From IMG/VR virus record IMGVR_UViG_3300032167_007646: a stretch of 64,000 bases of DNA. One strand, 5' to 3'. Source of the stretch: a virus (lineage: Duplodnaviria; Heunggongvirae; Uroviricota; Caudoviricetes). This document shows, piece by piece, positions 1-64,000 of this stretch. Both the position numbers and the translations under genes were made by a program. How positions within the stretch are numbered: the stretch's first letter is position 1; each line of letters opens with the position of its first letter. The notes under the pieces were generated by a model that worked only from the letters and a program-made list of their open reading frames with translations, ran no database searches and was not told the DNA's origin.

Positions 1-735
1 TTATTGGACTTTTTTGTAACAATTACTCATCATACCCTGAACTGCATTAGCCCAGCTTGTATAAGTTCCTGGACAATAAACCTTACCTATATTAGTAATG
101 CTTTTGCCATAGTATATTGATTTATTCATAAGTTTACCAAAGTATTGTATATTAGCGTCTGGACTTTCAAAAGCCATCCAACCACTACTACCTTTCATAC
201 CATAAAAGTTATTAGTGTTTGCTCTATATTTACCATACCCTGATTCATGGAATGCTACACTTATAGCAAAAACGCCATTAACACCATAAGTTTGTTCCAT
301 ATTAAAATAACTCTGCCCGCAACCTGCAAGCGCTGTTCCCTCTAATATCTTATTATACTGTTCAACAGTAAGTCCAGTCTTTACAAAAGGATTATATGTA
401 TCACCTACTAAAGCCCTTTGAGAAGCTAATTCCTCTTGTTTGCGCTTTTCTTCTTCTTGTCTAAGTCTTTCTTCCTCTAACCTTTTCTCTTGCTCTGCTA
501 TATACTCATTACTTGCATTTGATATAGCACTTTGAGCAGTAGTCTCTATATTATCTAATTCAGATAAAGAGAACACAACTCTTGCCTCAACATCTTCTAA
601 TGTCATAGAATCAGCATAAACTAACTGATTTATCATATCAGAAGAAACATTATAATCCTCTGTTGTTATAGATACATTAGCCAATAAACAAGGAATTAAA
701 AATGCTAATGAAGCAAAAACAATTTTTTTCTTCAT
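1..735 (-). CDS. Secreted cell-wall hydrolase, GH73 N-acetylglucosaminidase-like (FlgJ/Acm type); signal peptide starts at internal Met (MKKKIVFASLAFL...). The track ORF reaches 789 via a GTG.
   Basis: C-terminal 'AISVAFHESGYGKYRANTNNFYGMKG' resembles the GH73 ESGWG...NN.FGIK motif. N-terminal hydrophobic signal. Stop codon at 1-3. Confidence 0.55.
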   Translation of the reverse strand: MKKKIVFASLAFLIPCLLANVSITTEDYNVSSDMINQLVYADSMTLEDVEARVVFSLSELDNIETTAQSAISNASNEYIAEQEKRLEEERLRQEEEKRKQEELASQRALVGDTYNPFVKTGLTVEQYNKILEGTALAGCGQSYFNMEQTYGVNGVFAISVAFHESGYGKYRANTNNFYGMKGSSGWMAFESPDANIQYFGKLMNKSIYYGKSITNIGKVYCPGTYTSWANAVQGMMSNCYKKVQ

Positions 736-920
736 AGATATCAATACCCCTACTTTCAAATTAGTTTTCAGCGTTATTACACTTAACACGAATAAATCTA
801 ATTAGAAAGGAACATTATAAATATTATATCATAAAATTTATAAAAAATCAATACCCATATGCCAAATTTTTATAGACATATGGGTATTTTATAACTTTTT
901 ACTATTAAATCAATAAAAAT

Positions 921-1577
921 TTAATCTTTTTTTCTATTTTTTGACCTATATTCTTCTTTTAATTTATTTCCCTCTTTTTCCAAATCAAAGAAATCCAAGT
1001 TTTCATTTAAACATTTATAAGTTTCATAATTTGATATAATAAGACTATTCTTTAAATTCCTATCATACCACATTTTCTTTTCTTTTTTCAATTCCCTTAT
1101 TTCTGATTGTAATTCTTTTTGTTTTTTTACACTTTGAGCGTCTTTATATTTACACATTTTATAAAACATACTTCTTATCATACTTTCTTTAAGCATTATT
1201 TGAGTATCTTTATCCAAATTCTGTTTTTTACAATTTCTTTTACTTACAAGTTGTTCCCCTACAATAATTCCAACTATTTTAGGTATATACAAAGACCAAT
1301 CTTCTACTTTATCATATAATTCTTCTGATACAACAAGATAATTATAATTTCCATACCAAGATTTCTTCGCTTTTGACTTCAAATCTTCCATAGTTACTTT
1401 TATCTCATAACACTTAATTATACCTTTTGAATCCATAGTCATAAAATCTACAATTTCATTTCCTCTTCCACCATTATGAAAACCTATTGTTATTTCTTCA
1501 CAACCATAGATTCTTTTTTCTCTTGTCTGTTTTATAAGAGCATTTTCAAGTATTATTGTTTCTTTTCTTTTAGCCAT
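921..1577 (-). CDS. Hypothetical protein, possibly a PD-(D/E)xK-fold nuclease
   Basis: 218-aa ORF. 'EIVDFMT...CYEIKV' resembles a D...E.K nuclease core. Weak call. Confidence 0.3.
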   Translation of the reverse strand: MAKRKETIILENALIKQTREKRIYGCEEITIGFHNGGRGNEIVDFMTMDSKGIIKCYEIKVTMEDLKSKAKKSWYGNYNYLVVSEELYDKVEDWSLYIPKIVGIIVGEQLVSKRNCKKQNLDKDTQIMLKESMIRSMFYKMCKYKDAQSVKKQKELQSEIRELKKEKKMWYDRNLKNSLIISNYETYKCLNENLDFFDLEKEGNKLKEEYRSKNRKKD

Positions 1578-1578
1578 A

Positions 1579-2682
1579 TTACAAAATATTTGTATTCTCA
1601 GCTAACTGACGATTTTTAAATCTACCATCTTCAGTTACTTCACGAACTACTTTTATTTCTGGTGGTAATACTACTTTTTGAGTCTCACTTGCCAACTCTA
1701 CTTCTACAATCGCATTTTTATTCCAAAATGGATAAACATCTAATTCTATGTAACTATTTTCATAAACAAAACAATACCTGTCTTTTCTTACCTGTTTTAA
1801 ATTAGTATCTGCTTCCATCATATAATCAAGATATTCTTCTTTACTTATCTTTTTCTCTGATTCTACACGACTTAATTCAGTTACTTTTCTTTTTTCAGTA
1901 TAGAAATAAGAATAACTACCATTTGTTCCTCTTTGTCTTATTCTTCTTTCACAATCATCTAAACTTTCAAGGTATGTTTGAATAATATTCAATTTTGTAA
2001 CAGAATACAAACTACAAAGTTCTTCAATATTAGGCATTTCTACTAAATACTTTCTTTCTATCTCTGTAGGAATAGGCTCACCTAAAAGACTATAAATTTC
2101 ATTTATCAATCTATCTATTTTTTCTTCAAAATCTGTACTATTATCAATTATTCTTAAATGAGGATGCCCTGTCCAAGCCTTTATTACTTTTTTATCTACA
2201 TCTCTTGCTTGTGCAGGTGTTTCACTACGAGCAGCATTATTACCTAATGTATAAAACATTTCTACACCATCTGCTGCTGTTTTCAAATGAAAAATACCAT
2301 CATAATTATCTCTTATCTCTGTTTCAGATAATTCAAAATATTTTAACATTTCATTAAACTCTTTTTTTGTCATAAAGGCTTTTGAGTCCATTATACCTCT
2401 ATCCAAAAGAATAACAACATCTCTATCTTTAATTTCTTTTGCAGCTTCTAAATATATTTTTTCTTTACTTAACTGACTTTCAAATATAGCCTTTTGAAAA
2501 GCCATAACACCTAACTCCTCAGGTTTTATACCACCTGTCTTTAATTCTGTAGCAGTTTCAGGAATTACAAATACTTTATAACCTCTACCTGTTAGAGAAT
2601 CTTCAACACGAGATAAACCTGTACTCTTACCACCACAAGGTCCACCTGTTAAAACTATTTTATAAATAGCCACTTCTATCAA
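1579..2682 (-). CDS. P-loop NTPase (AAA_28/NadR-kinase-like) fused to a C-terminal CYTH (triphosphate tunnel metalloenzyme) domain
   Basis: Walker A 'LTGGPCGGKST'. C-terminal half opens with the CYTH signature 'EIERKYLV'. Confidence 0.6.
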   Translation of the reverse strand: MIEVAIYKIVLTGGPCGGKSTGLSRVEDSLTGRGYKVFVIPETATELKTGGIKPEELGVMAFQKAIFESQLSKEKIYLEAAKEIKDRDVVILLDRGIMDSKAFMTKKEFNEMLKYFELSETEIRDNYDGIFHLKTAADGVEMFYTLGNNAARSETPAQARDVDKKVIKAWTGHPHLRIIDNSTDFEEKIDRLINEIYSLLGEPIPTEIERKYLVEMPNIEELCSLYSVTKLNIIQTYLESLDDCERRIRQRGTNGSYSYFYTEKRKVTELSRVESEKKISKEEYLDYMMEADTNLKQVRKDRYCFVYENSYIELDVYPFWNKNAIVEVELASETQKVVLPPEIKVVREVTEDGRFKNRQLAENTNIL

Positions 2683-2882
2683 TCTCCTTTTTTATTTTTA
2701 TTTAATTTTGTTCTATATGATAATCCTGTTCCTGGTATTCCTACATTACCCATTATATCTCCATCTGGTTCAATAGAAACACTTGCACCTTTCTTACCTA
2801 TAGACAAACCTACACCACTTTTACTTAAATTCAAACTAACACCTTTAAACAATTTAATTTTCTTCTGAAATCTGAGTCCCAT
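2679..2882 (-). CDS. DUF4236-like small protein; start moved to MGLRFQKK
   Basis: 'MGLRFQKKIKLFKGVSLNLSKSGVGLSIGKKGASVS...GIPGTGLSYR' matches the DUF4236 pattern. Confidence 0.4.
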   Translation of the reverse strand: MGLRFQKKIKLFKGVSLNLSKSGVGLSIGKKGASVSIEPDGDIMGNVGIPGTGLSYRTKLNKNKKGD

Positions 2883-4080
2883 TATCATCATCCTCCACAA
2901 AAACAAACCCTACTTTTTCCTCATTACAATGCTCACTTATACTTGCAAATAATTTTTCAGTAAAATCCTTAAAATCTTTTGTATGTAAATCATAATAATA
3001 ATATCTGCCATCTGGCAATTTATGAAAACGCTTTAATGAATTACCTGTATGCATATTATAACTTTCTAAATATTCCTCTTCTGTTTCAAAGAAATCAATA
3101 TTTGCACAAGTAGATTCCTTTAATATCTTAAATGCTTCACTATGATTTGATTCAAATATATCATAAAGCATTTGAACTACTGCTAAAAAAATAGTCCTAC
3201 CATTTACGATTTCACTCTTACTTTTTGACATAAATTTACCATATTTTTGTAAATCCATCATAACAGAACCTATACAAATATACCTTAAATTACGTAAACT
3301 TGATTTATTATCTAAACAATAAAATCTATCAAATTTCATACCTTCTGGTATTGAAGACTTCATATAATAACCTATCTTATTTTTATAATGTAAGATATAT
3401 TCAAGAATTGCATCAAAGTTAACACTTCTTTTTCTTTTCTTCTTACTTGAAACAATAGGTGCTGGTGGGTTCATATAATGATGATAACAAACCTGTGCAT
3501 AAAAGTCATCTTTACCTACTACATCTCCAATATCAACTTCATCACCACTATAAATAGCATAACCATCTACTACCCTTAAGTTCATTGTTGCTTTATTATT
3601 ACAGTACTTACAAATTGTTTTTATTTCTTGAATACTATGAGCATAATATATAAGAGCCTTTGTTCCTGTAAATAATTCACCCTCTGTATATCTATTCTTT
3701 AATCCATAACAAAGAACAGATATACCTAATTTATCTACAACTTCTGCTAACTGTTTTACTTGTTCTTCTGTTAAAAATTGTGCTTCATCGATTAAAACAG
3801 CAGAAAAACCTTTTGAAAACTCTCTTTGTGTTTCTAAATTTTTTATTCTTACAAACTCAAATAAATTTTCTTCCTCATTAACCAAAAAACAATCTAATGG
3901 TTTTTCTATTGCTCTACTTACAATCTGTCCTTTACCATCTTCTCCATTCCAACGGGTATCAGAAGATGGCTTTAAACAAAGAATTCTTCTACCCTGTGAT
4001 TTATAATTATGTGCAACCATCAATAAATTTGCTGTCTTCGAAGAATTCATTGTACCATAATTAAAATATAATTTACCCAT
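2854..4080 (-). CDS. tdk: Thymidine kinase with an uncharacterised ~210-aa C-terminal extension
   Basis: N-terminal ~195 aa align to Tdk: P-loop 'GTMNSSKTANLL', 'VLIDEAQFL', 'VLCYGL', and Zn-lasso cysteines 'CKYCNNKATMNLR'. The remaining ~210 aa have no recognisable motif. Confidence 0.8.
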   Translation of the reverse strand: MGKLYFNYGTMNSSKTANLLMVAHNYKSQGRRILCLKPSSDTRWNGEDGKGQIVSRAIEKPLDCFLVNEEENLFEFVRIKNLETQREFSKGFSAVLIDEAQFLTEEQVKQLAEVVDKLGISVLCYGLKNRYTEGELFTGTKALIYYAHSIQEIKTICKYCNNKATMNLRVVDGYAIYSGDEVDIGDVVGKDDFYAQVCYHHYMNPPAPIVSSKKKRKRSVNFDAILEYILHYKNKIGYYMKSSIPEGMKFDRFYCLDNKSSLRNLRYICIGSVMMDLQKYGKFMSKSKSEIVNGRTIFLAVVQMLYDIFESNHSEAFKILKESTCANIDFFETEEEYLESYNMHTGNSLKRFHKLPDGRYYYYDLHTKDFKDFTEKLFASISEHCNEEKVGFVFVEDDDNGTQISEEN

Positions 4081-4171
4081 TTTATTTATTCTCCTATAAC
4101 AAAAAATTAGAGGGGTTTATTAAGGTATACCAATAATAAACCCTAATAAAACCCCTCCTATAAACTAAAAA

Positions 4172-5206
4172 TTATTTCTCAAGTTCTCTTGCTCTCTTAA
4201 CAAGATAATCATAAACAACCCTTTGAGTTGCAGGAGTAATTTTTGTAAATTCAATAGCAAGTTCTCTATATGTATCTGCACCAATTACACTTGATACTGC
4301 TGAATTATTGATTGCAACCTTAGAATAATAATGCTTTAATTCATATCTACCCATTTCATCTACTTTTACAGTAGGTGAACCCAAATCATCACAATTCATA
4401 CAAAGTGTATAACCATCATGATAATTAATTCTTGAACGAGTGATACCAATAATATCACCATTATCAATCAGTTTATCAATAGCACTTGCATTGATTACTG
4501 CATTACCATCACTATCAAGAGAAGCACAATTTAAAAGTTTTACTCCATTACGAAGATAGAAAATATCACGATAAGCCAAACGATAAACACTACCCTCATT
4601 CATAAGAATTTCAATAACATCAAAATCAGAACTTACACAACTAATCATATCACGAAGGAGAGAAACTTTTTTACCTTCTTTAACTGTCTCAACTTTTTCA
4701 GATACTTCTGATTTCTTTGTCTGTGTAGTATTATCTACAACCTTATGTTCTTTTGCATAAGCAGTTGCTTCCTTACCAAAAAGAAATCCACCATTTTTAA
4801 CTTCTGATTTATCTACACCAAATTCTTTCAAAATGGCTTCCAAATCCATACTTTTAAATGTGTCAGCGAATTTCTTTGCAATTTTATCACGAGCACTTAC
4901 GTGGTCAAACTCATATACACCATCAAAAGGTGTTCCACGAAGTCCTAAATAAGACTTTGCTTCTTCCTGCTTTTCACCATAACCTCTATATCTTCTAATA
5001 AGTTCAATACCATCTCTAATTTCTTCTTCAGACTTAAGACCAAATTCTTTCATAGCCTTTTCTTTTTGCTTATCTGTATAAAAGGCAGGGTCAGTGTAAT
5101 TCAAAGCAATCTCACCACGAACACCTGTTGCCTCAAAATAATACAGACCATTATCTGCAATATCATCTTTTTCTCGAATACCTAAATATGCCATTCCAAT
5201 CACCAT
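4172..5206 (-). CDS. Hypothetical protein
   Basis: 344-aa ORF, compact spacing. A consensus promoter sits upstream at 5271-5299. Confidence 0.4.
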   Translation of the reverse strand: MVIGMAYLGIREKDDIADNGLYYFEATGVRGEIALNYTDPAFYTDKQKEKAMKEFGLKSEEEIRDGIELIRRYRGYGEKQEEAKSYLGLRGTPFDGVYEFDHVSARDKIAKKFADTFKSMDLEAILKEFGVDKSEVKNGGFLFGKEATAYAKEHKVVDNTTQTKKSEVSEKVETVKEGKKVSLLRDMISCVSSDFDVIEILMNEGSVYRLAYRDIFYLRNGVKLLNCASLDSDGNAVINASAIDKLIDNGDIIGITRSRINYHDGYTLCMNCDDLGSPTVKVDEMGRYELKHYYSKVAINNSAVSSVIGADTYRELAIEFTKITPATQRVVYDYLVKRARELEK

Positions 5207-5270
5207 TCACCTTTCCATAAATAGTATTTTTGTATTCAATATTTTTACATCATTTCTATCTTGTCATTTA

Positions 5271-5299
5271 ATTATATCATAAAAATAATCTTTTGTCAA
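5271..5299 (-). promoter_or_regulatory. Promoter TTGACA-N17-TATAAT for 4172-5206
   Basis: Minus-strand TTGACA at 5294-5299 and TATAAT at 5271-5276. Confidence 0.6.
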
Positions 5300-5348
5300 C
5301 ACACATAATGAAAAATATTAAATATTTTTGTAACTTTTTCTTAATAAA

Positions 5349-6041
5349 TCAAACAATTTTTATAATTGAATCATATAGACAAGTATGTTTTTCATCTATA
5401 TTTAAGTCTTCATGATAATGTCCAAAATACCAATGTTTATATTTTATATCTTGTTCTATAAAATGAAAATATTGTGTTAGACTATCTTGTTCATACCAAC
5501 TTCTAATCCTCATTTGAATACCTGTACCACAACAATGACTTATTACAAAATCTATTTCATTATTATGCTTTTGAAGATTATCTAAACCATAATTCATTTC
5601 ATTTAATGTAGGCATTTCTTCAGACCACCAAGAAACATTTTCTATTCTATGTTCTTTATCATGACTTGAAGCCCCACCAAAACAATAAAACTTTTTATCT
5701 CCTATGGTATAAACTTCACCACGCTTTAAATGGTAAACACTATCACATACTTTACCAACTTTACTACCAAACATTTCTACTTTTGGTAGTTCATTAAGCA
5801 TTTTATGATTTTCATGATTCCCATCTACAAACAATGTTGTAAATGGTTTTTCTCTAAACCACTTTTGCCAATACAAATCCTCTTTATAACACTTACTATC
5901 CTTTTGATACCACACACAACCAAAATCACCACAAACAATAAGATAATCATTTTTTGTTAATTCTTTTTGTTGAGGAAAATTTTTTGTATTTAATTTATGA
6001 ATATCCACAGGACAATGAGTATCACCTGTCACATAAATCAT
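5349..6041 (-). CDS. Calcineurin-like metallophosphoesterase
   Basis: Motifs 'VTGDTH', 'CGDFG', 'GNHE' and 'GHYH' are present. Confidence 0.7.
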   Translation of the reverse strand: MIYVTGDTHCPVDIHKLNTKNFPQQKELTKNDYLIVCGDFGCVWYQKDSKCYKEDLYWQKWFREKPFTTLFVDGNHENHKMLNELPKVEMFGSKVGKVCDSVYHLKRGEVYTIGDKKFYCFGGASSHDKEHRIENVSWWSEEMPTLNEMNYGLDNLQKHNNEIDFVISHCCGTGIQMRIRSWYEQDSLTQYFHFIEQDIKYKHWYFGHYHEDLNIDEKHTCLYDSIIKIV

Positions 6042-6053
6042 TATATCACAACC

Positions 6054-6458
6054 TTAAACTTTTTCCCAATATCCATATAAACTATACTCACCACAATTCC
6101 AAGTATCATAATAAAAACCATCTACTACTGTTACTATATGATGAGCTAAACGCAAAACAAAAGTACCGTCTCTATGTGTATTTGCAAAAGATTTAACAGT
6201 AGGTCTTTTTGTACCTTTTTTATTACTAATACCTTGATACTTAAATTTCTTTACTTCTTCTAAATATTTTTCATAACAAGGTCTGCAATTAAAAGGTACT
6301 TGCATTTCCCTACTGATAGGCTGCATTTCATCAAATACTTCTAACCATTCCATATTCAATGCCTTACATAAACTACGAATTACACAATCACCATATTTAT
6401 CTTTAAGGTCTTTTTTATTAGGTTGAAAATAAACATAACCTGTAACTTTTTTACCCAT
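6054..6458 (-). CDS. Hypothetical protein
   Basis: 134-aa ORF with Cys/His content. Lies between well-supported genes. Confidence 0.35.
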   Translation of the reverse strand: MGKKVTGYVYFQPNKKDLKDKYGDCVIRSLCKALNMEWLEVFDEMQPISREMQVPFNCRPCYEKYLEEVKKFKYQGISNKKGTKRPTVKSFANTHRDGTFVLRLAHHIVTVVDGFYYDTWNCGEYSLYGYWEKV

Positions 6459-6469
6459 AATAACACTCC

Positions 6470-7621
6470 TTAAATGCTATTTTTAGTATAATCCAAAAAG
6501 TTTATATCAAATACAAAAGGTCTCAAAGGTATAAAATCTTCCTTAGTATCCACATTAAATGATAACTCAAATTTTGGAAAAACTGTACAAGGAACTTTAA
6601 TACAAAACATCTTTGAACTGTTCTTTTCAATAATATTAGTATCTGTTCCTACTTTTACAACTTCTTCATTTATATTAACACCATTAGTTGAAATATTATA
6701 AGATAATTCCTTAAAAATCTTTTCTAAATGAGAACACTTTAATATTCCACTAAACTCATTACCATTAAGAATACCTGTTAATTTACGACCATAATATTCT
6801 TTAAGTTCTTCATTATTAGTAAAATCTATATGCTCAAAGTCCACATAGTTAAAAGAACACTCTTTTTCAGGTTTTACAGATACTTCATTAATATAAATAT
6901 CACTATTCAAACCATTATTAACTGTAAAATAAAAATACAAGTTTCCTTCAGATACTACAGTTCTTTCTACTTTTAATGAAACACACAATTGTTCTCTTTC
7001 AATATTTCTTCCAAGTGACTTATAAAAATTCATAAATTCATTCTTAAATATCTCGCTATCTCTACCACCGTAAAGTTTTTCATTATTCAAATCAACTTTA
7101 TGAATACAAGATGCATAAACATTTAAGTATGCCTGCTTTGAAACATACTCAAAAGAACTATCATTTGGAACAACAGAATATACATTATTATTTTCCACTG
7201 TGTTTATAACATTTTCACAAAAACCTGTAAAAAATACTGTAGAGCCTAAAGATACAAAACCTACATATTTAGGTATATGCAACTTCATAAGAACGCAATA
7301 TTTCTTAATTTCTCCATTTTGAGATTTATAAAAATGCTTAAACCCTATTCCTGTTCCTTTTCTTTCCAACCCACAATAAACTGCCACCCAAGTTGTAAGA
7401 AAGTTTTCACCATTCATACAAATAGGCTCTGTCATAACAACACCATAACCACTTACTGTTTCTTTTTTAAATCCCCTATAGTCTTTTTTATGCATTAGCC
7501 TATTCAAAAGACCTTCAGGAGAAGAAAAAGATAAACTTCTTAAAATGTCATAACCATACATTATATCAGAGTCTACCATATCAAGTAAGCCAACTTTACA
7601 ATTACCATTAACGACTCCCAT
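6470..7621 (-). CDS. Hypothetical protein
   Basis: 383-aa ORF. RBS AAGGAGG and a consensus promoter (7661-7689) lie directly upstream. Confidence 0.45.
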   Translation of the reverse strand: MGVVNGNCKVGLLDMVDSDIMYGYDILRSLSFSSPEGLLNRLMHKKDYRGFKKETVSGYGVVMTEPICMNGENFLTTWVAVYCGLERKGTGIGFKHFYKSQNGEIKKYCVLMKLHIPKYVGFVSLGSTVFFTGFCENVINTVENNNVYSVVPNDSSFEYVSKQAYLNVYASCIHKVDLNNEKLYGGRDSEIFKNEFMNFYKSLGRNIEREQLCVSLKVERTVVSEGNLYFYFTVNNGLNSDIYINEVSVKPEKECSFNYVDFEHIDFTNNEELKEYYGRKLTGILNGNEFSGILKCSHLEKIFKELSYNISTNGVNINEEVVKVGTDTNIIEKNSSKMFCIKVPCTVFPKFELSFNVDTKEDFIPLRPFVFDINFLDYTKNSI

Positions 7622-7660
7622 CTTATCAGCCTCCTTATATTTTTTACTTGATTATCATAT

Positions 7661-7689
7661 ATTATAACATAATATCTAAATATTGTCAA
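7661..7689 (-). promoter_or_regulatory. Promoter TTGACA-N17-TATAAT (TGn-extended) for 6470-7621
   Basis: Minus-strand TTGACA at 7684-7689 and TATAAT at 7661-7666. RBS AAGGAGG follows. Confidence 0.6.
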
Positions 7690-7741
7690 CTATTTTTTAT
7701 AAAAAAATAAGACTAACAAAAAAAGTTAGCCTTATAATTCA

Positions 7742-8050
7742 TTATTTACTTAAAACTCTATCCTTATTTTTTACATTATTAGTATTTTTATATACAGAAC
7801 CACTTACTCTCTTCATTTCCCTCTTTTTTTTCATATATCTAACTAATATAATAGCACAATATATCTCTGAAATTGCAAGAGCAAAAATACCTAAAACGCA
7901 AATAAGAAAAACTGGGACAGTAAGAATTCTAGTATATTTCAAAATACAATACATAAATGCTATACCTAAAATACCTAAAATCATCATTATAGTTGCAAAC
8001 TTACCTACTGTCATAAACTTTTTAATTTTTTCAAAAATACTTTTCATCAT
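7742..8050 (-). CDS. Small membrane protein (2 TM helices)
   Basis: Hydrophobic 102-aa ORF on the gene-bearing strand. Confidence 0.35.
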   Translation of the reverse strand: MMKSIFEKIKKFMTVGKFATIMMILGILGIAFMYCILKYTRILTVPVFLICVLGIFALAISEIYCAIILVRYMKKKREMKRVSGSVYKNTNNVKNKDRVLSK

Positions 8051-8075
8051 TAACCACCAATCTTAAGTTATTGTA

Positions 8076-8489
8076 TTATTTTACACCCCAAAGTGTATTT
8101 ACTTTATCCATATTTGTCTTACAAGTTGAAACCATATTTTTCAAATCATCTAATATAGGTGAAACTTCAAACATAATTGCTTCAACAGTAGAATTATTTT
8201 CAATTAATTCTTCTACTTTCATTTGACGACCTGTTATTGCTTCACTAATCTCATTCTGATAATCTTTACTTTCATCTGCTATAAAAGGATTAAGAGTCAT
8301 TCTATAAGTTGAAAAAATAGTACCTAAACACTTCTTTCTCTTCTCAACCTTTTCATTCATATCTAAACAAACCTTATAATTTGTTTCTAACTTATTAAAA
8401 AGTAATTTACTCTGAACCTCTAATTCATGATTCTTACCTTTTTTACCCCCATAAACCTTTGTCATCTTTTGACCATTCTTCTTCACCAT
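8076..8489 (-). CDS. Hypothetical protein
   Basis: 137-aa ORF. Its start overlaps the 3' end of the methyltransferase gene. Confidence 0.3.
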   Translation of the reverse strand: MVKKNGQKMTKVYGGKKGKNHELEVQSKLLFNKLETNYKVCLDMNEKVEKRKKCLGTIFSTYRMTLNPFIADESKDYQNEISEAITGRQMKVEELIENNSTVEAIMFEVSPILDDLKNMVSTCKTNMDKVNTLWGVK

Positions 8490-9276
8490 TCAGCACTCCT
8501 ATCTCTTTTTCTATTCTTTCAACTATAATATTATAATACTTTTCATCCAATTCAAAACCTATGTAATTTCTACCTGTTCTCATACAAGCAATAGCCGTTG
8601 TGCCACTACCCATACAATTATCTAAAACTACTTCACCCTCATTGCTATATGTTTTTATTAAATATTCGCATAAAGCAATAGGTTTTTGAGTAGGATGTAA
8701 TTTATCTTTATCACGATTAAACTTTATTAAATTCTTTGGAAATCTCTCTCCTTTATTTTCTGTTAAATAACCATGACAATTTTCTCTACCACTTTTTCCA
8801 CCTGCACGAACAACTGCACTATTTTCTTTTTGCTTACCACTTCTTGTTGTATAAGGTTTACCCTCTGACATTTGTGGATTATATATAAGATTTTCACCAT
8901 TTTTTACAAATGAAGTAGCACCTGTACCAAAGACACAAATATCCTCAGTTATTTTTAAAGGACAATAATGACTATTCATAAAATTTGTACCATTATCTTT
9001 TTCCCATACCCAATTATACTTCCACATATCTATATTAGAATTAATTAACAGAGAAGTAAAAGGTTGTTGTGAAAATAATACAATAGCACGATTTGGTTTG
9101 ATAATACGCTTGTATTCTTGCCACAACAAGTCCATAGGTAACTTCTTATCCCAACTTGATGCACTTGTTCCATAAGGCAAATCACAAAGAATCATATCTA
9201 TACTATTATCAGGTATTCTCTTCATACCTATTAAACAATCTTCATTGAAAACCATATTCATCAAAATTATCACCAC
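8443..9276 (-). CDS. DNA methyltransferase, N4-cytosine/N6-adenine family, beta class (orphan; no restriction enzyme partner seen)
   Basis: Motif IV 'LCDLPYGT' precedes motif I 'LDNCMGSGTTAIAC'. The order IV then I indicates the beta class. Confidence 0.75.
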   Translation of the reverse strand: MVIILMNMVFNEDCLIGMKRIPDNSIDMILCDLPYGTSASSWDKKLPMDLLWQEYKRIIKPNRAIVLFSQQPFTSLLINSNIDMWKYNWVWEKDNGTNFMNSHYCPLKITEDICVFGTGATSFVKNGENLIYNPQMSEGKPYTTRSGKQKENSAVVRAGGKSGRENCHGYLTENKGERFPKNLIKFNRDKDKLHPTQKPIALCEYLIKTYSNEGEVVLDNCMGSGTTAIACMRTGRNYIGFELDEKYYNIIVERIEKEIGVLNGEEEWSKDDKGLWG

Positions 9277-9331
9277 CTATGTCTTTATAAAATAAACAGT
9301 AATCATTTATGTCCAAATACATAACAACTGT

Positions 9332-9559
9332 TTAATTAAAAACATAAATAGCATCAAAGTTTTCTTTATAAAAATCATTTTCTATATTTGCAGATTGACA
9401 AAAACTCAAATTTAAAAAACCTAAATCCTCATAAATTTCCAACAATTTATCTTGCAATTCACCAAAACTTGTATCTGAACAAACAACAAGAACTTCTTTA
9501 TTAACCAACAAATCGTCTACAATATTTTCTAATTGGTCTATATATTTTTCCCAATCCAT
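9332..9559 (-). CDS. Small acidic hypothetical protein
   Basis: 75-aa ORF. Confidence 0.3.
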   Translation of the reverse strand: MDWEKYIDQLENIVDDLLVNKEVLVVCSDTSFGELQDKLLEIYEDLGFLNLSFCQSANIENDFYKENFDAIYVFN

Positions 9560-9570
9560 AAAAACACTCC

Positions 9571-9951
9571 TTAATGTAACAACTGCAACCTCTTTACAAA
9601 AGGTTTAGCCTCATCTCTACTCATTATCCCTAAACTAACAGCAGTTAAGCTACCCTCTGGAATTTCTGTTAAACCATTATCACGAATATAAATAAATCCT
9701 TGATTCACTAATTTTTCTAAATCTTTCTGATGACCTTGAAGAATTATTTTCTTCTGTGCGTCATAATACCATAAATGATATTTTGTAGTATCTGGCTCAA
9801 TAGCATTAGGTTTACACCATCCATCATCTCTACCAAAACTAAGATAATATTCAGAACATATAGTGCAAACGTGTCCTACTTGTGCTGCTATTTTACCTGC
9901 TGACATACCTAAATCTTTATTAACAACTATATATTGTATAAGTTCTTCCAT
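9571..9951 (-). CDS. Peptidyl-tRNA hydrolase, PTH2 family-like
   Basis: 'IVVNKDLGMSAGKIAAQVGH' matches the Pth2 N-terminal signature (vvR.DL.MgkGKiAAQcsHA). Confidence 0.6.
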   Translation of the reverse strand: MEELIQYIVVNKDLGMSAGKIAAQVGHVCTICSEYYLSFGRDDGWCKPNAIEPDTTKYHLWYYDAQKKIILQGHQKDLEKLVNQGFIYIRDNGLTEIPEGSLTAVSLGIMSRDEAKPFVKRLQLLH

Positions 9952-9966
9952 TCAAATCACCAAACC

Positions 9967-10734
9967 TTAACCTAACAGAGACAAAATTAATGGACATACC
10001 CCTGTATATACTGTTAAAAATAAAATATGTAATAATACAGACCATTTTAAACTATATCTTAAATAAAAATAAGTATAAACTAAATTCATTATACAATAAT
10101 TTACAAAAGCTCTCAAAGCAACAAGTAACCTACTATCAAAAACTGTTGTAACACTTTGTAATTGAAATGCAAACAAAAACAATACAGTAAATACTGAACC
10201 TAATATTATATATCTTTTATCTACTTTTTCTTCTTTCTTTTCTCTTACAAATGCTTTATGAAATACAACAATCATACAAGTTGCCAAACCTAATCTAAAC
10301 CAAATTTCTTCTACTATACCACTATACAATACTGTTCCAATTAGTTCAAAAGGATTAAAAGTTATAGGTATAAAATTTGGTATTTTACCATTATACACGA
10401 AAACATCCAATAAATACAATATTATAGGTACTATTATACCAATAGATAAAAATAAAATTTTACCTAACTTATCTATTTTATTTTCTTTTATACCGCAATA
10501 TTTTTTTGCCTTACTACCTAAAAAATACCCTAAAAATGTAAATATAAAACAATATATACTACTTATCGCAATTATAGTTATAATTTGAACTCCACTTTCT
10601 GAAAGAAATTGTTTTAAACTCTCTACACTTAAGCCTATAAAATCACAAGTAGAGATTATTATAGAACTTAAAATACCAAACAAACCCCACAACAGAGATT
10701 TAAACCATAATTTTTCTCTTAACTTTGACAACAA
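9967..10734 (-). CDS. CPBP-family (CAAX/Abi-like) intramembrane metalloprotease
   Basis: Polytopic membrane protein carrying the 'EEIWFRLGL' (EExxxR) motif. Confidence 0.55.
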   Translation of the reverse strand: MLSKLREKLWFKSLLWGLFGILSSIIISTCDFIGLSVESLKQFLSESGVQIITIIAISSIYCFIFTFLGYFLGSKAKKYCGIKENKIDKLGKILFLSIGIIVPIILYLLDVFVYNGKIPNFIPITFNPFELIGTVLYSGIVEEIWFRLGLATCMIVVFHKAFVREKKEEKVDKRYIILGSVFTVLFLFAFQLQSVTTVFDSRLLVALRAFVNYCIMNLVYTYFYLRYSLKWSVLLHILFLTVYTGVCPLILSLLG

Positions 10735-11039
10735 AACAAATCACAACTTTCTTTATGAATTATAGGTTTCTTTTTTGAGTTTGTATACTCTATTATTTCT
10801 TCTAATAAAGAACCCTCATTACCAATTAAATAAAGAACATCACTCGAATCCACTGAGTTCATCAAATAATGCCTAACTATATCATTATTTAACTCATTAC
10901 CTATATAAAAAGGTGCTCTCACAGTATGACCTAATGTTCTTAAATATTGAACTGTTATTCTTACTTCTTCTATTTTTACTTCTTTTCCAAACCAAACTGT
11001 AATTTTTTTACTCTTATTAGTTTTATACATCTTTCTCAC
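10719..11039 (-). CDS. Hypothetical protein (possible SLOG/nucleoside deoxyribosyltransferase-like Rossmann fold)
   Basis: 'VLYLIGNEGSLLEEIIEYTNSKKKPII' is a weak resemblance only. Confidence 0.25.
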   Translation of the reverse strand: MRKMYKTNKSKKITVWFGKEVKIEEVRITVQYLRTLGHTVRAPFYIGNELNNDIVRHYLMNSVDSSDVLYLIGNEGSLLEEIIEYTNSKKKPIIHKESCDLFCCQS

Positions 11040-11120
11040 CTCACACGACTATAGTATTTAATAATTATCAGTTATAGTCATGCACAGATGCATTTTATCT
11101 ACTATTCTACTAATTTTAAA

Positions 11121-11375
11121 TCAAAACAAAGTATACCAGTAATCAAATTTGCGTCTGTACGCACAACCATTTAATTTAAAATCATTTGACTTCCTTAATT
11201 TTCTACTGGTTTGTTTTTTGGCAAACTTTCTACACCCTGACATATAAAAAGGACATAAATAAGTTTCACCATTCTCATTTTCTTTCTCAGATAAAAAATA
11301 TGAATTACATTTTTCTAACTTTTTCAACTTTCTTCTTGTCTTTAATTTTCTCTCATATCTATTCAAGAAAATCAC
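11121..11375 (-). CDS. Small basic Cys-containing protein
   Basis: 84-aa ORF. A consensus promoter (11555-11583) with a ~170-nt leader lies upstream. Confidence 0.3.
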   Translation of the reverse strand: MIFLNRYERKLKTRRKLKKLEKCNSYFLSEKENENGETYLCPFYMSGCRKFAKKQTSRKLRKSNDFKLNGCAYRRKFDYWYTLF

Positions 11376-11554
11376 CTACCTTTCAAGATGTTGAAATAAC
11401 ATACAATACATAAAACCAAATAATAACTTATCTTCCATAAACCAATAATTATTAAATCATAAACATCGTGCTTTAATCGTGAAAAATCTGAAAAACTATA
11501 CACTTACAAACCTATATATTCCCGATGGTTTTCAACCACCACTTTCTATAAATT

Positions 11555-11583
11555 ATTATAACAAAAATTTTTCAATCTGTCAA
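11555..11583 (-). promoter_or_regulatory. Promoter TTGACA-N17-TATAAT
   Basis: Minus-strand TTGACA at 11578-11583 and TATAAT at 11555-11560. Confidence 0.55.
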
Positions 11584-11648
11584 TATATACATCAATAATT
11601 TTTTAAAATAAAATAGGACTTTCAACAAAGTCCTATTACATATTACAA

Positions 11649-12875
11649 TCAACCATCATTTTGTATATCTTCTTTATTTGTTCTTAACCAATAACCTGCT
11701 ATTGTTGAAGATAACATAGTAGTTAAAATAATGACAGTAAAAAATTCAATATTTATTATATTATGTGCAAAAGCAGTTGTGGCCAAAACAATGCCAGGGC
11801 CACCACGAGCATTCATAGTTATACCTAAACCAAATATTGTTTTTTTCTTTAATTTAGTAAACCACATAGTACCAACCGTGCCTACAAACTCAAGACCAAA
11901 TGCTATTGTAAAGAAAATTATAAATCTAATTAAAGAGAAATTATTTACAACATCTAATTGAATACCTACCAAAGCAAAATAAATAGGAACAAATAAACAC
12001 ATGGAAAACTCTTTTATTTTTTCTATGTCTTTACTATCTTGTGATACGAGTGCTTTCATAATATAACCTGCTATAAATGAAGAATACATTAAATTAATAT
12101 TTATTAGAGATAAGAAATATACAACAATAAACAAAACAAGAAAACTCACAGATAACACATTACTTTTTAATTGAATATTTCTCTTTTTCAAAAATATCTC
12201 TAATAACTTTGCTATAAATAATAATCCAATAGTTAAAGCAGTAGTTATTAAAAATGTTTTTAATTTAAATTCTCCTGTTTCTACAAGACTTATAGATAAA
12301 TTTAACAAAATCCAAAGACATAAATCTTGTAAAGTGGAAACAGTTAAAACCATATTTGAAAATTTTGTATTCATCATACCAATATCAAAGAATATCTTAG
12401 ATATTACAGGTATAGATGTTATAGCCGCACATATTAAAAATACAAAAGCAAATGCTAATTCATTATTTGCACTACCTATAAAATAACTTTCAAACATATT
12501 TATAAAAGGAATACCTAATGTCATAGGTATAACAGTTGCACCAAAAAATAACAAACCATAATTCAAAGCATTACCTTTATTTATTGAAATATTTGTATTA
12601 AAACCAGAAGAAAACATTAAAAATACCAAACCTAACTGATAAAAAATATTTAATACTTTTTCTTCTTCTGCAAAAGCCTTAAAAACAGAATTAAAAAACT
12701 CTGGAAATAATAAACCTACAAAACTACCACCTATTATCATCCCACCTACTATTTCTCCAACAACCTTTGGCGCTTTTATTTTTTCAAACAACTTACCACC
12801 TATAAATGAAGAAATTAATAATAAAAACAATGCAAAAAATGTTATACTTATTTCACTTGTACTTAAAGTTACCAT
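11649..12875 (-). CDS. Cation:proton antiporter (CPA2/NapA-KefB-like)
   Basis: 408-aa polytopic membrane protein with the glycine-rich helices typical of Na+/H+ exchangers. Confidence 0.7.
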   Translation of the reverse strand: MVTLSTSEISITFFALFLLLISSFIGGKLFEKIKAPKVVGEIVGGMIIGGSFVGLLFPEFFNSVFKAFAEEEKVLNIFYQLGLVFLMFSSGFNTNISINKGNALNYGLLFFGATVIPMTLGIPFINMFESYFIGSANNELAFAFVFLICAAITSIPVISKIFFDIGMMNTKFSNMVLTVSTLQDLCLWILLNLSISLVETGEFKLKTFLITTALTIGLLFIAKLLEIFLKKRNIQLKSNVLSVSFLVLFIVVYFLSLININLMYSSFIAGYIMKALVSQDSKDIEKIKEFSMCLFVPIYFALVGIQLDVVNNFSLIRFIIFFTIAFGLEFVGTVGTMWFTKLKKKTIFGLGITMNARGGPGIVLATTAFAHNIINIEFFTVIILTTMLSSTIAGYWLRTNKEDIQNDG

Positions 12876-12891
12876 ATAAACATCTCTCCTA

Positions 12892-14115
12892 TTATTTGAT
12901 ACCTACATATCCTGACTCATTTATTATTTTTTGACCTTCTTCACTCAAAATCCAATCTAATAACTTTTGTACATTTTCATTTGGATTATCTTTATATGTT
13001 ACAGCATATATAGGAGTTAAAATGGGGTAACTACCATTTCGTACATTTTCTGCATTAGGTTTAACACCATCAATACTCAACATCTTTATTTCTGGATTTT
13101 TTATAATACCCTCTACATAATATCTAAATGAAAAACCCAATGAATTTGATTGACTATGATAACTTGAAACTTCTTCAATTATACCACCCATTAACATATT
13201 TATCCTTTCAATAGGTGGTTGCATTAAAGGTATATCACCCATAAATCTTTTTAACATACTTTGACTACCACTACCCTCATTTCTTTGATAAGCAGCTATC
13301 TCTATATCTTTACCACCAACTTGTTTCCAATTTGTTATTTCACCTGAATAAATATTCTGAATTTGCTCTGTTGTTAAATTACTTACTGGATTATCTATAT
13401 GAGTTATAAATACAAATGCCTCTGTACCTATTTGAGTAAACTCAAATTCTGTACCACAAGATTCAGCATAAGCAATTTGTTCTTTTGAAGGGTAAACACC
13501 TATAAAAATATCAGAACGCTTTTCTGCCAATGCCTTATAACCATCTGGTGTATTTCTATATTCAAATTCTGTATCCTCTGAGTCTCCTAAAACAAGTTCT
13601 GTTGACTCTGGATAAGTTGCATTTACAAAAGCAGAATATGTAGGAAATAATGCTGCTGCACCATCTATTCTTGGTAATTCTTCATCTTCATCAAAAATCA
13701 ATGTTTCACTTCTATATTTTACTATCTTTGAATTACTATTAAAAGGTAAATATTCATCTATATTTATATTAGGTGTCATATTTATTTCTGAAGCCTCAAA
13801 TGATTTTATATTATATATTTTTACACAAGGTATACTTACTGATATTACAGTATAAATTAAGCATAATATTAAAGATATAAGTCTCTTTTTACCCTTAAAC
13901 CATATTACAAAAATAAATAAAGGTAAAATTAAGGAACAACTCAACAAACTCAATAACATTACAAAATCTGAACTATACATATCAGGATAATCAAAAAAGA
14001 TTGTAAGACCTAAAACAACAAAAACAACAAAACCTAAACTACACAACAATAAAGATAATAAAATCTTACCAAAAATAATTAAACCTTTTTTTGTTGACTC
14101 ATTCATAAAAAACAC
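12892..14115 (-). CDS. Membrane-anchored PstS-like substrate-binding protein (PBP superfamily)
   Basis: N-terminal TM helices. C-terminal 'AAALFPTYSAF', 'QRNEGSGSQ' and 'GFSFRYY' match the phosphate-binding PstS-like fold. Confidence 0.5.
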   Translation of the reverse strand: MFFMNESTKKGLIIFGKILLSLLLCSLGFVVFVVLGLTIFFDYPDMYSSDFVMLLSLLSCSLILPLFIFVIWFKGKKRLISLILCLIYTVISVSIPCVKIYNIKSFEASEINMTPNINIDEYLPFNSNSKIVKYRSETLIFDEDEELPRIDGAAALFPTYSAFVNATYPESTELVLGDSEDTEFEYRNTPDGYKALAEKRSDIFIGVYPSKEQIAYAESCGTEFEFTQIGTEAFVFITHIDNPVSNLTTEQIQNIYSGEITNWKQVGGKDIEIAAYQRNEGSGSQSMLKRFMGDIPLMQPPIERINMLMGGIIEEVSSYHSQSNSLGFSFRYYVEGIIKNPEIKMLSIDGVKPNAENVRNGSYPILTPIYAVTYKDNPNENVQKLLDWILSEEGQKIINESGYVGIK

Positions 14116-14119
14116 ATCC

Positions 14120-14938
14120 TTAAATATGACAATCTACAATTGTCACTAAATAATTATTTTCTTTTGCCATTTCTACAAACTTTACATAATTATCATACCA
14201 ATCTTTTTCTTCTTCATCAGAAGCGTGACTGACTCCCCACCAACCCATTTCACCAGGTTCATGCCACTCACCATCTGGAGTTAATACAGCATAAGTAGAA
14301 AAAGCAGTAGATACTTCTATATATCTTTCTTTTGAGCCATATTTTTTCAAAAAAGATTCTTTTTTATAATATTTAGAAGTAAAATCTTCATCATCATTTT
14401 CAGGTTTTACACCCTCTACTACTAAATCCCAAACTCTACCATAATAATCACTATCTTCTTTTGAAGGACTAAAATCTATTTCATCAGCATAAGCACTATC
14501 TGTTGTTCCACCATCTTTTAATTTAAGTGAACCACTCCAACGACCACCCTCTACATACCAATCCCATTTTGATTTTGGATTATATGTAGAAAGAATACCA
14601 CCTGTTTCATCTATACTTTCAGGTTCATACCAACTAATTGCTTCTTTATAAATAACTTCATCATCATCTATATTTTCAAGTAATTTAGGAAAATCTTCTG
14701 AAATATATTTAATATGCCCTTCATTCTTATTTTTCAACTTATACTCCATAGGATTTTTAAGATACTCTGCATAAAGACCATCTCTATATCTTAATAAATC
14801 TGCTCTTTTATTCTCTATTAACTGTTGTTTTGAATATCTTTGATATTCTGGTACTTCAATAGATTCATCAAAAGGTGCTAATAATTCCTCAACACAAGTA
14901 TCTTCATCTGATAAAACCATCACACTATAATGACTCAT
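14120..14938 (-). CDS. Acidic hypothetical protein ('WDWYVEGGRW' motif)
   Basis: 272-aa ORF rich in D/E/W/Y. Confidence 0.4.
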   Translation of the reverse strand: MSHYSVMVLSDEDTCVEELLAPFDESIEVPEYQRYSKQQLIENKRADLLRYRDGLYAEYLKNPMEYKLKNKNEGHIKYISEDFPKLLENIDDDEVIYKEAISWYEPESIDETGGILSTYNPKSKWDWYVEGGRWSGSLKLKDGGTTDSAYADEIDFSPSKEDSDYYGRVWDLVVEGVKPENDDEDFTSKYYKKESFLKKYGSKERYIEVSTAFSTYAVLTPDGEWHEPGEMGWWGVSHASDEEEKDWYDNYVKFVEMAKENNYLVTIVDCHI

Positions 14939-14962
14939 AATATATTCCTCACTCTCTATATT

Positions 14963-15202
14963 TTAATTTCTATTCATAAATACTACTTGTTCTCTTATTA
15001 AAGTAGAACACTCATCAATATGCTCACATAAAGAACAATGACTAAAACATTCTTTAAATTTCATTGTTTTAATTAACTCATAACAACGAGAATTATCTTT
15101 AATAGGACCCCATAAGTTTTTACATTGACTATCTTTACAATCAAAACAATCCTTTATTGAATTTTTATCACAAACATTATTCATCAGCCAACACCCTCTC
15201 AC
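14963..15202 (-). CDS. Small Cys-rich protein (possible zinc-binding)
   Basis: 79-aa ORF with about 12 Cys. Confidence 0.3.
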   Translation of the reverse strand: MRGCWLMNNVCDKNSIKDCFDCKDSQCKNLWGPIKDNSRCYELIKTMKFKECFSHCSLCEHIDECSTLIREQVVFMNRN

Positions 15203-16922
15203 ATACTTTTTTTATTACAGGTACTACCACAGTATTACCCAATAAATCCATACCCTTATTATAATCTATATCTAATTTATAATCATCAGGATAACCGTCT
15301 AAACGTAATCCTTCTCTTAAAGTTAATTTACGAATACCTTTACCGTCTATAACACCTGTTTTATGAACATCAGTTGCTACAAGAGTTAAAGAAGGTTTAT
15401 TAGGGTCTAATATCTTTGTAAACTCATAACTTAATCTACCGCCATTTATATCATACAAAGTATTAGGATATGTGTCTAATTTTACTTCTTTAAGATAATT
15501 ACAACTTAACAAATACTCAATGTCTTTATCTAAATCTTCACCCTCATAAATCAATTTAAGTTCTTCTTTATCCAACCCTAAACCATCTTTCAAAGGCTGA
15601 CCTTTTTTCTTTGCTAAATCACTTCTTCTTCGTTCTGTAACTAACTTTTCCATTAACTTTTGCTGACTTTCTGTAGTAACACCTCTCAAACCTAAAGTCC
15701 AACTATGTATATTATTACTACTTCCCCTTTTATCTCTAATTGCTTTATCATATAAATAATCTACGGATAAATTATTTTTATCTAAATAATCAAACAACTT
15801 TATAGAAAAGTCACTATTTACACAAGGCTTACCAACCTCTTGAACATCTCCAAACTTACAATCTACCTTTTCAAAATCATCTAAACTAATATATCTATCT
15901 TTACAACCAACAATATAAATTCTTCTTCTTAATTGTGGTACACCAAAATCACTTGCTTGTAATACTTTCCAAGTAACTTTATACCCTAATTCTTCAAGTA
16001 CATATAATATTGTTTCTAATGTTTTTCCAATTGTTTTACCTAATTTTTTATCTTCTTTACTTAAATCATGAATAACAAGATTTTCCACATTTTCTAACAA
16101 GAAATATTTAGGACTTTTTTCTTTTAATATACGAGCCACTTCAAAGAAAAGAGTTCCACGAGTATCTTCAAAACCTGCCCTTTTACCTGCTGCACTAAAA
16201 GGCTGACAATTATGTACTATTATATCATTTGCTGTATAAGAATTATCTTCTTTTACACATAGATTATAAACTTTTGTTCTCCTACTTACTGTCTTAAATT
16301 TACCTCTAACTCTAACCCAAAAATATTTATTATCTTGACTATATACCTTATCTAAATATTTTTCAGTCTTTTGTATTAACTCAATAGGTATACCTACAAG
16401 CATACCCTTCTTCAACTCTCCAGCTTTTACCCATTCTGGTTCTTGCTTTTCTTTACTTTCCAAAACTTCTGGTAAAGGTGTAGTTATGGTATAAAATGGA
16501 TGATTTTCAGTAGTTCCTATCAAAATATTATTTTCCAAACTAATATTATAATAACTATCTACTGATTGTTCCATAATTTCTTCTACTTCTTTATATGTAT
16601 TTGTATGAGTTAATACTTTATCTCCTACCTTAACATCTCTTATTTTCTTATATCCTATTTCTGTAAATACAAGAGTTTCACCTATAAAACAAGGAAAACC
16701 TGCCAAAAGCATATCAAAATTAGGAATATCTTTTCCTTCTATTTTTGTAATATCTCCAACAATATTATCTTCACCAAAATTATCTTTATAAACTTTTAAC
16801 GCATGTGGTTTTATTTCAGAAGTAAGAACACACTCACCTTTTATACCCTTATCTTTTAATGCTTGTTCTAAACCAAGTCTTATTCCACCCATACCTGCAA
16901 ATAAATCTATATACTTAAACAC
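15177..16922 (-). CDS. DNA (cytosine-5)-methyltransferase interrupted by a 161-aa mini-intein at the catalytic Pro-Cys motif
   Basis: Motif I 'FAGMGGIRLG'. Motif IV is split: 'GFP' | intein | 'CQPFSAAGKR'. ENV motif 'LLENVENL'. Full C5-MTase C-terminal half. Confidence 0.85.
   Translation of the reverse strand: MFKYIDLFAGMGGIRLGLEQALKDKGIKGECVLTSEIKPHALKVYKDNFGEDNIVGDITKIEGKDIPNFDMLLAGFPCFIGETLVFTEIGYKKIRDVKVGDKVLTHTNTYKEVEEIMEQSVDSYYNISLENNILIGTTENHPFYTITTPLPEVLESKEKQEPEWVKAGELKKGMLVGIPIELIQKTEKYLDKVYSQDNKYFWVRVRGKFKTVSRRTKVYNLCVKEDNSYTANDIIVHNCQPFSAAGKRAGFEDTRGTLFFEVARILKEKSPKYFLLENVENLVIHDLSKEDKKLGKTIGKTLETILYVLEELGYKVTWKVLQASDFGVPQLRRRIYIVGCKDRYISLDDFEKVDCKFGDVQEVGKPCVNSDFSIKLFDYLDKNNLSVDYLYDKAIRDKRGSSNNIHSWTLGLRGVTTESQQKLMEKLVTERRRSDLAKKKGQPLKDGLGLDKEELKLIYEGEDLDKDIEYLLSCNYLKEVKLDTYPNTLYDINGGRLSYEFTKILDPNKPSLTLVATDVHKTGVIDGKGIRKLTLREGLRLDGYPDDYKLDIDYNKGMDLLGNTVVVPVIKKVCERVLADE
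16209..16691 (-). mobile_element. Mini-intein within the C5-MTase (residues 78-238); no obvious homing-endonuclease domain
   Basis: Block A 'CFIGETLVFTEIG...I'. Block B 'TENHPFYT'. Blocks F/G 'VYNLCVKEDNSYTANDIIVHN'. The next residue is Cys (+1). Confidence 0.8.
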
Positions 16923-16937
16923 CTTATCACCACCATA

Positions 16938-17462
16938 TTAAAAATGAATTGCTAATTCTGTTATATAATAATTCCAATCAAATGTAACTAATAATCCAAA
17001 CAATAAAAATATAGCTAAAAATTTAAAAAACAAAGCTGAATTTTCTTTTACAATAGGTTTTACATCAGTAAAACACCAAGTTATAATATATGATGCTACA
17101 AATGGAAAACCTATACCATAAATTATATATCTAATAATAACAAAGCTATCCAGTAAACCCTTTAATATATCACTAACTAACTCAAAACCAAAAGTTAATA
17201 TACACATAGATAACCCAAGTGCTATTATACTACAAAATAAATGGAAATATTTTTCTATAAAACCTACGGGTTCAAATGTTTCTGTTTCATTTTCTCCATC
17301 TGTTGTAAAGTAATTATAACAAATACCTATTACACATAATAAAGTTACAATTATAATAGGAGATAAATCAATATTCCACATCAAAAGTAATATTTCAGAA
17401 CTTAATACCATATACATAAAATATTGTAATTTTGTTAAAATTCTAAAAAGCTTTGCTAACAT
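16938..17462 (-). CDS. Membrane protein (about 5 TM helices)
   Basis: Hydrophobic 174-aa ORF. Confidence 0.4.
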   Translation of the reverse strand: MLAKLFRILTKLQYFMYMVLSSEILLLMWNIDLSPIIIVTLLCVIGICYNYFTTDGENETETFEPVGFIEKYFHLFCSIIALGLSMCILTFGFELVSDILKGLLDSFVIIRYIIYGIGFPFVASYIITWCFTDVKPIVKENSALFFKFLAIFLLFGLLVTFDWNYYITELAIHF

Positions 17463-17479
17463 AATTTACCCCCATAAAA

Positions 17480-18064
17480 TCATATTTTATTTATCCACAA
17501 ATAACCAAACATTTGAGTTCTCGCTGCCATAGGTACGCCACTTTTTAACAAATCAGAAAACTCATTTTTACTTACCCAGACTGACTCTATTTCTTCATCT
17601 ATACCTGCATTTGAACTATCTATTTCACCTTTAACAGTACAGAAAATACACACTGTTTTCTCATTTGTTAAACCTACTGCACTAAAACAAGGTGGTAAAA
17701 CATCTATAATTTCTACCAAATCTAACCCTGTTTCTTCTTTTATTTCACGACGGGCTGCTTCTTCAATACTTTCACCTTTTTCTATAAAACCTGCTACTGT
17801 ATTGTAAGTAAGAGTATTTACAGCTAATCTATATTCTTTATTCAATACAACTCTTTCTCTATCTTCACTTAAAGGTATTATTACTACTGAACGAGGATTT
17901 GAATCAGATAACAAATCCTTATTTTCCATAGATAAATCCTTTGTAGGACAAACCATTTCATATATTTTCTCTGAACCATCTTTATTATCATAAATTAAAT
18001 TATAAAATGACAAATAATTGCCCTCTGATTTTTTAATAATATCTCTTAAATGCAAGATAATCAC
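17480..18064 (-). CDS. NUDIX hydrolase (ADP-ribose pyrophosphatase-like)
   Basis: Nudix box 'GFIEKGESIEEAARREIKEETGL' fits GX5EX7REUXEEXGU. Confidence 0.75.
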   Translation of the reverse strand: MIILHLRDIIKKSEGNYLSFYNLIYDNKDGSEKIYEMVCPTKDLSMENKDLLSDSNPRSVVIIPLSEDRERVVLNKEYRLAVNTLTYNTVAGFIEKGESIEEAARREIKEETGLDLVEIIDVLPPCFSAVGLTNEKTVCIFCTVKGEIDSSNAGIDEEIESVWVSKNEFSDLLKSGVPMAARTQMFGYLWINKI

Positions 18065-18071
18065 CCCAAAA

Positions 18072-20912
18072 TTAAATTTTCTCTATTTTATTTGAATCTG
18101 TTTTTATACCTTTTATACCTACTTCATCAAACATTACAACATAAGCGTCATTAACTATCTGCATAACAGTCCCCTCACCAAATATCTTATGACGAATACG
18201 AGTACCTTGTGTAATTGTTGTCCTATCTGTTATAGTATCTAAAATAGAACTTGTAGACTCACCAAATCTACCTCTATCCATATTTACTTTTGACTCTAAC
18301 TGCCTAATTAACATTTCATCTATTTTACCCTCTGAATCAAACTTATCACGAGGTATATTATAAATAAAACGAGAAGGAAGTCTATATGAATTATCATAAT
18401 TAGAACCCTCTGCATCAACCATAAATAGAAGTTCTTTTGCTCTTGTCATCGCAACATAAGCAATTCTTCTTTCTTCTTCCATCATTGCTGCACAAGTTGT
18501 TCTACTACTTGGCATAATACCCTCATTCATATCTACAACAAACACTATTGGATACTCTAAACCTTTTGCAGCATGAATAGTCATTAACTTAACTTTATTT
18601 GGAGTTTCTTCTTCATCACTTGAAGTATATAAAGATAACATACTCAAATAATTACCTAACTCTACTTTTTCACGCTGATTATGTTCATAATGTTGTGCTG
18701 AACGTTTCAATTCTTGTAGATTTTCCCAACGCTCTACTTCACTATTTTTATACAATTCTTCAAGGTTTAATGCTGTATATACCCTACCCATTAACATAGA
18801 TATTGTTTCTACTTCTGCATATTGTTTCAAATCTTCAACCAACTCAACTAACCACTTTGCTTTTGTACTCTTAAATGTTTTATGGTCTATATTCATACTT
18901 AAAGTTTCATATAAACTAAATTTACCACTTGATAGTTCTTTTAATAATTCTATCTTCTTTGGACCTATACCTAACGATAAAGTCTTTATTGTTCTCATAA
19001 AAGATAAATTATCCCCAAAAGCAACTACACTTAACAAAGCTAAAACATCTTTAATTTCTTTTCTTGAATAGAAAGAAATACCACTTAATACTTCATAAGG
19101 AATTCCATTTTCTATTAGTTTTTCCTCAAGAGTACGAGAAGAAGTATTACTTCTATACAAGATAGCAATATCACTATATGGTTTCTTTAGTGATAATATT
19201 CTTCGTGCTACCCAATCTGCCTCATTATAAACATTTCTTGCATGATAATGTAAAACCCTTGCGCCATTACCTTTGTTTGCCACCAAATCTTTATCTACTC
19301 TATTAACATTATGTTTAATTAAAGCATTACTAACATCTAATATTTGTGGAGTTGAACGATAATTAGTTGTCAAATAAACAGAATGAACTTTATTCTCTCT
19401 ATTCTGTAATTTATTCATAATAGCCTCAAACTGAACTATACAATTTACATCACTACCTCTAAATGAATAAATACAATTATGAACTAAAACATTATTAACA
19501 AAAAAGTTTCTACTATTTGGTACATTTATATCATACACCTTACCACTGTAATTCTCCATTTTTATATCTATAATGTCAGATAACTTTACACCATAATCCA
19601 AATATACAGGTAAAGAATCACCTATCTTTAATTCATCAGCACGACATAATTCACTAGGTAATTCAGATATTAAACGGGCATTTATAACTAAATCTTTTTC
19701 TTCTCTATCAGCAATTATATGTGCATATTCACCTGCTTTATCAAAATCTGTAACACAAGTAACATTAGAACCATCATATATATTATGTCCATAAGTATAT
19801 GTTGCATTATCTCTACCTACATCTTTAGCAACATTTCCAAAATACTCTAAATATACTGAATTTTGTTTTATACTATTTCTACAAGCAAATAATTTATGTT
19901 CAGGTGTAAGTGTTAACTCATTACCATTCTCTAAAATTATTTTAACAACTTTGCCATTATAATCTCTCATAAATACTGCATCTATTTTAAATGAGTCTAC
20001 TTCACCATTACCTACACCACTTAAAACATCATCACCAATATTGAAACCATCTATATTTCTTTCAACACCATATTTTCCTCTAACTTTAGAACCTGCAACG
20101 ACACACTGACTATCATCACCAACAACAAACAAATTACCACATTTGTTAGAAAGAATACCTAATAATTCTACCTCTCTCAAAGAAACATCTTGAAACTCAT
20201 CTACTTGAATATAATCAAAAACATTTTCCCACATATCACGAACCTCTTTACGAGTTTTCAAGACATATAAGGCCATATTCAATAAATCTTCATAATCTAA
20301 ACAAGCATCACGCTTTTGTTCCCTTAAATAACCATAAATTATTTTTAACTCTCTATTTGGTGCAATCTGCATAAGATTATGTAATTCATAAGAACTTGAT
20401 TTCTCTAAAAGTTCCTCATAATTACTTAAATATGTTCTCTGACCATTCTTGCAACCTGCACCTATAATTTCAGTTAATGCTCTTTTATATGGAAAGTCAG
20501 TATTAGTCATACCTAATTCTGCATAAACTACTTTTAACATATCTACTTGGTCATCTACATCCATTATCTTAAAATTCTTTGAAATACCTAATACTTCTAT
20601 TTCACTATGTAAAAACCTATTACAAAAACCATGAAATGTCATAATATAAGGTGTTGCAATATCCCCACCTATCATATGATTTATTCTTGCTTTCATTTCA
20701 TTTGCGGCCTTATTTGTAAATGTTACAGATAATATTCTATTAGGACTTATATCCAATTCATCAACTAAATAAGCATAACGAGTAGTCAATGCTCTTGTTT
20801 TTCCTGAACCTGCACCTGCAATAACCCTAACATAACCCTCTGTTGTTGTTACTGCTTCTAACTGTTCTTTATTCAAACCCATTAGTATCTTATTCACTAT
20901 ACACAACTCCAA
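18072..20912 (-). CDS. UvrD/PcrA-family superfamily-1 DNA helicase interrupted by a 210-aa mini-intein
   Basis: Walker A 'AGAGSGKT', 'LSVTFTNKAANEM' and 'VDEFQD'. Motif III is split: 'VVGDDSQ' | intein | 'CIYSFRGSD'. Confidence 0.85.
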   Translation of the reverse strand: MELCIVNKILMGLNKEQLEAVTTTEGYVRVIAGAGSGKTRALTTRYAYLVDELDISPNRILSVTFTNKAANEMKARINHMIGGDIATPYIMTFHGFCNRFLHSEIEVLGISKNFKIMDVDDQVDMLKVVYAELGMTNTDFPYKRALTEIIGAGCKNGQRTYLSNYEELLEKSSSYELHNLMQIAPNRELKIIYGYLREQKRDACLDYEDLLNMALYVLKTRKEVRDMWENVFDYIQVDEFQDVSLREVELLGILSNKCGNLFVVGDDSQCVVAGSKVRGKYGVERNIDGFNIGDDVLSGVGNGEVDSFKIDAVFMRDYNGKVVKIILENGNELTLTPEHKLFACRNSIKQNSVYLEYFGNVAKDVGRDNATYTYGHNIYDGSNVTCVTDFDKAGEYAHIIADREEKDLVINARLISELPSELCRADELKIGDSLPVYLDYGVKLSDIIDIKMENYSGKVYDINVPNSRNFFVNNVLVHNCIYSFRGSDVNCIVQFEAIMNKLQNRENKVHSVYLTTNYRSTPQILDVSNALIKHNVNRVDKDLVANKGNGARVLHYHARNVYNEADWVARRILSLKKPYSDIAILYRSNTSSRTLEEKLIENGIPYEVLSGISFYSRKEIKDVLALLSVVAFGDNLSFMRTIKTLSLGIGPKKIELLKELSSGKFSLYETLSMNIDHKTFKSTKAKWLVELVEDLKQYAEVETISMLMGRVYTALNLEELYKNSEVERWENLQELKRSAQHYEHNQREKVELGNYLSMLSLYTSSDEEETPNKVKLMTIHAAKGLEYPIVFVVDMNEGIMPSSRTTCAAMMEEERRIAYVAMTRAKELLFMVDAEGSNYDNSYRLPSRFIYNIPRDKFDSEGKIDEMLIRQLESKVNMDRGRFGESTSSILDTITDRTTITQGTRIRHKIFGEGTVMQIVNDAYVVMFDEVGIKGIKTDSNKIEKI
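19476..20105 (-). mobile_element. Mini-intein within the UvrD/PcrA helicase (residues 270-479)
   Basis: Begins with Cys. Block B 'TLTPEHKLF'. Blocks F/G 'VYDINVPNSRNFFVNNVLVHN'. Followed by Cys (+1). Confidence 0.8.
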
Positions 20913-21050
20913 TCAACTGACTATTTAAATAACAACTATTATATTATTTATAATAGATGTTGAAGTTTATGTCCAAAAGATTCAGATTTATGTGTTTTCC
21001 AAAAATTTCAACAAATAAAGGCGCAGTTTTTACAAACCACGCCTTTTTAT

Positions 21051-21386
21051 TTATTCTATAATTACTTCATTAAGTATTTGTGCAAAGACAGGGTTTATTT
21101 TATATCTATCACCCATATAGATAGGTAATTCTTTATTAGAAGTTCTAACAAAAAAACTACCATTAACATACTCTATAACATAAGAATTTTCTATTAAAAA
21201 CTCTTGTATATATTCAGTAGAAAATACTAAACGAATATTATACTCTTCTTCATAATTTCTCAATCTATTTTTTAATGCATACATAATATCTTCCAAATTA
21301 TGAGAAGTTATAAATGAACTACGGGTAGTTAGTAAATAATAAACAAGAACTTCATCAAACTTTATTTTTAAAACCCTTTTTCTCAC
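21051..21386 (-). CDS. Hypothetical protein
   Basis: 111-aa ORF. Confidence 0.35.
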   Translation of the reverse strand: MRKRVLKIKFDEVLVYYLLTTRSSFITSHNLEDIMYALKNRLRNYEEEYNIRLVFSTEYIQEFLIENSYVIEYVNGSFFVRTSNKELPIYMGDRYKINPVFAQILNEVIIE

Positions 21387-21398
21387 ATAAATACCCTC

Positions 21399-21776
21399 TT
21401 ATTTCTCTACTTTTTCACTTTCTTTAATACAAAGACCATACTGACCATCTACTGCTGCTCTTGCTACTTCATCAGAAAGAGTAATCGCAAAATCAACTAT
21501 ATCAGCATTACTTACCATAGGATAACAATTTACTAAATGTTTTGTAAAAACCCCATACTTAAAATCATTAAAGAAATCCAAAGCTTTCTTAGTCTTACCA
21601 CTAAATTGCTTTCTCAAAGAAAAAAGTCTAACAATGTAAAAACTTAACTCATTTATTGAGTGTTTATCTTTTACAATTTCTTCAGCAGACTTTGAATCAA
21701 TAATTTTAGTCATATCCTCCTGAATTTTCATAACATTCATTAAAATCTGACCATCCATAGACATACTTTTAGCCAT
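21399..21776 (-). CDS. Hypothetical protein
   Basis: 125-aa ORF. Confidence 0.35.
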   Translation of the reverse strand: MAKSMSMDGQILMNVMKIQEDMTKIIDSKSAEEIVKDKHSINELSFYIVRLFSLRKQFSGKTKKALDFFNDFKYGVFTKHLVNCYPMVSNADIVDFAITLSDEVARAAVDGQYGLCIKESEKVEK

Positions 21777-22240
21777 TATTCTTCAACCTCCCCTGTATTA
21801 TCTTCTTCCTCATCCCAAGTCATTACAGAATTAGAAATCCTATCATCTGAGTCACCACTATGGTCATCAGACCACTTAATATTTTCTACAATATTAGTAT
21901 ATGCACTAATAGGATTTGCTTCCATACCATGTCTTTGTGCGTAAGAAATTAAATCTTCTTCATCTTTTTCTAAAAGGTCTAACCAAATAATTTGAAGCTT
22001 ATTACTATACAAATTTTTTGTAGCATTATAAATCAACTCTACAACTTCCATACTACCTATAAGACTCTCATCCATACCATCTTTCAACTTAAGAACAATG
22101 TCAATAGGACTTGATTTCTTATTCATATAAGCAGCATAAGAACCAGTAAGACCTACTTCAAATGAAGATAATTCAGGTTTCTCTGCTAATTCATTAATAA
22201 GGTCTAATGCCTCATCAAATGTCTGTAAAAATTTTAACAT
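21776..22240 (-). CDS. Acidic hypothetical protein
   Basis: 154-aa ORF, overlapping its neighbour by one nucleotide. Confidence 0.35.
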   Translation of the reverse strand: MLKFLQTFDEALDLINELAEKPELSSFEVGLTGSYAAYMNKKSSPIDIVLKLKDGMDESLIGSMEVVELIYNATKNLYSNKLQIIWLDLLEKDEEDLISYAQRHGMEANPISAYTNIVENIKWSDDHSGDSDDRISNSVMTWDEEEDNTGEVEE

Positions 22241-22367
22241 ATATCCTCTAACCGCCTTCCAAAATATATTTTTATTGAAGTATTTATACTATAACATATT
22301 TTTAACAATAAGTCAATAAGCATAAATAAAAAAGTTAGGTTATTTTTCAATAACCTAACTATAAATT

Positions 22368-24617
22368 TTAATATTTTGTAACTAAAATAACTCTAATTCT
22401 ACCACCTGAAGTAATTGACTTATCATAATATAAACCAACTATTTGATAATCTTCATTCTCTAATAAATCTTCCATTGTTATTAACATATAATCCCAATTA
22501 TAATTTCTATAATAAATCTTTACATCATCATCTAATAAATAATGATTCTTACCTACTGTTGCATAAGTATTATTTAATTCCTCAACCTTACCATTTATCT
22601 TTGTTAAATTTGTCATAGAACTAACACTATTATTACTAAAAATTATTTTAGCTGGTCCAGTAGAAACACCCAATACACTATTTTGTGTACTGTGAACTTT
22701 TTCACTTCCGTCTATATTGTAATTGTATGTTCCAAACATTCTTTCACTATCTTTATTAACCTTTGTTACTATACCATAACTATAATAATCGCCTGTTACA
22801 TTCTTCAAAACCAATTTAGTTATAGCATTTTTTTCATTCATCTCATAATATAAAATATTTGAAGAAGATAACCTAACTCCATCTAATCTTTGAGGCTCCA
22901 CAGTAACATAAAGTGCAGACTTATTATTATCAGTAGTACCTATATCTATAATATCTACATGCTTTGATACAACATAATTACCTATATACATACTTTCTGC
23001 ATTAAATGTTCCATTTATTTCTTTCTTATTATTCTCTCTAATTTTTGAAATACTAGCCAAATCATTCTTAAATGTTATCTCTACAATACTATTTATATAA
23101 TTTGAAAAATCTGTTCTTGCCTTATATTCTACTAATTCTCCATCTGTCATTACAACACTTATATAATATTCTGAAACTTTTTTATCATTATCAGTTTCAT
23201 AATTCTTTATACCTGCATTTATTAAATAACCTATATTTTCTGAACCTACACTATCTGCTGCTATAACGGCTGCAATCTTTTTATCTTTACCTAACAATGC
23301 TGTTATTGTATCACCATACTTAAATTTTCCTGTTGAAGATAAAGACTTAAATGCATCTGCACTTTCTATTTCATACTGCTTACCTGATATTTCTACTGAA
23401 ACGGGTACTTCTTGATTAGGTATTGCACTATTATAAACGCCTGTTATTTTAGTATTATATACCATTACAATACCTAAATCCTCTGAATAATAATAAATAT
23501 CATTTAACTCCAAATCTTCTAATTCTATTGAACTACCATTTCTTAAAATTAAATAATCTTTAAACTTCAAATTATCATTTGATTTATAAACATAAGGACC
23601 ACTTAAATTACCCTTTGTTACACTTATATAATCTATTTCACCACTATCTGTTTTATAAATAGAAATAATATCTCCCATTTGAATTGCTGTTTTTACACTT
23701 GAAAAAACACTTTGTTTATTATTATAATATGTTATAGTATTATCATCAATATCTACTTGTTCAAAATCACCTGATTTATATACAATCACACCATCACTCA
23801 AAGCAGAATACACAACTTGTTTATCTGCTTTACCATTATCATCTGAAACAAATAATATAATAGTTTCACCATTCTCAACATAAATTGTACCCTTTTCACC
23901 TATCAGATTACTTACTTCTATTTCATAATCAAAAACACCATTTGTTGTCATTATTTTATTCAATGGAACACTTACATCCTCTTTTGAAGTTGCTAATAAA
24001 ACCACATCTTCCATCTTTACAACATCAAAATTATTATATAATGTATAACTTCCATTTTTCACTTTTGTATCTAACGCATTTAACAACAAATCTGCAACCT
24101 GCCTACGAGTTAATTTTTCACCTAATTTTGCATCAATACCATCAGTCAAATCAATATTATTTGCTAATGAATATTGACCAAAAGGGTATGAACTACCACA
24201 ATCTGCATCAGTATAACCCAATATTTTTAATAAAATTGTTAAAGCCTCTTCATACAAAACTTCATTTTCTGGTCTAAATGTACTATCAGGATAACCATTT
24301 ATTATAGCATTATCCACTCCTGCTCTTATATACCCTACCGCCCAATGTTTATAAGGTACATCTGAAAAAGGAGAAGTTTTTTGATTTAATGCTATTGATT
24401 TTCTATAACTTGAAATCATAGTTGCTACTTTTGTAAATTCTGCTCTGGTTACAGTATCATTCCATCTCATTTCACCATTAGCATCTCCAACCATAATTTC
24501 TAATGTTTTTAAAACAGAATATTTTGAATAATCTTCTATTTCTGCACTTACTGTGAAAGAACAAAGACTAAAAATAAAACAAAATATTAAAATTAAACTT
24601 AAAACTTTTTTCATCAC
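22368..24617 (-). CDS. Secreted cell-surface protein with N-terminal SLH (S-layer homology) domains
   Basis: Signal peptide. SLH-like 'FSDVPYKHWAVGYIRAGVDNAIINGYPDSTFRPENEVLYEEALTILLKILGY' and related repeats. Confidence 0.65.
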   Translation of the reverse strand: MMKKVLSLILIFCFIFSLCSFTVSAEIEDYSKYSVLKTLEIMVGDANGEMRWNDTVTRAEFTKVATMISSYRKSIALNQKTSPFSDVPYKHWAVGYIRAGVDNAIINGYPDSTFRPENEVLYEEALTILLKILGYTDADCGSSYPFGQYSLANNIDLTDGIDAKLGEKLTRRQVADLLLNALDTKVKNGSYTLYNNFDVVKMEDVVLLATSKEDVSVPLNKIMTTNGVFDYEIEVSNLIGEKGTIYVENGETIILFVSDDNGKADKQVVYSALSDGVIVYKSGDFEQVDIDDNTITYYNNKQSVFSSVKTAIQMGDIISIYKTDSGEIDYISVTKGNLSGPYVYKSNDNLKFKDYLILRNGSSIELEDLELNDIYYYSEDLGIVMVYNTKITGVYNSAIPNQEVPVSVEISGKQYEIESADAFKSLSSTGKFKYGDTITALLGKDKKIAAVIAADSVGSENIGYLINAGIKNYETDNDKKVSEYYISVVMTDGELVEYKARTDFSNYINSIVEITFKNDLASISKIRENNKKEINGTFNAESMYIGNYVVSKHVDIIDIGTTDNNKSALYVTVEPQRLDGVRLSSSNILYYEMNEKNAITKLVLKNVTGDYYSYGIVTKVNKDSERMFGTYNYNIDGSEKVHSTQNSVLGVSTGPAKIIFSNNSVSSMTNLTKINGKVEELNNTYATVGKNHYLLDDDVKIYYRNYNWDYMLITMEDLLENEDYQIVGLYYDKSITSGGRIRVILVTKY

Positions 24618-24630
24618 TTATCCTCCTAAA

Positions 24631-25800
24631 TTAATCAAATCTTAAAGCGTCTATTGGATTTAATGCTGCTGCTTTTCTTGCAGGTAAAAAACCAAATAAT
24701 ACACCTATTGCAAAAGAGACACCAAAAGACAAGGCTATTGTATTAAATGTTGGTGCAACTGTTAAATCCATCAACTTTCCTATCAATAATGAAAAACCTA
24801 TACCTATTAAAATACCTAATATACCACCTATACTGCTTATCGTTCCTGCCTCTATTACAAATTGACTTAATACTACACTATCTTTTGCACCTAACGACTT
24901 TCTAATTCCTATTTCTCTTGTTCTTTCTGATACAGAAACTAACATTATATTCATTATTCCTATACCACCAACTAATAAAGAAATACCTGCTATTAATATC
25001 AAAAATAAATTCATCGAATCCATAATAGTATTAAATGATTCTAATATCTGTTGCATACTTATAACCATTACATAATCTGAATCACCTAATATATCCTCTG
25101 CAAAATTTTCCAACATAGACACACAAATATTTGCATATTCATCTTTTACTGTTGATAAAACATAACTACTTACATTAGTTGTTTTATTTATTTTACGAGC
25201 ATTTGTATAAGGAATATAAATTACATTATCTGCTCCACTAACAGTTGAATCCGCTTTTTCTTCTAAAACACCTATTATCTCATACCTAAATCCATTTATT
25301 TTCAAAGACTCTCCAATAGGATTTTTACCATCAAACAGTTCCTTTTGAATATATGTACCTACTACACAAACAGGTAAATTTTTATCTACATCTGCAAAAT
25401 TTAAAAACCTACCATTTGTTACTACTAATTTACCTATATCTATATATTCTTCACTAACACCTGTTACTTTTCCCATTATATTATCTACCTCTGTTTTTAC
25501 TACACCTGTTATAGAAATAGAGGGAGACATATACTCAAAATACTCTTTGTTCTTATCTCTAAATTCATACATCTGTTCTGGTGTTATCTTACGAGTACTA
25601 CCACGAGCAGTTACTTGAACTTGAATTGTATTTGTACCCATTTCTTCAAAAATTCCTGTTATTTGACCTGTTACACCACCTGTTACTGATACAAGAATAA
25701 TAACTGCTGCAATACCTATAATAATACCCAACATTGTGAGTAATGCTCTAACTTTATTACTCCAAATACTCTCAAGAGCCATTACAAAAGACCTCATCAC
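24631..25800 (-). CDS. ABC transporter permease, FtsX/MacB-like
   Basis: N-terminal TM, large extracytoplasmic domain, three C-terminal TM helices. Overlaps the ATPase gene by 4 nt. Confidence 0.75.
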   Translation of the reverse strand: MMRSFVMALESIWSNKVRALLTMLGIIIGIAAVIILVSVTGGVTGQITGIFEEMGTNTIQVQVTARGSTRKITPEQMYEFRDKNKEYFEYMSPSISITGVVKTEVDNIMGKVTGVSEEYIDIGKLVVTNGRFLNFADVDKNLPVCVVGTYIQKELFDGKNPIGESLKINGFRYEIIGVLEEKADSTVSGADNVIYIPYTNARKINKTTNVSSYVLSTVKDEYANICVSMLENFAEDILGDSDYVMVISMQQILESFNTIMDSMNLFLILIAGISLLVGGIGIMNIMLVSVSERTREIGIRKSLGAKDSVVLSQFVIEAGTISSIGGILGILIGIGFSLLIGKLMDLTVAPTFNTIALSFGVSFAIGVLFGFLPARKAAALNPIDALRFD

Positions 25801-26534
25801 TCACCACCCCCTGCTTTATCTTGTGTTGCTACCATTTTATCACCATCAACTGGTCCATCATAAACTATTTTACCATCTGTTATTCTCATAATTCTTTCTG
25901 TTTGAGCTGCAATACTATTATCATGAGTTATTAAAATAATAGTGTTACCCTCTCTATGTAACTGTTTTAAAAATTCCAATACATCTTTACCTGTCTTTGA
26001 ATCTAATGCACCTGTTGGTTCATCCGCAAGAATTACAGAAGGACTACCTGCTAAAGCCCTTGCAATAGAAACACGCTGTTGCTGACCACCTGATAACTGC
26101 GATGGTTTATTTTTAGCTTTATCACCTAACCCTACTTTTTCTAATGCCGCCATAGCCTTTTGTTTTTGTTCAGATTTAGATAACCCTGCATACAATAAAG
26201 GTAATGCTACATTATTCAAAACATTTAATTTAGGTAATAAATTATACTGCTGAAAAATAAAACCTAACATTTTATTTCTTACTTCTGCGAGTTCATTACG
26301 AGAATACTTTGATATATTTTTACCATTTAAATAATATTCACCACTTGTTGGTACATCTAAACAACCTATAATATTCATACAAGTAGATTTACCACTACCT
26401 GATTGACCTACTATTGCAACAAATTCACCCTCATATATCTTAAATGAAACACCATCCAAAGCATGAACAGTTTCATCACCCATTTTATATATCTTATATA
26501 TATCCTTAAATTCTACTAAAGGAGTTCTTTCCAT
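25797..26534 (-). CDS. ABC transporter ATP-binding protein (MacB/LolD-like)
   Basis: Walker A 'GQSGSGKST', ABC signature 'LSGGQQQRVSIARAL', Walker B 'ILADEPTGALD'. Confidence 0.85.
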   Translation of the reverse strand: MERTPLVEFKDIYKIYKMGDETVHALDGVSFKIYEGEFVAIVGQSGSGKSTCMNIIGCLDVPTSGEYYLNGKNISKYSRNELAEVRNKMLGFIFQQYNLLPKLNVLNNVALPLLYAGLSKSEQKQKAMAALEKVGLGDKAKNKPSQLSGGQQQRVSIARALAGSPSVILADEPTGALDSKTGKDVLEFLKQLHREGNTIILITHDNSIAAQTERIMRITDGKIVYDGPVDGDKMVATQDKAGGGE

Positions 26535-26548
26535 AAATTATTCCTCCT

Positions 26549-28168
26549 TTATCTTCCCATTCCTGCTGGTGGACCACTCATATTGCCTGTTGGTCTTTCA
26601 CCTGACTTCATTGAATCTTCCATTTGTTCCATCATTTCCATTATACCATTTGTTGCTTGTATTTCACGACCACGAACTATATCTCCTTCTGACAATCCTG
26701 AAACAATTTGAATATTTACGCCATCTGTTACTCCTGTTTCAACAGATACAGTTTTATAACCCTCTGGTGCTGTATCTTTTTCATCTTCTTTATTACCTTT
26801 AACAAAAACTGTATTTCCCCTATTTAAACACTCTGAAGGTATAACTAATACATTATCTGCTTTTTCTATTACTATATCTGCGTCTATATTCATACCTGGC
26901 ATTAATTTATCATCAAAGTCTTTTATTCTAACAGTCACAGGATATACAGTAACTCCATTTGAAGAAGTTCCTTTTACATTTATCTTTTCTACATAACCTT
27001 TATATTCTTTACCTACAACTGCGTCTGCTATAATTATAACTTCTTGTCCTACTTCTATTTTTGCAATATCCAATTCATCTACTTCCATATCAAATTTTAA
27101 GCTTGATAAATCATATATTACTGCCAAAGTATTAGCACCTTTTGTATTATCTAAGGAATCCCCAACTTTTTTCTGTTTATCTATAACAGTTCCTGTTATA
27201 GGCGCTTTTATAGTATAATCATCCAAAGATTCTAATGTTCTTTCTCTATTTAATTCTGTTTCTCTATAAGAAATTTCTGTTGTTCTCTTTTGGTCCATTA
27301 AAGTTTCATTTTCTAATTTCAAAACCACAGAATTTTTATCTATCCATTTATTATTTTCTATATTTAATTCTATTATCTCTCCTGCTGCTTTTGAAGTAAT
27401 AACTTCTTCAACAAAATATTCAAAACTACCACTACTATTACAAGCAATATCATTTATAATTGCAGTAGCTGTATCACCTTTTAATACTGAACCTGGATTT
27501 TTTATCTCTATTTCTACATCTTTTACTCTCATATAAGACGCTTTTGCATAAGACTGTGAATTTATAGAAACAACCTTGCCAATTATTTCATTATCTGAAT
27601 TATCTAAATAAACTAAAGCTTCTTGACCTACATAAAAACCATCAACATCTCTTTCATTAAAAGGTATTTTTATTAACATACGAGTATCATCATATATATT
27701 TGCTATAACCTGACCATTATTTATTGTATCACCTATTTCGACATTAACATTTGTGGTTATACCTGAATATTCTGTTTTCAATGTCAAGTCTTCTATGGAA
27801 TCATTAATATTTTCTAATGACATATTAGCCTTCTCCATATTTAATCCTGAAGATTCTATTGATTTTGCTACATCACTACTATCTATTTCAAACATTACTG
27901 CGTCTTCTTTTACTACATCACCCTCTTCAAAATATGTAGCAAGTATATCACCTGATACAGAAGTTGTTATAGTATATTGGTCATTTGGCTGTATTGTCGC
28001 CTTACCTGATATTGTACTATCTATTGTTCCTAAACTTACTGTATAATCATTTACAATTACATTTGAATTATTATCTTTATTACTTCCTAATAATTTTAAC
28101 CCTATTAATACTATTGCAATTACTATTATAATTATAAAAATTTTCTTAAACTTCTTTAATATTTTCAT
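26549..28168 (-). CDS. HlyD-family periplasmic adaptor / efflux membrane-fusion protein
   Basis: N-terminal TM anchor, a long coiled-coil/beta-barrel region, and a Gly/Pro/Met-rich C-terminus. Confidence 0.65.
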   Translation of the reverse strand: MKILKKFKKIFIIIIVIAIVLIGLKLLGSNKDNNSNVIVNDYTVSLGTIDSTISGKATIQPNDQYTITTSVSGDILATYFEEGDVVKEDAVMFEIDSSDVAKSIESSGLNMEKANMSLENINDSIEDLTLKTEYSGITTNVNVEIGDTINNGQVIANIYDDTRMLIKIPFNERDVDGFYVGQEALVYLDNSDNEIIGKVVSINSQSYAKASYMRVKDVEIEIKNPGSVLKGDTATAIINDIACNSSGSFEYFVEEVITSKAAGEIIELNIENNKWIDKNSVVLKLENETLMDQKRTTEISYRETELNRERTLESLDDYTIKAPITGTVIDKQKKVGDSLDNTKGANTLAVIYDLSSLKFDMEVDELDIAKIEVGQEVIIIADAVVGKEYKGYVEKINVKGTSSNGVTVYPVTVRIKDFDDKLMPGMNIDADIVIEKADNVLVIPSECLNRGNTVFVKGNKEDEKDTAPEGYKTVSVETGVTDGVNIQIVSGLSEGDIVRGREIQATNGIMEMMEQMEDSMKSGERPTGNMSGPPAGMGR

Positions 28169-28172
28169 TTAT

Positions 28173-28631
28173 CTATTTATCCCCCTTCAAAATTTCATTA
28201 GATAATCCATCACATATTTTTTCTAATAACATAAAGAATATAATTCTTTCTTCTTCTGTAAGAACCTCATACATACGCTTACCCTCTATTTCTGCTTTAC
28301 TATTAGACCACTTACAAACATTCTCACCTTTTTCTGTTATTCTAATTCTCTTAACCCTTTTGTCTTTTTCATCTACAAATGTTTCTACAAATCCCTTTTC
28401 TTCTAATTTATTTATTAGACTAACAGTAGTAGATTGAGCTATTTCTAAATGTTTTTCTATCTTTTTATACTCACAACTTCCACCAAAATGAAAATATAAT
28501 AACATTAAAACATGAGATTGCGCTAATGTTAAATTATTTTCAGTCAATAAACGATTTATATTTTTCTCTAATATTAAATGAAATCTTCTCATTAAAAGAA
28601 TACTTTTTTGTTCCTGCTTCAAAAAACTCAC
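28173..28631 (-). CDS. MarR-family transcriptional regulator
   Basis: Winged HTH 'LTLAQSHVLMLLY...' with 'KDKRVKRIRITEKG'. Confidence 0.7.
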   Translation of the reverse strand: MSFLKQEQKSILLMRRFHLILEKNINRLLTENNLTLAQSHVLMLLYFHFGGSCEYKKIEKHLEIAQSTTVSLINKLEEKGFVETFVDEKDKRVKRIRITEKGENVCKWSNSKAEIEGKRMYEVLTEEERIIFFMLLEKICDGLSNEILKGDK

Positions 28632-28804
28632 CTCTATTCAACAGTTTACTATTGATTTTTCTACACAAATAACTACTAAATATAAAATACTATAACTTTT
28701 ATACATACACATTAGCAATATATTTTTTATAGACTATACTGTTATCATATTTGTCCAAAATATTAATTTATGCATATTCAAACAAAAATTGTTTAAAATA
28801 AAAA

Positions 28805-28825
28805 ACAGGTGGTTAAACCACCTGT
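28805..28825 (-). terminator. Perfect-hairpin terminator
   Basis: ACAGGTGGTT-taa-AACCACCTGT followed by a T-run. Confidence 0.55.
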
Positions 28826-29080
28826 CTAATTTTCTTCAAAACAAGTACAAGACACTACATCAATAATACGCCATTTACCATACTTTATTCCTACACTCTC
28901 TAGTTTTCTTTTAAGTGAGGGTATTCCTCTTACAGCAGTAGAGGTACTTTGATAAGCATATCTTCTATCCCAAGCATTTATCTGGTTATTATTTTTTACC
29001 TGGATAAACATTTGTTTCTTACCATAATACTCTATTTTACCATCTTTATAAATTACTTTTAGAAAAACATAAGTATTCAT
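28826..29080 (-). CDS. Hypothetical protein
   Basis: 84-aa ORF. A perfect hairpin terminator lies downstream at 28805-28825. Confidence 0.3.
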   Translation of the reverse strand: MNTYVFLKVIYKDGKIEYYGKKQMFIQVKNNNQINAWDRRYAYQSTSTAVRGIPSLKRKLESVGIKYGKWRIIDVVSCTCFEEN

Positions 29081-29082
29081 AT

Positions 29083-29355
29083 TTACTTTACCTCTGGCTT
29101 AAATACTGGCTTATCTCCTACTTCTTCAAGTTCATAAATCATATCTTGAAGTTTATTAATTATTTCAGCATTTATAACTTTTTGAGTATCCTCATCAATG
29201 AGATTTGAACGATAACTTATTTGAGAAATAGCCTCTTCAATATGTGAAATAGCATTTTCAAGATTTTCTTTATATGCTTTATTTTCTGCATCTGTTCTTA
29301 CTACAGTCATAATTTTTTCAATTGTACTAATTCTTTTAATTGGCATAATTAACAC
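29083..29355 (-). CDS. Hypothetical protein
   Basis: 90-aa ORF. Confidence 0.3.
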   Translation of the reverse strand: MLIMPIKRISTIEKIMTVVRTDAENKAYKENLENAISHIEEAISQISYRSNLIDEDTQKVINAEIINKLQDMIYELEEVGDKPVFKPEVK

Positions 29356-29358
29356 TCC

Positions 29359-29715
29359 TTATTTAACACTACTATTTACAAGTTTAAGATTTTCAATATT
29401 AAAAAATTCCTTTGATGTTTCTACAAACATTACTTCTGCAAGAAGTCTTGTCATTCTTATAAAATCTTCATCACTACAAATAGACCAAATTTCTCTGTCA
29501 TATCTTTCTTCATTTTCACAAAGAAAATACTTTTTATCTTCCTTATTTACAAATTCTATTGTAAGTGTTTCCCAAACTTCTTCACCGTCATAGGCTCTTC
29601 TATTATAAATTAAGACTCCTTTATCATTAGGTTTTACATAAAGAATATCTACAATAGTTTGGTCATCCCTAACAACATGAATTTCTTCTTTTTCTACACA
29701 AAATCTTAAAAACAT
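29359..29715 (-). CDS. Hypothetical protein
   Basis: 118-aa ORF. Confidence 0.3.
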   Translation of the reverse strand: MFLRFCVEKEEIHVVRDDQTIVDILYVKPNDKGVLIYNRRAYDGEEVWETLTIEFVNKEDKKYFLCENEERYDREIWSICSDEDFIRMTRLLAEVMFVETSKEFFNIENLKLVNSSVK

Positions 29716-29737
29716 ATTATATACACCTCATTTATTA

Positions 29738-30328
29738 TTATTTCATTAAATTAAACTTTATTTCTTCCACAAAATTAGTAGAAACTGTTTTTACATTCTC
29801 AAAAGTATTATATGCAAAATTATTAAATGTATCTACATCAAACTGCATAGGTTCACTCGCTACTCCAACCTTAACAAACATATACACACTTAAAGCAACC
29901 ATAAGAATAAGAAACATTGTTTCACCAAATCCACGAGTTCTAATTGAAGCAATATGAAAATGTCTTTTTGTTAAAGGATAAAGCCACATAATACCCTTAT
30001 AATTAAAACTATCAAGAATTAAATGTGACATTGTACCAATAATAAAACCTAAACAAATATATGTAGGAAGCGCCATACTCATAAGAAAATAAAGTACTAT
30101 ATAAAGAATAGGAGTATGGAAAAACCCTCTATGTCCAAAAGCACGAGAAATACCTTTTGAAACAAATCCTGCTTTTCTTCCTAATTTACTATCTTCTATA
30201 TCAAGGTCAGGAATCAATGCAGAAATCGCACTTACAGCAGTTACTACTGCTAAACTTTCAACAGGCATTACTGTTGAAGTTAATGCTGCTGCACAAATAC
30301 CACCTACAAAATGTGTTTTATATGTCAT
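29738..30328 (-). CDS. Membrane-bound metal-dependent hydrolase, YdjM/DUF457-like
   Basis: Begins 'MTYKTHFVGGI' and has multiple His in TM helices. Confidence 0.45.
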   Translation of the reverse strand: MTYKTHFVGGICAAALTSTVMPVESLAVVTAVSAISALIPDLDIEDSKLGRKAGFVSKGISRAFGHRGFFHTPILYIVLYFLMSMALPTYICLGFIIGTMSHLILDSFNYKGIMWLYPLTKRHFHIASIRTRGFGETMFLILMVALSVYMFVKVGVASEPMQFDVDTFNNFAYNTFENVKTVSTNFVEEIKFNLMK

Positions 30329-30358
30329 TTAACTCACCCTCATTTCTTTGATATATTT

Positions 30359-30387
30359 ATTATAGCATACTTATTACTTTTTGTCAA
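30359..30387 (-). promoter_or_regulatory. Promoter TTGACA-N17-TATAAT for 29738-30328
   Basis: Minus-strand TTGACA at 30382-30387 and TATAAT at 30359-30364. Confidence 0.55.
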
Positions 30388-30417
30388 CACTTTTTTTATA
30401 AAATAAAAATGATTAGT

Positions 30418-30867
30418 TTAAATACTAACCATTTCTACTTCTTTTTTAGTCTTTTTATATTTTATTTTTCTATATAACCAATAAATAAACTCATATATAA
30501 TAATTACTATAAAAGATAATAGTAGCCAATAAAAACTAAACTCTAAACATATTTGACCACCTAAATTATACTCTAAATATGAATAATCCCAAACTCTCCA
30601 TTGTAACCATTTATTCACAATTATTCCTGATATAAACTCTATAGAAGTTATACCTAAACAAGCAATAAGTGTTCTTAATAAAATATTTTGTTTTCTTAAT
30701 AATATATTTACATCTATAACTAATAAAAGTGATAAACCACCTATTATAGTCATAACCCAATGACAATTTCCTGCACGATACATTAACTCTATACAAGGGT
30801 ATCCTATAGCACCTATAAAAAATATTAAAATTTGATACAAAATTCTTTTTAACATATATTTAGCCAA
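30418..30867 (-). CDS. Membrane protein
   Basis: 149-aa polytopic ORF. Confidence 0.4.
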   Translation of the reverse strand: MAKYMLKRILYQILIFFIGAIGYPCIELMYRAGNCHWVMTIIGGLSLLLVIDVNILLRKQNILLRTLIACLGITSIEFISGIIVNKWLQWRVWDYSYLEYNLGGQICLEFSFYWLLLSFIVIIIYEFIYWLYRKIKYKKTKKEVEMVSI

Positions 30868-31112
30868 CCTTTAAATGCTTTTATTTTAGTAAATATTATA
30901 ACATATATCAAATATTTTGTCAATAATTATACTATAATTTTTATTATAAATTAAACTATAATAAAAAATAAAAATAGTTAAAAAAATATAAAAATTTTTA
31001 AGTTTTTACTTAATTTTTTGTTGTCTTTACAAGATTTCTTTATTTTAAAAAGTAAAAGTGTTAAAAATACTGAAATTTCAAGCAAATTTAACACTTTTCA
31101 AAAAATTAAATT

Positions 31113-32681
31113 TTATTTTCTATTTTTAGATGTCTTTTTTGTATCAGATTCAGTATTTGATACTTCTTCTTCTACTTTATTTTCAATTGTAACACCTTTT
31201 AAACCCTCTGTTATTGCACCTGCAATATTAGAACCTATTTTTTCTTCTTTACTTTCATTAGCATCCATTAACATTTTTGTACCTAAAGCACCTGCTAATA
31301 CAGATTTAATATCTATACCTAAACCTGCTGTTAATCCCTCTGAAATTTGAGAAGTTGATTTAGTAATATCCTCAACTAATTTAGAAGTATTACCCTCACC
31401 ATACATAGTAATCTTATCAATATTAGCCAAAGGTTTAGCAACATGCTCAGCAATTTCAGGTAATATCTTAAAGTACATTTCAAGAACAGCAGCCTCTTTC
31501 ATCTTAGCCATAGCTTCTGCTTTCTTTTCAGTTGCTTCAGCTTCAGCAATACCTTTTGCTCTTACTGCTTCTGCTTCTGCAAGACCTCTTGCTCTAATAC
31601 CCTCTGCTTCCTGTTCTGCTTCATACTTACGAGCATCTGCATTTATCCTTAATGCTTCAGCCTCACGCTCTACTTCAAACTTTTTAGCCTCTGCATCTTT
31701 TTGACGCTTATACAATTCAACTTCAGCCATTTTTTCTTGTTTATACTTTTCAGCGTCAGCCTGCTTACGAATTGTAGCACTCAATTCTTGTTCTTTAACT
31801 TCTGCTTCCTTTTTCTTCAATTCAACAGCTTTTTCCTGTGCAGCAATATTCGCATTTGCTGTAGTTATTTCTATTGTTTTACGCTGTTCCTCTTTCTGAA
31901 TTTCATAAGCAGCATCAGCTTCAGCCTGCTTAACATCAGATTCTCTTTTTAGTTCAGCCTGTTTTATCTTCAACTGATTTTGCTTTTCTGCAATATCTGT
32001 ATCTGAATTAACCTGTGCTTCATTAGCCATTTTCTTTGCCTCTGCTTCCGCAATAGCAACATCTCTTTCTGCCATAGCCTTTGCAATTGAAGCATCTTTT
32101 TGAATTTGAGACATATTATCCTGACCTAATGCTACAATCAAACCCTTTTCATCATCAATTCTCTGAATATTACAAGAAATAATTTCAATACCTAAAGCAT
32201 TCATATCTTTCTGTGCTTTTTCTTGAACTTCATCACCAAACTTCTTTCTATCAGTACAAAGTTCTTTCAATTTAACAGTACCTATAATTTCTCTCATATT
32301 ACCTTGTAAAGAATCAGTTAAAGCACTAACTATTTCATCTTCTCTCATATTCAAGAAGTTTTTCATAGCCAATTTAATACCCTCATCATCTGTCTTTACC
32401 CTAATTTTAGCAACAGCATCTATATCTACACCTATAAAATCTAATGTAGGAATATAACCATTTGTCTTAATATCTACAGTTATTTGCTTAACAATAAGAT
32501 TATCCTTTCTTTCTAAAAAAGGAATCTTAATACCTGCTCTACCTATCAATATACGAGGTTCTTTTCTATAACCTGATATAATATAAGCTTTATCAGGTGG
32601 AGCTTTAACATAACCTGACATCAAAATGATTAAAAAGAATATAACCACTGCCACTACTGGAATTATAATTGATAAATCCAT
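31113..32681 (-). CDS. Flotillin-like SPFH/band-7 protein (FloT/YuaG-like)
   Basis: N-terminal TM, SPFH domain, and a long Ala/Glu-rich 'EA-repeat' coiled coil. Confidence 0.75.
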   Translation of the reverse strand: MDLSIIIPVVAVVIFFLIILMSGYVKAPPDKAYIISGYRKEPRILIGRAGIKIPFLERKDNLIVKQITVDIKTNGYIPTLDFIGVDIDAVAKIRVKTDDEGIKLAMKNFLNMREDEIVSALTDSLQGNMREIIGTVKLKELCTDRKKFGDEVQEKAQKDMNALGIEIISCNIQRIDDEKGLIVALGQDNMSQIQKDASIAKAMAERDVAIAEAEAKKMANEAQVNSDTDIAEKQNQLKIKQAELKRESDVKQAEADAAYEIQKEEQRKTIEITTANANIAAQEKAVELKKKEAEVKEQELSATIRKQADAEKYKQEKMAEVELYKRQKDAEAKKFEVEREAEALRINADARKYEAEQEAEGIRARGLAEAEAVRAKGIAEAEATEKKAEAMAKMKEAAVLEMYFKILPEIAEHVAKPLANIDKITMYGEGNTSKLVEDITKSTSQISEGLTAGLGIDIKSVLAGALGTKMLMDANESKEEKIGSNIAGAITEGLKGVTIENKVEEEVSNTESDTKKTSKNRK

Positions 32682-32803
32682 AATCTCATCTTTCCCTTCT
32701 ATAATTTTTATAAAGAAAAATATTCTTTATTATATTTTAATTATGTAAACTGTCTTAATAACTGTCCAAACAATACCATTTCTGTTAAATAATATAAAAT
32801 TAT

Positions 32804-32848
32804 ACAAAAAAAAGATGTGTTAAACATAAAGTTTAACACATCTTTTTT
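32804..32848. terminator. Bidirectional intrinsic terminator ending the operon
   Basis: A-run, then hairpin GATGTGTTAAAC-ataaa-GTTTAACACATC, then a T-run. Confidence 0.6.
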
Positions 32849-32850
32849 AT

Positions 32851-33232
32851 TTAATCACAATTACAATCGCAATCACAATCACAATCGCAATCACAAGACA
32901 TATCACAACTAAAATCCCCTGTATCACAAACACAATCATCTTGAATTGTAGAATTATTTATTTCATCTTTAACCATATTTTCTATTTCACTATGTAATAA
33001 AACAGATTTACCATATTTTCTACTACCTAAAATAGATACTTCTCTCTCATCAAATTTTTTTCTTTATATCCTCTGATAATCCATATTTTCTACTACCTAA
33101 AATACTTGACCTGTTTCTTCCCTGATAAGCAAAACTATTACGAGCAACTTCCATACCTTTTTTAAAGCCCTCATGATAACCCTCTTGATAACCATCATGC
33201 CAAGATTTTATTTCTTTATTCTTATCTTTCAT
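32851..33232 (-). pseudogene. Frameshifted gene: a 60-aa ORF (33050-33232) followed in the +1 frame by an ORF ending in a 41-aa Cys/Asp-repeat tail (MVKDE...CDCDCDCDCDCNCD). Removing one base from a T7/A7 run at 33055-33061 fuses them.
   Basis: Hand translation. ORF1 ends '...ILGSRKYGLSEDIKKKI*'. The downstream frame reads '...FDEREVSILGSRKYGKSVLLHSEIENMVKDEINNSTIQDDCVCDTGDFSCDMSCDCDCDCDCDCNCD*'. A 24-bp direct repeat (33017-33040 and 33087-33110) encodes ILGSRKYG twice. Confidence 0.4.
32855..32900 (-). repeat. Imperfect hexanucleotide repeat (plus strand ACAATC[A/G])n encoding (Cys-Asp)n
   Basis: Plus strand reads 'acaattacaatcgcaatcacaatcacaatcgcaatcacaag'. Seen directly in the sequence. 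Confidence 0.8.
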
Positions 33233-33242
33233 ATTATCACCC

Positions 33243-33410
33243 TTACAACTTTATTTTTTTATTTTTCAAAGAACCATCCCAAATACTCCTAATCTTACAT
33301 ATAAAAGAATTTCTATTTCTATCATCATCTATTGACACACAAACAGGAACATCTTTACCCTCTTGTGCTAATGCTATCTTTTCTTTTGCAGTTAAATACT
33401 TTTTCTTCAT
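33243..33410 (-). CDS. Small hypothetical protein; start moved to MKKKYLTAKEK
   Basis: Short ORF inside the operon. Cys-containing. Confidence 0.3.
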   Translation of the reverse strand: MKKKYLTAKEKIALAQEGKDVPVCVSIDDDRNRNSFICKIRSIWDGSLKNKKIKL

Positions 33411-33423
33411 ACCTACATCTCCT

Positions 33424-34821
33424 TTACCATACAATTATAGGCATTGATTTATCTATATTTTCATAAACAACTTTTGCTGCATTTAATGGCATATTTACAC
33501 AACCATGAGAACCATTCCACTTATAAATATTCCCACCAAATTGATACCTCCAAGTAGCATCATGCAAACCTATACCACCATCAAAAGGCATCCAATACTT
33601 AACGGGTGTTTCATAATCTACACCCCTTAATACAGCATTTCTTGTTTTATATGTAAGAGAAAAAATACCTTTACGAGTACCCATATTTCTACCAACATTT
33701 CCTGTAACAACAGGAGTATCAACTATACATTCACCATTTACATACATCCAAACCCTCTGATTATCTATACTTACTTCTACATAACTATTTGAGAAATCTT
33801 TTTCACCAAATACTGCACCCTTTTGACTGAATATACCATCAAATGTTCCTGAATTTTTATTTAATAAATTTTCTTTTATGCTCTCAATCATTTTATTTCT
33901 ATCTAATATCCAACCATAATCCCCATTTGAAACTGTAATTACATCACCTGTGGAAGTTGTAAAAGAACGAGAAGTACCTATTGTAGTATATTTTTTATTC
34001 AACTCACCTACAAAAGATTTTACACCATCATTATCTATGTTAAAAGGTTTATCACCATTTAATGATATACCATCTTCTATATAATTAGGTATTAACCAAG
34101 CATAAAATATAGGTAAAGTAATTTTTTCTTTATTATTACCAAAAATGTATTCTAATTCAACTTCTTTATAACTGTTATAAATACCTAAATTACTGTTCAA
34201 AACTGAATTTTCTTTAATTACCTCTGGTGCTTCATAACAATTCAACTCTACAAAATCTATCTCTTTTTCAAAAGATTTTAATGCTTGTTCAAAAATATCA
34301 GAACAACCATCTACAAAAACATTGCCATAAACTTCTGGTATTATTTCAAATTCATTCTTTTCTATATTATATGTAATATACGCATTTTTTGATTCTATAA
34401 TATTTTCTTCATTCTTTTTACTTATAGTATTTATAATACTATCTATACTATCCTTATCTATAATAATAACATTAGTTAAATCTAAAGATTGTGTAGATTT
34501 ACTAAATAAAAATTTAAATTTACTCAATTTTCTTAAATTTTCCAATAATACTTCTTGATTTATATTTTCTATAACTTCAGAATATGACTTTTCTTCTGTT
34601 GAATTATCTGACAACTTTATAACAAAATTATAATCATTTATTTCATTTGAAATAATTTCACTTGCTTGTTTATTTGTCTTAAAACTTATATCTATATCAC
34701 CTATATCTGTACTTACTACAGAAGTAAAAGGAAAAACAATATTAAACAATACAACAACACCTATTACTACGACAAGTAAAATACTACACGCAACTATAAT
34801 CCAGTTGCTTACCTTTTTCAT
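33424..34821 (-). CDS. Membrane-anchored L,D-transpeptidase (YkuD-domain) protein
   Basis: N-terminal TM. C-terminal catalytic region '...GIGLHDATWRYQFGG...GSHGCVNMP'. Confidence 0.7.
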   Translation of the reverse strand: MKKVSNWIIVACSILLVVVIGVVVLFNIVFPFTSVVSTDIGDIDISFKTNKQASEIISNEINDYNFVIKLSDNSTEEKSYSEVIENINQEVLLENLRKLSKFKFLFSKSTQSLDLTNVIIIDKDSIDSIINTISKKNEENIIESKNAYITYNIEKNEFEIIPEVYGNVFVDGCSDIFEQALKSFEKEIDFVELNCYEAPEVIKENSVLNSNLGIYNSYKEVELEYIFGNNKEKITLPIFYAWLIPNYIEDGISLNGDKPFNIDNDGVKSFVGELNKKYTTIGTSRSFTTSTGDVITVSNGDYGWILDRNKMIESIKENLLNKNSGTFDGIFSQKGAVFGEKDFSNSYVEVSIDNQRVWMYVNGECIVDTPVVTGNVGRNMGTRKGIFSLTYKTRNAVLRGVDYETPVKYWMPFDGGIGLHDATWRYQFGGNIYKWNGSHGCVNMPLNAAKVVYENIDKSMPIIVW

Positions 34822-34850
34822 TAACTATCTACCTACCTTTACTACAAATA

Positions 34851-35405
34851 TTATCCATCACGTCTATCCCAAGTCTTTTTAGTCTCTACTTCTGCTGAAA
34901 TAGGTTCTTGTTCTGCTTCTATCTTTTCATCAAGATGTTTTAATGATTTACCACAAATATCACAATAATTTGACTTAAATATAGATAATTTATACAAAGC
35001 ATCTGCTACATCATCAGCTTCAAATAACTCTTTACCACAAACACAAAATAAACTACCATCATTAAATACTAATCCATTTTTCTCAAGTAATTTATCAGAA
35101 TATTTACTATCAGAAAGTCTTAAAATCTTATCAATAGTTTCTCTTATTTTATCCTCACCAACAATATTCATGTTCTTTACATTATTTACAAGCATAGAAG
35201 CAAGAGTATTAAGAATAAACTCATTTTTAGCCTTTTCATCTTCCTTAAATTTTTCAGGTACTCTTATTTCACCACAATTAGGACAAATTCTTACAGCAAT
35301 TTGATTTACATCTATACCACCATAATCATTATCCCCATAACCACCGTCTGAATGATACCAAGTAGTATCATAATACACATTTTTATTACAAAATTTACAA
35401 GCCAT
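34851..35405 (-). CDS. Cys-rich zinc-ribbon protein
   Basis: CxxC pairs 'CKFCNK', 'CPNCGE', 'CVCGKE' and 'CDICGK'. Confidence 0.4.
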   Translation of the reverse strand: MACKFCNKNVYYDTTWYHSDGGYGDNDYGGIDVNQIAVRICPNCGEIRVPEKFKEDEKAKNEFILNTLASMLVNNVKNMNIVGEDKIRETIDKILRLSDSKYSDKLLEKNGLVFNDGSLFCVCGKELFEADDVADALYKLSIFKSNYCDICGKSLKHLDEKIEAEQEPISAEVETKKTWDRRDG

Positions 35406-35417
35406 AATTGTTCCCCC

Positions 35418-36206
35418 TTAACCCATATGATTACAAGCAAAATTTGATAAAGCATAAAGTTTTTCTACAACAAAATCAGGAATATAACCACTTTCACTAT
35501 GCACACAAATTTTACCTAAAACTTCTATATTTATATTATCAACAGTTAATTTACCACTTGTAATACCATCTCTCAAAGCCTTACACTCTTTACTATTCTT
35601 TTTATAGGAACAATAATCACAAGAAAAGTTATCTACTTCTTTATCATCACCCTCTAAAAGACAATCAGTACAACTAAAATACCATCCTATAAGACCTTTA
35701 CAATCCCAAGAATTGCAAACATATTCTTCTGAACAATCTGTTACCAAATCTATTACTTTTTCATCTGTAGAAAAATCTACCATATAAAAAGGTGCCATAC
35801 GAACAGGTCCTTCATTTGATTTCTTATGTTCTTCAAACTTTCTCTTCCAAAACTCTACATAATCTGCATAAGTTTCACATTCTAACCAATCAATATTATA
35901 ATCAAAATAATCCCAAGTTTCAAAACCAAAATCTTTCTTCAATTTCTTATTGATTTTATCATGCTCTTCATATAATTCTTTTGTATATTTTCCATCCTTA
36001 ATATACTTAAAAGAACTTGATTTTTCATCATAATAAACACCATAATCAGATGCTACTTTTAACAATTTTTCTTTATTCTCATAATATTCTCTATAATATT
36101 CTTTAATCATATTAAAAAGAATATCTTTTGTTTTATCATCATCTTTTTTACCAATTATGAAACTACTACTCGAACTATTTGTAACATAATCCATCCTAAT
36201 TTTCAT
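35418..36206 (-). CDS. DFVTNSSSSSF-tag family protein, paralog 4 (Cys-rich; C-terminus 'ACNHMG')
   Basis: N-terminus 'MKIRMDYVTNSSSSSFIIG'. Full-length paralog of 37348-38133. Confidence 0.5.
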   Translation of the reverse strand: MKIRMDYVTNSSSSSFIIGKKDDDKTKDILFNMIKEYYREYYENKEKLLKVASDYGVYYDEKSSSFKYIKDGKYTKELYEEHDKINKKLKKDFGFETWDYFDYNIDWLECETYADYVEFWKRKFEEHKKSNEGPVRMAPFYMVDFSTDEKVIDLVTDCSEEYVCNSWDCKGLIGWYFSCTDCLLEGDDKEVDNFSCDYCSYKKNSKECKALRDGITSGKLTVDNINIEVLGKICVHSESGYIPDFVVEKLYALSNFACNHMG

Positions 36207-36207
36207 A

Positions 36208-36654
36208 TCAATCTTCCTCCAATATTACAAAATATTCTTTATTCATTTCTGCTAAACCTTTTATCATCTCTGTCAAAGTATCATCTGAATAATCTATATA
36301 CTTAAATAAAATTTTATATCCATCATGAACATACTCAATTATCTTTTCATAATCTTCCTTACAATAAGGAGAATTGATAAATAAAGTTTCTAATGTATCT
36401 TGACTACTACCATATCTACCTAAAAAATACTTATTAAAAGATTCTTCATCTTTACAAAGAACACCCTCTGTTGTTTCATCATAAGAAGAACCTGCTGAAA
36501 ATAGAATTTTATCTACCATTTCATTGATATTTCTCAAAAAAGGATAACGCTTCAAGACATCTTCATCCAAATTTGGAAAATCTTTATATGCAATAACAAA
36601 ACTACTACTTGAACTATTTGTTACAAAATCTGTTCTTAACTTCATTATAACCAC
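36208..36654 (-). CDS. DFVTNSSSSSF-tag family protein, paralog 3 (short)
   Basis: N-terminus 'MKLRTDFVTNSSSSSFVIA'. Shares only the tag with the other paralogs. Confidence 0.5.
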   Translation of the reverse strand: MVIMKLRTDFVTNSSSSSFVIAYKDFPNLDEDVLKRYPFLRNINEMVDKILFSAGSSYDETTEGVLCKDEESFNKYFLGRYGSSQDTLETLFINSPYCKEDYEKIIEYVHDGYKILFKYIDYSDDTLTEMIKGLAEMNKEYFVILEED

Positions 36655-36655
36655 C

Positions 36656-37336
36656 TTACCTTTCTACTTCTTCAAAATACATATTCAACCATTCTAAAGG
36701 TATTTCTATCCATTGGAAAATATTTTGATGATATAATTCTAAATGAACTTCACCATCTAATGCACTATCAACATCTTCATTCAATTCATATAAACTATCC
36801 TTATTTACTGCAATTTGGTCATTGCTACAATCACAATTATCCAAATAAAATGACTTAATACATCTATATAATTTAGGTTCTTCTACTTCAACCATTTTAT
36901 TTGAAACATATTCTGTATTTTCTTTAATATCAAATATATGAGCCAAAGGTAATTTTGTCTTATAAAATGCACCCTCACCTATATATCTCATATCATCAGA
37001 TTGTTCAAAATGAAAAAGATTTTCACATTCTGCAAAGGCATATTTACCAATATAATGTAAATCACTACCACCTTTATTAAGATGTACTGACCATAAATTT
37101 TTAAATCCCCTAAAAGCATTATCACAAATAACTCTTACACTATCTGGTAACACTACTTCTCTTACAGTTTCTTCATGTAAAATACCTTTTTCATCTTTAA
37201 GCATATCACAAAGAACTTCTCTTGAAACAACTTCAATACCATCTGGAAAATATACTATATTTGTTCCAACCTCTGGACTTACTTCAAATTCGATATAACC
37301 ATATAATTGTTTCTTATAATCCACAAACGACACCAC
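36656..37336 (-). CDS. Leucine-rich-repeat protein (BspA-type LRR_5-like)
   Basis: Repeats 'IGKYAFAECENL' and 'IGEGAFYKTKL'. Confidence 0.5.
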   Translation of the reverse strand: MVSFVDYKKQLYGYIEFEVSPEVGTNIVYFPDGIEVVSREVLCDMLKDEKGILHEETVREVVLPDSVRVICDNAFRGFKNLWSVHLNKGGSDLHYIGKYAFAECENLFHFEQSDDMRYIGEGAFYKTKLPLAHIFDIKENTEYVSNKMVEVEEPKLYRCIKSFYLDNCDCSNDQIAVNKDSLYELNEDVDSALDGEVHLELYHQNIFQWIEIPLEWLNMYFEEVER

Positions 37337-37347
37337 CTAACATTTAT

Positions 37348-38133
37348 TTAACCCATATGATTGCAATAAACATTAGATTTTGCACCTAATTTTTCTACAA
37401 CATATTCAGGTATATAACCACAATAACTTATCACACCTATTTTACCTAATACCTTGCAAACAAGTGTCTCTTTTGTATATTTACCTTCTTTTTCATTTGA
37501 CTTAAACTTTTCACAAGCATCTTTATTATGATTAAAAGGACATTCCCCACATTCTCCAATATAATTTCCTTCTAAATCATAATCCTGCTCTTCTGATGGG
37601 AAAAGAACACAAGGTAAATACCAATCTATCAATTCTTGATAATCAAAGCTATCTTTGAATAACTTACCATCTGGCATTTCTCTATCTTTTTCAAAATCAA
37701 TTATATCAAAAGGTCTCATAGAAAAACCATGAGCATCCTTTGAATCTTTTCCACCAAAAAATTCTACAAAATCATCATAAGTTTCACATTTTAACCACTC
37801 AAAATTATGATAAAAATATAAATCACAAAGTTCTACACCAAAATCTTTTTTCAAACGAGCATTTATTTCTTTACGCTCTGCTCTAAGTTCATCAGTAAGT
37901 TTACCAAACTTAATATATGTAAAACACTCTCTTTCTACATCCCAACAAACACCATAATCTTTTGCAACAGGCATAAGTCTTTTCTTTATATCTAAAAACT
38001 CTTTATAAATATGTCTTACAAGTTCATATACAGTATTTTTATCAATACCATCACCATATTTACCTATAATAAAACTACTACTTGAGCTATTTGTAACAAA
38101 ATCTTTTCTAAATTTCATACCTACTACCACCAA
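37348..38133 (-). CDS. DFVTNSSSSSF-tag family protein, paralog 2 (Cys-rich; C-terminus 'YCNHMG')
   Basis: N-terminus 'MKFRKDFVTNSSSSSFIIG'. Aligns along its full length with 35418-36206. Confidence 0.5.
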   Translation of the reverse strand: MVVVGMKFRKDFVTNSSSSSFIIGKYGDGIDKNTVYELVRHIYKEFLDIKKRLMPVAKDYGVCWDVERECFTYIKFGKLTDELRAERKEINARLKKDFGVELCDLYFYHNFEWLKCETYDDFVEFFGGKDSKDAHGFSMRPFDIIDFEKDREMPDGKLFKDSFDYQELIDWYLPCVLFPSEEQDYDLEGNYIGECGECPFNHNKDACEKFKSNEKEGKYTKETLVCKVLGKIGVISYCGYIPEYVVEKLGAKSNVYCNHMG

Positions 38134-38829
38134 TCATTCTAATTCTAATGTTCTTGTATGTTTACATTTACCTGTTTTCTTACAATATGTAAAAGTTTCT
38201 GTGTCATTACTACTTCTACCACCTGCATACTCTTCAAAATCTTCCTCAGTAACTTCTTCCACAGAAATACCTTTTTCTGCTGCTATATTTTTATAAATCT
38301 TCTTTAATGTTTTCTTATCATAACAGTCAGGATACATTCTTGTATCACTATCTCCACCCCAACCATAATCATTATACTCTATCTCTACATCACCAATATC
38401 ATTAAATATTTCTTTACTTCTCAATAATATTTCTTTTGCAATCTGACTATTTTTAGGCAAAGGATTCTCTTCTTCAAAATCAATTTTAGGAATACAACCC
38501 TTTCTACTAATAATAGCATATTCTGTATCAAATAAAGATATAAAAGTATTTAAAGCCTCTCTTAAATTTTTAGGTGCTTCATAGATATAACCATCTTGTT
38601 CCGTATATGTAACAATATCGCCATCTACATTTAAATTATTTAAGGCATAAGTATAACCATTAAAATCCTCTTCTGATAAATCTACATCCTTATCATATAA
38701 TTTAGGACAAACTTCTAACTGAAATCTTTTTATAATCTCTGAAAGAGTTTTACTCTCAATTTGAACAGTAATAAAACTACTACTAGAACTGTTTGTAACA
38801 AAATCACTTCTAAATTTCACTTTATACAC
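38134..38829 (-). CDS. DFVTNSSSSSF-tag family protein, paralog 1
   Basis: N-terminus 'MYKVKFRSDFVTNSSSSSFITV'. The rest of the protein is unrelated to the other paralogs. Confidence 0.5.
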   Translation of the reverse strand: MYKVKFRSDFVTNSSSSSFITVQIESKTLSEIIKRFQLEVCPKLYDKDVDLSEEDFNGYTYALNNLNVDGDIVTYTEQDGYIYEAPKNLREALNTFISLFDTEYAIISRKGCIPKIDFEEENPLPKNSQIAKEILLRSKEIFNDIGDVEIEYNDYGWGGDSDTRMYPDCYDKKTLKKIYKNIAAEKGISVEEVTEEDFEEYAGGRSSNDTETFTYCKKTGKCKHTRTLELE

Positions 38830-38833
38830 TCCT

Positions 38834-39073
38834 TTAATTCATATCTTCACGAGCAATATTATATCCTATTTGAAGAAGTTTTGCTTTCTTTGTTGCCGCT
38901 AACTTGCTTGTAGCGTCAGCTATTTTATAAAAAGGAACTTGCATAGGATTCTTTTCATAAACCACAAAATTATCTATTCCCTCTTGTTTAACCATAAAAT
39001 TATTAAAATGAATAGTATCATCTATTTGTTTCATTTTAGGATTATAAATTTCTTCAAACTTCATATAACTCAC
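38834..39073 (-). CDS. Hypothetical protein
   Basis: 79-aa ORF in the operon. Confidence 0.3.
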   Translation of the reverse strand: MSYMKFEEIYNPKMKQIDDTIHFNNFMVKQEGIDNFVVYEKNPMQVPFYKIADATSKLAATKKAKLLQIGYNIAREDMN

Positions 39074-39082
39074 TCCAATAAA

Positions 39083-39427
39083 TTATTCTATTATCCCTAA
39101 AATTGCAAAATCATAAGTAGAAAACTTAATAGACTTACCATTACCAAAGAACACAAATATAGTTTTATTATTTGTAACCTCAAGGGATTTAGAATCAGCA
39201 AAAGCTTTATCTATTTCTTCCGCTTCTGAATAAAACTTTCTAATATCCCTTTCTTGTTCATTTTCATCATCAGTCTTAAATACAAAACCTAACTGAATAT
39301 AAGCAGAAAAAACAAAATCACCCATTAGTTCTTTCATATAATTAGTAATATCATAACGATATTCTGTAAAATCCTTAAAGTCTTTATTGCAAAACTTATT
39401 CTTATATTTTTCCAACAAAATCACCAA
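39083..39427 (-). CDS. Hypothetical protein
   Basis: 114-aa ORF in the operon. Confidence 0.3.
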   Translation of the reverse strand: MVILLEKYKNKFCNKDFKDFTEYRYDITNYMKELMGDFVFSAYIQLGFVFKTDDENEQERDIRKFYSEAEEIDKAFADSKSLEVTNNKTIFVFFGNGKSIKFSTYDFAILGIIE

Positions 39428-39431
39428 CCTA

Positions 39432-39701
39432 TTATTTTACTTTTTTTATTGCACACTTTTCAGTACTTACTACAAGTTTTTCTCCATCTTTTACAAACAA
39501 AGTAATTGCACCGTCATCAATATCATATGTACTTACCTCAAACTGCTTAACAGCACCATTTGGCTGTTCTACTGTTGCAATATAACTTGTATTTGCAATC
39601 TTAAACATCATAAGAACCATTAGAGTTGCTATAACTACTGCAATACCAACTGCTATAAAATCAATACCTTTTACAATTTCTACAAATCTTTTCTTCAACA
39701 T
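39432..39701 (-). CDS. Small membrane-anchored protein
   Basis: 89-aa ORF with one TM helix. Lies directly downstream of the SPASM gene. Confidence 0.35.
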   Translation of the reverse strand: MLKKRFVEIVKGIDFIAVGIAVVIATLMVLMMFKIANTSYIATVEQPNGAVKQFEVSTYDIDDGAITLFVKDGEKLVVSTEKCAIKKVK

Positions 39702-39706
39702 AACTA

Positions 39707-41026
39707 TTAACCTCCATAGAATTCTCTTTCTTTATTATCACAAAGAACAATATCATTTACCAAAGGACAACCACCCATACAAAGTTCTCTCTTTGGACAT
39801 CCCTTACAACTATATCTTAAACAATCTCTAAACTTATTAAATTCTGAACTTTCCCAAGCATCCTTTATAGTTACTTTATCAGAAAGTTTAACAGCATACT
39901 TTTGGTCCTGATTATCAAAAGAACAAGGCAAAGCAGTCATATCTGCTGCAATATACATAGAATATCTACTACCCTCACAGGTATCAACACTACAAGTATC
40001 AATATGCTTACTCCAACGAACAACTGCAGGAATAGAACAACTATCAAAACCAATCTTAAATGGTGTTCTATGATTATCTACCAATTCAAAGAACTCTTTC
40101 ACACGAGGGTCATCAAGTCTTAAAACGTCATCATAATCACCCAAACCAACTGGTTTATGAAGGAGAAACACAACAGCATTTATACCTTTTGGAAAACCAT
40201 TATATTTAACTCTCAAAATTGCCTCATCTATTGTTGAATTACTCAATACATAATGAATATTTGTCTTTACACCCGCGTCTAACAACATCTTAATTGCTTT
40301 CATTGTATAATTAGGCTTCTGAACCTCATTATACACTTTATAAAATTCATATTCTTGGGGTTCTTCACTATAATACATATGATGAACTTCATCCCAAGCA
40401 TAATCTAATTCATTTATTTTATAAGCAGGTTCATCCCACTTACATTCTTCATTCAGACCACCAAGAGTAAATAATACAGGAATATCATCTTCTGATTTAT
40501 AAACTTTCTTTTTATCCTCACTATGTACCCTTCTTAGTGCTAAATCTGGTATCATATCCAAACGAGAGTATTGCGAGACTGCCACAGCACCACAATACTT
40601 TTTACAAAGAGCAGCCTTTTCAGGTGTCATACCAAGACCACTTGTTGTAAAATTAGGTATAATACCATTATCACGAGTGTATTTTAAAACTTCTTCAAAA
40701 TTCTCATGCATATCTGGGTCACCACAACCACCTAATGCTATTTCAAACAATCTTTCTTTAGACCAATCTATAATTTTTTTATAATCTTCTAACTTCATAT
40801 TAGGTTTATCTGAATGTAATCCATCCTGATAACACTTAATACCTGCTTTCATACAAAGACCACTTTTTCCATGAGCACAATTTCCCATTAAACCAACATC
40901 TATGAGGTGAGGATACTCTGCCATAAATGGGTCTTCTTCTACATCAAAAGCCCTAATATATTCTCCTGTCTTATCATTAAACATTGTTGTAAAATTATAT
41001 TCACCATCTCTAATTACTCTAATCAC
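39707..41026 (-). CDS. SPASM-domain protein, probable radical-SAM enzyme with a non-canonical N-terminal Cys triad (C-x8-C-x6-C); GTG start
   Basis: C-terminal SPASM '...CSVDTCEGS...C...CLRYSCKGCPKRELCMGGCP'. Gly-rich 'ALGGCGDPDMH'. N-terminal 'GNCAHGKSGLCMKAGIKCY' replaces CxxxCxxC. RBS AGGTGG sits 7 nt before the GTG. Confidence 0.55.
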   Translation of the reverse strand: MIRVIRDGEYNFTTMFNDKTGEYIRAFDVEEDPFMAEYPHLIDVGLMGNCAHGKSGLCMKAGIKCYQDGLHSDKPNMKLEDYKKIIDWSKERLFEIALGGCGDPDMHENFEEVLKYTRDNGIIPNFTTSGLGMTPEKAALCKKYCGAVAVSQYSRLDMIPDLALRRVHSEDKKKVYKSEDDIPVLFTLGGLNEECKWDEPAYKINELDYAWDEVHHMYYSEEPQEYEFYKVYNEVQKPNYTMKAIKMLLDAGVKTNIHYVLSNSTIDEAILRVKYNGFPKGINAVVFLLHKPVGLGDYDDVLRLDDPRVKEFFELVDNHRTPFKIGFDSCSIPAVVRWSKHIDTCSVDTCEGSRYSMYIAADMTALPCSFDNQDQKYAVKLSDKVTIKDAWESSEFNKFRDCLRYSCKGCPKRELCMGGCPLVNDIVLCDNKEREFYGG

Positions 41027-41048
41027 TTAAACCACCTATCACCTTTCA

Positions 41049-41192
41049 TTATATTGACATAACTATTAACATTACTAATAAACCTATAACTACAACACCT
41101 ACTATAACCAAAAATATAAACATACAAATGTCATCTCCATCAAATCCAGAGAAAAAATCTTTAATTATATTTTTTAACTTTTCAAACCACAA
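41049..41192 (-). CDS. Small membrane peptide, paralog a (MWFEKLKNIIKDFF...; TTG start)
   Basis: Hand translation: amphipathic N-terminus followed by a C-terminal TM helix. RBS AGGAG. Missing from the track because it is shorter than 60 aa. Confidence 0.35.
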   Translation of the reverse strand: MWFEKLKNIIKDFFSGFDGDDICMFIFLVIVGVVVIGLLVMLIVMSI

Positions 41193-41203
41193 AGAACTCA
41201 CTC

Positions 41204-41380
41204 CTATATTACACCTGTAAAAATAGATATAAAAAAACTTACTACTACTACAATAAGAACTATAATTAAAACTATCATAAAATAGTCATCTATGTCTGCA
41301 AATGCAAAAAAATCACAAACTTCATCTAAAATATCACTTATAAACTCTTTAATTCTATTCTTTATCTTATCAAACCACAT
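41204..41380 (-). CDS. Small membrane peptide, paralog b (MWFDKIKNRIKEFISD...)
   Basis: Hand translation. RBS AGGTGG. Same architecture as paralog a. Confidence 0.4.
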   Translation of the reverse strand: MWFDKIKNRIKEFISDILDEVCDFFAFADIDDYFMIVLIIVLIVVVVSFFISIFTGVI

Positions 41381-41387
41381 AATCCAC

Positions 41388-41528
41388 CTACAACATTTCC
41401 AACAATATGTTTATTAGCAACATCGCAAAGAAAGTAAATAAAACTAAATAAAAACCAAAAGAAAATTCAGATATATTAAAATAATAAATAGACCTTTTCA
41501 ACTTCTTTAATTTTAAATCTAATTTCAT
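41388..41528 (-). CDS. Small membrane peptide, paralog c (MKLDLKLKKLKRS...)
   Basis: Hand translation. RBS GGCGGTGG. First gene after the promoter at 41559-41587. Confidence 0.3.
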   Translation of the reverse strand: MKLDLKLKKLKRSIYYFNISEFSFGFYLVLFTFFAMLLINILLEML

Positions 41529-41558
41529 AAAACCACCGCCATACTTTTAATCTATTCT

Positions 41559-41587
41559 ATTATAACCTAAAAACAACTAATTGTCAA
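41559..41587 (-). promoter_or_regulatory. Sigma-A-type promoter TTGACA-N17-TATAAT driving the ~8.7-kb operon
   Basis: Minus strand reads TTGACA at 41582-41587 and TATAAT at 41559-41564 with a 17-bp spacer. Confidence 0.6.
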
Positions 41588-41597
41588 TAAGCACAAA

Positions 41598-41632
41598 TAA
41601 AAAATAGATTAGTTTTTCAACTAATCTATCTT
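41598..41632 (-). terminator. Intrinsic terminator after the 41637-42161 gene
   Basis: Hairpin ATAGATTAGTT/AACTAATCTAT followed by a U-run on the minus strand. Confidence 0.5.
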
Positions 41633-41636
41633 TAAA

Positions 41637-42161
41637 TTACATTTTTTCTAACTGTGTTGCTTTTAATTCTAAATGTTTCATAAAATTTTCAGTTGTTTTT
41701 TTACCCTCTATATCTGAAAACTCTAAATTCATCATACATTCTCTATATTTATTTTCCATACCTTTTATAAGAGTCTTTCGTATATCAGATAACATTCTGT
41801 ATGTATTTTCATTAGTCATACCATCACCTATCATACAAAAACCAATTTCACTTGCTAATTGTAAAATTCTAAACCCGCTATCTGTCTTCTCTAATTTATA
41901 AGTATAACTACCCTCACGCACTAGACCTAAACAATAATTTATCAATTTTACAAAATTATTCAAATGTTCATCAGTTAAATTACCATTCTTTATTTCAACT
42001 GTATTTATTTGCCCTACTTTCATACGTTGTATTTTATTCTTTACAGCAGATTTACTATGATTTCTAAATTTTCTATGTATATCTTCTACTGTCAATCCTT
42101 CTTCCAAAAATTTCAATAATTTTAACTCTTCTGATTTAGTCCAAATTGCCATCATAAACAC
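41637..42161 (-). CDS. Hypothetical protein with an N-terminal Myb/SANT-like HTH
   Basis: 'WTKSEELKLLKFLEEGLTVEDIHRKF...' resembles the repeats of the 50119-52923 helicase. Confidence 0.35.
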   Translation of the reverse strand: MFMMAIWTKSEELKLLKFLEEGLTVEDIHRKFRNHSKSAVKNKIQRMKVGQINTVEIKNGNLTDEHLNNFVKLINYCLGLVREGSYTYKLEKTDSGFRILQLASEIGFCMIGDGMTNENTYRMLSDIRKTLIKGMENKYRECMMNLEFSDIEGKKTTENFMKHLELKATQLEKM

Positions 42162-42166
42162 CCCAC

Positions 42167-42430
42167 TTAAGACTCTCTAATAATACAATTCCTTACTATT
42201 CTATCTGCTAAATTTCCATACATAGAATATTTCCATTTCTTTTTATCATCCCAAGTTCTCCATTCACTTTCTGGAATACTATCAATTTTTTCAATAAATT
42301 TCTTTAATGTGTCTTTTTCTTTTTGAGTAATATGAAACCACATACTACCATTATGTGCTATCAAAGGTACATTATTTTCATCATCTAAATAATGTTTTAC
42401 TGAACTAGGTACTCTAATCATAAAAATCAC
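42167..42430 (-). CDS. Hypothetical protein
   Basis: 87-aa ORF. Confidence 0.3.
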   Translation of the reverse strand: MIFMIRVPSSVKHYLDDENNVPLIAHNGSMWFHITQKEKDTLKKFIEKIDSIPESEWRTWDDKKKWKYSMYGNLADRIVRNCIIRES

Positions 42431-42433
42431 TCC

Positions 42434-42985
42434 TTAATATCTACATAATTCTACTATTGTTTTTAATGCTTTTTTTCTACCCTCTGCAACTAAATTATTT
42501 CTCATAAATTCAGAAGTTTGATACTTATAATTCCTATAATACCAAGCAAACTGCAAAGGTATTACTTCTTCATCTCTAATTCTTCTTAATATTTCTAATG
42601 CTGTATCATAATCTACATAATCCTTTGTATAATTATAATGCCTTCCTGGTGCCTCTATCTTCTCAATAAAATATTTTTTATCTTTCTCTTTTACCAATAT
42701 TCTACCTATTTGTTCTACAGAATCTAAACCATTTGCTCTATTCAAATCTACTTCAAAACTATATAATGATTTTTTATTTGTTGGCATATTTGCTAAATAA
42801 TTATAAATATCATCTACTACTTTTAAATTAGAACATAATTGAATATCAGCATTATGTTTCTTTGCCATTTGTCTAATACCACTCCAAGTATGTCTATGTA
42901 AAAAATACTGAATATTTGCAGGAGTTTCTTTTATTTCTGCCAATTTACCTAACATTTGAATTTCTGAATCATACCAACTTGCCAT
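42434..42985 (-). CDS. Hypothetical protein
   Basis: 183-aa ORF. Confidence 0.35.
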   Translation of the reverse strand: MASWYDSEIQMLGKLAEIKETPANIQYFLHRHTWSGIRQMAKKHNADIQLCSNLKVVDDIYNYLANMPTNKKSLYSFEVDLNRANGLDSVEQIGRILVKEKDKKYFIEKIEAPGRHYNYTKDYVDYDTALEILRRIRDEEVIPLQFAWYYRNYKYQTSEFMRNNLVAEGRKKALKTIVELCRY

Positions 42986-42997
42986 ATTATCAACTCC

Positions 42998-43543
42998 TTA
43001 ATAATACATATATCTCATTCTCATTGTATTCTTCAATGTATCTCTACAATTTATTACAAATGTATCAAATTTAGTTACCCTACGTTCATCTATCAACCCT
43101 AAATCCTTAAATATATGAACACATCTTCTTGCAACCATATTAAATTCATTACATTTATCAGGGTCATTAGACCAATTTACATAACATTCTAATGCAGCAG
43201 ACTGTAATACTAAAATAGCATCATCTACAACAGAAGATGGTATTTGTGTTATATCACCATAACAACCTTTTGCATCTAATGTTTTTTCAGAAGTATAATA
43301 ATGAATAATATAAAATAATGTCTTTACTAAATAATTTACATTTAATCTATCTTTATAAGCAATATACTCCAACTCCATTAACTTATTTTCAGGCATATTT
43401 AACAATTCTTGAAAATGTTTTTGTTCATCACCCATTTTATGTTTTCGTGCAACTTCTTTTAATATATGATATCTTAAACTTGTTATTAATACAATAGTAT
43501 TATTATACATTTTAGCCTGCTTTTGTCTATCCATATTTATCAC
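42998..43543 (-). CDS. Hypothetical protein
   Basis: 181-aa ORF. Confidence 0.35.
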   Translation of the reverse strand: MINMDRQKQAKMYNNTIVLITSLRYHILKEVARKHKMGDEQKHFQELLNMPENKLMELEYIAYKDRLNVNYLVKTLFYIIHYYTSEKTLDAKGCYGDITQIPSSVVDDAILVLQSAALECYVNWSNDPDKCNEFNMVARRCVHIFKDLGLIDERRVTKFDTFVINCRDTLKNTMRMRYMYY

Positions 43544-43632
43544 TCCTTTAAAAATAAATAAACAACTTATTTAATACAAAATAATCATTTCTGACCATTT
43601 TCACTGTTCTTAAATAAGTTGTTTATGCATAA

Positions 43633-44070
43633 TTAAAATACCATACATAACAATGGAATATTTAAAATACAAGAAATTATTAATAATACACCAATACTAA
43701 CTCCACTTAAAGTATTTAATGGTGAACCCTCTCTAAGTATCTTAAAAATACCCTCACCACCTAACATAACAATAGGCCAAAACATAAACCCACCTTCATC
43801 TCCACCATAAATAATAAATAAAATAGGTATAGATTCTACTATACTTTCACTATCTATTCCACAAAGAAATAAAATCATTTCAAAAATAAATGCAGTTATA
43901 AACCAAATATATAAAATATCACAAAATATTGAATTAGTAAATGTTTCTTCATACTTACCATTATCATAAATACGTTTATGAGGTGCATTGTACCTTATAT
44001 CTAATTTATCTTTAAACCATAAAATTAAATCTTCTATCAACCATTTTAATTTTTGAAGAATATTACTCAT
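43633..44070 (-). CDS. Membrane protein
   Basis: 145-aa hydrophobic ORF. Confidence 0.35.
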   Translation of the reverse strand: MSNILQKLKWLIEDLILWFKDKLDIRYNAPHKRIYDNGKYEETFTNSIFCDILYIWFITAFIFEMILFLCGIDSESIVESIPILFIIYGGDEGGFMFWPIVMLGGEGIFKILREGSPLNTLSGVSIGVLLIISCILNIPLLCMVF

Positions 44071-44082
44071 AAAAACACTACC

Positions 44083-44433
44083 TTAATCATATTTTAGCCA
44101 CAAAGTTAATTCATAATCATGTGTATCATAACTATACTCATTACGAAAATTCTCTAATTCAATTCCTGTACCTTCTAATAACTTCTCCATATCTTCTTTT
44201 GTTACTTTACTATAAGACATAGGTCCTATCTTACATTTACCAAAAGATACATCAAGTCTATTAGGTACATAACCCACTAAAATCATTTTCTTAACAAGTT
44301 CTGCTAAAACTATACTACATCCAAACTCACAATCTGCAAGTCTAAATCTTCTCTCTATAAGAATTTCACTAATTCTTTTAACATCTGATAACATATTATT
44401 TACAACTCCCAATAACTTTCTCAAAATCAACAA
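44083..44433 (-). CDS. Hypothetical protein
   Basis: 116-aa ORF. Confidence 0.3.
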   Translation of the reverse strand: MLILRKLLGVVNNMLSDVKRISEILIERRFRLADCEFGCSIVLAELVKKMILVGYVPNRLDVSFGKCKIGPMSYSKVTKEDMEKLLEGTGIELENFRNEYSYDTHDYELTLWLKYD

Positions 44434-44740
44434 TATCCTCTGTATCTACCATAAAATATTTACTGATTTCATCATCATCATTAAGGTCTATTTCAAAATA
44501 TTCTTCATGGGAAAGATTATTAATATAAAACTTATCATTCATCATATTATAACGAATATGAATACTACGCCAAAATGTTTTATCGTGTTCAGTTACTAAC
44601 AAAAACAAAGTTCTATCTGTGGAAAGACCATTATTACCATCAAAACTCCAAGAATCTAAAGGATTCTCCATATCTGATTCGTCATTTAAGAGTTCAATTA
44701 CCTTTTCATCATTATATAATTTAAGAACTGCCATTACCAT
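44396..44740 (-). CDS. Acidic hypothetical protein
   Basis: 114-aa ORF. Confidence 0.3.
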   Translation of the reverse strand: MVMAVLKLYNDEKVIELLNDESDMENPLDSWSFDGNNGLSTDRTLFLLVTEHDKTFWRSIHIRYNMMNDKFYINNLSHEEYFEIDLNDDDEISKYFMVDTEDIVDFEKVIGSCK

Positions 44741-44970
44741 TCCTCCTTAGGATATAACATAATTTTCTTTACTAATTTACCATTTTCGTCTAACACAACC
44801 CTAACTTGGATATCTTCAATAGGAGTAAAGTCAGAACTACAACAACTATTTCCTAAACAAACTTCTGTTGTCAAATGGTCAATACCTACAAAAGACTTTA
44901 ACTTTTGCATAAGTTCCAAAGCATTCAAACCATCAAAATTATTTACATTACGAGACATTACAAAAAACAC
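44734..44970 (-). CDS. Hypothetical protein
   Basis: 78-aa ORF. Confidence 0.3.
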   Translation of the reverse strand: MFFVMSRNVNNFDGLNALELMQKLKSFVGIDHLTTEVCLGNSCCSSDFTPIEDIQVRVVLDENGKLVKKIMLYPKEEW

Positions 44971-45244
44971 CTCTCAACATTTCTTTTCCTATACTTAAAA
45001 CAGAATAAATACCACCAATACCTATTACCAAAGCGCCAATACCTACTGCTGAACCTACTATTCCACCAAATAAAAGTTCACCTATAGAGAACACTTCTGC
45101 TTTAATACCTTGAATTAGTCCACCTAAAACTGCAACACCTACATAAGTTGTGCCTAAGCACACACCTAATAGAACAAATGCTACAAGCGATATAATTATA
45201 GTTTTTAAGGTTTTACTCATTAACTTTTTTATTACTTTATTCAT
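44948..45244 (-). CDS. Small membrane protein with glycine-zipper helices
   Basis: 'GGLIQGIK...GGIVGSAVGIGALVIGIGGIYS'. Confidence 0.35.
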   Translation of the reverse strand: MNKVIKKLMSKTLKTIIISLVAFVLLGVCLGTTYVGVAVLGGLIQGIKAEVFSIGELLFGGIVGSAVGIGALVIGIGGIYSVLSIGKEMLRGVFCNVS

Positions 45245-45516
45245 TTCTTTTCAGCATCTCCAACTTTTTCAATTTCATAAGTAATCTTCATTTTAAGAAT
45301 TGCATCTTCACCAAATTCTTCAATATATCTACGAGGTACTTCAATACCATAATATCTAAAAAGATTTTTATAAAAGAAAGACTCATCAAATTCTTCAGGT
45401 TTTTCACCCATTAATCTTTCATATTCTTTCTCTGAAACATCCATACAAGCTGCTTCATAATCTCCTGACATTACACCTGTTACTTCAATTTCTACTTTTT
45501 TCTTATTTTCTGCCAT
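45241..45516 (-). CDS. Acidic hypothetical protein
   Basis: 91-aa ORF. Confidence 0.3.
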   Translation of the reverse strand: MAENKKKVEIEVTGVMSGDYEAACMDVSEKEYERLMGEKPEEFDESFFYKNLFRYYGIEVPRRYIEEFGEDAILKMKITYEIEKVGDAEKK

Positions 45517-45524
45517 AATTACAC

Positions 45525-45947
45525 CTACTTTTTAATATATAAAGACTCTGGTTTATAAAACAAATTCCAATCACTATATGCATTTCTATTTCTCTTTTCT
45601 GTAAATACTACATATGCCTGATTAATTTCAGCAATATAGTAATCTCGCATAATATCATCAATAGGTACTCCTACTTCCATAGGTGTCCAATAAAGTGTAA
45701 ATTCTTTTCTTTCTACATATGCTTTCAAAAGAGATTTACCTACAAAAAAAGCAATTAAAATTGGAATGGGCATGATAAATAAACCACCAATAGCCTCTTT
45801 TACTGTCATAGTAAAAAACATATAATCAGTAGCTACAAATAAAAGAACAGCACCTATTAACATTAGAACACCAAAAACTAAATAACATTTATTTGCAGAC
45901 CAAACTTTCTTTTCATTTATTGTTTTACCATTTAATACTTTTTCCAT
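45525..45947 (-). CDS. Membrane protein
   Basis: 140-aa ORF with two TM helices. Confidence 0.35.
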   Translation of the reverse strand: MEKVLNGKTINEKKVWSANKCYLVFGVLMLIGAVLLFVATDYMFFTMTVKEAIGGLFIMPIPILIAFFVGKSLLKAYVERKEFTLYWTPMEVGVPIDDIMRDYYIAEINQAYVVFTEKRNRNAYSDWNLFYKPESLYIKK

Positions 45948-45959
45948 ACTAACCCTCCA

Positions 45960-46622
45960 TTAAACCTCAGTATAAATAATCTGTCTTTTCTCTTCTGAAA
46001 TCTTTTTATTTAACTCATCTATCATTTCTTTATAAGCCTTAATTCTAACTTCATGGTCTCTATTGTTATCTTTCACTTCTTCAACATATTTATCCAATTC
46101 TTCACAAGAACAAAAACCACGAAGGACTAACTGCTTAACAAAATAATCAATATCTACCTGATTCAAATCACCAAGTCTTTTATTCTTAGTAGTATATCTA
46201 ATAAAAATATCTTTTACATCAGAATCACAACAACGCTTAATAAGGGGAATAGGTGCATAATTACCATAAAAATTACCTTTTTTATCTTTTATAGGTTTTC
46301 TATAATAAAGAGTAACTTCATCAGGCTCACCTAATTCAGCAGAGCCATGCAAGAAAAATTCATCTCCAGCCATACTGAAATAAATACACCAGGGTTTTAT
46401 TTTCTTAATCTTTACACAAGGATATAATTCTTTTGATTCTTTATCCACACCATAATAAAAAGCCTTATAACCTTTACCAAAATGGTCCTCTGAATTTATA
46501 ATACCCCAATAATCTAAAAATGGAATATTTACTTTAAAATCCCCATTTCTACCATCTCTATAAAGGTAGAAATACTTATCCCTAATTTCATTCATTGACA
46601 TTGATGCCATACCAACTACCAC
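45960..46622 (-). CDS. Hypothetical protein
   Basis: 220-aa ORF. Promoter at 46667-46694 has a 16-bp spacer. Confidence 0.4.
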   Translation of the reverse strand: MVVGMASMSMNEIRDKYFYLYRDGRNGDFKVNIPFLDYWGIINSEDHFGKGYKAFYYGVDKESKELYPCVKIKKIKPWCIYFSMAGDEFFLHGSAELGEPDEVTLYYRKPIKDKKGNFYGNYAPIPLIKRCCDSDVKDIFIRYTTKNKRLGDLNQVDIDYFVKQLVLRGFCSCEELDKYVEEVKDNNRDHEVRIKAYKEMIDELNKKISEEKRQIIYTEV

Positions 46623-46830
46623 CTTCCATTAACTATTTTTGCATCAAATATTTATTTTATACTATAATTATAACATAAAAGGGCAGTTTTGTCAACAATA
46701 AAATTGAAAAACTACCCTTTTATATAATAAAATTTTATTAATCCATTTAGAAATCAATCTTATATCAATTTCCATACGCTAAAAGAACATACATACAAAT
46801 CTTCACAACGACCTACATTTTTATTATATC

Positions 46831-47592
46831 TCAATAATAGTTCATTGGATTAACTCTTGTATCACTATTACTACCAGTCCATACCTCATAATGTAAATGA
46901 TTACCCGTTGAATTTCCTGTTGTTCCAACTCCACCAATTACATCACCCTGAGATACCTCTTGATTTACAGTCACATTTATATATCTTAAATGTGCATACA
47001 AAGTTTTTCCTCCGTCACTATGTTGCAATACAACACAATTACCATAACCACCATTCCAACCCGAAGAAATGACTGTAGCATTTTTTGCCGCTTTTACAGG
47101 AGTACCACTTGGAGCAGGAATATCTATTCCTGAATGATATTCTCTCCCGTGATAAGGGCAATTACGCCATCCATATGGAGAACTTAAATTATAATAACCA
47201 TCAACTGGCCATAAATATGTAGTTGAAGACTCTAAATTATCTATTTCACGAACACCTGCTAATTTATTATTTGCAACATATTCTTCTTCAAACTCTACTA
47301 TTTTAAGTGAACTTACACTCTCCATAGCATTCTCCACATTCTCAATACTATCTTCTGTTATACCCTTAGAATTCTCTAATTCACTTGGGATATCCTCAGT
47401 ATTTGACGCTATCTCATAACTTTCTAATACTTCCTGTTCTAATTCAAATAACGCTTCTATCTGAACGTCATCAATCTTATAATCAACTGACTTTTCACCA
47501 TATACTAATGTACCAAACAACAGAATCAAAACAAATACTGCTATTAGACACAAAAAAGTATTTTTCATTTTACTTGATATCAAACAAATCAA
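46831..47592 (-). CDS. Secreted M23 (LytM-type) peptidase
   Basis: Signal peptide. 'HSGIDI' and 'HLHYEVW' zinc-binding motifs. Confidence 0.7.
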   Translation of the reverse strand: MICLISSKMKNTFLCLIAVFVLILLFGTLVYGEKSVDYKIDDVQIEALFELEQEVLESYEIASNTEDIPSELENSKGITEDSIENVENAMESVSSLKIVEFEEEYVANNKLAGVREIDNLESSTTYLWPVDGYYNLSSPYGWRNCPYHGREYHSGIDIPAPSGTPVKAAKNATVISSGWNGGYGNCVVLQHSDGGKTLYAHLRYINVTVNQEVSQGDVIGGVGTTGNSTGNHLHYEVWTGSNSDTRVNPMNYY

Positions 47593-47776
47593 CCTTTCCT
47601 ATATCCACATTTGGCTGAAAAGATTTGTTTGTTAATTCTTTTAACTTTTGAACAACTGAGATAAATATATTATACCATAATTTTCCTTCAAAGTCAATAA
47701 GTAGAAGGCAAAAAAGTTACAAAATTATTTCAAAAGTCTTAAAAACAACCTTATTTCAATAATAAAAGTTATAAAA

Positions 47777-48553
47777 TTAAATTAAAGTAGCCATAGATAA
47801 TATCCAAGAAATTATACCATACAAACCACCAAATAATATATAAAAAAATGATAATAAAGATAATATAATCTTTATTTTTATCTTTTTTATTCCTTTTTTC
47901 TTTACTTTATATCTTATTATACAAATTATCATATAGATTAAATATCCTATAGAAAAAGAACTAAGAATAATATCTGCAATAACCATAATAGGTTTAACCA
48001 TTTTATAAACTTTATAAGATGAAGATGAACCCATCTTATTGTAATACCCCAATGAAGCCACTATCACAATAGAACCTAAATAACTATTATGTTTCATTAA
48101 ATCTGAGGTAAAAAAATTAAAGTCATCAAAAATTTCTTCATATAAATCTACATTTGAAAAAAATTCTATAAAACAATTAATATTATTTCTTTTTACACTT
48201 TCTTCCACAATACTTTCCTCAATATCCTTACAATAAATTATTATCTTTTCTTCATCAAATATTGCAGCAGTAAATTCTAATTCTTTTCTACCATTTCCTA
48301 TTCTTATTTCTTTCTCTGTTTCATATCCAAATTCTTTATTATATTCTATTAAAGCAGACTCTAAAATTTCAAATGTTTTTTCATTTTTATAGTAATATTC
48401 ATATACACAAACATCTACTGTTTCAATTATTTCAACATCATTTACAAGACCTACTTCTTCAACAGTAGAATGAGGAACTATTGCATTTACAGAAACACTA
48501 AATAACATTATAAATACAAATAATAAACTTATAAAACGTTTCATTATAATCAA
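47777..48553 (-). CDS. Membrane protein with N-terminal signal and C-terminal TM helices
   Basis: 258-aa ORF. Confidence 0.4.
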   Translation of the reverse strand: MIIMKRFISLLFVFIMLFSVSVNAIVPHSTVEEVGLVNDVEIIETVDVCVYEYYYKNEKTFEILESALIEYNKEFGYETEKEIRIGNGRKELEFTAAIFDEEKIIIYCKDIEESIVEESVKRNNINCFIEFFSNVDLYEEIFDDFNFFTSDLMKHNSYLGSIVIVASLGYYNKMGSSSSYKVYKMVKPIMVIADIILSSFSIGYLIYMIICIIRYKVKKKGIKKIKIKIILSLLSFFYILFGGLYGIISWILSMATLI

Positions 48554-48611
48554 CTCCCTTTATCAATTATAATATTTTTTGTCCATATTTTACAAATTAC
48601 TGCACAATAAA

Positions 48612-48636
48612 GTAGGGGTTCTGAAAGAACCCCTAC
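48612..48636 (-). terminator. GC-rich hairpin terminator
   Basis: GTAGGGGTTC-tgaaa-GAACCCCTAC, perfect 10-bp stem. Confidence 0.55.
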
Positions 48637-48643
48637 AAACTTA

Positions 48644-49960
48644 TTATAATTCTCTTACATAAAAAGTTTCTTCTTCCGTTTCTACAACTATCTCACCATT
48701 TTTTACATAAAAATCTATTGGCTTTTCATCTAAACCAAAGTTAAGATATTCTGCTCTACCATAAAAATCTACAAGATAAAGATTATAAACACTCTTATTT
48801 TTTAAGTACATATTCTTTGGAATATGACCTTTTATAAAACCTAATTGAGAACCATCATCTAATACAATTACACCTATTTCTTCATCAAAACAACCATCTA
48901 ATTCTGAAACTTTCTGTAATTTCTTCAATATCTGCATTGTACCACTATTTATAGCATTATACTCTTTACTACTATCTACACGACTTCCTTTTTCTTTCAT
49001 ACCTGACATTTCCATTAAATTTCTCAAATAGAATTTATGTAAGGCACCATATTGTTTCTTTAATAAACTCTCTACATATCTTAAACCACTTTTATTTACT
49101 AAATCTATAAATACCTCTGATAAATTTTCAATAGATTCTTCTTCCATATTACACTTTTCATTAAAGTTTTCCAATTCTTCCATCATATTATCCAATTCTT
49201 CTATTGAAAATTCTTTTTCAACTTTTTCTACTTTATTACCACACACATTACAGAAATTCCAATTCTCTTTAATAGGAGAACAACAATTTGTGCAATAAAC
49301 ATACTTTGCTTCGCTTTCTTCTTCTTTTAACTTTTCTTTTACTTTCTGAACTTTACTTCTTAGTATTTCTTTATCACAATTATTCAAATCCATAACTCCA
49401 CAAAAAGACGTATTTACAAAAGTCTTTTCTAATTCTTCTGCAAACTTTTCTTCAAACTCTCTCCAATCATAACCTAAATTTGTTACTATTTTATAATATT
49501 TAACTTTAAATAAATATTCTTTTTGTTCATAACTTAAATTAGAACTTTCTTTACTCTCCAAACATTCAGCTAAATACATTAAAAATTTAGTATCTACCCA
49601 ATTTACAATTGGTTCTGCAGCTAAAATATATCTTCCTTGTTTATTAGTTTCTTCCAAACAACCTAATTGTTTTAATACCTTAATATTAGCATTTATTGTA
49701 GCACGACTATACCCTAATTTTTCTGCTAATTCCTGTTGAGTTACATTTACGACACCTAAATCATTAGCCATATCCATTAATAAGAAAAACAATTTTTGAT
49801 ATTTTGGTAATCTAATACTAAAACGACAACCTTTGTCTTTTATAAAACCATCTTCATTATAAACCTGCATATCAAAAGTGTCTCCTAACTTATCTAGTTC
49901 CTCTTTATCTCTTTTTCTCAAATTTTCTAATATTTCTTCTTGTTTCATAATTAAAACCAC
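48644..49960 (-). CDS. Putative transcriptional regulator: wHTH plus C-terminal zinc ribbon
   Basis: 'LAEKLGYSRATINANIKVLKQLGCLEE' HTH and 'CTNCCSPI...CNVCGNK'. Paralog of 53045-53782. Confidence 0.5.
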   Translation of the reverse strand: MVLIMKQEEILENLRKRDKEELDKLGDTFDMQVYNEDGFIKDKGCRFSIRLPKYQKLFFLLMDMANDLGVVNVTQQELAEKLGYSRATINANIKVLKQLGCLEETNKQGRYILAAEPIVNWVDTKFLMYLAECLESKESSNLSYEQKEYLFKVKYYKIVTNLGYDWREFEEKFAEELEKTFVNTSFCGVMDLNNCDKEILRSKVQKVKEKLKEEESEAKYVYCTNCCSPIKENWNFCNVCGNKVEKVEKEFSIEELDNMMEELENFNEKCNMEEESIENLSEVFIDLVNKSGLRYVESLLKKQYGALHKFYLRNLMEMSGMKEKGSRVDSSKEYNAINSGTMQILKKLQKVSELDGCFDEEIGVIVLDDGSQLGFIKGHIPKNMYLKNKSVYNLYLVDFYGRAEYLNFGLDEKPIDFYVKNGEIVVETEEETFYVREL

Positions 49961-50118
49961 CTTTTCTAAATTATTTATATACTATTTTACTAAATAGTAT
50001 AAATTTATGTCCAAACTTTACAACTTTGTCAACATACTTTTACAACTTTGTCCAAAATGGTTTATAACTGTAGATTTAAAATAAAAAACACACATAATTA
50101 TTATGTGTGTTTAATTTA

Positions 50119-51732
50119 TTATTTATCTAAATTTACTCCTATACTGCTAGCCTTCGTAGTAACACTTCTCCAAGTTTTATTTGGTAATAAAGTTAAAATT
50201 TCTTTTCCTAAAAAACTATAATTCATTTTTAATATTTCCACTTCTTCTTCAGTCCATCTATTTAATCTACACTTTATACCCTCTCTTTTTGCTTTTTGAA
50301 CTATTTTATGAGAACTCCTATGCCCTAAACCATTTTTCTGACATAATTCCGAACCACCTAAAGGATAATACTCTTTTAATATATTCTCCTCTTCAGGAGT
50401 CCAAAAGTCTACAAAGTTTACTTTTAATCCTAATTTAGATACCTGACCCCTTATCGATTGTGGACTTCTATTGAATAAACCATTATCTTGACACAATTTA
50501 ACGCCACCCAATGGATAATATTTTTTTATTATTTCTTTTTCTTCATCAGACCACAAAGTAGGTTCTTTTCCTCTTTTTTGTGTTAATTTCAAATGCTGTG
50601 CATATCGTCGTATCGCACAAATTGTTTTATCTAAACCTTTTTCTTGACATAATTTTGCACCACCTATTTGATAATATTCTTTCATTATATCAATATCTTT
50701 TTCAGTCCAAATAGTATGTGTCATATTAGTTTTTACTCCTAAAATAGACGCACGACCCTCTATACTTTTTTTATCTCTATTCAAACCATTTTTTTGACAT
50801 AATTTATATCCACCTACTGGATAATATCTATTAATAATGTCATCTTCAGCATTAGTATAATATCTACCATATTTTAAGTTTAATTCACGTGCTTTTGTTC
50901 CTATTGATTCTTTACTCCTATTTATACCCTTTTCAATACACAATAGTCCACCGCCTAATGGGTAATATTTTCTTAAAATACTCAATTCTTCTTCTGTCCA
51001 TGAAATTATTTTTACAATTCCTAGCTTTTTTGCTCTTCTATGAATAGCGTGAGTTTCCCTATTACATAAACCATTTTTTATACACTCTTCTACACCACCT
51101 AATGGATAATATTTACAAATGATTTTATCTTCTTTTTCAGTCCAAGGTACCATTCTTTGATAAATTAAACCTAATTGATTTGCTGAAGCTACAATATTAC
51201 TTTTACTCTTATGAGAAAGTCCATTTTCCCTACATAATTTACTTCCACCTAATGGGTAATATTTTCTTAAAATACTTATTTCTTCTTCATTCCATCTATT
51301 TATACCTCTTAAATATGATATACCTAAAACTTTTGCTCTACTTGTAATATTTTGAGAACTCTTTTTTATACCATTTTTTTGACAAGCAGATGAACCACCT
51401 GTTGGATAATATTTACGAATTATTTCATCTTCTAAATCAGACCAATTACCTAAATATTTTATATTTAAAAAAGCAGCCCTAGCATGTATTGCCTGTTTTG
51501 TTCTATTTATTCCTTTTTCAAGACAAAGAACTACACCACCCAATGAATAATATTTACTAATTATTTCATCTTCAAAGCTTTCCCAAATATTAACTAATCT
51601 TTTAACTCCTAAAAGACTTGCTCTTGCATATATTGCTTCAATAGACCTATTAATACCTTTTTCTTTACAAACTGAAGCACCACCCGTAGGATAATATTTA
51701 AAAATAATATCATCTTCTATTTTTGTCCATTT
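50119..51732 (-). repeat. Eleven tandem coding repeats of ~135-150 bp (Myb/SANT-like modules)
   Basis: DNA-level recurrence, e.g. 'ccacctaatgggtaatattttcttaaaatact' near 50950 and 51240. Confidence 0.7.
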
Positions 51733-52923
51733 TTCACTATAAATAACATTATGAATATTGTCTAAAACTTCCATAATATCCTTGCAATAACTAGATACAA
51801 TTATTTTCTTTTCATCATGACTATTTTCAAATTTATTTAAGTTCAATTTTTTATTTATTTCTTCTATAATGCTTAAACTAAACTTTTCATAACCCTCTAT
51901 TCTTTTTAAGTTACCTATAAAATCAAAGATTATTGGAGCTTTACCACCTATTTGTAAAGCCCTACCTAATTGCTGCAAATATACTATTGGAGACATTGTT
52001 TTTCTAAGCATTATTACGCCATCAATATCTTTAATATGAACACCCTCATTTAACATATTTATAGAAAGCAAAATATTTATTCCATTCTTCGTTTCATTAA
52101 ACTCATTTAAAACCCTCATATTTCCAGAATAATTACTATATGAATGTAAAATAAAAATATTTACTTTACCATTAAACCAAGAATATACTTTATCTTTGAA
52201 CTCTTCTAATTCTTCTAATCTAGTGAAGAAAGCTATCCATTTTTGATTACAACCCAGATTTACTGTTTCTTTTTGAATAATTTTACCTATACTATAATTA
52301 TTTTCTAAATTTGATACTACACTTTTAATATCCGTAGAAAATTTCTTATTATGCTTTTCTATTTTATCAAATAAATCTTTTTCATACCCATAATACGAAA
52401 CAACATACTTAAAAGTAGGAAGCACACCTGATACTACGGCATCAACAATGTTAAGACCATTTACTACATTACCTTTAAAGAATTCCTCTGACATATCTCT
52501 TTCATTATCAAGGTATCTTACAGGTGTAGCAGAAAGACCAACTGTTTTACAACCTTTTGATTCTGCTCTATCACAAAGCATTTCTACCTTTCTACCCCAA
52601 GTTTCTGCACCTATTCTATGAAATTCATCCAAGATAATAAGAGAAACCTTTTCACCAAGTTCCTCTATCTGATTATTCAAAAGCATTGAAATACCTTTAT
52701 ATGTATAGAAAATAACATTTTCACTATTTACACCCAAGTTCATTCTATAATTTTCAAGAATTGCATTTGTAGGTGCAATAACCAAAACATTAACATAGTC
52801 CTCAATCAAAGAACTAGCAATAACACCTTTTCCTGTTCCTGTAGCCTGAACAATACAGACACGAGAAGATGTCTTTAATCTTTCAATAACCTCATCATAT
52901 ACTATTTTATTATGTTCTAACAT
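50119..52923 (-). CDS. DExH-box helicase (SF2, type-III-restriction-res-like) fused to 11 tandem ~45-aa Myb/SANT-like repeats
   Basis: Walker A 'ATGTGKG', 'ILDEFHRIG', 'QQLGRALQ'. Eleven repeats of 'W(T/S)xEE(D/E)xI(L/I)xKYYPxGGxxLCxxNG(L/I)NRSxxSIxxRAxxLG(L/I)K'. Confidence 0.7.
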   Translation of the reverse strand: MLEHNKIVYDEVIERLKTSSRVCIVQATGTGKGVIASSLIEDYVNVLVIAPTNAILENYRMNLGVNSENVIFYTYKGISMLLNNQIEELGEKVSLIILDEFHRIGAETWGRKVEMLCDRAESKGCKTVGLSATPVRYLDNERDMSEEFFKGNVVNGLNIVDAVVSGVLPTFKYVVSYYGYEKDLFDKIEKHNKKFSTDIKSVVSNLENNYSIGKIIQKETVNLGCNQKWIAFFTRLEELEEFKDKVYSWFNGKVNIFILHSYSNYSGNMRVLNEFNETKNGINILLSINMLNEGVHIKDIDGVIMLRKTMSPIVYLQQLGRALQIGGKAPIIFDFIGNLKRIEGYEKFSLSIIEEINKKLNLNKFENSHDEKKIIVSSYCKDIMEVLDNIHNVIYSEKWTKIEDDIIFKYYPTGGASVCKEKGINRSIEAIYARASLLGVKRLVNIWESFEDEIISKYYSLGGVVLCLEKGINRTKQAIHARAAFLNIKYLGNWSDLEDEIIRKYYPTGGSSACQKNGIKKSSQNITSRAKVLGISYLRGINRWNEEEISILRKYYPLGGSKLCRENGLSHKSKSNIVASANQLGLIYQRMVPWTEKEDKIICKYYPLGGVEECIKNGLCNRETHAIHRRAKKLGIVKIISWTEEELSILRKYYPLGGGLLCIEKGINRSKESIGTKARELNLKYGRYYTNAEDDIINRYYPVGGYKLCQKNGLNRDKKSIEGRASILGVKTNMTHTIWTEKDIDIMKEYYQIGGAKLCQEKGLDKTICAIRRYAQHLKLTQKRGKEPTLWSDEEKEIIKKYYPLGGVKLCQDNGLFNRSPQSIRGQVSKLGLKVNFVDFWTPEEENILKEYYPLGGSELCQKNGLGHRSSHKIVQKAKREGIKCRLNRWTEEEVEILKMNYSFLGKEILTLLPNKTWRSVTTKASSIGVNLDK

Positions 52924-52961
52924 ATTTTCACTTCCTATAATTTTATAGTTTCCTTTATATT

Positions 52962-52990
52962 ATAATACCACAAAATCAATCTTTTGTCAA
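52962..52990 (-). promoter_or_regulatory. Promoter TTGACA-N17-TATTAT with TGn extension, for the helicase gene
   Basis: Minus-strand TTGACA at 52985-52990 and extended -10 'TGGTATTAT'. Confidence 0.55.
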
Positions 52991-53044
52991 CCATTTTATA
53001 TAAATAATAAAAGGGTTAGAATAAACCTAACCCTTTTTAATATA

Positions 53045-53782
53045 TTATTCTTTATCCTCTGACCACCAATTTTCACCACAATTTTGACAATACACCCAAG
53101 AATATTTTACTTCTGCACCACAATGAACACAGAAATGCTTTTTATTCTTTAATTCCATACGCTTTTTATACAAATCACCATATTTTGTTTCAAAACTTAA
53201 CCATCTATAACCCATTGAACGAAGTATCCAATAAAATTTTATTTTGTAATTGTATTCATAATCTGTCATACCTGAATTTTCTGGTGTGAATTTTTTACCA
53301 TCATATTTTTCATCAAATATAATATTTTTTAAGTAATTTTCCATATACTTATATTCTGCACCACGCATAATACCTAATGCTGTCAATTTACAGGTTCCCC
53401 TTTTACTTTCTTTTTCTAAAAAACCTATATCTTTTAACTTTTTAATATAACTATTTATAGTCGCTCTGCTGCAACCTAATTTTTCACCTAATTCTTTTTG
53501 AGTTAAAGATACTGTTCCATCTAACTCTATTTTATCTAAAATAAGAAAAAGAAAACGCATATATTTTGGAAAACTTAAACTACAATGCTTTGACTTTATT
53601 ATATCATTATCTTTTAATCCTATTTCTTCTGATACTCTCTTTTCTGACGAATTATGAATACCTGTTAATAAAGAAGCAACTTCCTCTGAACTCATATTTT
53701 CAATACATACATTTGACATAAATTTAAACCTCCAATATTTTATTATACTATAATAGGTATAACTGTTTATAAATATGTCCAA
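53045..53782 (-). CDS. Putative transcriptional regulator: wHTH plus zinc ribbon (paralog of 48644-49960)
   Basis: 'LGEKLGCSRATINSYIKKLKDIGFLEKE' and 'CVHCGAEV...CQNCGEN'. Confidence 0.5.
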   Translation of the reverse strand: MDIFINSYTYYSIIKYWRFKFMSNVCIENMSSEEVASLLTGIHNSSEKRVSEEIGLKDNDIIKSKHCSLSFPKYMRFLFLILDKIELDGTVSLTQKELGEKLGCSRATINSYIKKLKDIGFLEKESKRGTCKLTALGIMRGAEYKYMENYLKNIIFDEKYDGKKFTPENSGMTDYEYNYKIKFYWILRSMGYRWLSFETKYGDLYKKRMELKNKKHFCVHCGAEVKYSWVYCQNCGENWWSEDKE

Positions 53783-53840
53783 ACTTATACATTTATGTCA
53801 AAGAAAATAAAAATTATTTGACATTTCTATATAACTGTAG
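53783..53840. promoter_or_regulatory. Candidate operator: inverted repeat ATGTCAAA-N14-TTTGACAT plus a direct ATGTCCAAAC half-site
   Basis: Read directly: '...aatatgtccaaacttatacatttatgtcaaagaaaataaaaattatttgacattt...'. Confidence 0.4.
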
Positions 53841-53872
53841 TAAAAAAAATATAGGGTTAATATGAATTAACC

Positions 53873-54463
53873 CTATTCTATATTAAATTTATCTATTTCT
53901 TCATCACTCATATCTAAATACCAATCTAAACACATAGAACATACTGTAAAACATTTACCCGTTATATTATCCATTACAGCCAATATTCTTTGTGGTTTAT
54001 ACTCAAATATCTCTTCATCTAATTCATTAGTACATTTATGACTTAAACCTTCTACAGATTTTGTTTCAAAAATCTCTATACAATATTCATCATTTGTAAT
54101 AGTACAATACCAATTCTCTTTTATTAATTTTAACAAGTGAAGATAATCTTTATTCCCCATTACAAAACCATAATGTTCCTCAATATACTTTAATACTGTT
54201 TCAAACATTTCTGTTCTACTCAATATATTTGAACTGTCTTTTCTGGCTATCATAACTTTACCATTTTCATCCTTAAACTTTAAGGACATTTTACGCATTT
54301 TTCTACCATCCACAGCAAATATATCTTCTAAATATTTACCTTTATACTCTATTTTAAGTTCTTGATGAACTTTTTTACCCCATTTACTTATTATACAAAC
54401 AAAATTATTATTACAATATTTATCAAATAATTTCAACGATTTTATATTATCATATGCTTCCAT
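53873..54463 (-). CDS. Hypothetical protein (Cys/His-containing)
   Basis: 196-aa ORF. Promoter TTGACT-N17-TATAAT at 54493-54521. Confidence 0.35.
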   Translation of the reverse strand: MEAYDNIKSLKLFDKYCNNNFVCIISKWGKKVHQELKIEYKGKYLEDIFAVDGRKMRKMSLKFKDENGKVMIARKDSSNILSRTEMFETVLKYIEEHYGFVMGNKDYLHLLKLIKENWYCTITNDEYCIEIFETKSVEGLSHKCTNELDEEIFEYKPQRILAVMDNITGKCFTVCSMCLDWYLDMSDEEIDKFNIE

Positions 54464-54539
54464 TATACCACCTCATATATTATCATGTTTATATTATACC
54501 AAATTACTTTAATTAAGTCAATAACTAAAAATGAAAAAG

Positions 54540-54602
54540 ATTGGACTATTTTAAAATAATAATCCAATCTTTTTCTGTGCATAACACGCCAAATTGCCAA
54601 CT
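54540..54602 (-). ncRNA. Candidate small RNA unit E: promoter 54610-54638, terminator hairpin AGATTGGA...TCCAATCT plus U-run
   Basis: Consensus promoter, then ~65 nt with no ORF, then an intrinsic terminator. Confidence 0.3.
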
Positions 54603-54654
54603 TGGATATATTATAACATACTTCTTTATAAAAGTCAATAGGTAATTAATTTTT

Positions 54655-54798
54655 TATTTAAAAGTAATAATCCATTGTATTTTCTAAATACAATGGACTA
54701 TCTGGCTTTTGCTTATTTTTAAATAATATAGATATTTTTGATTGCACTATAACAATCAAAGGAGTGATTTTATAAGTAAGAACAATATACCTTACCTA
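54655..54798 (-). ncRNA. Candidate small RNA unit D: promoter 54806-54834, terminator TCCATTGTATT-tagaaa-AATACAATGGA
   Basis: Promoter, ~140 nt with no ORF, terminator. Confidence 0.3.
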
Positions 54799-54879
54799 CA
54801 AATATATAATAACACAAAATAAATATATTGTCAACACCTATGCAAAAATATTTTTTAAAAGAAAATAACCCACTCAACT

Positions 54880-54996
54880 CCCCCAAAGTCAAGTAGGCTA
54901 CTTCCCTATATATAATTATAAAATATGGAGGGTTTCTGGTAAAAACCCTACCAAGAAGGAGACGCATAGGCAGGAAAACGAATAAAACCTACCCAG
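54880..54996 (-). ncRNA. Candidate small RNA unit C: promoter 55004-55032
   Basis: Promoter then ~115 nt with hairpins (GGGTTT...AAACCC). The terminator is less clean. Confidence 0.25.
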
Positions 54997-55039
54997 CAAT
55001 TATATTATAACATTTTTATGAATATTTGTCAATAAGGAG

Positions 55040-55149
55040 AGAGAAAAAATTTAAAAAGAAATAATCCTACAACCCATAAGGAAGCAGGATTATCTCAACA
55101 AAGGATATTTATTATGATTTATATAGTCTTTGAACTCACTCTCTGACTA
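55040..55149 (-). ncRNA. Candidate small RNA unit B: promoter 55157-55185, terminator AATCCTGC...GTAGGATT plus U-run
   Basis: Promoter, ~110 nt with no ORF, terminator. Confidence 0.3.
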
Positions 55150-55204
55150 TAAATATATTATAACAAAATATTTTTTATTTGTCAATAACCACATCAAAAT
55201 TTCT

Positions 55205-55370
55205 TTTTAAAAGAAAGGAGGGGAGTGCTATGTCCAAACACTCCCAATGGAAAAATTATGTTTCTTAAAAATCAAAAGAAACAAAGCAATAGCAAAGATG
55301 AAAGAGGTTAAAGTGGAAAAACGAAAAACCACTAAATTACAGCAAGGGGGATAGCTGTCTTTCACCTTAC
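55205..55370 (-). ncRNA. Candidate small RNA unit A: promoter 55378-55406, terminator GGGAGTG...CACTCCC plus U-rich tail
   Basis: Promoter, ~165 nt with no convincing ORF, terminator. Confidence 0.3.
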
Positions 55371-55424
55371 ATTTATTATTATAACACACATTTCAACTTT
55401 TGTCAACCATTTTTTTTATTTTAA

Positions 55425-55500
55425 TAAAAAGAATTTTGGTGAGTTTAAAAACTCACCAAAATTCTTGTAAATAAGGATGTTTCCCTATTTGTAGTTTCTA
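55425..55500 (-). ncRNA. Candidate small RNA unit G: promoter 55508-55536, terminator TTTTGGTGAGTTT...AACTCACCAAAA
   Basis: Promoter, ~75 nt, terminator. Confidence 0.3.
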
Positions 55501-55571
55501 TATTACTATTATACCATTATTATATTCATTTGTCAATAAACAAACTTAATTTTTATAAACTAAAATATAAA

Positions 55572-55598
55572 GGGTGGGTTCGTAAAACGAACCCACCC
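55572..55598 (-). terminator. GC-rich perfect-hairpin terminator (family member 1)
   Basis: GGGTGGGTTCG-taaaa-CGAACCCACCC, downstream of the BI-1-family gene. Confidence 0.6.
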
Positions 55599-55612
55599 TA
55601 AATTATGTAATA

Positions 55613-56281
55613 TTAGTCATCAGACTTACCAAAGATTTCAAGAAGTCTAATAAAGAGATTTATAATATCCAAATAAATATCAAGTGCAGAATCTACAGCA
55701 TTATCTACAGTCTTAGGATAACTCTGTGCTTTATACCAGTCATAACCAATATATAATGAGAAAATAACTACAAAAATCCAATTAAATATTGGTGCTGCAA
55801 TACCAAAGAGCATACAAATTAACTCTGCAATAATACCAAAAAGTAACGAGAAAAACAATGTTCTACCAAGTCCTGCAAAGAATTTAGGAAAAACAGTTGT
55901 AGAAATCATCATTACAGCAGTAATACCACCTGTTGCTAAGAATGCAGATTTAATATCCACACTTGAATATCCTTGCAAAGCAACACTCAACACTGCACCA
56001 ACAGGAACAACCACAAGATTATAACCTATAAAACTGATAATAGGATTACTTGACTTTACAGCCATAATAATACCAATGATACATGAAATAAAATACCCAA
56101 TAATTAAAGTCCAGGGATTCATAGCCATAAATACATCAGAATAAAAATGGACTATTAGAACATTTACAATGAAACCCCAAAGGAGAACAAGACCTATAAT
56201 ACCATTATAAACATTTCCATTTAAGGTGTCTTTTAGACCTGAACTCATACGAGCCATTTTTCTCTCTTTACCATTAAACAT
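55613..56281 (-). CDS. Bax-inhibitor-1/YccA (TMBIM) family membrane protein
   Basis: Seven TM helices. C-terminal 'DSALDIYLDIINLFIRLLEIF' is typical of the family. Confidence 0.6.
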   Translation of the reverse strand: MFNGKERKMARMSSGLKDTLNGNVYNGIIGLVLLWGFIVNVLIVHFYSDVFMAMNPWTLIIGYFISCIIGIIMAVKSSNPIISFIGYNLVVVPVGAVLSVALQGYSSVDIKSAFLATGGITAVMMISTTVFPKFFAGLGRTLFFSLLFGIIAELICMLFGIAAPIFNWIFVVIFSLYIGYDWYKAQSYPKTVDNAVDSALDIYLDIINLFIRLLEIFGKSDD

Positions 56282-56322
56282 TTAACATTACCACCTTTTT
56301 ATTTTTTCAAGATTTGATTATA

Positions 56323-56351
56323 TTATAACATAAATATTACTTTTTGTCAAC
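56323..56351 (-). promoter_or_regulatory. Promoter TTGACA-N17-TATAAT (TGn-extended) for the BI-1-family gene
   Basis: Minus-strand TTGACA at 56346-56351 and TATAAT at 56323-56328. Confidence 0.6.
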
Positions 56352-56420
56352 TATTTTTTGTAAATTTAATATTTTATTAAAATCTTATATTTACAAATAT
56401 TCTCTATAATTCTAAATTAA

Positions 56421-56447
56421 GGGTGCGTTTGTGAAACAAACGCACCC
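56421..56447 (-). terminator. GC-rich perfect-hairpin terminator (family member 2, with compensatory changes)
   Basis: GGGTGCGTTTG-tgaaa-CAAACGCACCC. Confidence 0.55.
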
Positions 56448-56469
56448 GCCTATTTGAGATATTAGATTT

Positions 56470-56702
56470 AAAATAATAAACCCACAGGTTAATATTTCAA
56501 ACCTGTGAGTCTATTATAAAAATGAGATAAAAAAATGAATAATAAAAAATATATTATAAAGAAAAAACAGAAAAAGAATAGTTTTCTCTTATTGTAGAAA
56601 GGAGTGGGGTTATCAAAGGAGATTAAAGATAACCCCAAAATGCAATATGAATTATAATTGTTAGTCGCATGGAAAAAATTACAAACCAACAAACCTTTTA
56701 AC
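56470..56702 (-). ncRNA. Candidate small RNA unit F (~230 nt): promoter 56710-56738, terminator CACAGGTT...AACCTGTG
   Basis: The only ORF in the unit (56489-56704) is low-complexity (FFF/LLL) and starts at the predicted transcription start. Confidence 0.25.
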
Positions 56703-56746
56703 AATTATTATTATAACACAATTTTTTACTTTTGTCAACTATTTTT

Positions 56747-57016
56747 TTAAATATTATTTAATAAATCTACAAAATTATTGTATTCACAAAGAGTTCTCTC
56801 TGTCCTACCATCATCACTCACATATTTAATCTTATCAGAATAAACACAAATTTCATCATAAGTACCAAATCTTAAACTACGAAGTACAAAAGTATCCTCT
56901 TTTTCATCCAAATAAATATCTATACGAGGATTAGATTGAAGTAATCTATTATACTCCATATCATACTTATACATACCACGAACCTTTGAAATTACATCTC
57001 TTATCAATTTTTCCAT
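56747..57016 (-). CDS. Hypothetical protein
   Basis: 89-aa soluble ORF. Last gene of the five-gene unit. Confidence 0.35.
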   Translation of the reverse strand: MEKLIRDVISKVRGMYKYDMEYNRLLQSNPRIDIYLDEKEDTFVLRSLRFGTYDEICVYSDKIKYVSDDGRTERTLCEYNNFVDLLNNI

Positions 57017-57033
57017 TTCTATAACACCCCTTA

Positions 57034-57252
57034 TTATTTAGTTTCTTTATTTACTTCTACTTCTTCAGCTTCCTCTGGAAAGGCTTTTGGCATTAAATAA
57101 ATCAATAATATTGCTATACTACCAACAAAACCCACAATGTAAATAAAAATACCTAACCAAAGATTATAATTTATTACAAACGCACTTGCAATAGTTAAAA
57201 GAAGTCCTACAAAAATCAATTTCAACATATTTATACCACCTTTATTAAACAT
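57034..57252 (-). CDS. Small membrane protein
   Basis: 72-aa ORF with two TM helices. Confidence 0.35.
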   Translation of the reverse strand: MFNKGGINMLKLIFVGLLLTIASAFVINYNLWLGIFIYIVGFVGSIAILLIYLMPKAFPEEAEEVEVNKETK

Positions 57253-57526
57253 TATTTAAGTCATCTGTAAAATTACTTATAAATACAAATAAACCCATTA
57301 TTGCAATAAGTGCTGCTACAACAAATAAAGGTATATGAACTGACATTACAAGCAACTGTAAAACTGTATGAATATAAGGGTTCTGAAAAGCTATATTGGT
57401 CCAATCCAAGCACCAATTATAAGAATTACTTAAAAGAGCACATCCTAATACTCCTATACTCATTAAAACACAACATATTACAAAACTTAAAATTAAATTT
57501 CCTATACTCTTAAATACTCTTTTCAT
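57245..57526 (-). CDS. Small membrane protein
   Basis: 93-aa hydrophobic ORF. Confidence 0.35.
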   Translation of the reverse strand: MKRVFKSIGNLILSFVICCVLMSIGVLGCALLSNSYNWCLDWTNIAFQNPYIHTVLQLLVMSVHIPLFVVAALIAIMGLFVFISNFTDDLNNV

Positions 57527-57821
57527 TTTTTACTCCTTTTTCTTCAAAACAACAACCTATAAAAACGACTATACCAACATATAATATATACGCAAAAATA
57601 CCACTTAAAATCATTGAGAGTATAACAGGTATTATCAATAAAATAATCTCTATAAAAATATTACCAAACTTTTCAACTAATTTAGTATATAACATACTTA
57701 AAAGTTCATATAAGCAATAAAAACCTGAAACTCCTATTGTACTAAACAATGTAAGTACAATTATACCAAATACTTTATCTTTTAAATTTCTTATCATATT
57801 AATACCCTCTACTCTCATCAT
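57510..57821 (-). CDS. Small membrane protein
   Basis: 103-aa hydrophobic ORF. Confidence 0.35.
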   Translation of the reverse strand: MMRVEGINMIRNLKDKVFGIIVLTLFSTIGVSGFYCLYELLSMLYTKLVEKFGNIFIEIILLIIPVILSMILSGIFAYILYVGIVVFIGCCFEEKGVKNEKSI

Positions 57822-58164
57822 TAATATGATTAAACGCTGTAAAACTACTTATAAAAATAATTATACCACTTAAACCAAATACTAAACACAAACCAAGTAT
57901 AAATAAGCCTATTGTTAAGGAAAAAATACCAAGTGTAACTGAAAAGATTAACCACCAATTACAACCTACAAGAAAAGTCCAAGTCCATTTTAATCCCATT
58001 ATTACACCATAGGCACAAATACCTGAAATACTTAATAAAAAACTACAAAGTAATAATGAACCCAATACAAACAATATTGCAGTAATTATTTTTAATTTTT
58101 TATAATCTTTATGAACGATATTAAGGTCATTACAATTTACATTTAATATACCCATTTGTTTCAA
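57799..58164 (-). CDS. Small membrane protein
   Basis: 121-aa hydrophobic ORF. Promoter at 58179-58207. Confidence 0.35.
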   Translation of the reverse strand: MKQMGILNVNCNDLNIVHKDYKKLKIITAILFVLGSLLLCSFLLSISGICAYGVIMGLKWTWTFLVGCNWWLIFSVTLGIFSLTIGLFILGLCLVFGLSGIIIFISSFTAFNHINDESRGY

Positions 58165-58178
58165 CTCCTTTTACAAGT

Positions 58179-58207
58179 ATTATAACATAAATAATACTTT
58201 TTGTCAA
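58179..58207 (-). promoter_or_regulatory. Promoter TTGACA-N17-TATAAT (TGn-extended)
   Basis: Minus-strand TTGACA at 58202-58207 and TATAAT at 58179-58184. Confidence 0.6.
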
Positions 58208-58291
58208 CATTTTTTATTAAAATTTCAATAAATTTCTTTAGTTTTACTTATTTTAACTATATTTACTTATACCTATTCATCAAACAATAAA

Positions 58292-58318
58292 GGTGGGGTT
58301 CGTGAAACGAACCCCACC
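58292..58318 (-). terminator. GC-rich perfect-hairpin terminator (family member 3)
   Basis: GGTGGGGTTCG-tgaaa-CGAACCCCACC. Confidence 0.55.
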
Positions 58319-58388
58319 ACCTAAAAATACCACTATATTATCAGCATACGCTGATTCCTGCTGGCACAATTTTTATACAATAAAACAA

Positions 58389-58763
58389 TTATCTTCTCTC
58401 TTTAACTATATACTCAACATACTCAAGAACTTCATTGGCTAAAACACGCCTATGAGGGCGTTCTGTACTTACAATACCAGAATATACAGGGTCTAAACCA
58501 TACCTCTTTGCCATTCTATTTAATATACCAATATTCTGAATAACTATATTATGACAATTAGTTCTCCTTGTATCATAATTTGTTAAAGTATATTGATAAT
58601 CCGCTATACTCATATCTTTATCCTTAAATCTTAAAAATGTTTCCATATGATAAATTATACTATGATACTCATGAAAACTCTTTACACACGATTGAATCAT
58701 TTCCAACTCCATACCATCACTACAAACATCAAATAATTTATTTATTACTTCTGCATTTATCAT
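58389..58763 (-). CDS. Hypothetical protein with a possible HEPN-like Rx4-6H motif; start moved to MINAEV
   Basis: 'TRRTNCHN'. RBS GGAAAGGGG before the internal Met. Weak call. Confidence 0.25.
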   Translation of the reverse strand: MINAEVINKLFDVCSDGMELEMIQSCVKSFHEYHSIIYHMETFLRFKDKDMSIADYQYTLTNYDTRRTNCHNIVIQNIGILNRMAKRYGLDPVYSGIVSTERPHRRVLANEVLEYVEYIVKERR

Positions 58764-58779
58764 TATAATAACCCCTTTC

Positions 58780-59499
58780 CTATCTATTACACAAAATTTC
58801 TTCTGCTCTACGAATAATGTCATCTGTTGGTAAAGGTGTTTTCTCTAAAACATAATCTATACCTAACTTTTTATATTTTTCTATACCCATATTGTGATAA
58901 GGTAATACTTCAACTCTATCAACATTACCCAAACTATCTATAAAATCACGCAAACGAAACATATCTAACTCATTATCTGTCAAATCTGGAACTAACACAT
59001 ATCTTATCCAAACTTTTTTACCCTTTCTATCCAAATAACGAGCAAATTTCAATACACTTTCATTTGATACCCCTGTTAATTTCTTATGGACTTCAAGGTT
59101 TATATGTTTTATATCTAATAAAAATAAATCCACAAATTTTACTAATTCATCAAACTTTTTAACATACTCCCAATTAAATAAATAGCCACTTGTATCTACT
59201 GCTACATTATAACCCTTTTCTTTTAACACACGACACAATTCTATCAAAAAGTCTAATTGAACCAAAGGCTCACCACCTGATATTGTTACACCACCATTTG
59301 TCATATAATAACTCTTATTCTTTTCTACTAATTTTACTATTTCTTCAATACTATAATCCTTACACCTATCTAAAAACCAACTCTCAGGATTATGACAATA
59401 TTGACACCTTAAAGGACAACCACCCATAAATAATACAAATCTTATTCCTGGTCCATCTACTGTACCAAAATTCTCATAAGAACTTATTTTTCCTATCAT
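58780..59499 (-). CDS. Glycyl-radical-enzyme activating protein (PflA/NrdG-like radical SAM)
   Basis: 'GTVDGPGIRFVLFMGGCPLRCQYCHNPESW' matches the PflA/NrdG cluster motif. Confidence 0.75.
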   Translation of the reverse strand: MIGKISSYENFGTVDGPGIRFVLFMGGCPLRCQYCHNPESWFLDRCKDYSIEEIVKLVEKNKSYYMTNGGVTISGGEPLVQLDFLIELCRVLKEKGYNVAVDTSGYLFNWEYVKKFDELVKFVDLFLLDIKHINLEVHKKLTGVSNESVLKFARYLDRKGKKVWIRYVLVPDLTDNELDMFRLRDFIDSLGNVDRVEVLPYHNMGIEKYKKLGIDYVLEKTPLPTDDIIRRAEEILCNR

Positions 59500-59510
59500 T
59501 TAATCACCCT

Positions 59511-59954
59511 CTACGCCAAAGCATCACTTAATATTTTATCTAATAACTCATTAAACTCTTTATATTCATCCAATTTTTCTTTTGCCAAATAATCATATTC
59601 AAAATAGCTACGAGTTGAATAATCATAAATATACCATATATCTTCACTTTCACCTATAACAATACTATCTGGCACTTCTTTATCAAAATTATTCAAACAA
59701 AAACCATATATCTCCTGATTTGGAACAAAATACGACACTGTATCATCAACACCATAAATTATATAACCATTAAACTCCAAACCATTTACCATACTTAAAA
59801 ATTTCACATAATCATAAGGCAAACTTGCACCAAAACCTTTTACTTTTATAGCTCTATTAAACCTTTTTAAGATTTTTTCTTCTACACCTTTATTTAATTT
59901 TTCATTATACAATGATAGTTCTTCTTTAATCTTATTTAATTTATCTAACCACAT
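59511..59954 (-). CDS. SMI1/KNR4 (SUKH-1)-like protein
   Basis: 'GASLPYDYVKFLSMVNGLEFNGYIIYG' fits the LPxxYxxFLxxxNG signature. Confidence 0.4.
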   Translation of the reverse strand: MWLDKLNKIKEELSLYNEKLNKGVEEKILKRFNRAIKVKGFGASLPYDYVKFLSMVNGLEFNGYIIYGVDDTVSYFVPNQEIYGFCLNNFDKEVPDSIVIGESEDIWYIYDYSTRSYFEYDYLAKEKLDEYKEFNELLDKILSDALA

Positions 59955-60139
59955 ATCACTAAACCAGCCTTAAATAAAAATAATTTATAATTACCCAAAT
60001 TAATACTTTTCACATGTCTTTATTTATGACCAAGAAAAGCTGTAATGTCAACTAAATAATTAACACATGCCTTTTATTAAACATATCACCTAAACAAAAA
60101 ACCTTTTACTGTTATTACAATAAAAGGCTTTAACTTTAA

Positions 60140-60502
60140 TTATTCTTTAATATACCAAACACAAACTACTTTGTCATTTTCATTATCAAAGAAAGACCAA
60201 TAATATTTATCCTCTACATACAAATAATGACCTAACACACATACTATGCACTTTTCAATATTTGTACTCATAAACTCTTTCAAAGTAATTCTGTCTGTTC
60301 TTTTATAATACACCTTTTTCTTTATAGGTAACTTTGAACGAATAAACTTATTCATTTCATCTAAATTCAAGTAACCATCTTCTTTATACCCACTTAATTC
60401 CTCAAACTCAAAACTTTTACCATATAAATTTTCATAAGCCACACCTACACTAACATAAGAACAAGGCATACAATTATAAATATCTCTTGGAAAATATCTC
60501 AT
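60140..60502 (-). CDS. Hypothetical protein
   Basis: 120-aa ORF. Confidence 0.3.
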   Translation of the reverse strand: MRYFPRDIYNCMPCSYVSVGVAYENLYGKSFEFEELSGYKEDGYLNLDEMNKFIRSKLPIKKKVYYKRTDRITLKEFMSTNIEKCIVCVLGHYLYVEDKYYWSFFDNENDKVVCVWYIKE

Positions 60503-60505
60503 AAC

Positions 60506-60742
60506 TTATCTCTCCAAATCATTGTATCTAAATACATCTAATTCACCATTATATTCAAATACTTCTTCACAATTATCAAAGAAACGAAGTTTACCTATTC
60601 TTTCATAATCTGATTTTACACAAACTGCTACTTTATCAGAAGTACCCATATTTACATAAGTCTTATCTATAAGCATATAAACATTACTATCTGTTGGAAC
60701 CTGAAATAAATCCCCAACATTTAACTCTAATACTTTTTTCAT
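60506..60742 (-). CDS. Hypothetical protein
   Basis: 78-aa ORF. Confidence 0.3.
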   Translation of the reverse strand: MKKVLELNVGDLFQVPTDSNVYMLIDKTYVNMGTSDKVAVCVKSDYERIGKLRFFDNCEEVFEYNGELDVFRYNDLER

Positions 60743-60759
60743 TTGTAATTTTCTCCTTA

Positions 60760-61254
60760 TTACTTATCTTCAAATTTTTCAAAAAAGTGCATTGAACCTT
60801 TTGCTAAATCTTCTGTATCAAATATATCATAAATACTCTTACCATCACAAATACTTATAAATAAATGACCATCATCATTTATATAAGTTTCCATATTTTT
60901 ATTTCTTGCACCTATATCATCTGATTCCGAATTATAATCTACATAAATTGTTTCACTTTCATCATTATCATAAGTAATATCAAAATATGTAATATCATTG
61001 TACTTTCTAATTCTATCAAAAATAAACTCTTTATCAAAATGTTCTACACCAAAAGGCTGATACTCTTTATTAGCATTTTTAGAAATACAAATTGCACAAC
61101 TATCAGTATATCTTGATGCTGCTAAACAATTTATAGCTTTTCTACTTATTCTCTCTTTAATATTCTCTAAAGAGAAAACATATAAATAACCTATTGGTAT
61201 TTCAATAACTTCACAATTCTCAAATACAAATTCAACTTTCTTAATTTTTTTCAT
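60760..61254 (-). CDS. Hypothetical protein
   Basis: 164-aa ORF. Upstream promoter is TTGATT-N17-TATAAT. Confidence 0.35.
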   Translation of the reverse strand: MKKIKKVEFVFENCEVIEIPIGYLYVFSLENIKERISRKAINCLAASRYTDSCAICISKNANKEYQPFGVEHFDKEFIFDRIRKYNDITYFDITYDNDESETIYVDYNSESDDIGARNKNMETYINDDGHLFISICDGKSIYDIFDTEDLAKGSMHFFEKFEDK

Positions 61255-61410
61255 AATAAAAAATCACCTCTTGATATTATATATTCTATTATAACACAGA
61301 ATATGACTAAAATCAATAGGTAAAATTAAAAAATATTTAATTTAAAATACAACATATTATAACTTTATAGTAAAAATAAATTTATATAAAAATTATCTAA
61401 AAATATTTAA

Positions 61411-61445
61411 AATAAAAAAGCATTTATCATTGATTTAACAATAAA
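61411..61445 (-). terminator. Intrinsic terminator
   Basis: Hairpin AAGCATTTAT...ATAAATGCTT followed by a U-run on the minus strand. Confidence 0.5.
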
Positions 61446-61538
61446 TGCTTAAAACAAAATACATTGTTAAATTATTCCTTGTAATTCCAACAAATAAATA
61501 ACTTTTTTAAAAAATTTATAAAAATTATTTAAATTAAA

Positions 61539-61709
61539 CATAAAATATAACTACCTACTATATTTATTACTGCTACTATTATACTTGTTACACAAGCAAC
61601 TACACCAATATTTTTAGAAGTTAAACTAATTCTAAATCCTCTTACAATAATATAAACACACAATACTACCTGTAATATAAATAATAATATTTTTAACATA
61701 ATACCACCT
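61539..61709 (-). CDS. Small hydrophobic peptide (56 aa; MLKILLFILQVVLCVYIIV...)
   Basis: Hand translation. RBS GGTGG 5 nt upstream of the ATG. Confidence 0.25.
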
Positions 61710-61717
61710 ACATCATA

Positions 61718-61804
61718 TCTACAATATCAGGTCCAAAACTTAAGCCAAACAATATTGCAATTATTACTCCAACAATAATACCTAAAATTTCCATATCCAC
61801 ATTA
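61718..61804 (-). CDS. Small hydrophobic peptide (28 aa; MEILGIIVGVIIAILFGLSFGPDIVDMM)
   Basis: Hand translation. RBS AGGTGG. Confidence 0.25.
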
Positions 61805-62080
61805 CCACCTTAATATAAAATAAAAAATAATTATATTTACTGTAAAAAGTATTATACCTATACTCCTTACAAAATTGACTTCCAATTTTGTATTATAACC
61901 TTTCACTAATCTTCTATTTCCTAATGCCATAACCCATCTTGCATATATTAATTCACTAACAAAAGATAGAATAAATACAATAATAGATTTTAACAAAGTA
62001 AATAATAAAAACTGTAACAATTTAACACACTTCTTTCTTAATATTAAATATATTATATCATAAAATATAACTTTTGTCAA
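61802..62080 (-). CDS. Small membrane protein
   Basis: 92-aa hydrophobic ORF. Confidence 0.3.
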   Translation of the reverse strand: MTKVIFYDIIYLILRKKCVKLLQFLLFTLLKSIIVFILSFVSELIYARWVMALGNRRLVKGYNTKLEVNFVRSIGIILFTVNIIIFYFILRW

Positions 62081-62125
62081 TCAAATATAATAAAAAAAAT
62101 AAAGTAGTGAATTAATTTCACTACT

Positions 62126-62425
62126 TTATTTGCTCTCTTTATTAACTACTTTTTTCTTTTTTATATGTCTTTCATATGCTTTCTTATAATCATGTTCACA
62201 TTTCAAATATGCTTTTCTACCACATACTGGACAAATCAACTTTCTTTTCTTTGGAGTATGAGGTGCTAAAACATATTCCTTAAAAGGTGGCCTAAAACAA
62301 ATACCACAACAATCACATTCCCACTCACTTGATAAATAATCTACTTTTACCAAAGCATAAGCCAATGCAGTAGATAAACTACCTACTATCAACCCTGTTA
62401 CAAAATCTTTTTTCATATTTATCAA
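62126..62425 (-). CDS. Membrane-anchored zinc-ribbon protein
   Basis: N-terminal TM, then 'CDCCGICF...CPVCGRK...CEH'. Confidence 0.35.
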   Translation of the reverse strand: MINMKKDFVTGLIVGSLSTALAYALVKVDYLSSEWECDCCGICFRPPFKEYVLAPHTPKKRKLICPVCGRKAYLKCEHDYKKAYERHIKKKKVVNKESK

Positions 62426-62439
62426 CTCCTTAAATAATA

Positions 62440-64000
62440 TTAATTTAATATAACATACCTATAACCACCAATACCATTCTGATTACGAGTTATGTTGAAA
62501 TTTTCATAATTTAAATCTCTATAAAATATATTATTACCAAATTGATTATATTCAAGAACCAAAGAGTCATATTCAAAAACATCTAATGAAGAAATTTTTT
62601 TCAATTCTTCATAATTTTCAGAAGAGAAAACAAACCTTATATGAGAAGAATTTACCTTTTTTTCTTTTATATAATCTATTAATTTTAATCCAAAATCTAA
62701 CTTTTCTTCTTTTGATATATCTTTATTAATTACAACAGTTAATATATATGGATTATACTTACTTTTAACTAATTTATCTATACCATTATCTATTTCTACT
62801 TTTCTATCATATTTATCTACTTTACCACTCAATATACTAAAAATATTTATAGGAATACAAGAAGAGTCATATATTAAAGGTTTGCAATAAACCTCGTATT
62901 CACAATCTATTATATCTGAAAACAAATTAGAATAATAAGTTTCTGCTTCTTTATTATATTTAGAAATAACATAAGTATCAGTTTCCAAGTCCTTTAATTG
63001 TATATGAGAATAAGAACTTAAATCAATATTGAAAAATAACTGTTCTAATTTTTCACCAATACTTAAATTACCATCTTTTGTTTCACCTGCATTACTTAAA
63101 TAAGTATAACCTACAATAGAATCTAATTTTTTTGAATAAAACCACAAATTATAATTTGTATGATATTTTACAGTTTCTTCTTCTATTGTTATTTCTTTTA
63201 TACCATCATAAGGAAAATATGCGTCTTCTATATCTACTATTTCAAAAGTATCATCAGAATATTTATTAGATAGATATAATAATCCTTTATCTATTTTTTC
63301 TCCTATCAATTTTTCATAGTCTAACGTTGGTTTTACCCATTCTTTTAAAAAAGTTACTTCATTATTTTCTTCTATTACTTTAGACAAATAATATGTTGTA
63401 CCAAATTTTGATTTATCCTCTATATTCGACATAAATAATGCATTAGATGGGAAAAAACTCACAGAAATAAAATAATTTTTTGAATCAAATGTTTTACTTA
63501 TTTCTTCTATAATAGACTCATTTTCTATATCATTATTTCCTTTTAAATCTGCATTTTTATTTATATTCATAATAATATTTATCATATCTAAATTTTTTAA
63601 ATACTCTTTAAAAGAAACATTTCCTATATCTTTATTTAAGTTAGAAAAAACTTCAACTGAAACTTCAGTATTAAACAATTCAGAAGCTAATTTTGTATAA
63701 TATTTCTTCAAATCAGGATAATACTTATAATCCAAATAATCATCCGTCAAAATATATGAATTATCAGGCATTATATATAAATAAACTCTGCACCTACCTG
63801 TTACATCAAATTGAAAACTTCTTATAGAGTTCAAATACTCTGATTCTAAATTTAATTCACATCTACCTATAAAATCAGACTCTTGTTCCTCATGATAACT
63901 GAAATAATACGCTTTAAATGAATCTTCTACAAACTTATTCTCAATATAATTTAACATCAACTCTGCATATTTGTCTCTATACTCCTTATCCTCATCTAAA
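62440..64000 (-). CDS. Hypothetical protein, 5'-partial (the reading frame stays open to the window edge)
   Basis: ORF of more than 506 aa. The upstream frame '...LDEDKEYRDKYAEL' continues to position 64000 without a stop. Confidence 0.4.
   Translation of the reverse strand, partial: LDEDKEYRDKYAELMLNYIENKFVEDSFKAYYFSYHEEQESDFIGRCELNLESEYLNSIRSFQFDVTGRCRVYLYIMPDNSYILTDDYLDYKYYPDLKKYYTKLASELFNTEVSVEVFSNLNKDIGNVSFKEYLKNLDMINIIMNINKNADLKGNNDIENESIIEEISKTFDSKNYFISVSFFPSNALFMSNIEDKSKFGTTYYLSKVIEENNEVTFLKEWVKPTLDYEKLIGEKIDKGLLYLSNKYSDDTFEIVDIEDAYFPYDGIKEITIEEETVKYHTNYNLWFYSKKLDSIVGYTYLSNAGETKDGNLSIGEKLEQLFFNIDLSSYSHIQLKDLETDTYVISKYNKEAETYYSNLFSDIIDCEYEVYCKPLIYDSSCIPINIFSILSGKVDKYDRKVEIDNGIDKLVKSKYNPYILTVVINKDISKEEKLDFGLKLIDYIKEKKVNSSHIRFVFSSENYEELKKISSLDVFEYDSLVLEYNQFGNNIFYRDLNYENFNITRNQNGIGGYRYVILN

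What the first reader, a model, noticed from the sequence alone, without database searches (positions are those of the whole stretch)
41049..41528. Three tandem paralogous ~50-aa membrane peptides heading the operon (unannotated small ORFs)
Hand translation gives 'MWFEKLKNIIKDFFSGFDGDDICMFIFLVIVGVVVIGLLVMLIVMSI', 'MWFDKIKNRIKEFISDILDEVCDFFAFADIDDYFMIVLIIVLIVVVVSFFISIFTGVI' and 'MKLDLKLKKLKRSIYYFNISEFSFGFYLVLFTFFAMLLINILLEML'. Each has its own RBS. They sit immediately 5' of the SPASM gene, where RiPP precursors usually lie. They look more like amphipathic-helix plus TM peptides than classical core peptides. Possible roles are precursor, holin/antiholin-like peptide, or membrane scaffold for the downstream enzyme.
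Basis: seen in the sequence. Interest (0 to 1): 0.5.

Follow-up and report, generated by a model that had tools for sequence, protein, structure and literature searches.

The report
Three small phage membrane proteins
Three real but tiny genes for membrane-anchored peptides open an operon in a large phage-like element. They are a narrow lineage-specific add-on of unknown role, not the raw material of the neighbouring radical-SAM enzyme, whose conserved partners lie downstream.

Summary
The three ORFs exist exactly as described, on the minus strand: sORF-A 41528-41388, sORF-B 41380-41204, sORF-C 41192-41049. Each has a Shine-Dalgarno site. They follow a terminator hairpin and a perfect TTGACA-17-TATAAT promoter.

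They are real genes. All three stay open in diverged relatives. dN/dS is about 0.14-0.19 for A and B. C evolves fast but keeps its frame through a 12-nt indel. Three such ORFs in 480 nt arose in none of 5000 shuffles.

Only B and C are paralogs; A merely shares their build. Each has an N-terminal amphipathic helix and a C-terminal transmembrane helix with almost no tail.

The RiPP-precursor idea fails. The family occurs only in one narrow lineage (8 hits among 1.84 billion proteins). It is absent next to about 200 other rSAM or tag loci. The core has no conserved modifiable residue.

The enzyme's conserved partners are downstream proteins that begin with an invariant tag, MK-x-R-x-DFVTNSSSSSF. 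There are four in this operon, and the tag is widespread in large phages.

Best reading: early-expressed, tail-anchored accessory membrane proteins of a large gut phage-like element. This is an ordinary kind in a new family, with function untested.

The parts
41596..41636 (-). Intrinsic-terminator-like hairpin (15-bp A/U-rich stem, GAAA loop, T-run) that closes the upstream unit (the 174-aa gene at 41637-42161).
   Evidence: Folds at -15 kcal/mol, z = -5.46, with 0 of 200 shuffles folding as well. Conserved in all related loci although the upstream genes differ.
41559..41587 (-). Sigma-70/sigma-A consensus promoter TTGACA-17 nt-TATAAT.
   Evidence: 12/12 match. It is one of 15 perfect copies, all on the coding strand and none on the other strand. 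Invariant hexamers in relatives.
41388..41528 (-). sORF-A, 46 aa: MKLDLKLKKLKRSIYYFNISEFSFGFYLVLFTFFAMLLINILLEML. Basic amphipathic N-terminus (+6/-2) followed by a C-terminal TM helix.
   Evidence: SD duplex -11.8 kcal/mol. Orthologues in L086-L092 and L098. In the N-terminal 21 codons versus L098, dN is 0.147 and dS 1.08. No Pfam, PHROG or Rfam hit.
41204..41380 (-). sORF-B, 58 aa: MWFDKIKNRIKEFISDILDEVCDFFAFADIDDYFMIVLIIVLIVVVVSFFISIFTGVI. Acidic amphipathic N-helix followed by a C-terminal TM helix.
   Evidence: dN/dS 0.17-0.19. N-terminal part: dN 0.02-0.04 against dS 0.23-0.56. Seven homologous clusters at 74-97% identity. AF2 gives two helices, pLDDT 69.
41049..41192 (-). sORF-C, 47 aa from TTG (alternative GTG start at 41201 gives 50 aa): MWFEKLKNIIKDFFSGFDGDDICMFIFLVIVGVVVIGLLVMLIVMSI. 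Shorter paralog of B.
   Evidence: B/C profile hit at 4e-17. Orthologues are 41-60% identical yet stay open with an in-frame 12-nt indel and an ATG at the same start codon. dN/dS 0.6-0.85.
39707..41026 (-). Radical-SAM/SPASM protein, 439 aa, with the cluster cysteines spaced C50-x7-C58-x6-C65.
   Evidence: Pfam SPASM 2e-5 and TIGR04085 above its cutoff; the Radical_SAM match is below its cutoff. The three Cys are invariant in 28 homologues. More than 5000 homologues.
39432..39701 (-). 89-aa bitopic membrane protein with an N-terminal TM anchor and a small beta-rich C-terminal domain. Restricted to the same lineage as the peptides.
   Evidence: Translation. Found in 11 close loci and in no distant locus.
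38134..38829 (-). Tagged protein 1 (231 aa), beginning ..MYKVKFRSDFVTNSSSSSF.
37348..38133 (-). Tagged protein 2 (261-aa ORF; probable start at the internal MKFRKDFVTNSSSSSF).
36208..36654 (-). Tagged protein 3 (148-aa ORF; MKLRTDFVTNSSSSSF). Belongs to a ~143-aa family of 45 members.
35418..36206 (-). Tagged protein 4 (262 aa; MKIRMDYVTNSSSSSF).

Best explanation
The three ORFs are genuine, translated small genes. They encode single-pass membrane proteins anchored by a C-terminal TM helix (0-11 residues beyond it), each with a 22-35-residue amphipathic N-terminal helix that stays in the cytoplasm.

They are the first cistrons of a transcription unit driven by a perfect host-type sigma-70 promoter. 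The unit lies in a large (27% GC), phage-like element of gut Firmicutes, so they are probably made early and abundantly by the host RNA polymerase.

Selection acts on the cytoplasmic N-helices, while the TM segments drift as generic anchors. The working part is therefore the N-helix held at the inner face of the membrane. A is basic, and B and C are acidic paralogs, so a hetero-oligomer is plausible.

I commit to the reading that they are lineage-specific accessory 'host-membrane' proteins of the element. Candidate roles are takeover, exclusion or organisation of a membrane site. On this reading they are neither substrates nor obligatory partners of the downstream rSAM/SPASM enzyme.

Shown: ORF reality, purifying selection, architecture, promoter and SD sites, narrow distribution, and lack of linkage to the rSAM family. 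Inferred: N-in topology, early timing, oligomerisation, and the physiological target.
For: Coding status. The ORFs and SD sites are present. Three TM ORFs in 480 nt appeared in 0 of 5000 shuffles. All three ORFs are retained in L086-L092 and L098 despite divergence. dN/dS is 0.14-0.17 for A and 0.17-0.19 for B; for A's N-terminal part versus L098 it is 0.14 at dS about 1. C keeps its frame across a 12-nt indel.

Architecture. Conservation is concentrated in the N-helices.

Promoter. A 12/12 consensus follows a terminator. There are 15 perfect copies on the coding strand and 0 on the other. Window genes include thymidine and thymidylate kinases, methyltransferases, and a helicase closest to those of SPO1-like phages.

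Independence from the rSAM. No A or B/C homologue occurs in 80 genome loci, in L093-L096 (rSAM 69-76% identical) or in 120 viral stretches. Small TM ORFs upstream of the rSAM gene occur in 3 of 71 loci against 1.6% at control positions. In L097 a C-like peptide precedes an unrelated gene. The rSAM's conserved neighbours are the tagged proteins, present in 45 of 52 loci with 69 of 71 on the same strand.
Against: There is no expression or localisation data. The family is tiny and confined to one lineage: 8 hits among 1.84 billion representatives. sORF-C is close to neutral (dN/dS 0.6-0.85). sORF-A has few substitutions among the closest relatives, and its region is unusually conserved at the DNA level.

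In 11 of 12 related loci the peptides do sit directly in front of the rSAM gene with coupling-type spacing, so a lineage-specific functional link cannot be excluded. Early timing rests only on promoter sequence. Whether the element is a phage or a plasmid is not settled, because the window holds no structural genes.
Confidence: 0.5

Rival explanations
1. Lineage-specific membrane scaffold. The three peptides, perhaps together with the 89-aa bitopic protein after the enzyme, tether the rSAM/SPASM enzyme or its tagged client proteins to the membrane in this clade only.
For: Same operon, with 22 nt between sORF-C and the rSAM start. Co-inherited with the rSAM gene in 11 of 12 related loci. The 89-aa membrane protein directly after the rSAM gene is restricted to the same lineage.
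Against: The rSAM-tag system works without them everywhere else: 75 genome or metagenome loci and 120 viral stretches. Small TM ORFs are not enriched upstream of the rSAM gene. L097 has a C-like peptide ahead of another gene. The rSAM protein shows no membrane-binding feature that I detected.
Confidence: 0.15
2. RiPP precursors. The conserved N-terminal part is a leader recognised by the SPASM enzyme, and the variable hydrophobic part is the core that gets modified.
For: Position immediately 5' of an rSAM/SPASM gene. Conserved N-terminus with a hypervariable C-terminus, as in leader/core peptides.
Against: The peptides are not co-conserved with the enzyme family. No Cys, Ser, Thr, Lys or Trp is conserved in the 'core'. 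B's Cys22 is V or Y in relatives, and the C-terminal NCTV motif is absent from the window copy. The 'core' is a 19-25-residue aliphatic TM helix. Neither the enzyme nor its neighbours give a PqqD/RRE hit. No protease or exporter is adjacent. The enzyme has another invariant candidate recognition motif on downstream proteins.
Confidence: 0.04
3. Lysis-timing proteins. An XhlA/gp24.1-like C-terminally anchored holin component with a paralogous antiholin.
For: XhlA and SPP1 gp24.1 have a single predicted TM helix at the C-terminus and act with a second holin (PMC6316719). B and C form a paralogous pair. An M23 peptidase with endolysin-type PHROG hits lies 5.5 kb upstream, and a YkuD transpeptidase lies further down the co-directional gene run.
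Against: There is no charged C-terminal tail and no adjacent endolysin or 2-TM partner. No holin or XhlA hit appears in Pfam or PHROGs even at E <= 10. The promoter is of the host-consensus type expected for early genes (inference). A more holin-like 72-aa ORF with two TM helices and a charged tail sits at 57034-57252.
Confidence: 0.08
4. Membrane-damaging small toxins of the type-I-toxin, addiction or bacteriocin-like kind.
For: Small, very hydrophobic peptides on a mobile element. Type I toxins of Gram-positives are membrane peptides of similar size (PMC10730256).
Against: The layout is opposite to Fst/BsrG-type toxins, which have an N-terminal TM helix and a charged C-tail. B and C are net acidic, unlike cationic leaderless bacteriocins. 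They are operonic first cistrons behind a strong constitutive-type promoter. No antisense RNA family or structure was detected. Selection is on the soluble helix, not on the TM helix.
Confidence: 0.08
5. Chance ORFs in T-rich DNA, or a 5' leader with regulatory mini-ORFs whose products have no function. This applies chiefly to sORF-A and sORF-C.
For: The coding strand here is 46% T, which favours hydrophobic codons. A was never called by gene finders. C's dN/dS is near 1. The terminator-promoter-sORF-A block is almost invariant at the DNA level among close relatives.
Against: 0 of 5000 shuffles gave three such ORFs. A's orthologue in L098 differs at 48 of 138 nt yet keeps length, frame and N-terminal sequence (dN/dS 0.14). 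C keeps its frame through a 12-nt indel and keeps its N-terminal motif at 41% identity. All three have SD sites.
Confidence: 0.05

Closest known systems
XhlA (PBSX) / SPP1 gp24.1: C-terminally anchored holin-associated proteins
   Same: Small phage proteins with a soluble N-terminal helical part and a single TM helix at the extreme C-terminus. They act together with other small membrane proteins (PMC6316719).
   Different: No sequence or profile similarity: Pfam and PHROGs give nothing at E <= 10. The peptides here are shorter (46-58 aa versus about 80-90 aa, the latter from my own knowledge). They are not next to an endolysin or a 2-TM holin. They sit behind an early-type promoter.
Small early membrane proteins of Firmicute phages, such as SPO1 gp56 (division inhibitor) and phi29 p1 (membrane-associated replication organiser). 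Recalled from memory, not tested.
   Same: Short bitopic or membrane-associated proteins made from strong host-consensus early promoters in phages. They act through a short soluble segment held at the membrane. The window's helicase is closest to those of SPO1-like phages, and it carries 15 consensus promoters.
   Different: No homology was shown, and the target and timing are untested. The literature search for the SPO1 example found nothing usable in the held library.
RiPP precursor peptides of rSAM/SPASM maturases (sactipeptides, ranthipeptides, streptide, PQQ, mycofactocin)
   Same: Short ORFs immediately 5' of a SPASM-domain gene, with a conserved N-terminal part and a variable C-terminal part.
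   Different: Not co-conserved with the enzyme. No conserved modifiable residues. The 'core' is a TM helix. No RRE, protease or exporter is present. The enzyme family has another conserved partner.
Type I toxin peptides of Gram-positive mobile elements (Fst, BsrG, TxpA)
   Same: Hydrophobic single-TM peptides of 30-60 aa encoded on mobile elements (PMC10730256).
   Different: Reverse domain order. No charged C-tail. Operonic rather than a stand-alone toxin/antisense-RNA locus. B and C are net acidic.

Membership tests
RiPP precursor of an rSAM/SPASM maturase | Precursor gene co-occurs with the maturase across the enzyme's family. | tested here: not met
   No A or B/C homologue in 80 genome loci or in L093-L096 (rSAM 37-76% identical), nor in 120 viral stretches of which 68 hold the rSAM gene.
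RiPP precursor of an rSAM/SPASM maturase | Conserved residues in the core that can be cross-linked or modified (Cys, Lys/Trp, Glu/Tyr, C-terminal Val-Tyr and the like). | tested here: not met
   The only invariant columns are M1, W2, N8, K11, F24, F25 and D29, all N-terminal. Cys22 of B is replaced by V or Y in relatives.
RiPP precursor of an rSAM/SPASM maturase | Leader-recognition element (PqqD-like RRE) in the enzyme or in a neighbour. | tested here: not met
   No PqqD/RRE hit in Pfam or NCBIfam for the rSAM protein, the 89-aa protein or the 114-aa protein. The 89-aa neighbour is a membrane-anchored beta-rich protein.
RiPP precursor of an rSAM/SPASM maturase | Enzyme-dependent mass change of the peptide. 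| not testable with these tools
   Needs co-expression and mass spectrometry.
Phage holin (classes I-III, XhlA family) | At least one TM helix in a small protein. | tested here: met
   One C-terminal TM helix in each peptide, Kyte-Doolittle 19-mer maxima 2.4-3.5.
Phage holin (classes I-III, XhlA family) | Hydrophilic, highly charged C-terminal domain. | tested here: not met
   Only 0-11 uncharged residues follow the TM helix.
Phage holin (classes I-III, XhlA family) | Adjacent to an endolysin in a lysis cassette. | tested here: not met
   The neighbours are a 174-aa D5-like protein and the rSAM gene. The M23 peptidase is 5.5 kb away behind its own promoter.
Phage holin (classes I-III, XhlA family) | Profile match to a holin or XhlA family. 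| tested here: not met
   No such hit in Pfam or PHROGs at E <= 10.
Type I toxin-antitoxin toxin | Stand-alone toxin ORF with an overlapping or adjacent antisense RNA; N-terminal TM helix and charged C-tail. | tested here: not met
   First cistrons of a long operon. The domain order is reversed. No Rfam hit. The presence of an uncatalogued antisense RNA was not tested.
Leaderless / class II bacteriocin | Cationic amphipathic peptide without a long aliphatic TM stretch; nearby immunity and exporter genes. | tested here: not met
   B has net charge -5 and C -2. Each has a 19-25-residue aliphatic stretch. The MacB/HlyD/ABC genes are 13-16 kb away in another unit.
Bona fide small protein-coding gene (general criteria) | Start codon with SD site, ORF kept in diverged relatives, dN/dS below 1, frame-preserving indels. 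| tested here: met
   The case is weakest for sORF-C (dN/dS 0.6-0.85).
Bona fide small protein-coding gene (general criteria) | Direct evidence of translation. | not testable with these tools
   No ribosome profiling or proteomics is available.

The most novel reading that the evidence does not exclude
The trio, together with the lineage-specific 89-aa membrane protein, is a membrane docking module for an undescribed phage system. That system consists of an atypical rSAM/SPASM enzyme (C-x7-C-x6-C) and a set of diverse proteins that all carry the invariant N-terminal tag MK-x-R-x-DFVTNSSSSSF. In this clade the module would place the enzyme or its tagged clients at the host membrane. In the extreme version, the TM peptides would themselves be rSAM-modified membrane-embedded products.
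Probability: 0.1. Interest if true: 0.6.

Novelty: new member of a known kind. Interest (0 to 1): 0.3.

Why it matters
The three peptides add one more unannotated family to the large pool of small phage membrane proteins. They give a clean test case: a strong promoter, three coupled cistrons, and clear selection on the cytoplasmic helix.

The practical lesson concerns genome mining. Short ORFs 5' of a SPASM gene are not automatically RiPP precursors. Here comparative genomics pointed the enzyme's partnership to a different and much more striking set of genes downstream.

That neighbouring rSAM-plus-N-terminal-tag system is widespread in large gut phages. It gave no hit in the libraries and papers I could search. 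It is the part of this locus most worth a separate follow-up.

Tried and rejected
Megablast of 39-44 kb against GenBank phages found no match.

The search for related loci with the single rSAM protein in IMG/VR found nothing. This was a false negative of exact peptide patterns, because rSAM homologues were later found in 68 IMG/VR stretches.

- The IMG/VR scan had 163 pattern matches, none confirmed.
- The JGI metagenome scan had 360 pattern matches, none confirmed.
- The HMM search of 1.84 billion representatives gave 8 hits. Seven are 40-65-aa peptides of the same lineage. The eighth is a 1046-aa protein matching only profile positions 6-27 repeatedly (E = 1.7e-5), which I did not examine and regard as probably spurious.

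An exact scan for the conserved terminator sequence in JGI metagenomes found 0 matches.

Pfam, PHROGs, NCBIfam and PADLOC gave nothing for the peptides or the tagged proteins.

Rfam gave nothing, either on the whole window at gathering thresholds or on 40900-41750 at E <= 1, so an RNA-element reading of the conserved sORF-A region has no support. ARAGORN found no tRNAs.

The pseudogene-fragment idea is rejected. A and C share a frame but B does not. Each peptide has its own start and SD site. The arrangement is conserved, and no longer protein contains the B/C profile.

PDB sequence searches found nothing meaningful, either for the rSAM protein or for a 22-sequence profile of a tagged-protein family.

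Single-sequence AF2 of the 148-aa tagged protein gave pLDDT 55, too poor for a fold search, so none was run.

Literature searches for the tag string, for SPASM enzymes in phages, and for SPO1 host-takeover membrane proteins returned nothing relevant in the held library.

Full report
OBSERVATION. All genes in the window run on the minus strand. Reading that strand from 41660 to 40980 gives, in order:
- the stop of a 174-aa gene;
- a hairpin with a T-run (41636-41596; -15 kcal/mol, z = -5.5);
- a perfect TTGACA-17-TATAAT promoter (41587-41559);
- 22 nt later, the 439-aa rSAM/SPASM gene (41026-39707).

The gaps between cistrons are 7, 11 and 22 nt, and the stop codons of A and B overlap the next SD site. 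Anti-SD duplex energies are -11.8, -7.8 and -9.0 kcal/mol, against a window background mean of -3.85 and a 5th percentile of -8.7. The local strand is 46% T, which favours hydrophobic codons. I therefore tested chance directly: 0 of 5000 shuffles of the 480 nt gave three non-overlapping TM-containing ORFs of at least 40 codons, and no other 480-nt window on either strand did.

ARE THEY GENES? I retrieved related contigs through the exact rSAM protein, through sORF-B homologues and through an HMM search.

L086-L092 and L098 keep the hairpin, the promoter and all three ORFs, although the upstream genes differ.

Nei-Gojobori estimates are as follows:
- B has dN/dS 0.17-0.19.
- A has dN/dS 0.14-0.17 among close relatives. 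Against L098, the N-terminal 21 codons give dN 0.147 and dS 1.08, with 13 nucleotide changes and only 5 conservative residue changes.
- The rSAM gene has dN/dS 0.06-0.13 for comparison.
- C has dN/dS 0.6-0.85, close to neutral. It nevertheless stays open at 41-60% amino-acid identity. It has a 12-nt in-frame indel and keeps the N-terminal motif.

I conclude that all three are protein-coding, with C the least constrained.

ANATOMY. B and C are paralogs. They share MW[FL][DE][KR][LI]xNxIK[DE]F, then an acidic patch, then a TM helix, and B carries an 11-residue insertion. The B/C profile finds only these two ORFs in the window. A is not detectably related to them (hhalign probability 3.6%).

All three share one build. 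The N-terminal 22-35 residues have a high helical hydrophobic moment. A is +6/-2, B is +4/-9 and C is +3/-5. A 19-25-residue aliphatic stretch then runs almost to the C-terminus, leaving 0-11 uncharged residues. AF2 with the small alignment gives helices 2-27 and 30-57 for B at modest confidence (pLDDT 69).

Conservation sits in the N-helix. For B, dN is 0.02-0.04 in the N-terminal part and 0.10-0.35 in the TM part. An N-in, tail-anchored topology follows from the positive-inside rule and the lack of any C-terminal tail. This is inference.

DISTRIBUTION. The family is tiny. sORF-B has six homologous clusters. The B/C profile finds eleven in 5.8 billion sequences. A full HMM scan of 1.84 billion representatives finds eight. 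All convincing members are 40-65-aa peptides of one lineage. There is no Pfam or PHROG family and no Rfam match in the region.

RELATION TO THE rSAM GENE. The enzyme family is large: more than 5000 homologues, mostly in gut Clostridia and Coriobacteriia MAGs, with more distant members in Agrobacterium plasmids and T4-like Klebsiella phages.
- None of 80 genome loci (37-60% identity), nor L093-L096 (69-76% identity), carries an A or B/C homologue.
- Small TM ORFs of any kind end within 300 nt upstream of the rSAM gene in 3 of 71 loci, against 1.6% at control positions.
- In L097 a C-like peptide with a different N-terminal part follows the same kind of promoter but precedes an unrelated gene.

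The variable part of the peptides holds no conserved modifiable residue. No RRE was detected. The RiPP-precursor reading is therefore not supported.

WHAT THE rSAM GENE IS LINKED TO INSTEAD. Four downstream genes of the same co-directional run start with M-K-x-R-x-D-[FY]-V-T-N-S-S-S-S-S-[FY]. They lie at 38134-38829, 37348-38133, 36208-36654 and 35418-36206.

The same 16-residue tag heads one to four ORFs in 73 of 98 loci. Among 52 distant loci with at least 1.5 kb on both sides, 45 have at least one tagged ORF. In 25 of them it starts within 200 nt of the rSAM stop, and 69 of 71 tagged ORFs are on the rSAM strand.

An Agrobacterium plasmid has MKIKLDFVSNSSSTSF... directly upstream of its rSAM gene. 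That enzyme has a canonical CxxxCxxC motif, whereas the window clade has C-x7-C-x6-C.

Those stretches hold 247 distinct tagged ORFs, and 68 of the 120 also hold the rSAM gene. None holds an A or B/C homologue.

The 358 tagged proteins of at least 80 aa fall into 58 unrelated body clusters. I found no match in Pfam, NCBIfam or PADLOC, and none in PDB sequences for the one family I searched. No paper in the held library contains the motif string.

This identifies the likely clients or partners of the enzyme. It also shows that the three peptides are a clade-specific addition at the head of that module.

CONTEXT. The window has 27.5% GC. It encodes thymidine and thymidylate kinases, DNA methyltransferases, helicases (the best annotated relatives are in SPO1-like phages and human faecal phage contigs), DnaD-like loaders and a D5-like protein. 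It also encodes M23 and YkuD cell-wall enzymes, flotillin, an Na+/H+ exchanger, a MacB/HlyD/ABC set and an SLH protein. It has no tRNA and no structural genes.

It carries 15 perfect TTGACA-17-TATAAT promoters, all on the coding strand. Counting up to one mismatch, there are 24 on the coding strand and 3 on the other, against about 4 expected per strand. rSAM homologues of 73-76% identity sit on 170-395-kb contigs. I read this as an early or replication region of a large phage-like element. Phage versus plasmid is not settled.

MECHANISM. My best-supported account has these steps:
1. Host sigma-70/sigma-A RNA polymerase starts at 41587-41559.
2. A, B and C are translated, probably coupled, from the 5' end of the message.
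3. Each inserts with its C-terminal helix in the membrane and its conserved amphipathic helix on the cytoplasmic face.
4. The basic A and the acidic B and C may assemble into one complex.
5. The helices act on a membrane-proximal host or element function.

The promoter, SD sites, coding status, architecture and selection pattern are shown. Topology, timing, assembly and target are inferred.

The rivals, in order of my confidence, are:
- a clade-specific scaffold for the rSAM-tag module (0.15);
- an XhlA-like lysis component (0.08);
- a membrane toxin (0.08);
- non-functional ORFs (0.05);
- RiPP precursors (0.04).

COMPARISON AND NOVELTY. The nearest known architecture is XhlA/SPP1 gp24.1, with a single C-terminal TM helix (PMC6316719). 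Membership fails on sequence, C-tail, neighbourhood and promoter type. Type I toxins have the reverse layout (PMC10730256).

The trio is a new small family within a familiar kind, namely small phage or mobile-element membrane proteins. On its own it deserves modest interest. The adjacent rSAM-plus-tag system deserves a separate, higher-priority look.

Noticed in passing
window 35418-41026 (-); loci L006-L096, L100, L101-L220: An apparently undescribed two-part system. The rSAM/SPASM enzyme is accompanied by one to six diverse proteins (38-1062 aa, 58 body clusters) that all begin with the near-invariant tag M-K-x-R-x-D-[FY]-V-T-N-S-S-S-S-S-[FY]. The window has four. The tag is found in 45 of 52 distant genome loci, on an Agrobacterium plasmid, and in at least 120 IMG/VR stretches on viral contigs up to 504 kb. 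No hit in Pfam, NCBIfam, PADLOC, PDB sequences (one family searched) or the held literature.
   Followed up: partly
window 39707-41026 (-), residues 50-65: The rSAM cluster motif is C-x7-C-x6-C, invariant in 28 homologues, instead of CxxxCxxC. The Agrobacterium homologue keeps the canonical CDKGCVFC. The Pfam Radical_SAM match is below its gathering score, and there is a weak hit to a 'pseudo-SAM/SPASM' model.
   Followed up: partly
whole window, minus strand; densest at 54493-56738: There are 15 perfect TTGACA-17-TATAAT promoters, all on the coding strand and none on the other. Nine copies (perfect or one mismatch) are spaced about 120-390 nt apart between 54493 and 56738. Seven of them lie in the 54463-55613 stretch, which has no convincing ORF. 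They might drive small RNAs or tiny peptides. Rfam and ARAGORN find nothing.
   Followed up: partly
window 57034-57252, 61529-61699, 61708-61800, 32847-32939 (all -): Further unannotated small TM ORFs. A 72-aa ORF has two TM helices and a charged C-tail, the most holin-like in the window. There is also a 56-aa 2-TM ORF and two 30-aa single-TM ORFs. PHROGs gave no hit for the first two.
   Followed up: partly
window 41388-41640 versus L086-L092: The terminator-promoter-sORF-A block is about 96-100% identical at the DNA level between contigs whose upstream genes differ and whose sORF-B and sORF-C regions are only 64-90% identical. It looks like a mosaic or recombination boundary at the promoter cassette.
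   Followed up: partly
L088 5374-7310 and L089 5374-7310: In two relatives the rSAM gene is called as three ORFs of 165, 236 and 243 aa instead of one of 439 aa. This suggests an inserted element, such as an intron, intein or homing endonuclease, or a disruption.
   Followed up: no
window 39432-39701 (-): An 89-aa protein directly after the rSAM gene has an N-terminal TM anchor and a small beta-rich domain. Like the three peptides, it is restricted to the close lineage.
   Followed up: partly
L012 2670-3929 (Clostridiales bacterium CCNA10): The rSAM homologue there is flanked by an adenylosuccinate-synthetase-like gene, which may be PurZ-like (my speculation). It is followed by LemA and four tagged proteins.
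   Followed up: no
window 11649-12875, 22368-28168, 31113-32681; L095: The element carries unusual membrane cargo: an Na+/H+ exchanger, an SLH-domain protein, MacB/ABC/HlyD genes and a flotillin. An rSAM homologue of 73% identity lies on a 395-kb contig next to a type I-E Cas gene set.
   Followed up: no

Follow-up and report, generated by a model that had tools for sequence, protein, structure and literature searches.

Helicase gene, catalytic core and flanking genes

The window (the whole 64,000-nt stretch of viral DNA that was analysed) contains, at 50119..52923, a complete gene for a protein of 934 aa (ATG start, stop codon at 50119-50121), as deduced from the open reading frame list and the translation. 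This gene and the other genes, motifs, units, promoter and hairpins located below are on the minus strand. The protein consists of a helicase core (aa 1-398, 51730..52923) followed by an array of eleven tandem Myb/GcrA-like units (aa 399-934, 50122..51729), identified by profile matches. The gene is preceded by a sigma70-type promoter (52962..52990: TTGACA, a 17-nt spacer and TG-n-TATTAT, 11/12 matches, extended -10), and the early region contains no fewer than 12 occurrences of this promoter-type repeat. Hairpin searches detected a terminator-like hairpin directly 3' of the helicase stop codon (50086..50112) and another that closes the upstream RepL-like gene (53009..53037). Given these signals, the helicase gene is a monocistronic unit with its own sigma70-type promoter and terminator.

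Both neighbours encode RepL-like proteins. The upstream gene (53045..53782, 245 aa) matches Pfam RepL with 24.9 bits (cut-off 20.3) and encodes a winged-HTH and zinc-ribbon protein, with matches to HTH_11, Zn_Ribbon_1 and, in PHROG, to replication-initiator and DnaD-like families. The product of the downstream gene (48644..49960, 438 aa; Pfam RepL 21.8 bits, cut-off 20.3) also combines a winged HTH with a zinc ribbon, and the two proteins are paralogues (31% identical, E 9e-27). The RepL/helicase/RepL order is kept in the related contig L001, and an HTH/DnaD_N-like gene is found upstream of the helicase in L002 and L003. The neighbourhood is not conserved around the distant Myb-array relatives, which sit amid accessory genes of large phages; the link with replication is thus confined to the close clade.

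Repeated DNA that could serve as a target was searched for in the whole window with Tandem Repeats Finder, and in the 38-64 kb region with a repeat search. The repeats found were sigma70 promoters, terminator hairpins, a 22-bp repeat (2.4 copies, 50017-50069) that precedes the downstream RepL-like gene, and an array of a hexamer. The repeated motif of about 11 copies that had been envisaged as a counterpart of the eleven units had no match in the 64-kb window. All of these repeats were rejected as targets of the array; the hexamer array is coding, and specifies the (Cys-Asp)n tail encoded by a small ORF.

The helicase core comprises two RecA-like domains and a helical connector (Pfam, PHROG, Foldseek). 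The original prediction, made from the sequence alone, of an N-terminal DExH-box SF2 helicase was confirmed for aa 1-398: Walker A/motif I (ATGTGKG, aa 26-32) is located at 52828..52848 and motif II (DEFH, aa 98-101) at 52621..52632. The core scored above the Pfam cut-offs (second values) for ResIII (57.5 bits; 22.5), Helicase_C (45; 23.5) and DEAD (38.3; 26), and was matched by the phrog_16 DNA helicase family at 7.5e-36. Foldseek searches returned the dsDNA motors LlaBIII, RadD, SauUSI and XPB (probability 1.00); ISW1a, Chd1 and UvsW were also among the whole-protein fold matches, and the BFVD fold search gave nothing beyond generic SF2 helicases.

In 56 relatives, motifs I, II, III and V and the QQLGR part of motif VI are essentially invariant (96-100%). 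The seven positions of Walker A are 93-100% conserved in these proteins, with GTGK invariant, and the D, E and H of motif II are invariant in relatives. The exception is in motif VI, where the second Arg is missing family-wide (GRAL[QE]). With its catalytic motifs intact, the 934-aa protein is apparently an active SF2 DNA motor (translocase or helicase).

Sequence and fold of the eleven units

Eleven tandem units had been proposed for the C-terminal part, and this number was borne out: the units are 45-52 aa long and start 47-52 aa apart. The units were searched with a family profile made from units of other proteins, and 11/11 matched (i-Evalues from 3e-12 to 5e-21). Because all the units match this independent profile, the repeat array is far beyond chance. 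From the N-terminal side, the units are R1 (aa 399-446, 51586..51729, i-Evalue 7.7e-20), R2 (aa 447-493, 51445..51585, 1.4e-17), R3 (aa 494-543, 51295..51444, 5.8e-17), R4 (aa 544-593, 51145..51294, 2.7e-19), R5 (aa 594-641, 51001..51144, 4.8e-21), R6 (aa 642-688, 50860..51000, 1.8e-18), R7 (aa 689-738, 50710..50859, 8.6e-19), which starts with Y and not W, R8 (aa 739-790, 50554..50709, 4.6e-17), R9 (aa 791-840, 50404..50553, 1.1e-20), R10 (aa 841-889, 50257..50403, 1.3e-20) and the divergent terminal unit R11 (aa 890-934, 50122..50256, 2.8e-12).

The mean pairwise identity between units is 36% for the protein and 53% for the DNA. The repeats had also been described as visible at the DNA level, which holds in part: an 83-nt stretch recurs in 6-8 copies with 60-80% identity, but Tandem Repeats Finder reports no array. 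R4 is most similar to R6 (their first 78 nt are 78% identical), with which it shares a 29-nt exact repeat, the longest in the array.

The Myb/SANT-like character of the units was upheld by profile searches against the PDB, in which the matches were confined to Myb DNA-binding domains (c-Myb 3e-10). The values obtained with the unit profile were 3.2e-10 for 1h88 and 4.3e-10 for 3zqc (single domain 1.3e-6), with further Myb entries, and 0.075 for GcrA. Structure prediction agreed with this assignment: a two-unit AlphaFold model, with R5 as first and R6 as second unit (pLDDT 95.5), was nearest to the GcrA DNA-binding domain and the TRF1 Myb domain, and in this predicted model the unit is a three-helix bundle superimposable on Myb/SANT/GcrA members. 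Other fold matches of the unit were the SANT domains of MTA1, CoREST and NCoR2 and the DNA-binding domains of Chd1 and ISW1a. The full-length AlphaFold model contained confident helical units joined by low-pLDDT linkers, and no inter-unit superstructure could be reliably derived from either the full-length (pTM 0.42) or the two-unit (pTM 0.61) model.

With the Pfam Myb model PF00249, the whole protein scored 41.4 bits (threshold 24.4), each single stretch being below the threshold; isolated units scored 13-14 bits. The first Trp (W1) is 90% conserved in the units, the second Trp position is occupied by L or C and the third by Ala (88%). As only W1 is kept, a pattern shared with GcrA-type and many SANT-type members, the units are Myb-like but not canonical Myb. 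The unit closest to canonical Myb is R11, which keeps the second Trp and includes most of the best Pfam Myb stretch (aa 889-917). Compared with known Myb/SANT/GcrA domains (c-Myb R1-R3, TRF1, Trichomonas MYB3, Caulobacter GcrA), the phage units have one Trp where Myb has three, and the YYPxGG turn is restricted to the phage unit family. Eukaryotic Myb proteins usually have 1-4 repeats, whereas 11 are present here (up to 17 in the unit family), and on a helicase.

The array carries a net charge of +32 and has a pI of 9.5, against 6.1 for the helicase core, and its positive charge is located in the half of each unit that comprises helix 3 and the linker. The residues at unit positions 28 and 36 are basic and conserved, and flank hypervariable positions (34, 35, 38 and 39). 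These four positions align with the base-contact residues of c-Myb R3 (K182, N183, N186 and S187). The variable face is composed of 30% basic, 29% S/T/N/Q and 9% acidic residues. Helix 3 of each module probably lies in the DNA major groove.

A single copy of the module had been reported at the start of the protein encoded at 41637-42161. A distant Myb/GcrA-like module was indeed found there (aa 7-50, 42012..42143; Pfam GcrA E 0.0035, phrog_323 6e-4), but the likeness to the array units is weak (hhalign 74%, E 2.7e-5, over 43 columns) and the module belongs to another subfamily, which is devoid of the YYPxGG turn.

Relatives, array turnover and known systems

Independent contigs encode an identical protein (P0001) and a variant that differs at one residue (P0261). 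The 934-aa protein with one substitution was found on 9 further contigs (JGI, ENA), the longest being 301,593 bp. As its cluster mate P0261 offers one substitution only, it is uninformative on micro-evolution. Repeat numbers were compared across relatives, as originally suggested, and the helicase relatives carry 1-12 units, with a maximum of 14 on the helicase P0124. In close relatives, core identity is 76-84% and array identity 39-51%, with 5-11 copies, and this range of copy number occurs among phages that have cores >80% identical and the same synteny. No positional orthology of units was detected in comparison with the closest 11-unit relative (0.36 on the diagonal, 0.34 off the diagonal). 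R11 alone is kept in position: in reciprocal comparisons, it pairs best with the last units of P0003, P0009 and P0010. The array evolves much faster than the core, and these comparisons suggest that it behaves as an evolutionarily fluid cassette, with rapid gain, loss and reshuffling of units.

The helicase and array architecture is shared by hundreds of relatives. The unit profile has matches in 17,424 clusters of proteins (50% identity), and single proteins contain as many as 17 units. HNH and Mrr nucleases likewise carry fused Myb-type units (P0249 is a relative with an N-terminal Mrr nuclease), and the unit co-occurs with NUMOD-like modules. The DNA-binding character of the unit is indicated indirectly, by the charge distribution and by these nuclease fusions. 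Among the cultured phages of INPHARED, no helicase with an array was found, the best match being 30% identical and limited to the core; the array alone matched six INPHARED records, which have 2-3 units each except for an uncultured faecal phage with about 6. Literature searches for Myb-like helicases in phages, PF03457 and GcrA-like phage proteins retrieved no functional study.

The architecture had been called unusual. The Myb-type variant is real, but the design is less unusual than it seemed, since homologous cellular cores carry 4-12 helicase-associated (HA) domains (PF03457). These HA helicases (ResIII - Helicase_C - PF03457 x n; e.g. WP_190297386.1, 'Helicase associated domain protein', Paenibacillus peoriae) have cores homologous to the phage core (30-41% identity): identity is 36-41% to P0095, P0105 and P0114-P0116 and 30-38% to 80 genomic loci, and all ten of the genomic loci that were sampled encode HA helicases. 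The motif VI variant QQ[LI]GRA is common to them and to the phage protein, and their array of small helical modules likewise begins directly after the core, as it does here from aa 399. The closest HA relatives also occur in phage or prophage early regions, and their function is equally uncharacterised. The HA unit (structure in PDB 2KTA, Bacteroides vulgatus BVU_0683) has 64 aa, compared with about 48 aa for the Myb/GcrA-type unit. According to its title, an NMR study of the HA domain reports DNA binding (Mills et al. 2013, cited in PMC12191111). No PF03457 match was obtained in the phage protein at E<=1 (Pfam), no kinship between HA and Myb units was detectable (profile-profile hhalign probability 4%) and 0/73 complete genomic HA-type relatives contain a Myb-type unit. 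For lack of PF03457 and because the unit profiles are unrelated, the phage protein is classified as a variant of the HA architecture and not as a member. The Myb-type array and the unrelated HA array appear to be interchangeable on homologous cores.

Other systems share parts of the design. In the ISWI and Chd1 remodelers, an SF2 dsDNA motor is likewise followed by Myb-fold modules (SANT-SLIDE) that hold flanking DNA. Those proteins have a Snf2 ATPase, two units and HAND/SLIDE domains and act on nucleosomes, whereas the phage protein has eleven units and none of these; it has no Pfam match to the SNF2 family, and RadD, XPB and Type ISP motors fit better. The likeness is one of analogy and not of membership. 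The strings found in phage homing endonucleases (NUMOD-type; I-TevI, I-HmuI) are also made of small helical modules with flexible linkers, carried by phage nucleases, and the Myb-type unit itself forms an array of 12 on one HNH endonuclease, occurs beside NUMOD-like modules and, in cultured phages, is part of proteins that have an endonuclease annotation (Geobacillus virus E3). Here, however, the partner is a helicase without nuclease, and the unit is not a described NUMOD. Phage SF2 replication and recombination helicases (phrog_16; those of Streptococcus thermophilus phages, encoded beside Sak4; T4 UvsW) are of the same helicase class and belong to replication-type modules, but they have about 450-520 aa, are without repeat array and show low identity (24% for the S. 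thermophilus phage helicases).

Two further assignments were examined. Membership in the SauUSI-like type IV restriction enzymes or PbeA was discarded because the PADLOC and PDB matches cover aa 60-370 of the core only and Pfam finds no nuclease domain. The hallmarks of TALE or zinc-finger-like readers were not found: 469 four-residue signatures were counted in 531 units, with no recurrent classes, on a scaffold that is itself about 36% identical, and the order of units shows no positional orthology.

Proposed DNA anchoring and alternative functions of the array

The array is best read as a multivalent, low-specificity DNA anchor. The protein would be a jumbo-phage early-region SF2 motor, tethered to dsDNA by an eleven-module avidity array and serving in replication or recombination loading, a reading that is given about an even chance of being correct. 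In the C-terminus, eleven helix-turn-helix modules of Myb/GcrA type would be strung into a flexible polybasic chain, and their weak and degenerate contacts would add up and tether the motor to double-stranded DNA; they would not spell one long specific site. Since two RepL-like initiator paralogues enclose the gene in this phage and its close relatives, the most probable function would be to load or hold the motor on phage DNA in replication initiation or recombination. The domain identities, the fold, the intact motifs, the distribution of charge, the variation in copy number, the absence of positional orthology and the synteny were observed directly; that the units bind DNA, that their contacts act by avidity and that the protein serves in replication is what we infer from these observations.

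Alternatively, the hypervariable helix-3 face of each unit could read a few base pairs, so that the array, by the order of its units, could recognise one long or reiterated site (the origin, or a sequence of the host or of a competitor), in the manner of zinc-finger arrays, TALEs and homing endonuclease strings; the fast array turnover would then mirror changing targets. Such sequence reading would fit the hypervariable positions, which are placed on a conserved scaffold exactly at the Myb R3 base contacts, the richness of the variable face in K/R/S/N/Q, the fact that no two units are alike within one protein and the presence of the same units on HNH and Mrr nucleases, enzymes that have to recognise a site. 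It is nevertheless regarded as unlikely: positional orthology is absent even at 84% core identity, the copy number differs (5-11) between phages that have cores >80% identical and the same synteny, the 469 signatures in 531 units yield no discrete residue code, and the 64-kb window is without a matching multi-copy DNA array, its dispersed repeats being sigma70 promoters. In a broader and very unlikely version, the unit would be a rapidly evolvable polydactyl DNA-reading module, shuffled to retarget helicases, HNH and Mrr nucleases. Each unit may then recognise a short DNA element, possibly with methylated bases as in GcrA, and the targets may be host, competitor or own-genome sites.

A function outside phage replication, in host takeover, interference or anti-defence, with the motor and its sticky array acting on the DNA of the host or of a competitor or serving as a decoy that titrates a DNA-binding defence protein, is distinctly unlikely. 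The protein might in that case displace nucleoid proteins or roadblocks, or pair with a separate nuclease. The strong host-type promoter in the early region, the resemblance of the core to restriction-enzyme motors and PbeA, the Mrr nuclease of P0249, the location of distant relatives among accessory genes and the rapidly evolving array, which would suit an arms race, are all compatible with this proposal. However, Pfam finds no nuclease domain in the protein, the PADLOC matches span the generic core only and no nuclease or methylase partner adjoins the gene, the immediate neighbours being the RepL-like initiators. Known decoys, such as Ocr and ArdA, are acidic DNA mimics, the opposite of this strongly basic array. 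There is also a slim chance that the units do not bind nucleic acid and form a SANT-like protein-interaction scaffold or a flexible spacer, as could be argued from the SANT domains of MTA1, CoREST and NCoR2 among the fold matches, the poorly conserved exposed helix-3 face and the single units under the Pfam Myb threshold. Against this stand the net charge of +32, which resides mainly in helix 3 and the linkers, the DNA-binding nature of the best fold and profile matches (GcrA DNA-binding domain, TRF1, c-Myb), the fusion of the unit to nucleases and its replacement on homologous cores by the HA domain (PDB 2KTA), reported to bind DNA in a title cited in PMC12191111. Finally, repeat-containing genes are a known assembly hazard, but the probability that collapsed or mis-assembled repeats created a chimeric ORF is close to nil: no exact internal repeat exceeds 29 nt, the units are at most about 80% identical in DNA, the same protein (one substitution) recurs on the 9 further contigs and hundreds of relatives have the same architecture.

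The Myb-array helicase is genuine, and represents an uncharacterised version of a design that is known but unstudied. A helicase core followed by a variable number of small, putatively DNA-binding modules represents a general design in phages and prophages, in which the slot after the core is filled by modules of no fewer than two unrelated kinds, HA and Myb/GcrA-like. As the Myb-type unit is reused on nucleases, it would be a module that mobile elements employ in various proteins for DNA targeting, and is worth a family definition. If the units were specific, they would represent a new modular DNA-binding scaffold; if the polydactyl reading were true, the 17,000+ clusters would be a large untapped DNA-recognition library and the 11-unit helicase a site-directed DNA motor. 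The answer to the question of avidity versus specificity would explain how a class of early phage motors is directed to DNA.

A helicase core followed by eleven Myb-type units

The helicase-array ORF (50119-52923, minus strand, ATG start) encodes 934 aa and has exactly the boundaries of the original prediction, whose interpretation as an SF2 helicase joined to Myb-like repeats proved correct and the finding real. The motifs quoted there were located at aa 26-32 (ATGTGKG) and aa 98-101 (DEFH). The core (aa 1-398) matched the Pfam families ResIII (2e-15), Helicase_C (1.4e-11) and DEAD, and PHROG 16 'DNA helicase' (7.5e-36); by sequence, the nearest solved proteins were SauUSI (7clg) and archaeal XPB/Rad25. 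In the AlphaFold model of the 934-aa protein (mean pLDDT 79), the core was nearest to the motors of LlaBIII (Type ISP), RadD, SauUSI and XPB, whereas ISW1a, Chd1 and T4 UvsW were lower-ranked structural matches. Across 56 relatives there was essentially no variation in motifs I, II, III and V or in the QQLGR of motif VI, and the protein is therefore expected to be an active NTPase. Motif VI (aa 316-323) reads QQLGRAL[QE]: the second Arg of the SF2 consensus QxxGRxxR was absent from all relatives with Myb-type units or with the unrelated HA module (PF03457), and R306 was invariant, which may reflect a family-specific arginine-finger arrangement.

As predicted, eleven head-to-tail units fill the protein from aa 399 to the C-terminus. 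They start at aa 399, 447, 494, 544, 594, 642, 689, 739, 791, 841 and 890 (spacing 47-52 aa), and the eleventh is divergent. All eleven were matched (i-Evalues 3e-12 to 5e-21) by a profile of 116 units, all from other proteins. On average, pairs of the eleven were 36% identical as protein and 53% identical as DNA, so the units are considerably diverged. The statement that the repeats are visible at DNA level was partly true: a repeat search recovered an 83-nt stretch in 6-8 copies (60-80% identity), but Tandem Repeats Finder detected no array in the gene.

An assembly artefact, which the original prediction had named as fatal to it, was checked for and excluded: the longest exact repeat within the gene is 29 nt, and the protein recurs on independent JGI and ENA contigs. 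An identical protein (P0001) was found on a separate JGI contig of 28.7 kb, and a one-substitution variant (P0261) on nine contigs (JGI and ENA), the longest of 301,593 bp, which makes the element a jumbo phage.

Relatives, module exchange and array turnover

At E<=1e-3 the full-length protein had 1,465 relatives, almost all of which were unnamed metagenomic proteins. Repeat number, which had been proposed for comparison across relatives, varied from 0 to 12 copies per protein (repeat HMM, best 120 of the 1,465), and wherever units occurred in these 120 the array started directly C-terminal of the core. The modal unit spacing was 48 aa. In the closest relatives, which carry 5 to 11 units, cores were 76-84% identical and arrays 39-51%. 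Comparison with the closest 11-unit relative revealed no positional orthology (36% identity between same-position and 34% between different-position units), the terminal unit alone keeping its position. The array is thus a fast-evolving cassette.

Across 185,579 species genomes, 284 core relatives were found. Among the best 80, none of the 73 complete ORFs carried a Myb-type unit, and all ten genomic core relatives scanned were HA helicases, with 4-12 tandem HA modules directly after the core. These proteins share a homologous core and carry their array in the same slot, but the module differs: the HA and Myb-type profiles are unrelated (hhalign probability 4%). The NMR structure of HA is 2KTA, and the title of the corresponding paper, as it stands in the reference list of PMC12191111, 'indicates domain binding to DNA'. 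HA is also joined to PLD nucleases and TniQ target selectors. The HA-type proteins closest to the present one are likewise encoded in the early regions of phages or prophages. One HA helicase, from Dorea sp. 5-2 (KE159759.1, locus L030:6001-8841), has a NusG domain at aa 768-877 (E 7e-9) besides its five HA units, which suggests that the helicase family is tied to transcription elongation/termination in some genomes.

A third array variant, present in two related proteins (P0082 and P0090), consists of textbook-HTH-like units (FTxEEDxYLKENYGKxSxxEIAxxLGRT...). Since HA, Myb-type and HTH-like arrays all occur on related cores, this SF2 core, followed by small DNA-binding modules in variable copy number, is a design established in databases and functionally unstudied in the literature searched. 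The architecture, originally described as unusual, is thus not unique: the present protein is a module-swapped variant of the known, uncharacterised HA-helicase design, one that is common in phage metagenomes.

An exhaustive search of 1.84 billion representative proteins with the unit profile matched 17,424 clusters, 811 of them at E<=1e-30. A single protein held as many as 17 units, and many of the matched proteins were short and lacked a helicase. Among the sampled architectures were a helicase with 14 units, an HNH endonuclease with 12, an Mrr nuclease with helicase and units, and units beside NUMOD-like modules. In INPHARED, the unit occurred in 6 of 50,697 phage records (2-3 copies in five, about six in an uncultured faecal phage), in proteins annotated, where at all, as endonuclease or 'D5-like regulator'; no helicase-array protein was found there in cultured phages.

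Genomic context of the helicase gene

The window has 27.5% G+C and every gene on one strand. Its functions are early and metabolic (thymidine kinase, thymidylate kinase, DNA methyltransferases, radical-SAM activase, M23 peptidase, a second helicase of SF1), with no recognisable structural genes. In the 2854-4080 product (minus), similarity to thymidine kinase is confined to the first 204 of 408 residues, the C-terminal half being unassigned. In a 581-aa DNA methyltransferase (15177-16922, minus), aa 78-202 match part of the PHROG profiles for the anaerobic ribonucleotide reductase large subunit and for helicases, a hint that an intein-like or inserted element is shared. The second helicase (18072-20912, minus, 946 aa) is Dda-like (phrog_1967, 1e-113); its aa 5-874 span only ~565 profile positions, so a large insertion is implied, which may be an intein or an inserted domain. 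A small ORF (32852-32960, minus) ends in a Cys-Asp dipeptide repeat tail (...SCDMSCDCDCDCDCDCDCNCD), recorded by Tandem Repeats Finder as (AATCAC)x9.3, and is followed by a hairpin terminator; the tail may be metal-binding. The 42434-42985 protein (minus) has a weak Myb-like module at its N-terminus, matched by the unit profile at aa 8-48 (E 0.03), and it and the adjacent 41637-42161 gene carry one distant module copy each.

The helicase gene forms its own transcription unit on the minus strand, with a terminator-like hairpin (53037-53009) upstream of the promoter (TTGACA-17-TGnTATTAT, 52990-52962) and a hairpin terminator after the ORF (50112-50086). This promoter belongs to a set of at least 12 near-identical sigma70-type copies in the early region. 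This intergenic repeat (35-50 nt, at least 12 copies within 46663-63784) reads GTTGACAAA - N - TGTTATAATA on the coding (minus) strand, near-consensus sigma70 with an extended -10; examples are at 52958-53007, 54803-54851, 55003-55035, 55156-55188, 55375-55423, 55507-55539, 56319-56367, 56707-56755, 58178-58224 and 62049-62097. These copies explain the dispersed DNA repeats without a link to the array, and mark a promoter-dense early region dependent on host RNA polymerase. Three intergenic copies of a G+C-rich hairpin (GGGTTCGTTTTACGAACCC, minus strand; 55562-55594, 56411-56443, 58282-58314) probably act as intrinsic terminators, used repeatedly to separate early transcription units.

Both neighbours (48644-49960 and 53045-53782, minus) encode winged-HTH and zinc-ribbon proteins above the Pfam RepL threshold (21.8 and 24.9 bits, respectively, against 20.3), with weak matches to phage replication-initiator and DnaD-like PHROGs. 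They are paralogues (31% identity, E 9e-27), the longer (48644-49960) having an additional C-terminal region of ~190 aa. Such duplicated initiator-like genes bracketing a helicase are unusual; a related 64-kb contig (L001), whose helicase has only five units, shows the order RepL-like / helicase / RepL-like as well. In a more distant relative the helicase follows a 531-aa HTH/DnaD_N-like protein, and still more distant relatives have a different neighbourhood. A 22-bp direct repeat (x2.4; 50017-50069, minus strand: TTGGACAAAGTTGTAAAAGTATG / TTGACAAAGTTGTAAAG / TTTGGACA) overlaps the promoter region of the downstream RepL-like gene and could be an operator or iteron.

Array chemistry and possible function

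The array has a net charge of +32 (pI 9.5), against a slightly acidic core (pI 6.1). Every unit carries its positive charge in the helix-3/linker half (+3 to +7), the helix-1 half being neutral to acidic. The proposal that the array acts as an anti-defence decoy finds no support, and so strongly basic a sequence differs from the known acidic DNA mimics. Array linkers were modelled with low confidence (full-length pTM 0.42), and the array is read as beads-on-a-string, not a rigid solenoid.

Together with this polybasic array and its flexible linkers, the protein combines an intact SF2 motor, eleven Myb/GcrA-fold units, fast unit turnover, interchangeability with HA, nuclease fusions of the unit and, in the close clade, RepL-like flanks. 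We give about even odds to a mechanism in which each unit would make a weak, degenerate major-groove contact and avidity from the summed contacts would tether the motor to duplex DNA. The tether would raise loading or residence on phage DNA, and the motor would probably act alongside the RepL-like proteins in initiating replication or in recombination.

The main rival, to which we assign roughly one chance in five, is a polydactyl reader with true unit-specific DNA recognition. Over 558 units, a scaffold is conserved (W1, E5, I8, L9, Y12, Y13, G17, C21, G25, L26, R28, T/S29, I33, R/K36, A37, L40, G41, L42) and helix-3 positions 30, 31, 34, 35, 38 and 39 are hypervariable. By profile alignment, positions 34, 35, 38 and 39 correspond to K182, N183, N186 and S187 of c-Myb R3, its base-contacting residues in the c-Myb-DNA structure. 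Variability at these positions favours a reader, as do the nuclease fusions, but positional orthology is absent, no cognate DNA array was found in the window, and the variable face (30% basic, 29% S/T/N/Q, 9% acidic) carries no discrete recognition code, with 469 four-residue signatures in 531 units. A role in host takeover or interference is somewhat less probable still, and SANT-like protein binding by the units is the least likely of these readings.

Nothing in the helicase-array protein points to a categorically new mechanism. Its Myb-type units are members of a module family that is very large and unannotated, and the array raises a clear, testable question of avidity versus specificity.

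Follow-up and report, generated by a model that had tools for sequence, protein, structure and literature searches.

Promoters, genes and terminators at the locus

Nine consensus extended -10 sigma-A promoters (TTGACA-N14-TG-N-TATAAT) were located between positions 56738 and 54493 of the window (the whole 64-kb stretch of DNA that was analysed), all on the minus strand. They were detected by a scan for TTGACA/TTGACT-N17-TATAAT/TATTAT sites and are, with the lower coordinate marking the end of the -10 element, P_A (56710..56738; its hexamers were invariant in the related loci L033-L036), the promoter of a Bax1-I/YccA-like gene (56322..56350), P_C (55508..55536), P_D (55378..55406), P_E (55157..55185), P_F (55004..55032), P_G (54806..54834; -10 of TATTAT), P_H (54610..54638; -35 of TTGACT) and P2 (54493..54521), a second promoter ahead of a 196-aa gene that was present only in the lineages of the window, L004 and L031. 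P_A and P_C to P_F matched the exact consensus. A first-pass annotation had described promoters and stem-loops here without naming a strand and had seen a TG extension in most promoters; all of these features and their coordinates were recovered, and the TG was found in every promoter. The exact motif occurred 14 times in the window, on the minus strand only, compared to 0.01 occurrences expected from shuffled sequences, and the looser form TTGAC[AT]-N14-TG-N-TAT[AT]AT occurred at 19 sites, 9 of which fell within the 2.25 kb of the array. Terminator-like hairpins were likewise concentrated between 52 and 59 kb (12 cf. 1.3 expected).

Two of the nine array promoters serve genes, namely the 222-aa Bax1-I/YccA-like membrane protein (55613..56281, minus strand; Pfam PF01027, E = 3.5e-23), which lies between units A and C and ends in a terminator at 55599-55571, and the 196-aa protein (54463..53873, minus strand), the downstream neighbour of P2. 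The other seven meet an intrinsic terminator first, after 70-290 nt and without a Shine-Dalgarno (SD)-led ORF. Thus the description of the region as an ORF-less array held for the seven units but not for the interval as a whole, since the Bax1-I gene (56281..55613) sits inside it with its own promoter (56350) and terminator. A similar correction applies to the layout of one stem-loop per unit, as all seven units reach a terminator but there are three successive hairpins in unit A and two in unit F. Promoters or terminators do lie within the two longer ORFs that had been discounted (54770-54967 and 56489-56704). Elsewhere in the window, strong promoters had an SD-led ORF 23-85 nt downstream, with two exceptions: 30923, where a start with a weaker SD lies ~40 nt downstream, and 11583, which has a leader of 188 nt. 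A self-similarity search revealed likeness between the promoters only, and the idea that the units form a repeat family was rejected.

Architecture and conservation of the RNA units

The predicted RNAs are all encoded on the minus strand. Unit A (56415..56703) would yield an RNA of ~105, 234 or 289 nt, depending on which of its hairpins terminates. Hairpin 1 (56636-56606) carries CUCCUUU in its loop (56621-56615) and is followed by the tail CUCCUUUCU (56604-56596), a dispensable U-rich spacer (56593-56516 is absent in L008, where the motifs were kept) and the terminators T2 (56509-56470) and T3 (56447-56421). Hairpin 1 and both motifs were conserved, the motif was predicted to be unpaired with a probability of about 1.0, and the 5' domain was variable (~50% diverged). 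Unit C (55425..55501) is about 77 nt long. Its 5' 45 nt, including the hairpin at 55490-55469 (AAAUAGGGA-AACA-UCCUUAUUU), were 100% identical between lineages, and four stem pairs of its terminator (55466-55429) were changed on both sides. Unit D (55207..55371, about 163 nt) opens with a hairpin that has a conserved C-rich loop, UAUCCCCCUU (55352-55343), and a covarying stem in which 3 of 3 pairs were changed on both sides; its middle was variable, with indels of +1, +4, +13 and +5/6 nt, and its terminator hairpin (55245-55221) precedes the tail CUCCUUUCUUUU (55220-55209). With the last stem base added, the tail reads CCUCCUUUCU (55221-55212), a sequence identical to the last bases of bacterial 16S rRNA.

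Unit E (55050..55150, about 98 nt) consists of a 5' hairpin (55150-55123), the conserved linker AUAAAUCAUAAUAAAUAUCCUUUGU with UCCUUU at 55105-55100, and a terminator (55096-55053), and it showed compensatory changes in which A-U became G-C (5' hairpin) and U-A became C-G (terminator). In unit F (54855..54997, about 75 or 141 nt), the arms of the 5' hairpin (54997-54964) covary around a conserved loop, and the linker GUCUCCUUCUUGG, with CUCCUU at 54961-54956, leads to a hairpin or first terminator (54953-54926) and a second terminator (about 54907-54857). Unit G (54655..54799, about 143 nt) has a 5' hairpin (54799-54772), a second hairpin (54760-54737) and a terminator (54702-54666), with compensatory pairs in three helices and a linker, AAAAUCACUCCUUU, that contains CACUCCUUU at 54766-54758. 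The MFE z-scores of the units ranged from -3.8 to -9.9, folding two lineages independently gave the same architecture, and the C content of the units was 14.7%, cf. 8% for the coding sense strand. Five or six of the units share a layout, known from SD-occluding small RNAs (sRNAs) of Gram-positive bacteria such as LhrC, RsaE and the csRNAs, in which a 5' hairpin is followed by a single-stranded CU-rich seed and a terminator.

Syntenic copies of the array were found in L033-L037, at about 80% identity to that of the window; near-identical copies (L001-L019, 98-100% in the array) were of no use for covariation. The comparisons below draw on only two to three lineages. Between the window and L033/L034 the promoter -35 and -10 hexamers had 0 substitutions in 96 positions, compared to 30% in the promoter spacers and 25-27% at third codon positions of the Bax1-I gene (12% and 5% at first and second positions). 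Stems were 23% diverged; nevertheless, across 286 pairs 95.4% of the cells remained paired compared to 45-48% in slid controls, some of the cells counted as unpaired being alignment misregister. A total of 25 pairs were changed on both sides, cf. 2-7 in slid and 14.2 ± 2.4 in shuffled controls, and none of 500 shuffles reached 25, which bears out the covariation that had been proposed as a check. Seed windows diverged by 3.8%, compared to 29% for the remaining unpaired positions, and indels in the units had lengths that were not multiples of three. All five CUCCUU hexamers within transcripts, which were picked before the relatives were found, were identical in four loci that are ~20% diverged, and a CTCCTT copy just outside an RNA (55039) was entirely changed in the relatives. 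Whole cassettes were gained or lost among strains in this hypervariable early region: a further cassette, unit X, was present in L034-L037 but missing from L033 and the window, and a third lineage (L038/L039) had a single cassette that retains this motif, with AAUCUCCUUUCG exposed. In other relatives, found via Bax1-I, this gene lay in different contexts where the array was absent.

These comparisons strongly imply that selection acts on the RNA itself, maintaining pairing through compensatory changes and unpaired segments by sequence. Because the hexamers were invariant, the stems compensated, the indels frame-breaking, the CUCCUU motifs kept and the cassettes turned over, the evidence supports reading the array units as functional small-RNA genes, with the exception of unit H (see below).

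The coding potential of the units agrees with RNA products, as the first-pass annotation had proposed. On the minus strand none of the seven units had a start codon with a credible SD; the median energy of SD pairing in real genes was -10.5 kcal/mol, and the units had nothing comparable except inside hairpin arms. Comparing the window with L033/L034, no SD-led ORF was conserved on either strand. It could be argued that the cassettes are decaying early genes for small proteins, or that ORF rules overlooked micro-peptides encoded in them, perhaps on the plus strand with its six AAGGAG motifs. Such a reading would fit the small protein genes at equivalent places in related elements, a plus-strand SD with a pairing energy of -17.4 kcal/mol placed 9 nt upstream of the ATG at 55230, and a Lys-rich antisense ORF of 35 aa called by gene prediction in contigs. 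However, only this one of the six AAGGAG motifs had a start codon at a usable distance, its hydrophilic product (MSKHSQWKNYVS) shrinks from 12 aa in the window to 6 aa in L033, the 35-aa ORF is frameshifted in relatives, and the SDs of genuine small genes in other parts of the window are obvious. Decay would moreover leave hexamers, stems and seeds unselected, and all three were maintained, making this reading most improbable. The specific idea of plus-strand SD-led micro-ORFs was rejected, as frames were lost and none was common to both lineages. Type I toxin-antitoxin modules, in which an antisense RNA overlaps the ORF of a small hydrophobic toxin, were also considered, but no such toxin ORF was found; the only antisense ORFs were the hydrophilic 12-aa and the Lys-rich 35-aa ones, neither conserved.

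Unit H and the 196-aa gene

Unit H (54525..54603, minus strand) differs from the other units in its relation to a gene. It begins with a core that was invariant across lineages, AAGUUGGCAAYUUGGCGUGUU(A/U)(A/U)GC (54603-54579), which includes two UUGGC direct repeats, and ends in a terminator (54575-54533) whose stem was wholly re-written between lineages with pairing always preserved. The unit was missing from L030 only. In L028, L033-L037 and L038/L039 the order was promoter, core, terminator, SD and ATG, and the second promoter was absent. As the 196-aa gene and its sole promoter thus flank unit H directly in most lineages, the unit most likely acts in cis on this gene, as a leader/attenuator or a regulator binding site; of the seven sRNA units originally proposed, it is the one better read in this way, and the others retain support. 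We found no covariation of the invariant core with the variable terminator arm, which disfavours a simple RNA switch, and no alternative antiterminator structure or effector. Unit H resembles the lambda pR'-tR' region (6S RNA, Q antitermination) and protein-bound attenuators of Gram-positive bacteria in having a strong promoter, a conserved element just 3' of the start site, and a terminator ~70 nt on that is followed by the controlled gene. Unlike in those systems, no antiterminator protein, antiterminator pairing or ligand-binding fold was found.

The likeness of unit H to a cis leader or attenuator also fits the alternative that transcription of the array, and not its RNA, is the function, with a bank of strong promoters and terminators serving in sequestration of host RNA polymerase, insulation of neighbouring genes, activation of a nearby replication origin, or serial attenuation of the Bax1-I and 196-aa genes. 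Perfect conservation of the promoter hexamers would be expected in that case, replication-type genes (a RepL-like HTH protein and a helicase) lie immediately downstream of the array, and the upstream operon (58164-56747) has no terminator of its own ahead of unit A. We nevertheless consider this alternative unlikely, since it explains neither the low divergence of unpaired internal segments, nor the 5' hairpins held by compensatory changes, nor the free change of CTCCTT just outside an RNA. In addition, each gene within the array has its own promoter, placed after the preceding terminator.

Anti-SD motifs and candidate functions

Units A, D, F and G, and more weakly E and C, contain a conserved CU-rich segment, predicted to be unpaired, in the form of CUCCUUU, CCUCCUUUCU, (A)UCACUCCUUU or a UCCCCCUU loop; units C, X and H had no clear CUCC motif. 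The UCCC/CUCC-type motifs of the A loop, A tail, D loop, D tail, F linker and G linker were predicted to be unpaired with probabilities of 0.8-1.0. In 999 nt of predicted RNA, CTCCTT occurred 5 times compared to 0.44 expected, and CACTCC 3 times compared to 0.06 (P < 0.0005), an enrichment that is post hoc because the motif was first noticed by eye; its conservation was assessed later, on independent sequences. Of 12 minus-strand CTCCTT copies in the 64 kb, 7 were in the array region and the other 5 all lay within coding sequence.

Paired against translation initiation regions of the window, the seeds gave median energies of -8.4 to -11.1 kcal/mol, cf. -10.8 for the 16S tail and -4.9 to -7.1 for internal controls, but this analysis is circular since any anti-SD sequence pairs with SDs. 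Among the element's own genes, 16 of 86 have AAGGAG-type SDs, so that a general anti-SD activity would also strike them, and grouping these genes by SD type, in search of classes able to evade the sRNAs, revealed no clear pattern. A search for perfect complements between the units and the window, an antisense check that had also been suggested, returned mostly A/U-rich chance matches; the sole match that combined a seed with an initiation region was that of the unit G linker, a 13-nt perfect complement to the initiation region of an 84-aa gene starting at 42421. A scan of IMG/VR for the D tail matched only the reverse complement of an unrelated gene's start, which shows this tail to be antisense to strong translation initiation regions of a generic kind.

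Based on these features, we propose that the array consists of independent small-RNA genes carried as cassettes of promoter, RNA and terminator. Because the promoters are consensus host sigma-A promoters with an extended -10, the cassettes would be read by unmodified host RNA polymerase, i.e. early. Each would produce an RNA of 70-290 nt with a stem-loop at its start and an intrinsic terminator at its end. The exposed CU-rich segment matches the 16S rRNA 3' tail in sense, and it may therefore pair with the AG-rich SD regions of mRNAs and block 30S binding, and flanking conserved bases would set each RNA's own targets among host or element mRNAs, the 42421 gene being a candidate target of unit G. 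We assign a probability of roughly one half to this overall reading, in which cassette-borne sRNAs occlude the SD sites of chosen mRNAs through anti-SD seeds and unit H is a cis leader.

The same motifs could instead make the RNAs decoys or sponges, with a hairpin and ...CCUCCUUUCU mimicking the 3' minor domain and tail of 16S rRNA. Possible partners would include a host toxin or nuclease acting by clipping of the anti-SD, an enzyme of rRNA maturation or modification, an initiation factor, a ribosomal protein or an AG-rich host sRNA. Over 10 nt, the tails of D (CCUCCUUUCU) and A (CUCCUUUCUA) match the very 3' terminus of Firmicute 16S rRNA; both tails are conserved and follow a stable hairpin, and many very strong promoters would deliver stoichiometric, not catalytic, amounts of RNA. 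On the other hand, the motifs of F, G and E lie in internal linkers and not 3' of a terminal hairpin, the flanks differ among units as distinct base-pairing specificities predict, and no candidate partner protein was found. We regard decoys as rather unlikely.

Occlusion of the SD is an established action of CU/C-rich sRNAs in low-GC Gram-positive bacteria. The LhrC1-5 sRNAs of Listeria monocytogenes are multicopy, with four genes in tandem, and streptococcal csRNAs carry complements to the SD and start codon. Coverage of an SD by LhrC relies on three redundant CU-rich/UCCC sites, located in loops and in a single-stranded stretch, and the C-rich motif is described as characteristic of sRNAs from low-GC bacteria (PMC4132741). 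The array units resemble the LhrC genes in standing head to tail, each with its own promoter and terminator. However, LhrC copies are near-identical paralogues with a LisR-dependent promoter on a bacterial chromosome, whereas the array units are mutually unrelated in sequence, have constitutive consensus sigma-A promoters, lie on a mobile element and have no Rfam model. Exposed C/CU-rich motifs aimed at the SD also link the array RNAs to RsaE/RoxS, RNAIII, SprD, FsrA and the csRNAs, and the D loop (UAUCCCCCUU) is similar to the C-rich RsaE/RoxS loops, but those RNAs are chromosomal regulators of stress and virulence with no sequence or covariance-model similarity to the array. Rfam detected no homology to LhrC, RsaE or csRNAs, and the likeness is in mode of action only. 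The array units thus combine general features of trans-acting sRNA genes (their own promoter, a Rho-independent terminator, no SD-led ORF and, across two to three lineages, a compensated structure with a conserved single-stranded seed) with the UCCC/CUCC-type motif in a loop or single strand that marks CU/C-rich anti-SD sRNAs.

The Rfam scan that had been suggested as a check matched no family (Rfam 15, whole window, gathering thresholds), and at E ≤ 10 the region 54400-56800 gave only sub-threshold hairpin matches, the best being RefA9 on the Bax1-I terminator (34 bits cf. a threshold of 49). No tRNA or tmRNA was detected, blastn of 53000-58500 against a phage collection gave no match, IMG/VR searches with the Bax1-I, 196-aa and helicase proteins gave no useful relative, and neither an IMG/VR scan for the unit H core nor scans of species-representative genomes for this core and the conserved 5' region of unit C found a copy. 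These results also bear on the proposal that the RNAs are anti-defence agents, as mimics of CRISPR repeats (RNA anti-CRISPRs), type I/III antitoxin RNAs or retron ncRNAs. Counter-defence loci typically show such gain and loss of cassettes within a hypervariable early region, and early expression is expected from host-type promoters. Nonetheless, the Rfam searches, including CRISPR direct-repeat families, yielded no match even at E ≤ 10, there were no tandem repeats, and the feature common to the units is an anti-SD motif and not a repeat-like hairpin; we therefore judge an anti-defence role to be very unlikely.

The low-GC element is probably a big virulent phage of a Firmicute. It encodes a UvrD-type helicase resembling the SPO1 one and phage-typical nucleotide-metabolism genes, together with plasmid-like cargo; no virion genes were found in the 64-kb window. 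In the SPO1 host-takeover module and the early clusters of T5 and T7, dense strong host-type promoters drive short units in one direction at the start of the early region. The array shares the cluster of strong sigma-A promoters and the short transcription units but, in contrast to SPO1, where small proteins (gp37-gp60) are the products of units located in the terminal redundancy, seven of its nine units are ORF-less; the genome ends fall outside the window. To our knowledge, no bank of six or seven different C/CU-rich sRNAs has been described on a phage-like element. Phage K (Herelleviridae) produces ncRNAs of unknown function from early promoters and the terminal repeat (PMC9241854). Like the array, the ncRNAs of virulent phages (the sncRNAs/lncRNAs of phage K and the sRNAs of PhiKZ, PAK_P3 and 201phi2-1) have their own early promoters; unlike the array, which displays comparative evidence of selection and a common candidate anti-SD seed, they were found by RNA-seq and have no common motif or demonstrated mechanism. 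An improbable extension of the SD-occlusion reading would be that a large virulent phage performs early takeover partly by RNA, its bank of abundantly transcribed anti-SD sRNAs competing with 30S subunits for SD sites or acting as a decoy for an attacker of the 16S tail and in both cases reprogramming translation globally in an SD-dependent Firmicute, with cassette turnover tuning the targets.

Regulatory RNAs of virulent phages have hardly been charted, above all where the hosts are Gram-positive or uncultured anaerobes, and the phage sRNAs covered in one review come mostly from enterobacterial prophages. This locus offers a compact, testable case with six or seven different candidate sRNA genes that have consensus promoters, clear ends, signs of selection and a common candidate seed. 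If the RNAs do occlude SD sites, this would represent RNA-based translational control or shut-off by a mobile element, and the cassettes would supply ready, strong, short and orthogonal promoter-sRNA-terminator parts for low-GC Firmicutes. More broadly, the locus shows that the 'ORF-less gaps' in early regions of metagenomic phages can be mined for RNA genes through syntenic strain comparison.

Promoters, terminators and reading frames of the array

In the window (27% G+C), all gene-like ORFs of at least 90 aa lie on the minus strand. Scanning of 52-59 kb returned 11 sites with a match of at least 11/12 to TTGACA-N17-TATAAT plus a TG extension, as well as 12 terminator-like hairpins (1.3 expected), and the exact extended -10 consensus TTGACA-N14-TG-N-TATAAT occurred 14 times in 64 kb, always on the minus strand (0.01 expected). 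A first-pass annotation had described at least seven promoter-terminator units at 54470-56740 with RNAs rather than proteins as products; the features it listed were present, on the minus strand. Nine of the promoters (-35 starts at 56738, 56350, 55536, 55406, 55185, 55032, 54834, 54638 and 54521, minus strand) were considered here. Seven meet a terminator before any gene, which upholds the ORF-less claim for units A (56703-56415), C (55501-55425), D (55371-55207), E (55150-55050), F (54997-54855), G (54799-54655) and H (54603-54525). The other two drive genes, reached with their Shine-Dalgarno sequence (SD) within 29-40 nt: promoter 56350 serves the gene for a 222-aa Bax1-I/YccA-like membrane protein (PF01027; 56281..55613, minus strand) and promoter 54521 that for a 196-aa protein with no assigned function (54463..53873, minus strand). 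Outside the array, strong promoters were followed by an SD-led ORF 23-85 nt downstream, with two exceptions that were both ordinary when inspected, and the remaining intergenic gaps were occupied by small genes whose SDs were obvious; the cluster is thus the only one of its kind in these 64 kb.

The Bax1-I gene (55613-56281, minus strand), whose product is of the FtsH-binding/US12 family type, forms a 'moron' within the array, equipped with a consensus promoter and a terminator of its own. In related elements, the small-gene operons that contain homologues (71-86% identity) were quite different, and a 63%-identical homologue (L026) adjoins GAPDH in a bacterial chromosomal context. The operon of the 58207 promoter (56747-58164, minus strand) starts with genes for four small proteins of very high hydrophobicity (121, 103, 93 and 72 aa), followed by one for an 89-aa protein. 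This operon lacks its own terminator, so the unit A hairpins would also end it, and unit A RNA could partly arise as its 3'-UTR product.

For the real genes of the window, the median SD-anti-SD pairing energy was -10.5 kcal/mol (5th-95th percentile -13.8 to -6.4). Starts on the transcribed strand of the units reached comparable energies only inside G-rich hairpin arms, where they opened frames of 11-20 aa. AAGGAG occurred seven times on the plus strand of the region, once within the Bax1-I gene and six times in or beside units, and one of these six had a start codon at a usable distance (at 55230, 12-aa frame). Read in antisense, the 3' end of unit D (55215-55268, plus strand) looks like a near-ideal initiation region, AGAAAGGAGGGGAGUGCU-AUG, with an SD pairing of -17.4 kcal/mol, ahead of this 12-aa frame; the same 19-mer is also present on an unrelated IMG/VR contig (L032), there as the reverse complement of a real gene start. 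Gene callers also placed a 35-aa antisense ORF on contigs, corresponding to about 55247-55354 of the plus strand. Both frames were rejected as genes upon translation of the homologous locus L033, where the former was 6 aa only and the latter was broken. With respect to conserved micro-ORFs, the alternative to RNA products, no SD-led ORF besides the Bax1-I and 196-aa genes was common to the lineages on either strand, and indels in unit D (1, 4, 5-6 and 13 nt) and in units A and G were not frame-preserving, which excludes a conserved reading frame. The Rfam scan suggested earlier gave no match in the window or the array, and the units are thus not members of any described RNA family.

Conservation of the units and of their CU-rich segments

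At least 15 metagenome contigs carried the array at 100% identity and three variant strains at 98-99%, which made these near-identical strains uninformative; the largest contig with the Bax1-I protein was 301,593 nt. Samples with the element include JGI 3300022660, 3300024270, 3300018493 and 3300018475, ENA ERZ27248436 and ERZ27229672, and SRR7031456. Informative relatives were reached via homologues of the 89-aa gene directly upstream of unit A. A second lineage (L033-L037), approximately 80% identical, exhibited the same order of 87-aa gene, unit A, Bax1-I, units C to H and 196-aa gene. A third lineage (L038-L041) had neither Bax1-I nor the array, and carried one ORF-less cassette at the unit A position with unrelated hairpins and AAUCUCCUUUCG exposed just before the terminator. 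An extra ORF-less cassette of the same layout, unit X, was found between units F and G in L034-L037 (L034:10245-10400; TTGACA-N17-TATACT, 5' hairpin, linker ending GCUCCAAU, terminator) and was missing in both L033 and the window; whole sRNA cassettes are therefore gained or lost, and the units behave as separable genes. Among strain variants, L008 had a 78-nt deletion (window 56593-56516) that eliminated the U-rich spacer of unit A and left both CU motifs and the terminators in place, and 39 nt were inserted ahead of the Bax1-I promoter in L004, L008 and L010 (near window 56390).

CTCCTT, which has the sense of the 16S rRNA anti-SD, was noticed before relatives were found. The minus strand of the window contained only 12 copies, seven in the array region (five inside predicted RNAs, one at 55039, immediately outside unit E, and one at 56185 in the Bax1-I coding sequence) and five elsewhere, all within coding sequence. 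The 999 nt of predicted RNA contained five CTCCTT (0.44 expected from dinucleotide shuffles) and three CACTCC (0.06 expected). These motifs were predicted to be unpaired in the loop of unit A hairpin 1 (UUUAAUCUCCUUUG), the A tail (ACUCCUUUCUA), the D 3' tail (CCCCUCCUUUCUUUU) and the linkers of F (GUCUCCUUCUUGG), G (AAAAUCACUCCUUUG) and, more weakly, E (AUAUCCUUUGU); in unit D, a covarying stem also carries an apical loop that is C-rich (UAUCCCCCUU). Unit C contains no CUCC, and its first 45 nt were identical between lineages.

Comparison of the window with L033/L034 revealed no substitutions in the -35 and -10 hexamers (0/96), 30% in promoter spacers, and 12%, 5% and 25-27% at Bax1-I codon positions 1, 2 and 3, respectively. 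Within units, substitutions affected 23% of stem positions, 29% of unpaired positions outside the seed windows (putative single-stranded seeds) and 3.8% (6/159) of positions within them. All five in-transcript CTCCTT hexamers were unchanged in the second lineage (30 sites; probability ~3e-5 at a neutral rate of 0.29 per site), and the copy at 55039, past the unit E terminator and outside any predicted RNA, was wholly replaced.

The covariation analysis proposed in the first pass was performed on a six-sequence alignment (A3) with per-unit RNAalifold structures (286 pairs in 28 helices). Stems were kept, with standard pairs in 95.4% of cells as compared to 45-48% when 3' partners were slid, and 25 pairs changed on both sides, cf. 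2-7 when slid and 14.2 ± 2.4 when shuffled (0 of 500 shuffles at the observed value), in a comparison of two to three lineages with structures derived from the same sequences. Double changes included four in the unit C terminator and all three pairs of the stem below the D loop, and in unit E the 5' hairpin changed from A-U to G-C and the terminator from U-A to C-G. Clear compensatory examples were also observed in the F 5' hairpin and the G 5' hairpin, hairpin 2 and terminator, and the unit H terminator stem was completely rewritten. Each lineage, folded separately, gave the same architecture.

Nature of the element

Genes of the window include one for a UvrD helicase that resembles its SPO1 counterpart, and others for thymidine and thymidylate kinases, two DNA methyltransferases, a NUDIX hydrolase, an M23 peptidase and radical-SAM proteins, and relatives have RtcB, Tpt1 and Thg1. 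Strictly unidirectional genes, many perfect consensus promoters, and nucleotide-metabolism and RNA-repair genes lead us to favour a large virulent phage of a Firmicute. The element may instead be a megaplasmid or phage-plasmid, a question of jumbo phage or megaplasmid raised by unusual cargo at 11649-14115, 22368-28168 and 31113-34821 (minus strand): a Na+/H+ antiporter, PBP-like phosphate-binding protein, SLH-domain protein, MacB/FtsX permease with HlyD adaptor (a MacB/HlyD-type exporter), flotillin/SPFH protein and YkuD L,D-transpeptidase. The best annotated matches of the SNF2-type helicase were Ruminococcus megaplasmids. No virion gene was found in the 64-kb window, and the element was not found in IMG/VR searches or among 185,579 species-representative genomes. 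'Host takeover' is therefore put forward as a hypothesis.

The SNF2/DEAD-type helicase with C-terminal Myb-like repeats (50119-52923, minus strand) differed widely in length between lineages (643, 787, 790, 934 and 1006 aa, in no set order, when the window was compared with L033, L034, L036 and L038), apparently through its repeat-containing C-terminal part. A small ORF at 32853-33035 (minus strand) has a Cys/Asp repeat end (...DCVCDTGDFSCDMSCDCDCDCDCDCNCD*) from a GATTGT/GATTGC repeat, which may point to a metal-binding peptide or to an artefact of the repeat.

Putative roles of the unit RNAs

The unit H core, AAGUUGGCAAYUUGGCGUGUU, was invariant in five lineages and contains UUGGC twice, at around +4 to +24; the stem of the terminator behind it (54575-54533 in the window) was rewritten in each. 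The corresponding DNA element, AAGTTGGCAAYTTGGCGTGTT, has two TTGGC direct repeats 8 nt apart (window 54579-54603, minus strand; L028:7908-7932; L031:8436-8460; L038:9455-9478) and lies just past the start site, in the 195/196-aa gene's leader; one of the neighbouring HTH proteins (245 aa at 53045-53782; 438 aa at 48644-49960) may bind there. In L028, L033-L037 and L038/L039, the SD and ATG of that gene directly follow the unit H terminator, so transcription from the unit H promoter must read through it to express the gene; in the window, L004 and L031, an extra promoter is inserted past the terminator. All seven units are ORF-less as first claimed, but unit H has the anatomy of a cis-acting leader/attenuator or a regulator's operator, not of a trans-acting sRNA.

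In the other units, each RNA would begin directly with a 5' stem-loop, continue with a single-stranded seed and stop at an intrinsic terminator, the canonical layout of Gram-positive trans-acting sRNAs. Covering of SD sequences by CU/C-rich seeds is a documented mode of LhrC, RsaE, RNAIII, SprD and FsrA (PMC4132741). The units may resemble the CU-rich anti-SD sRNAs of Firmicutes in mode of action and resemble tandem lhrC genes in arrangement; they differ from both in being mutually unrelated RNAs with constitutive consensus promoters on a phage-like element. Early-promoter ncRNAs are known from phage K (PMC9241854), with no known mechanism, and the terms 'Gram-positive', 'Bacillus' and 'lytic phage' were absent from the one phage-sRNA review searched.

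Seeds paired with translation initiation regions of the window about as strongly as the 16S tail, a result expected by construction and without value as independent evidence. A search for antisense complementarity within the element, also proposed initially, gave one specific lead: the 84-aa gene starting at 42421 has an initiation region that is matched over 13 nt (AAGGAGUGAUUUU) by a perfect complement in the G linker, and over 16 nt by the L033 version of the linker (manual comparison). This gene is the last of three consecutive genes with no assigned function (178/181, 183 and 84 aa; 42167-43543, minus strand), all with AAGGAGT(G/T)GAT-type initiation regions; GGAGTG lies within or extends the SD in 9 of 86 initiation regions.

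These data provide good support for the array as a set of RNA genes and moderate support for an anti-SD mechanism, in which the RNAs would base-pair with host or element mRNAs and repress translation initiation. Judging from sequence, base-pairing repressor sRNAs are the best reading of units A, D, F and G, probably also of unit E and possibly of units C and X. Their action may be either broad, as a shut-off of translation, or directed at specific targets.
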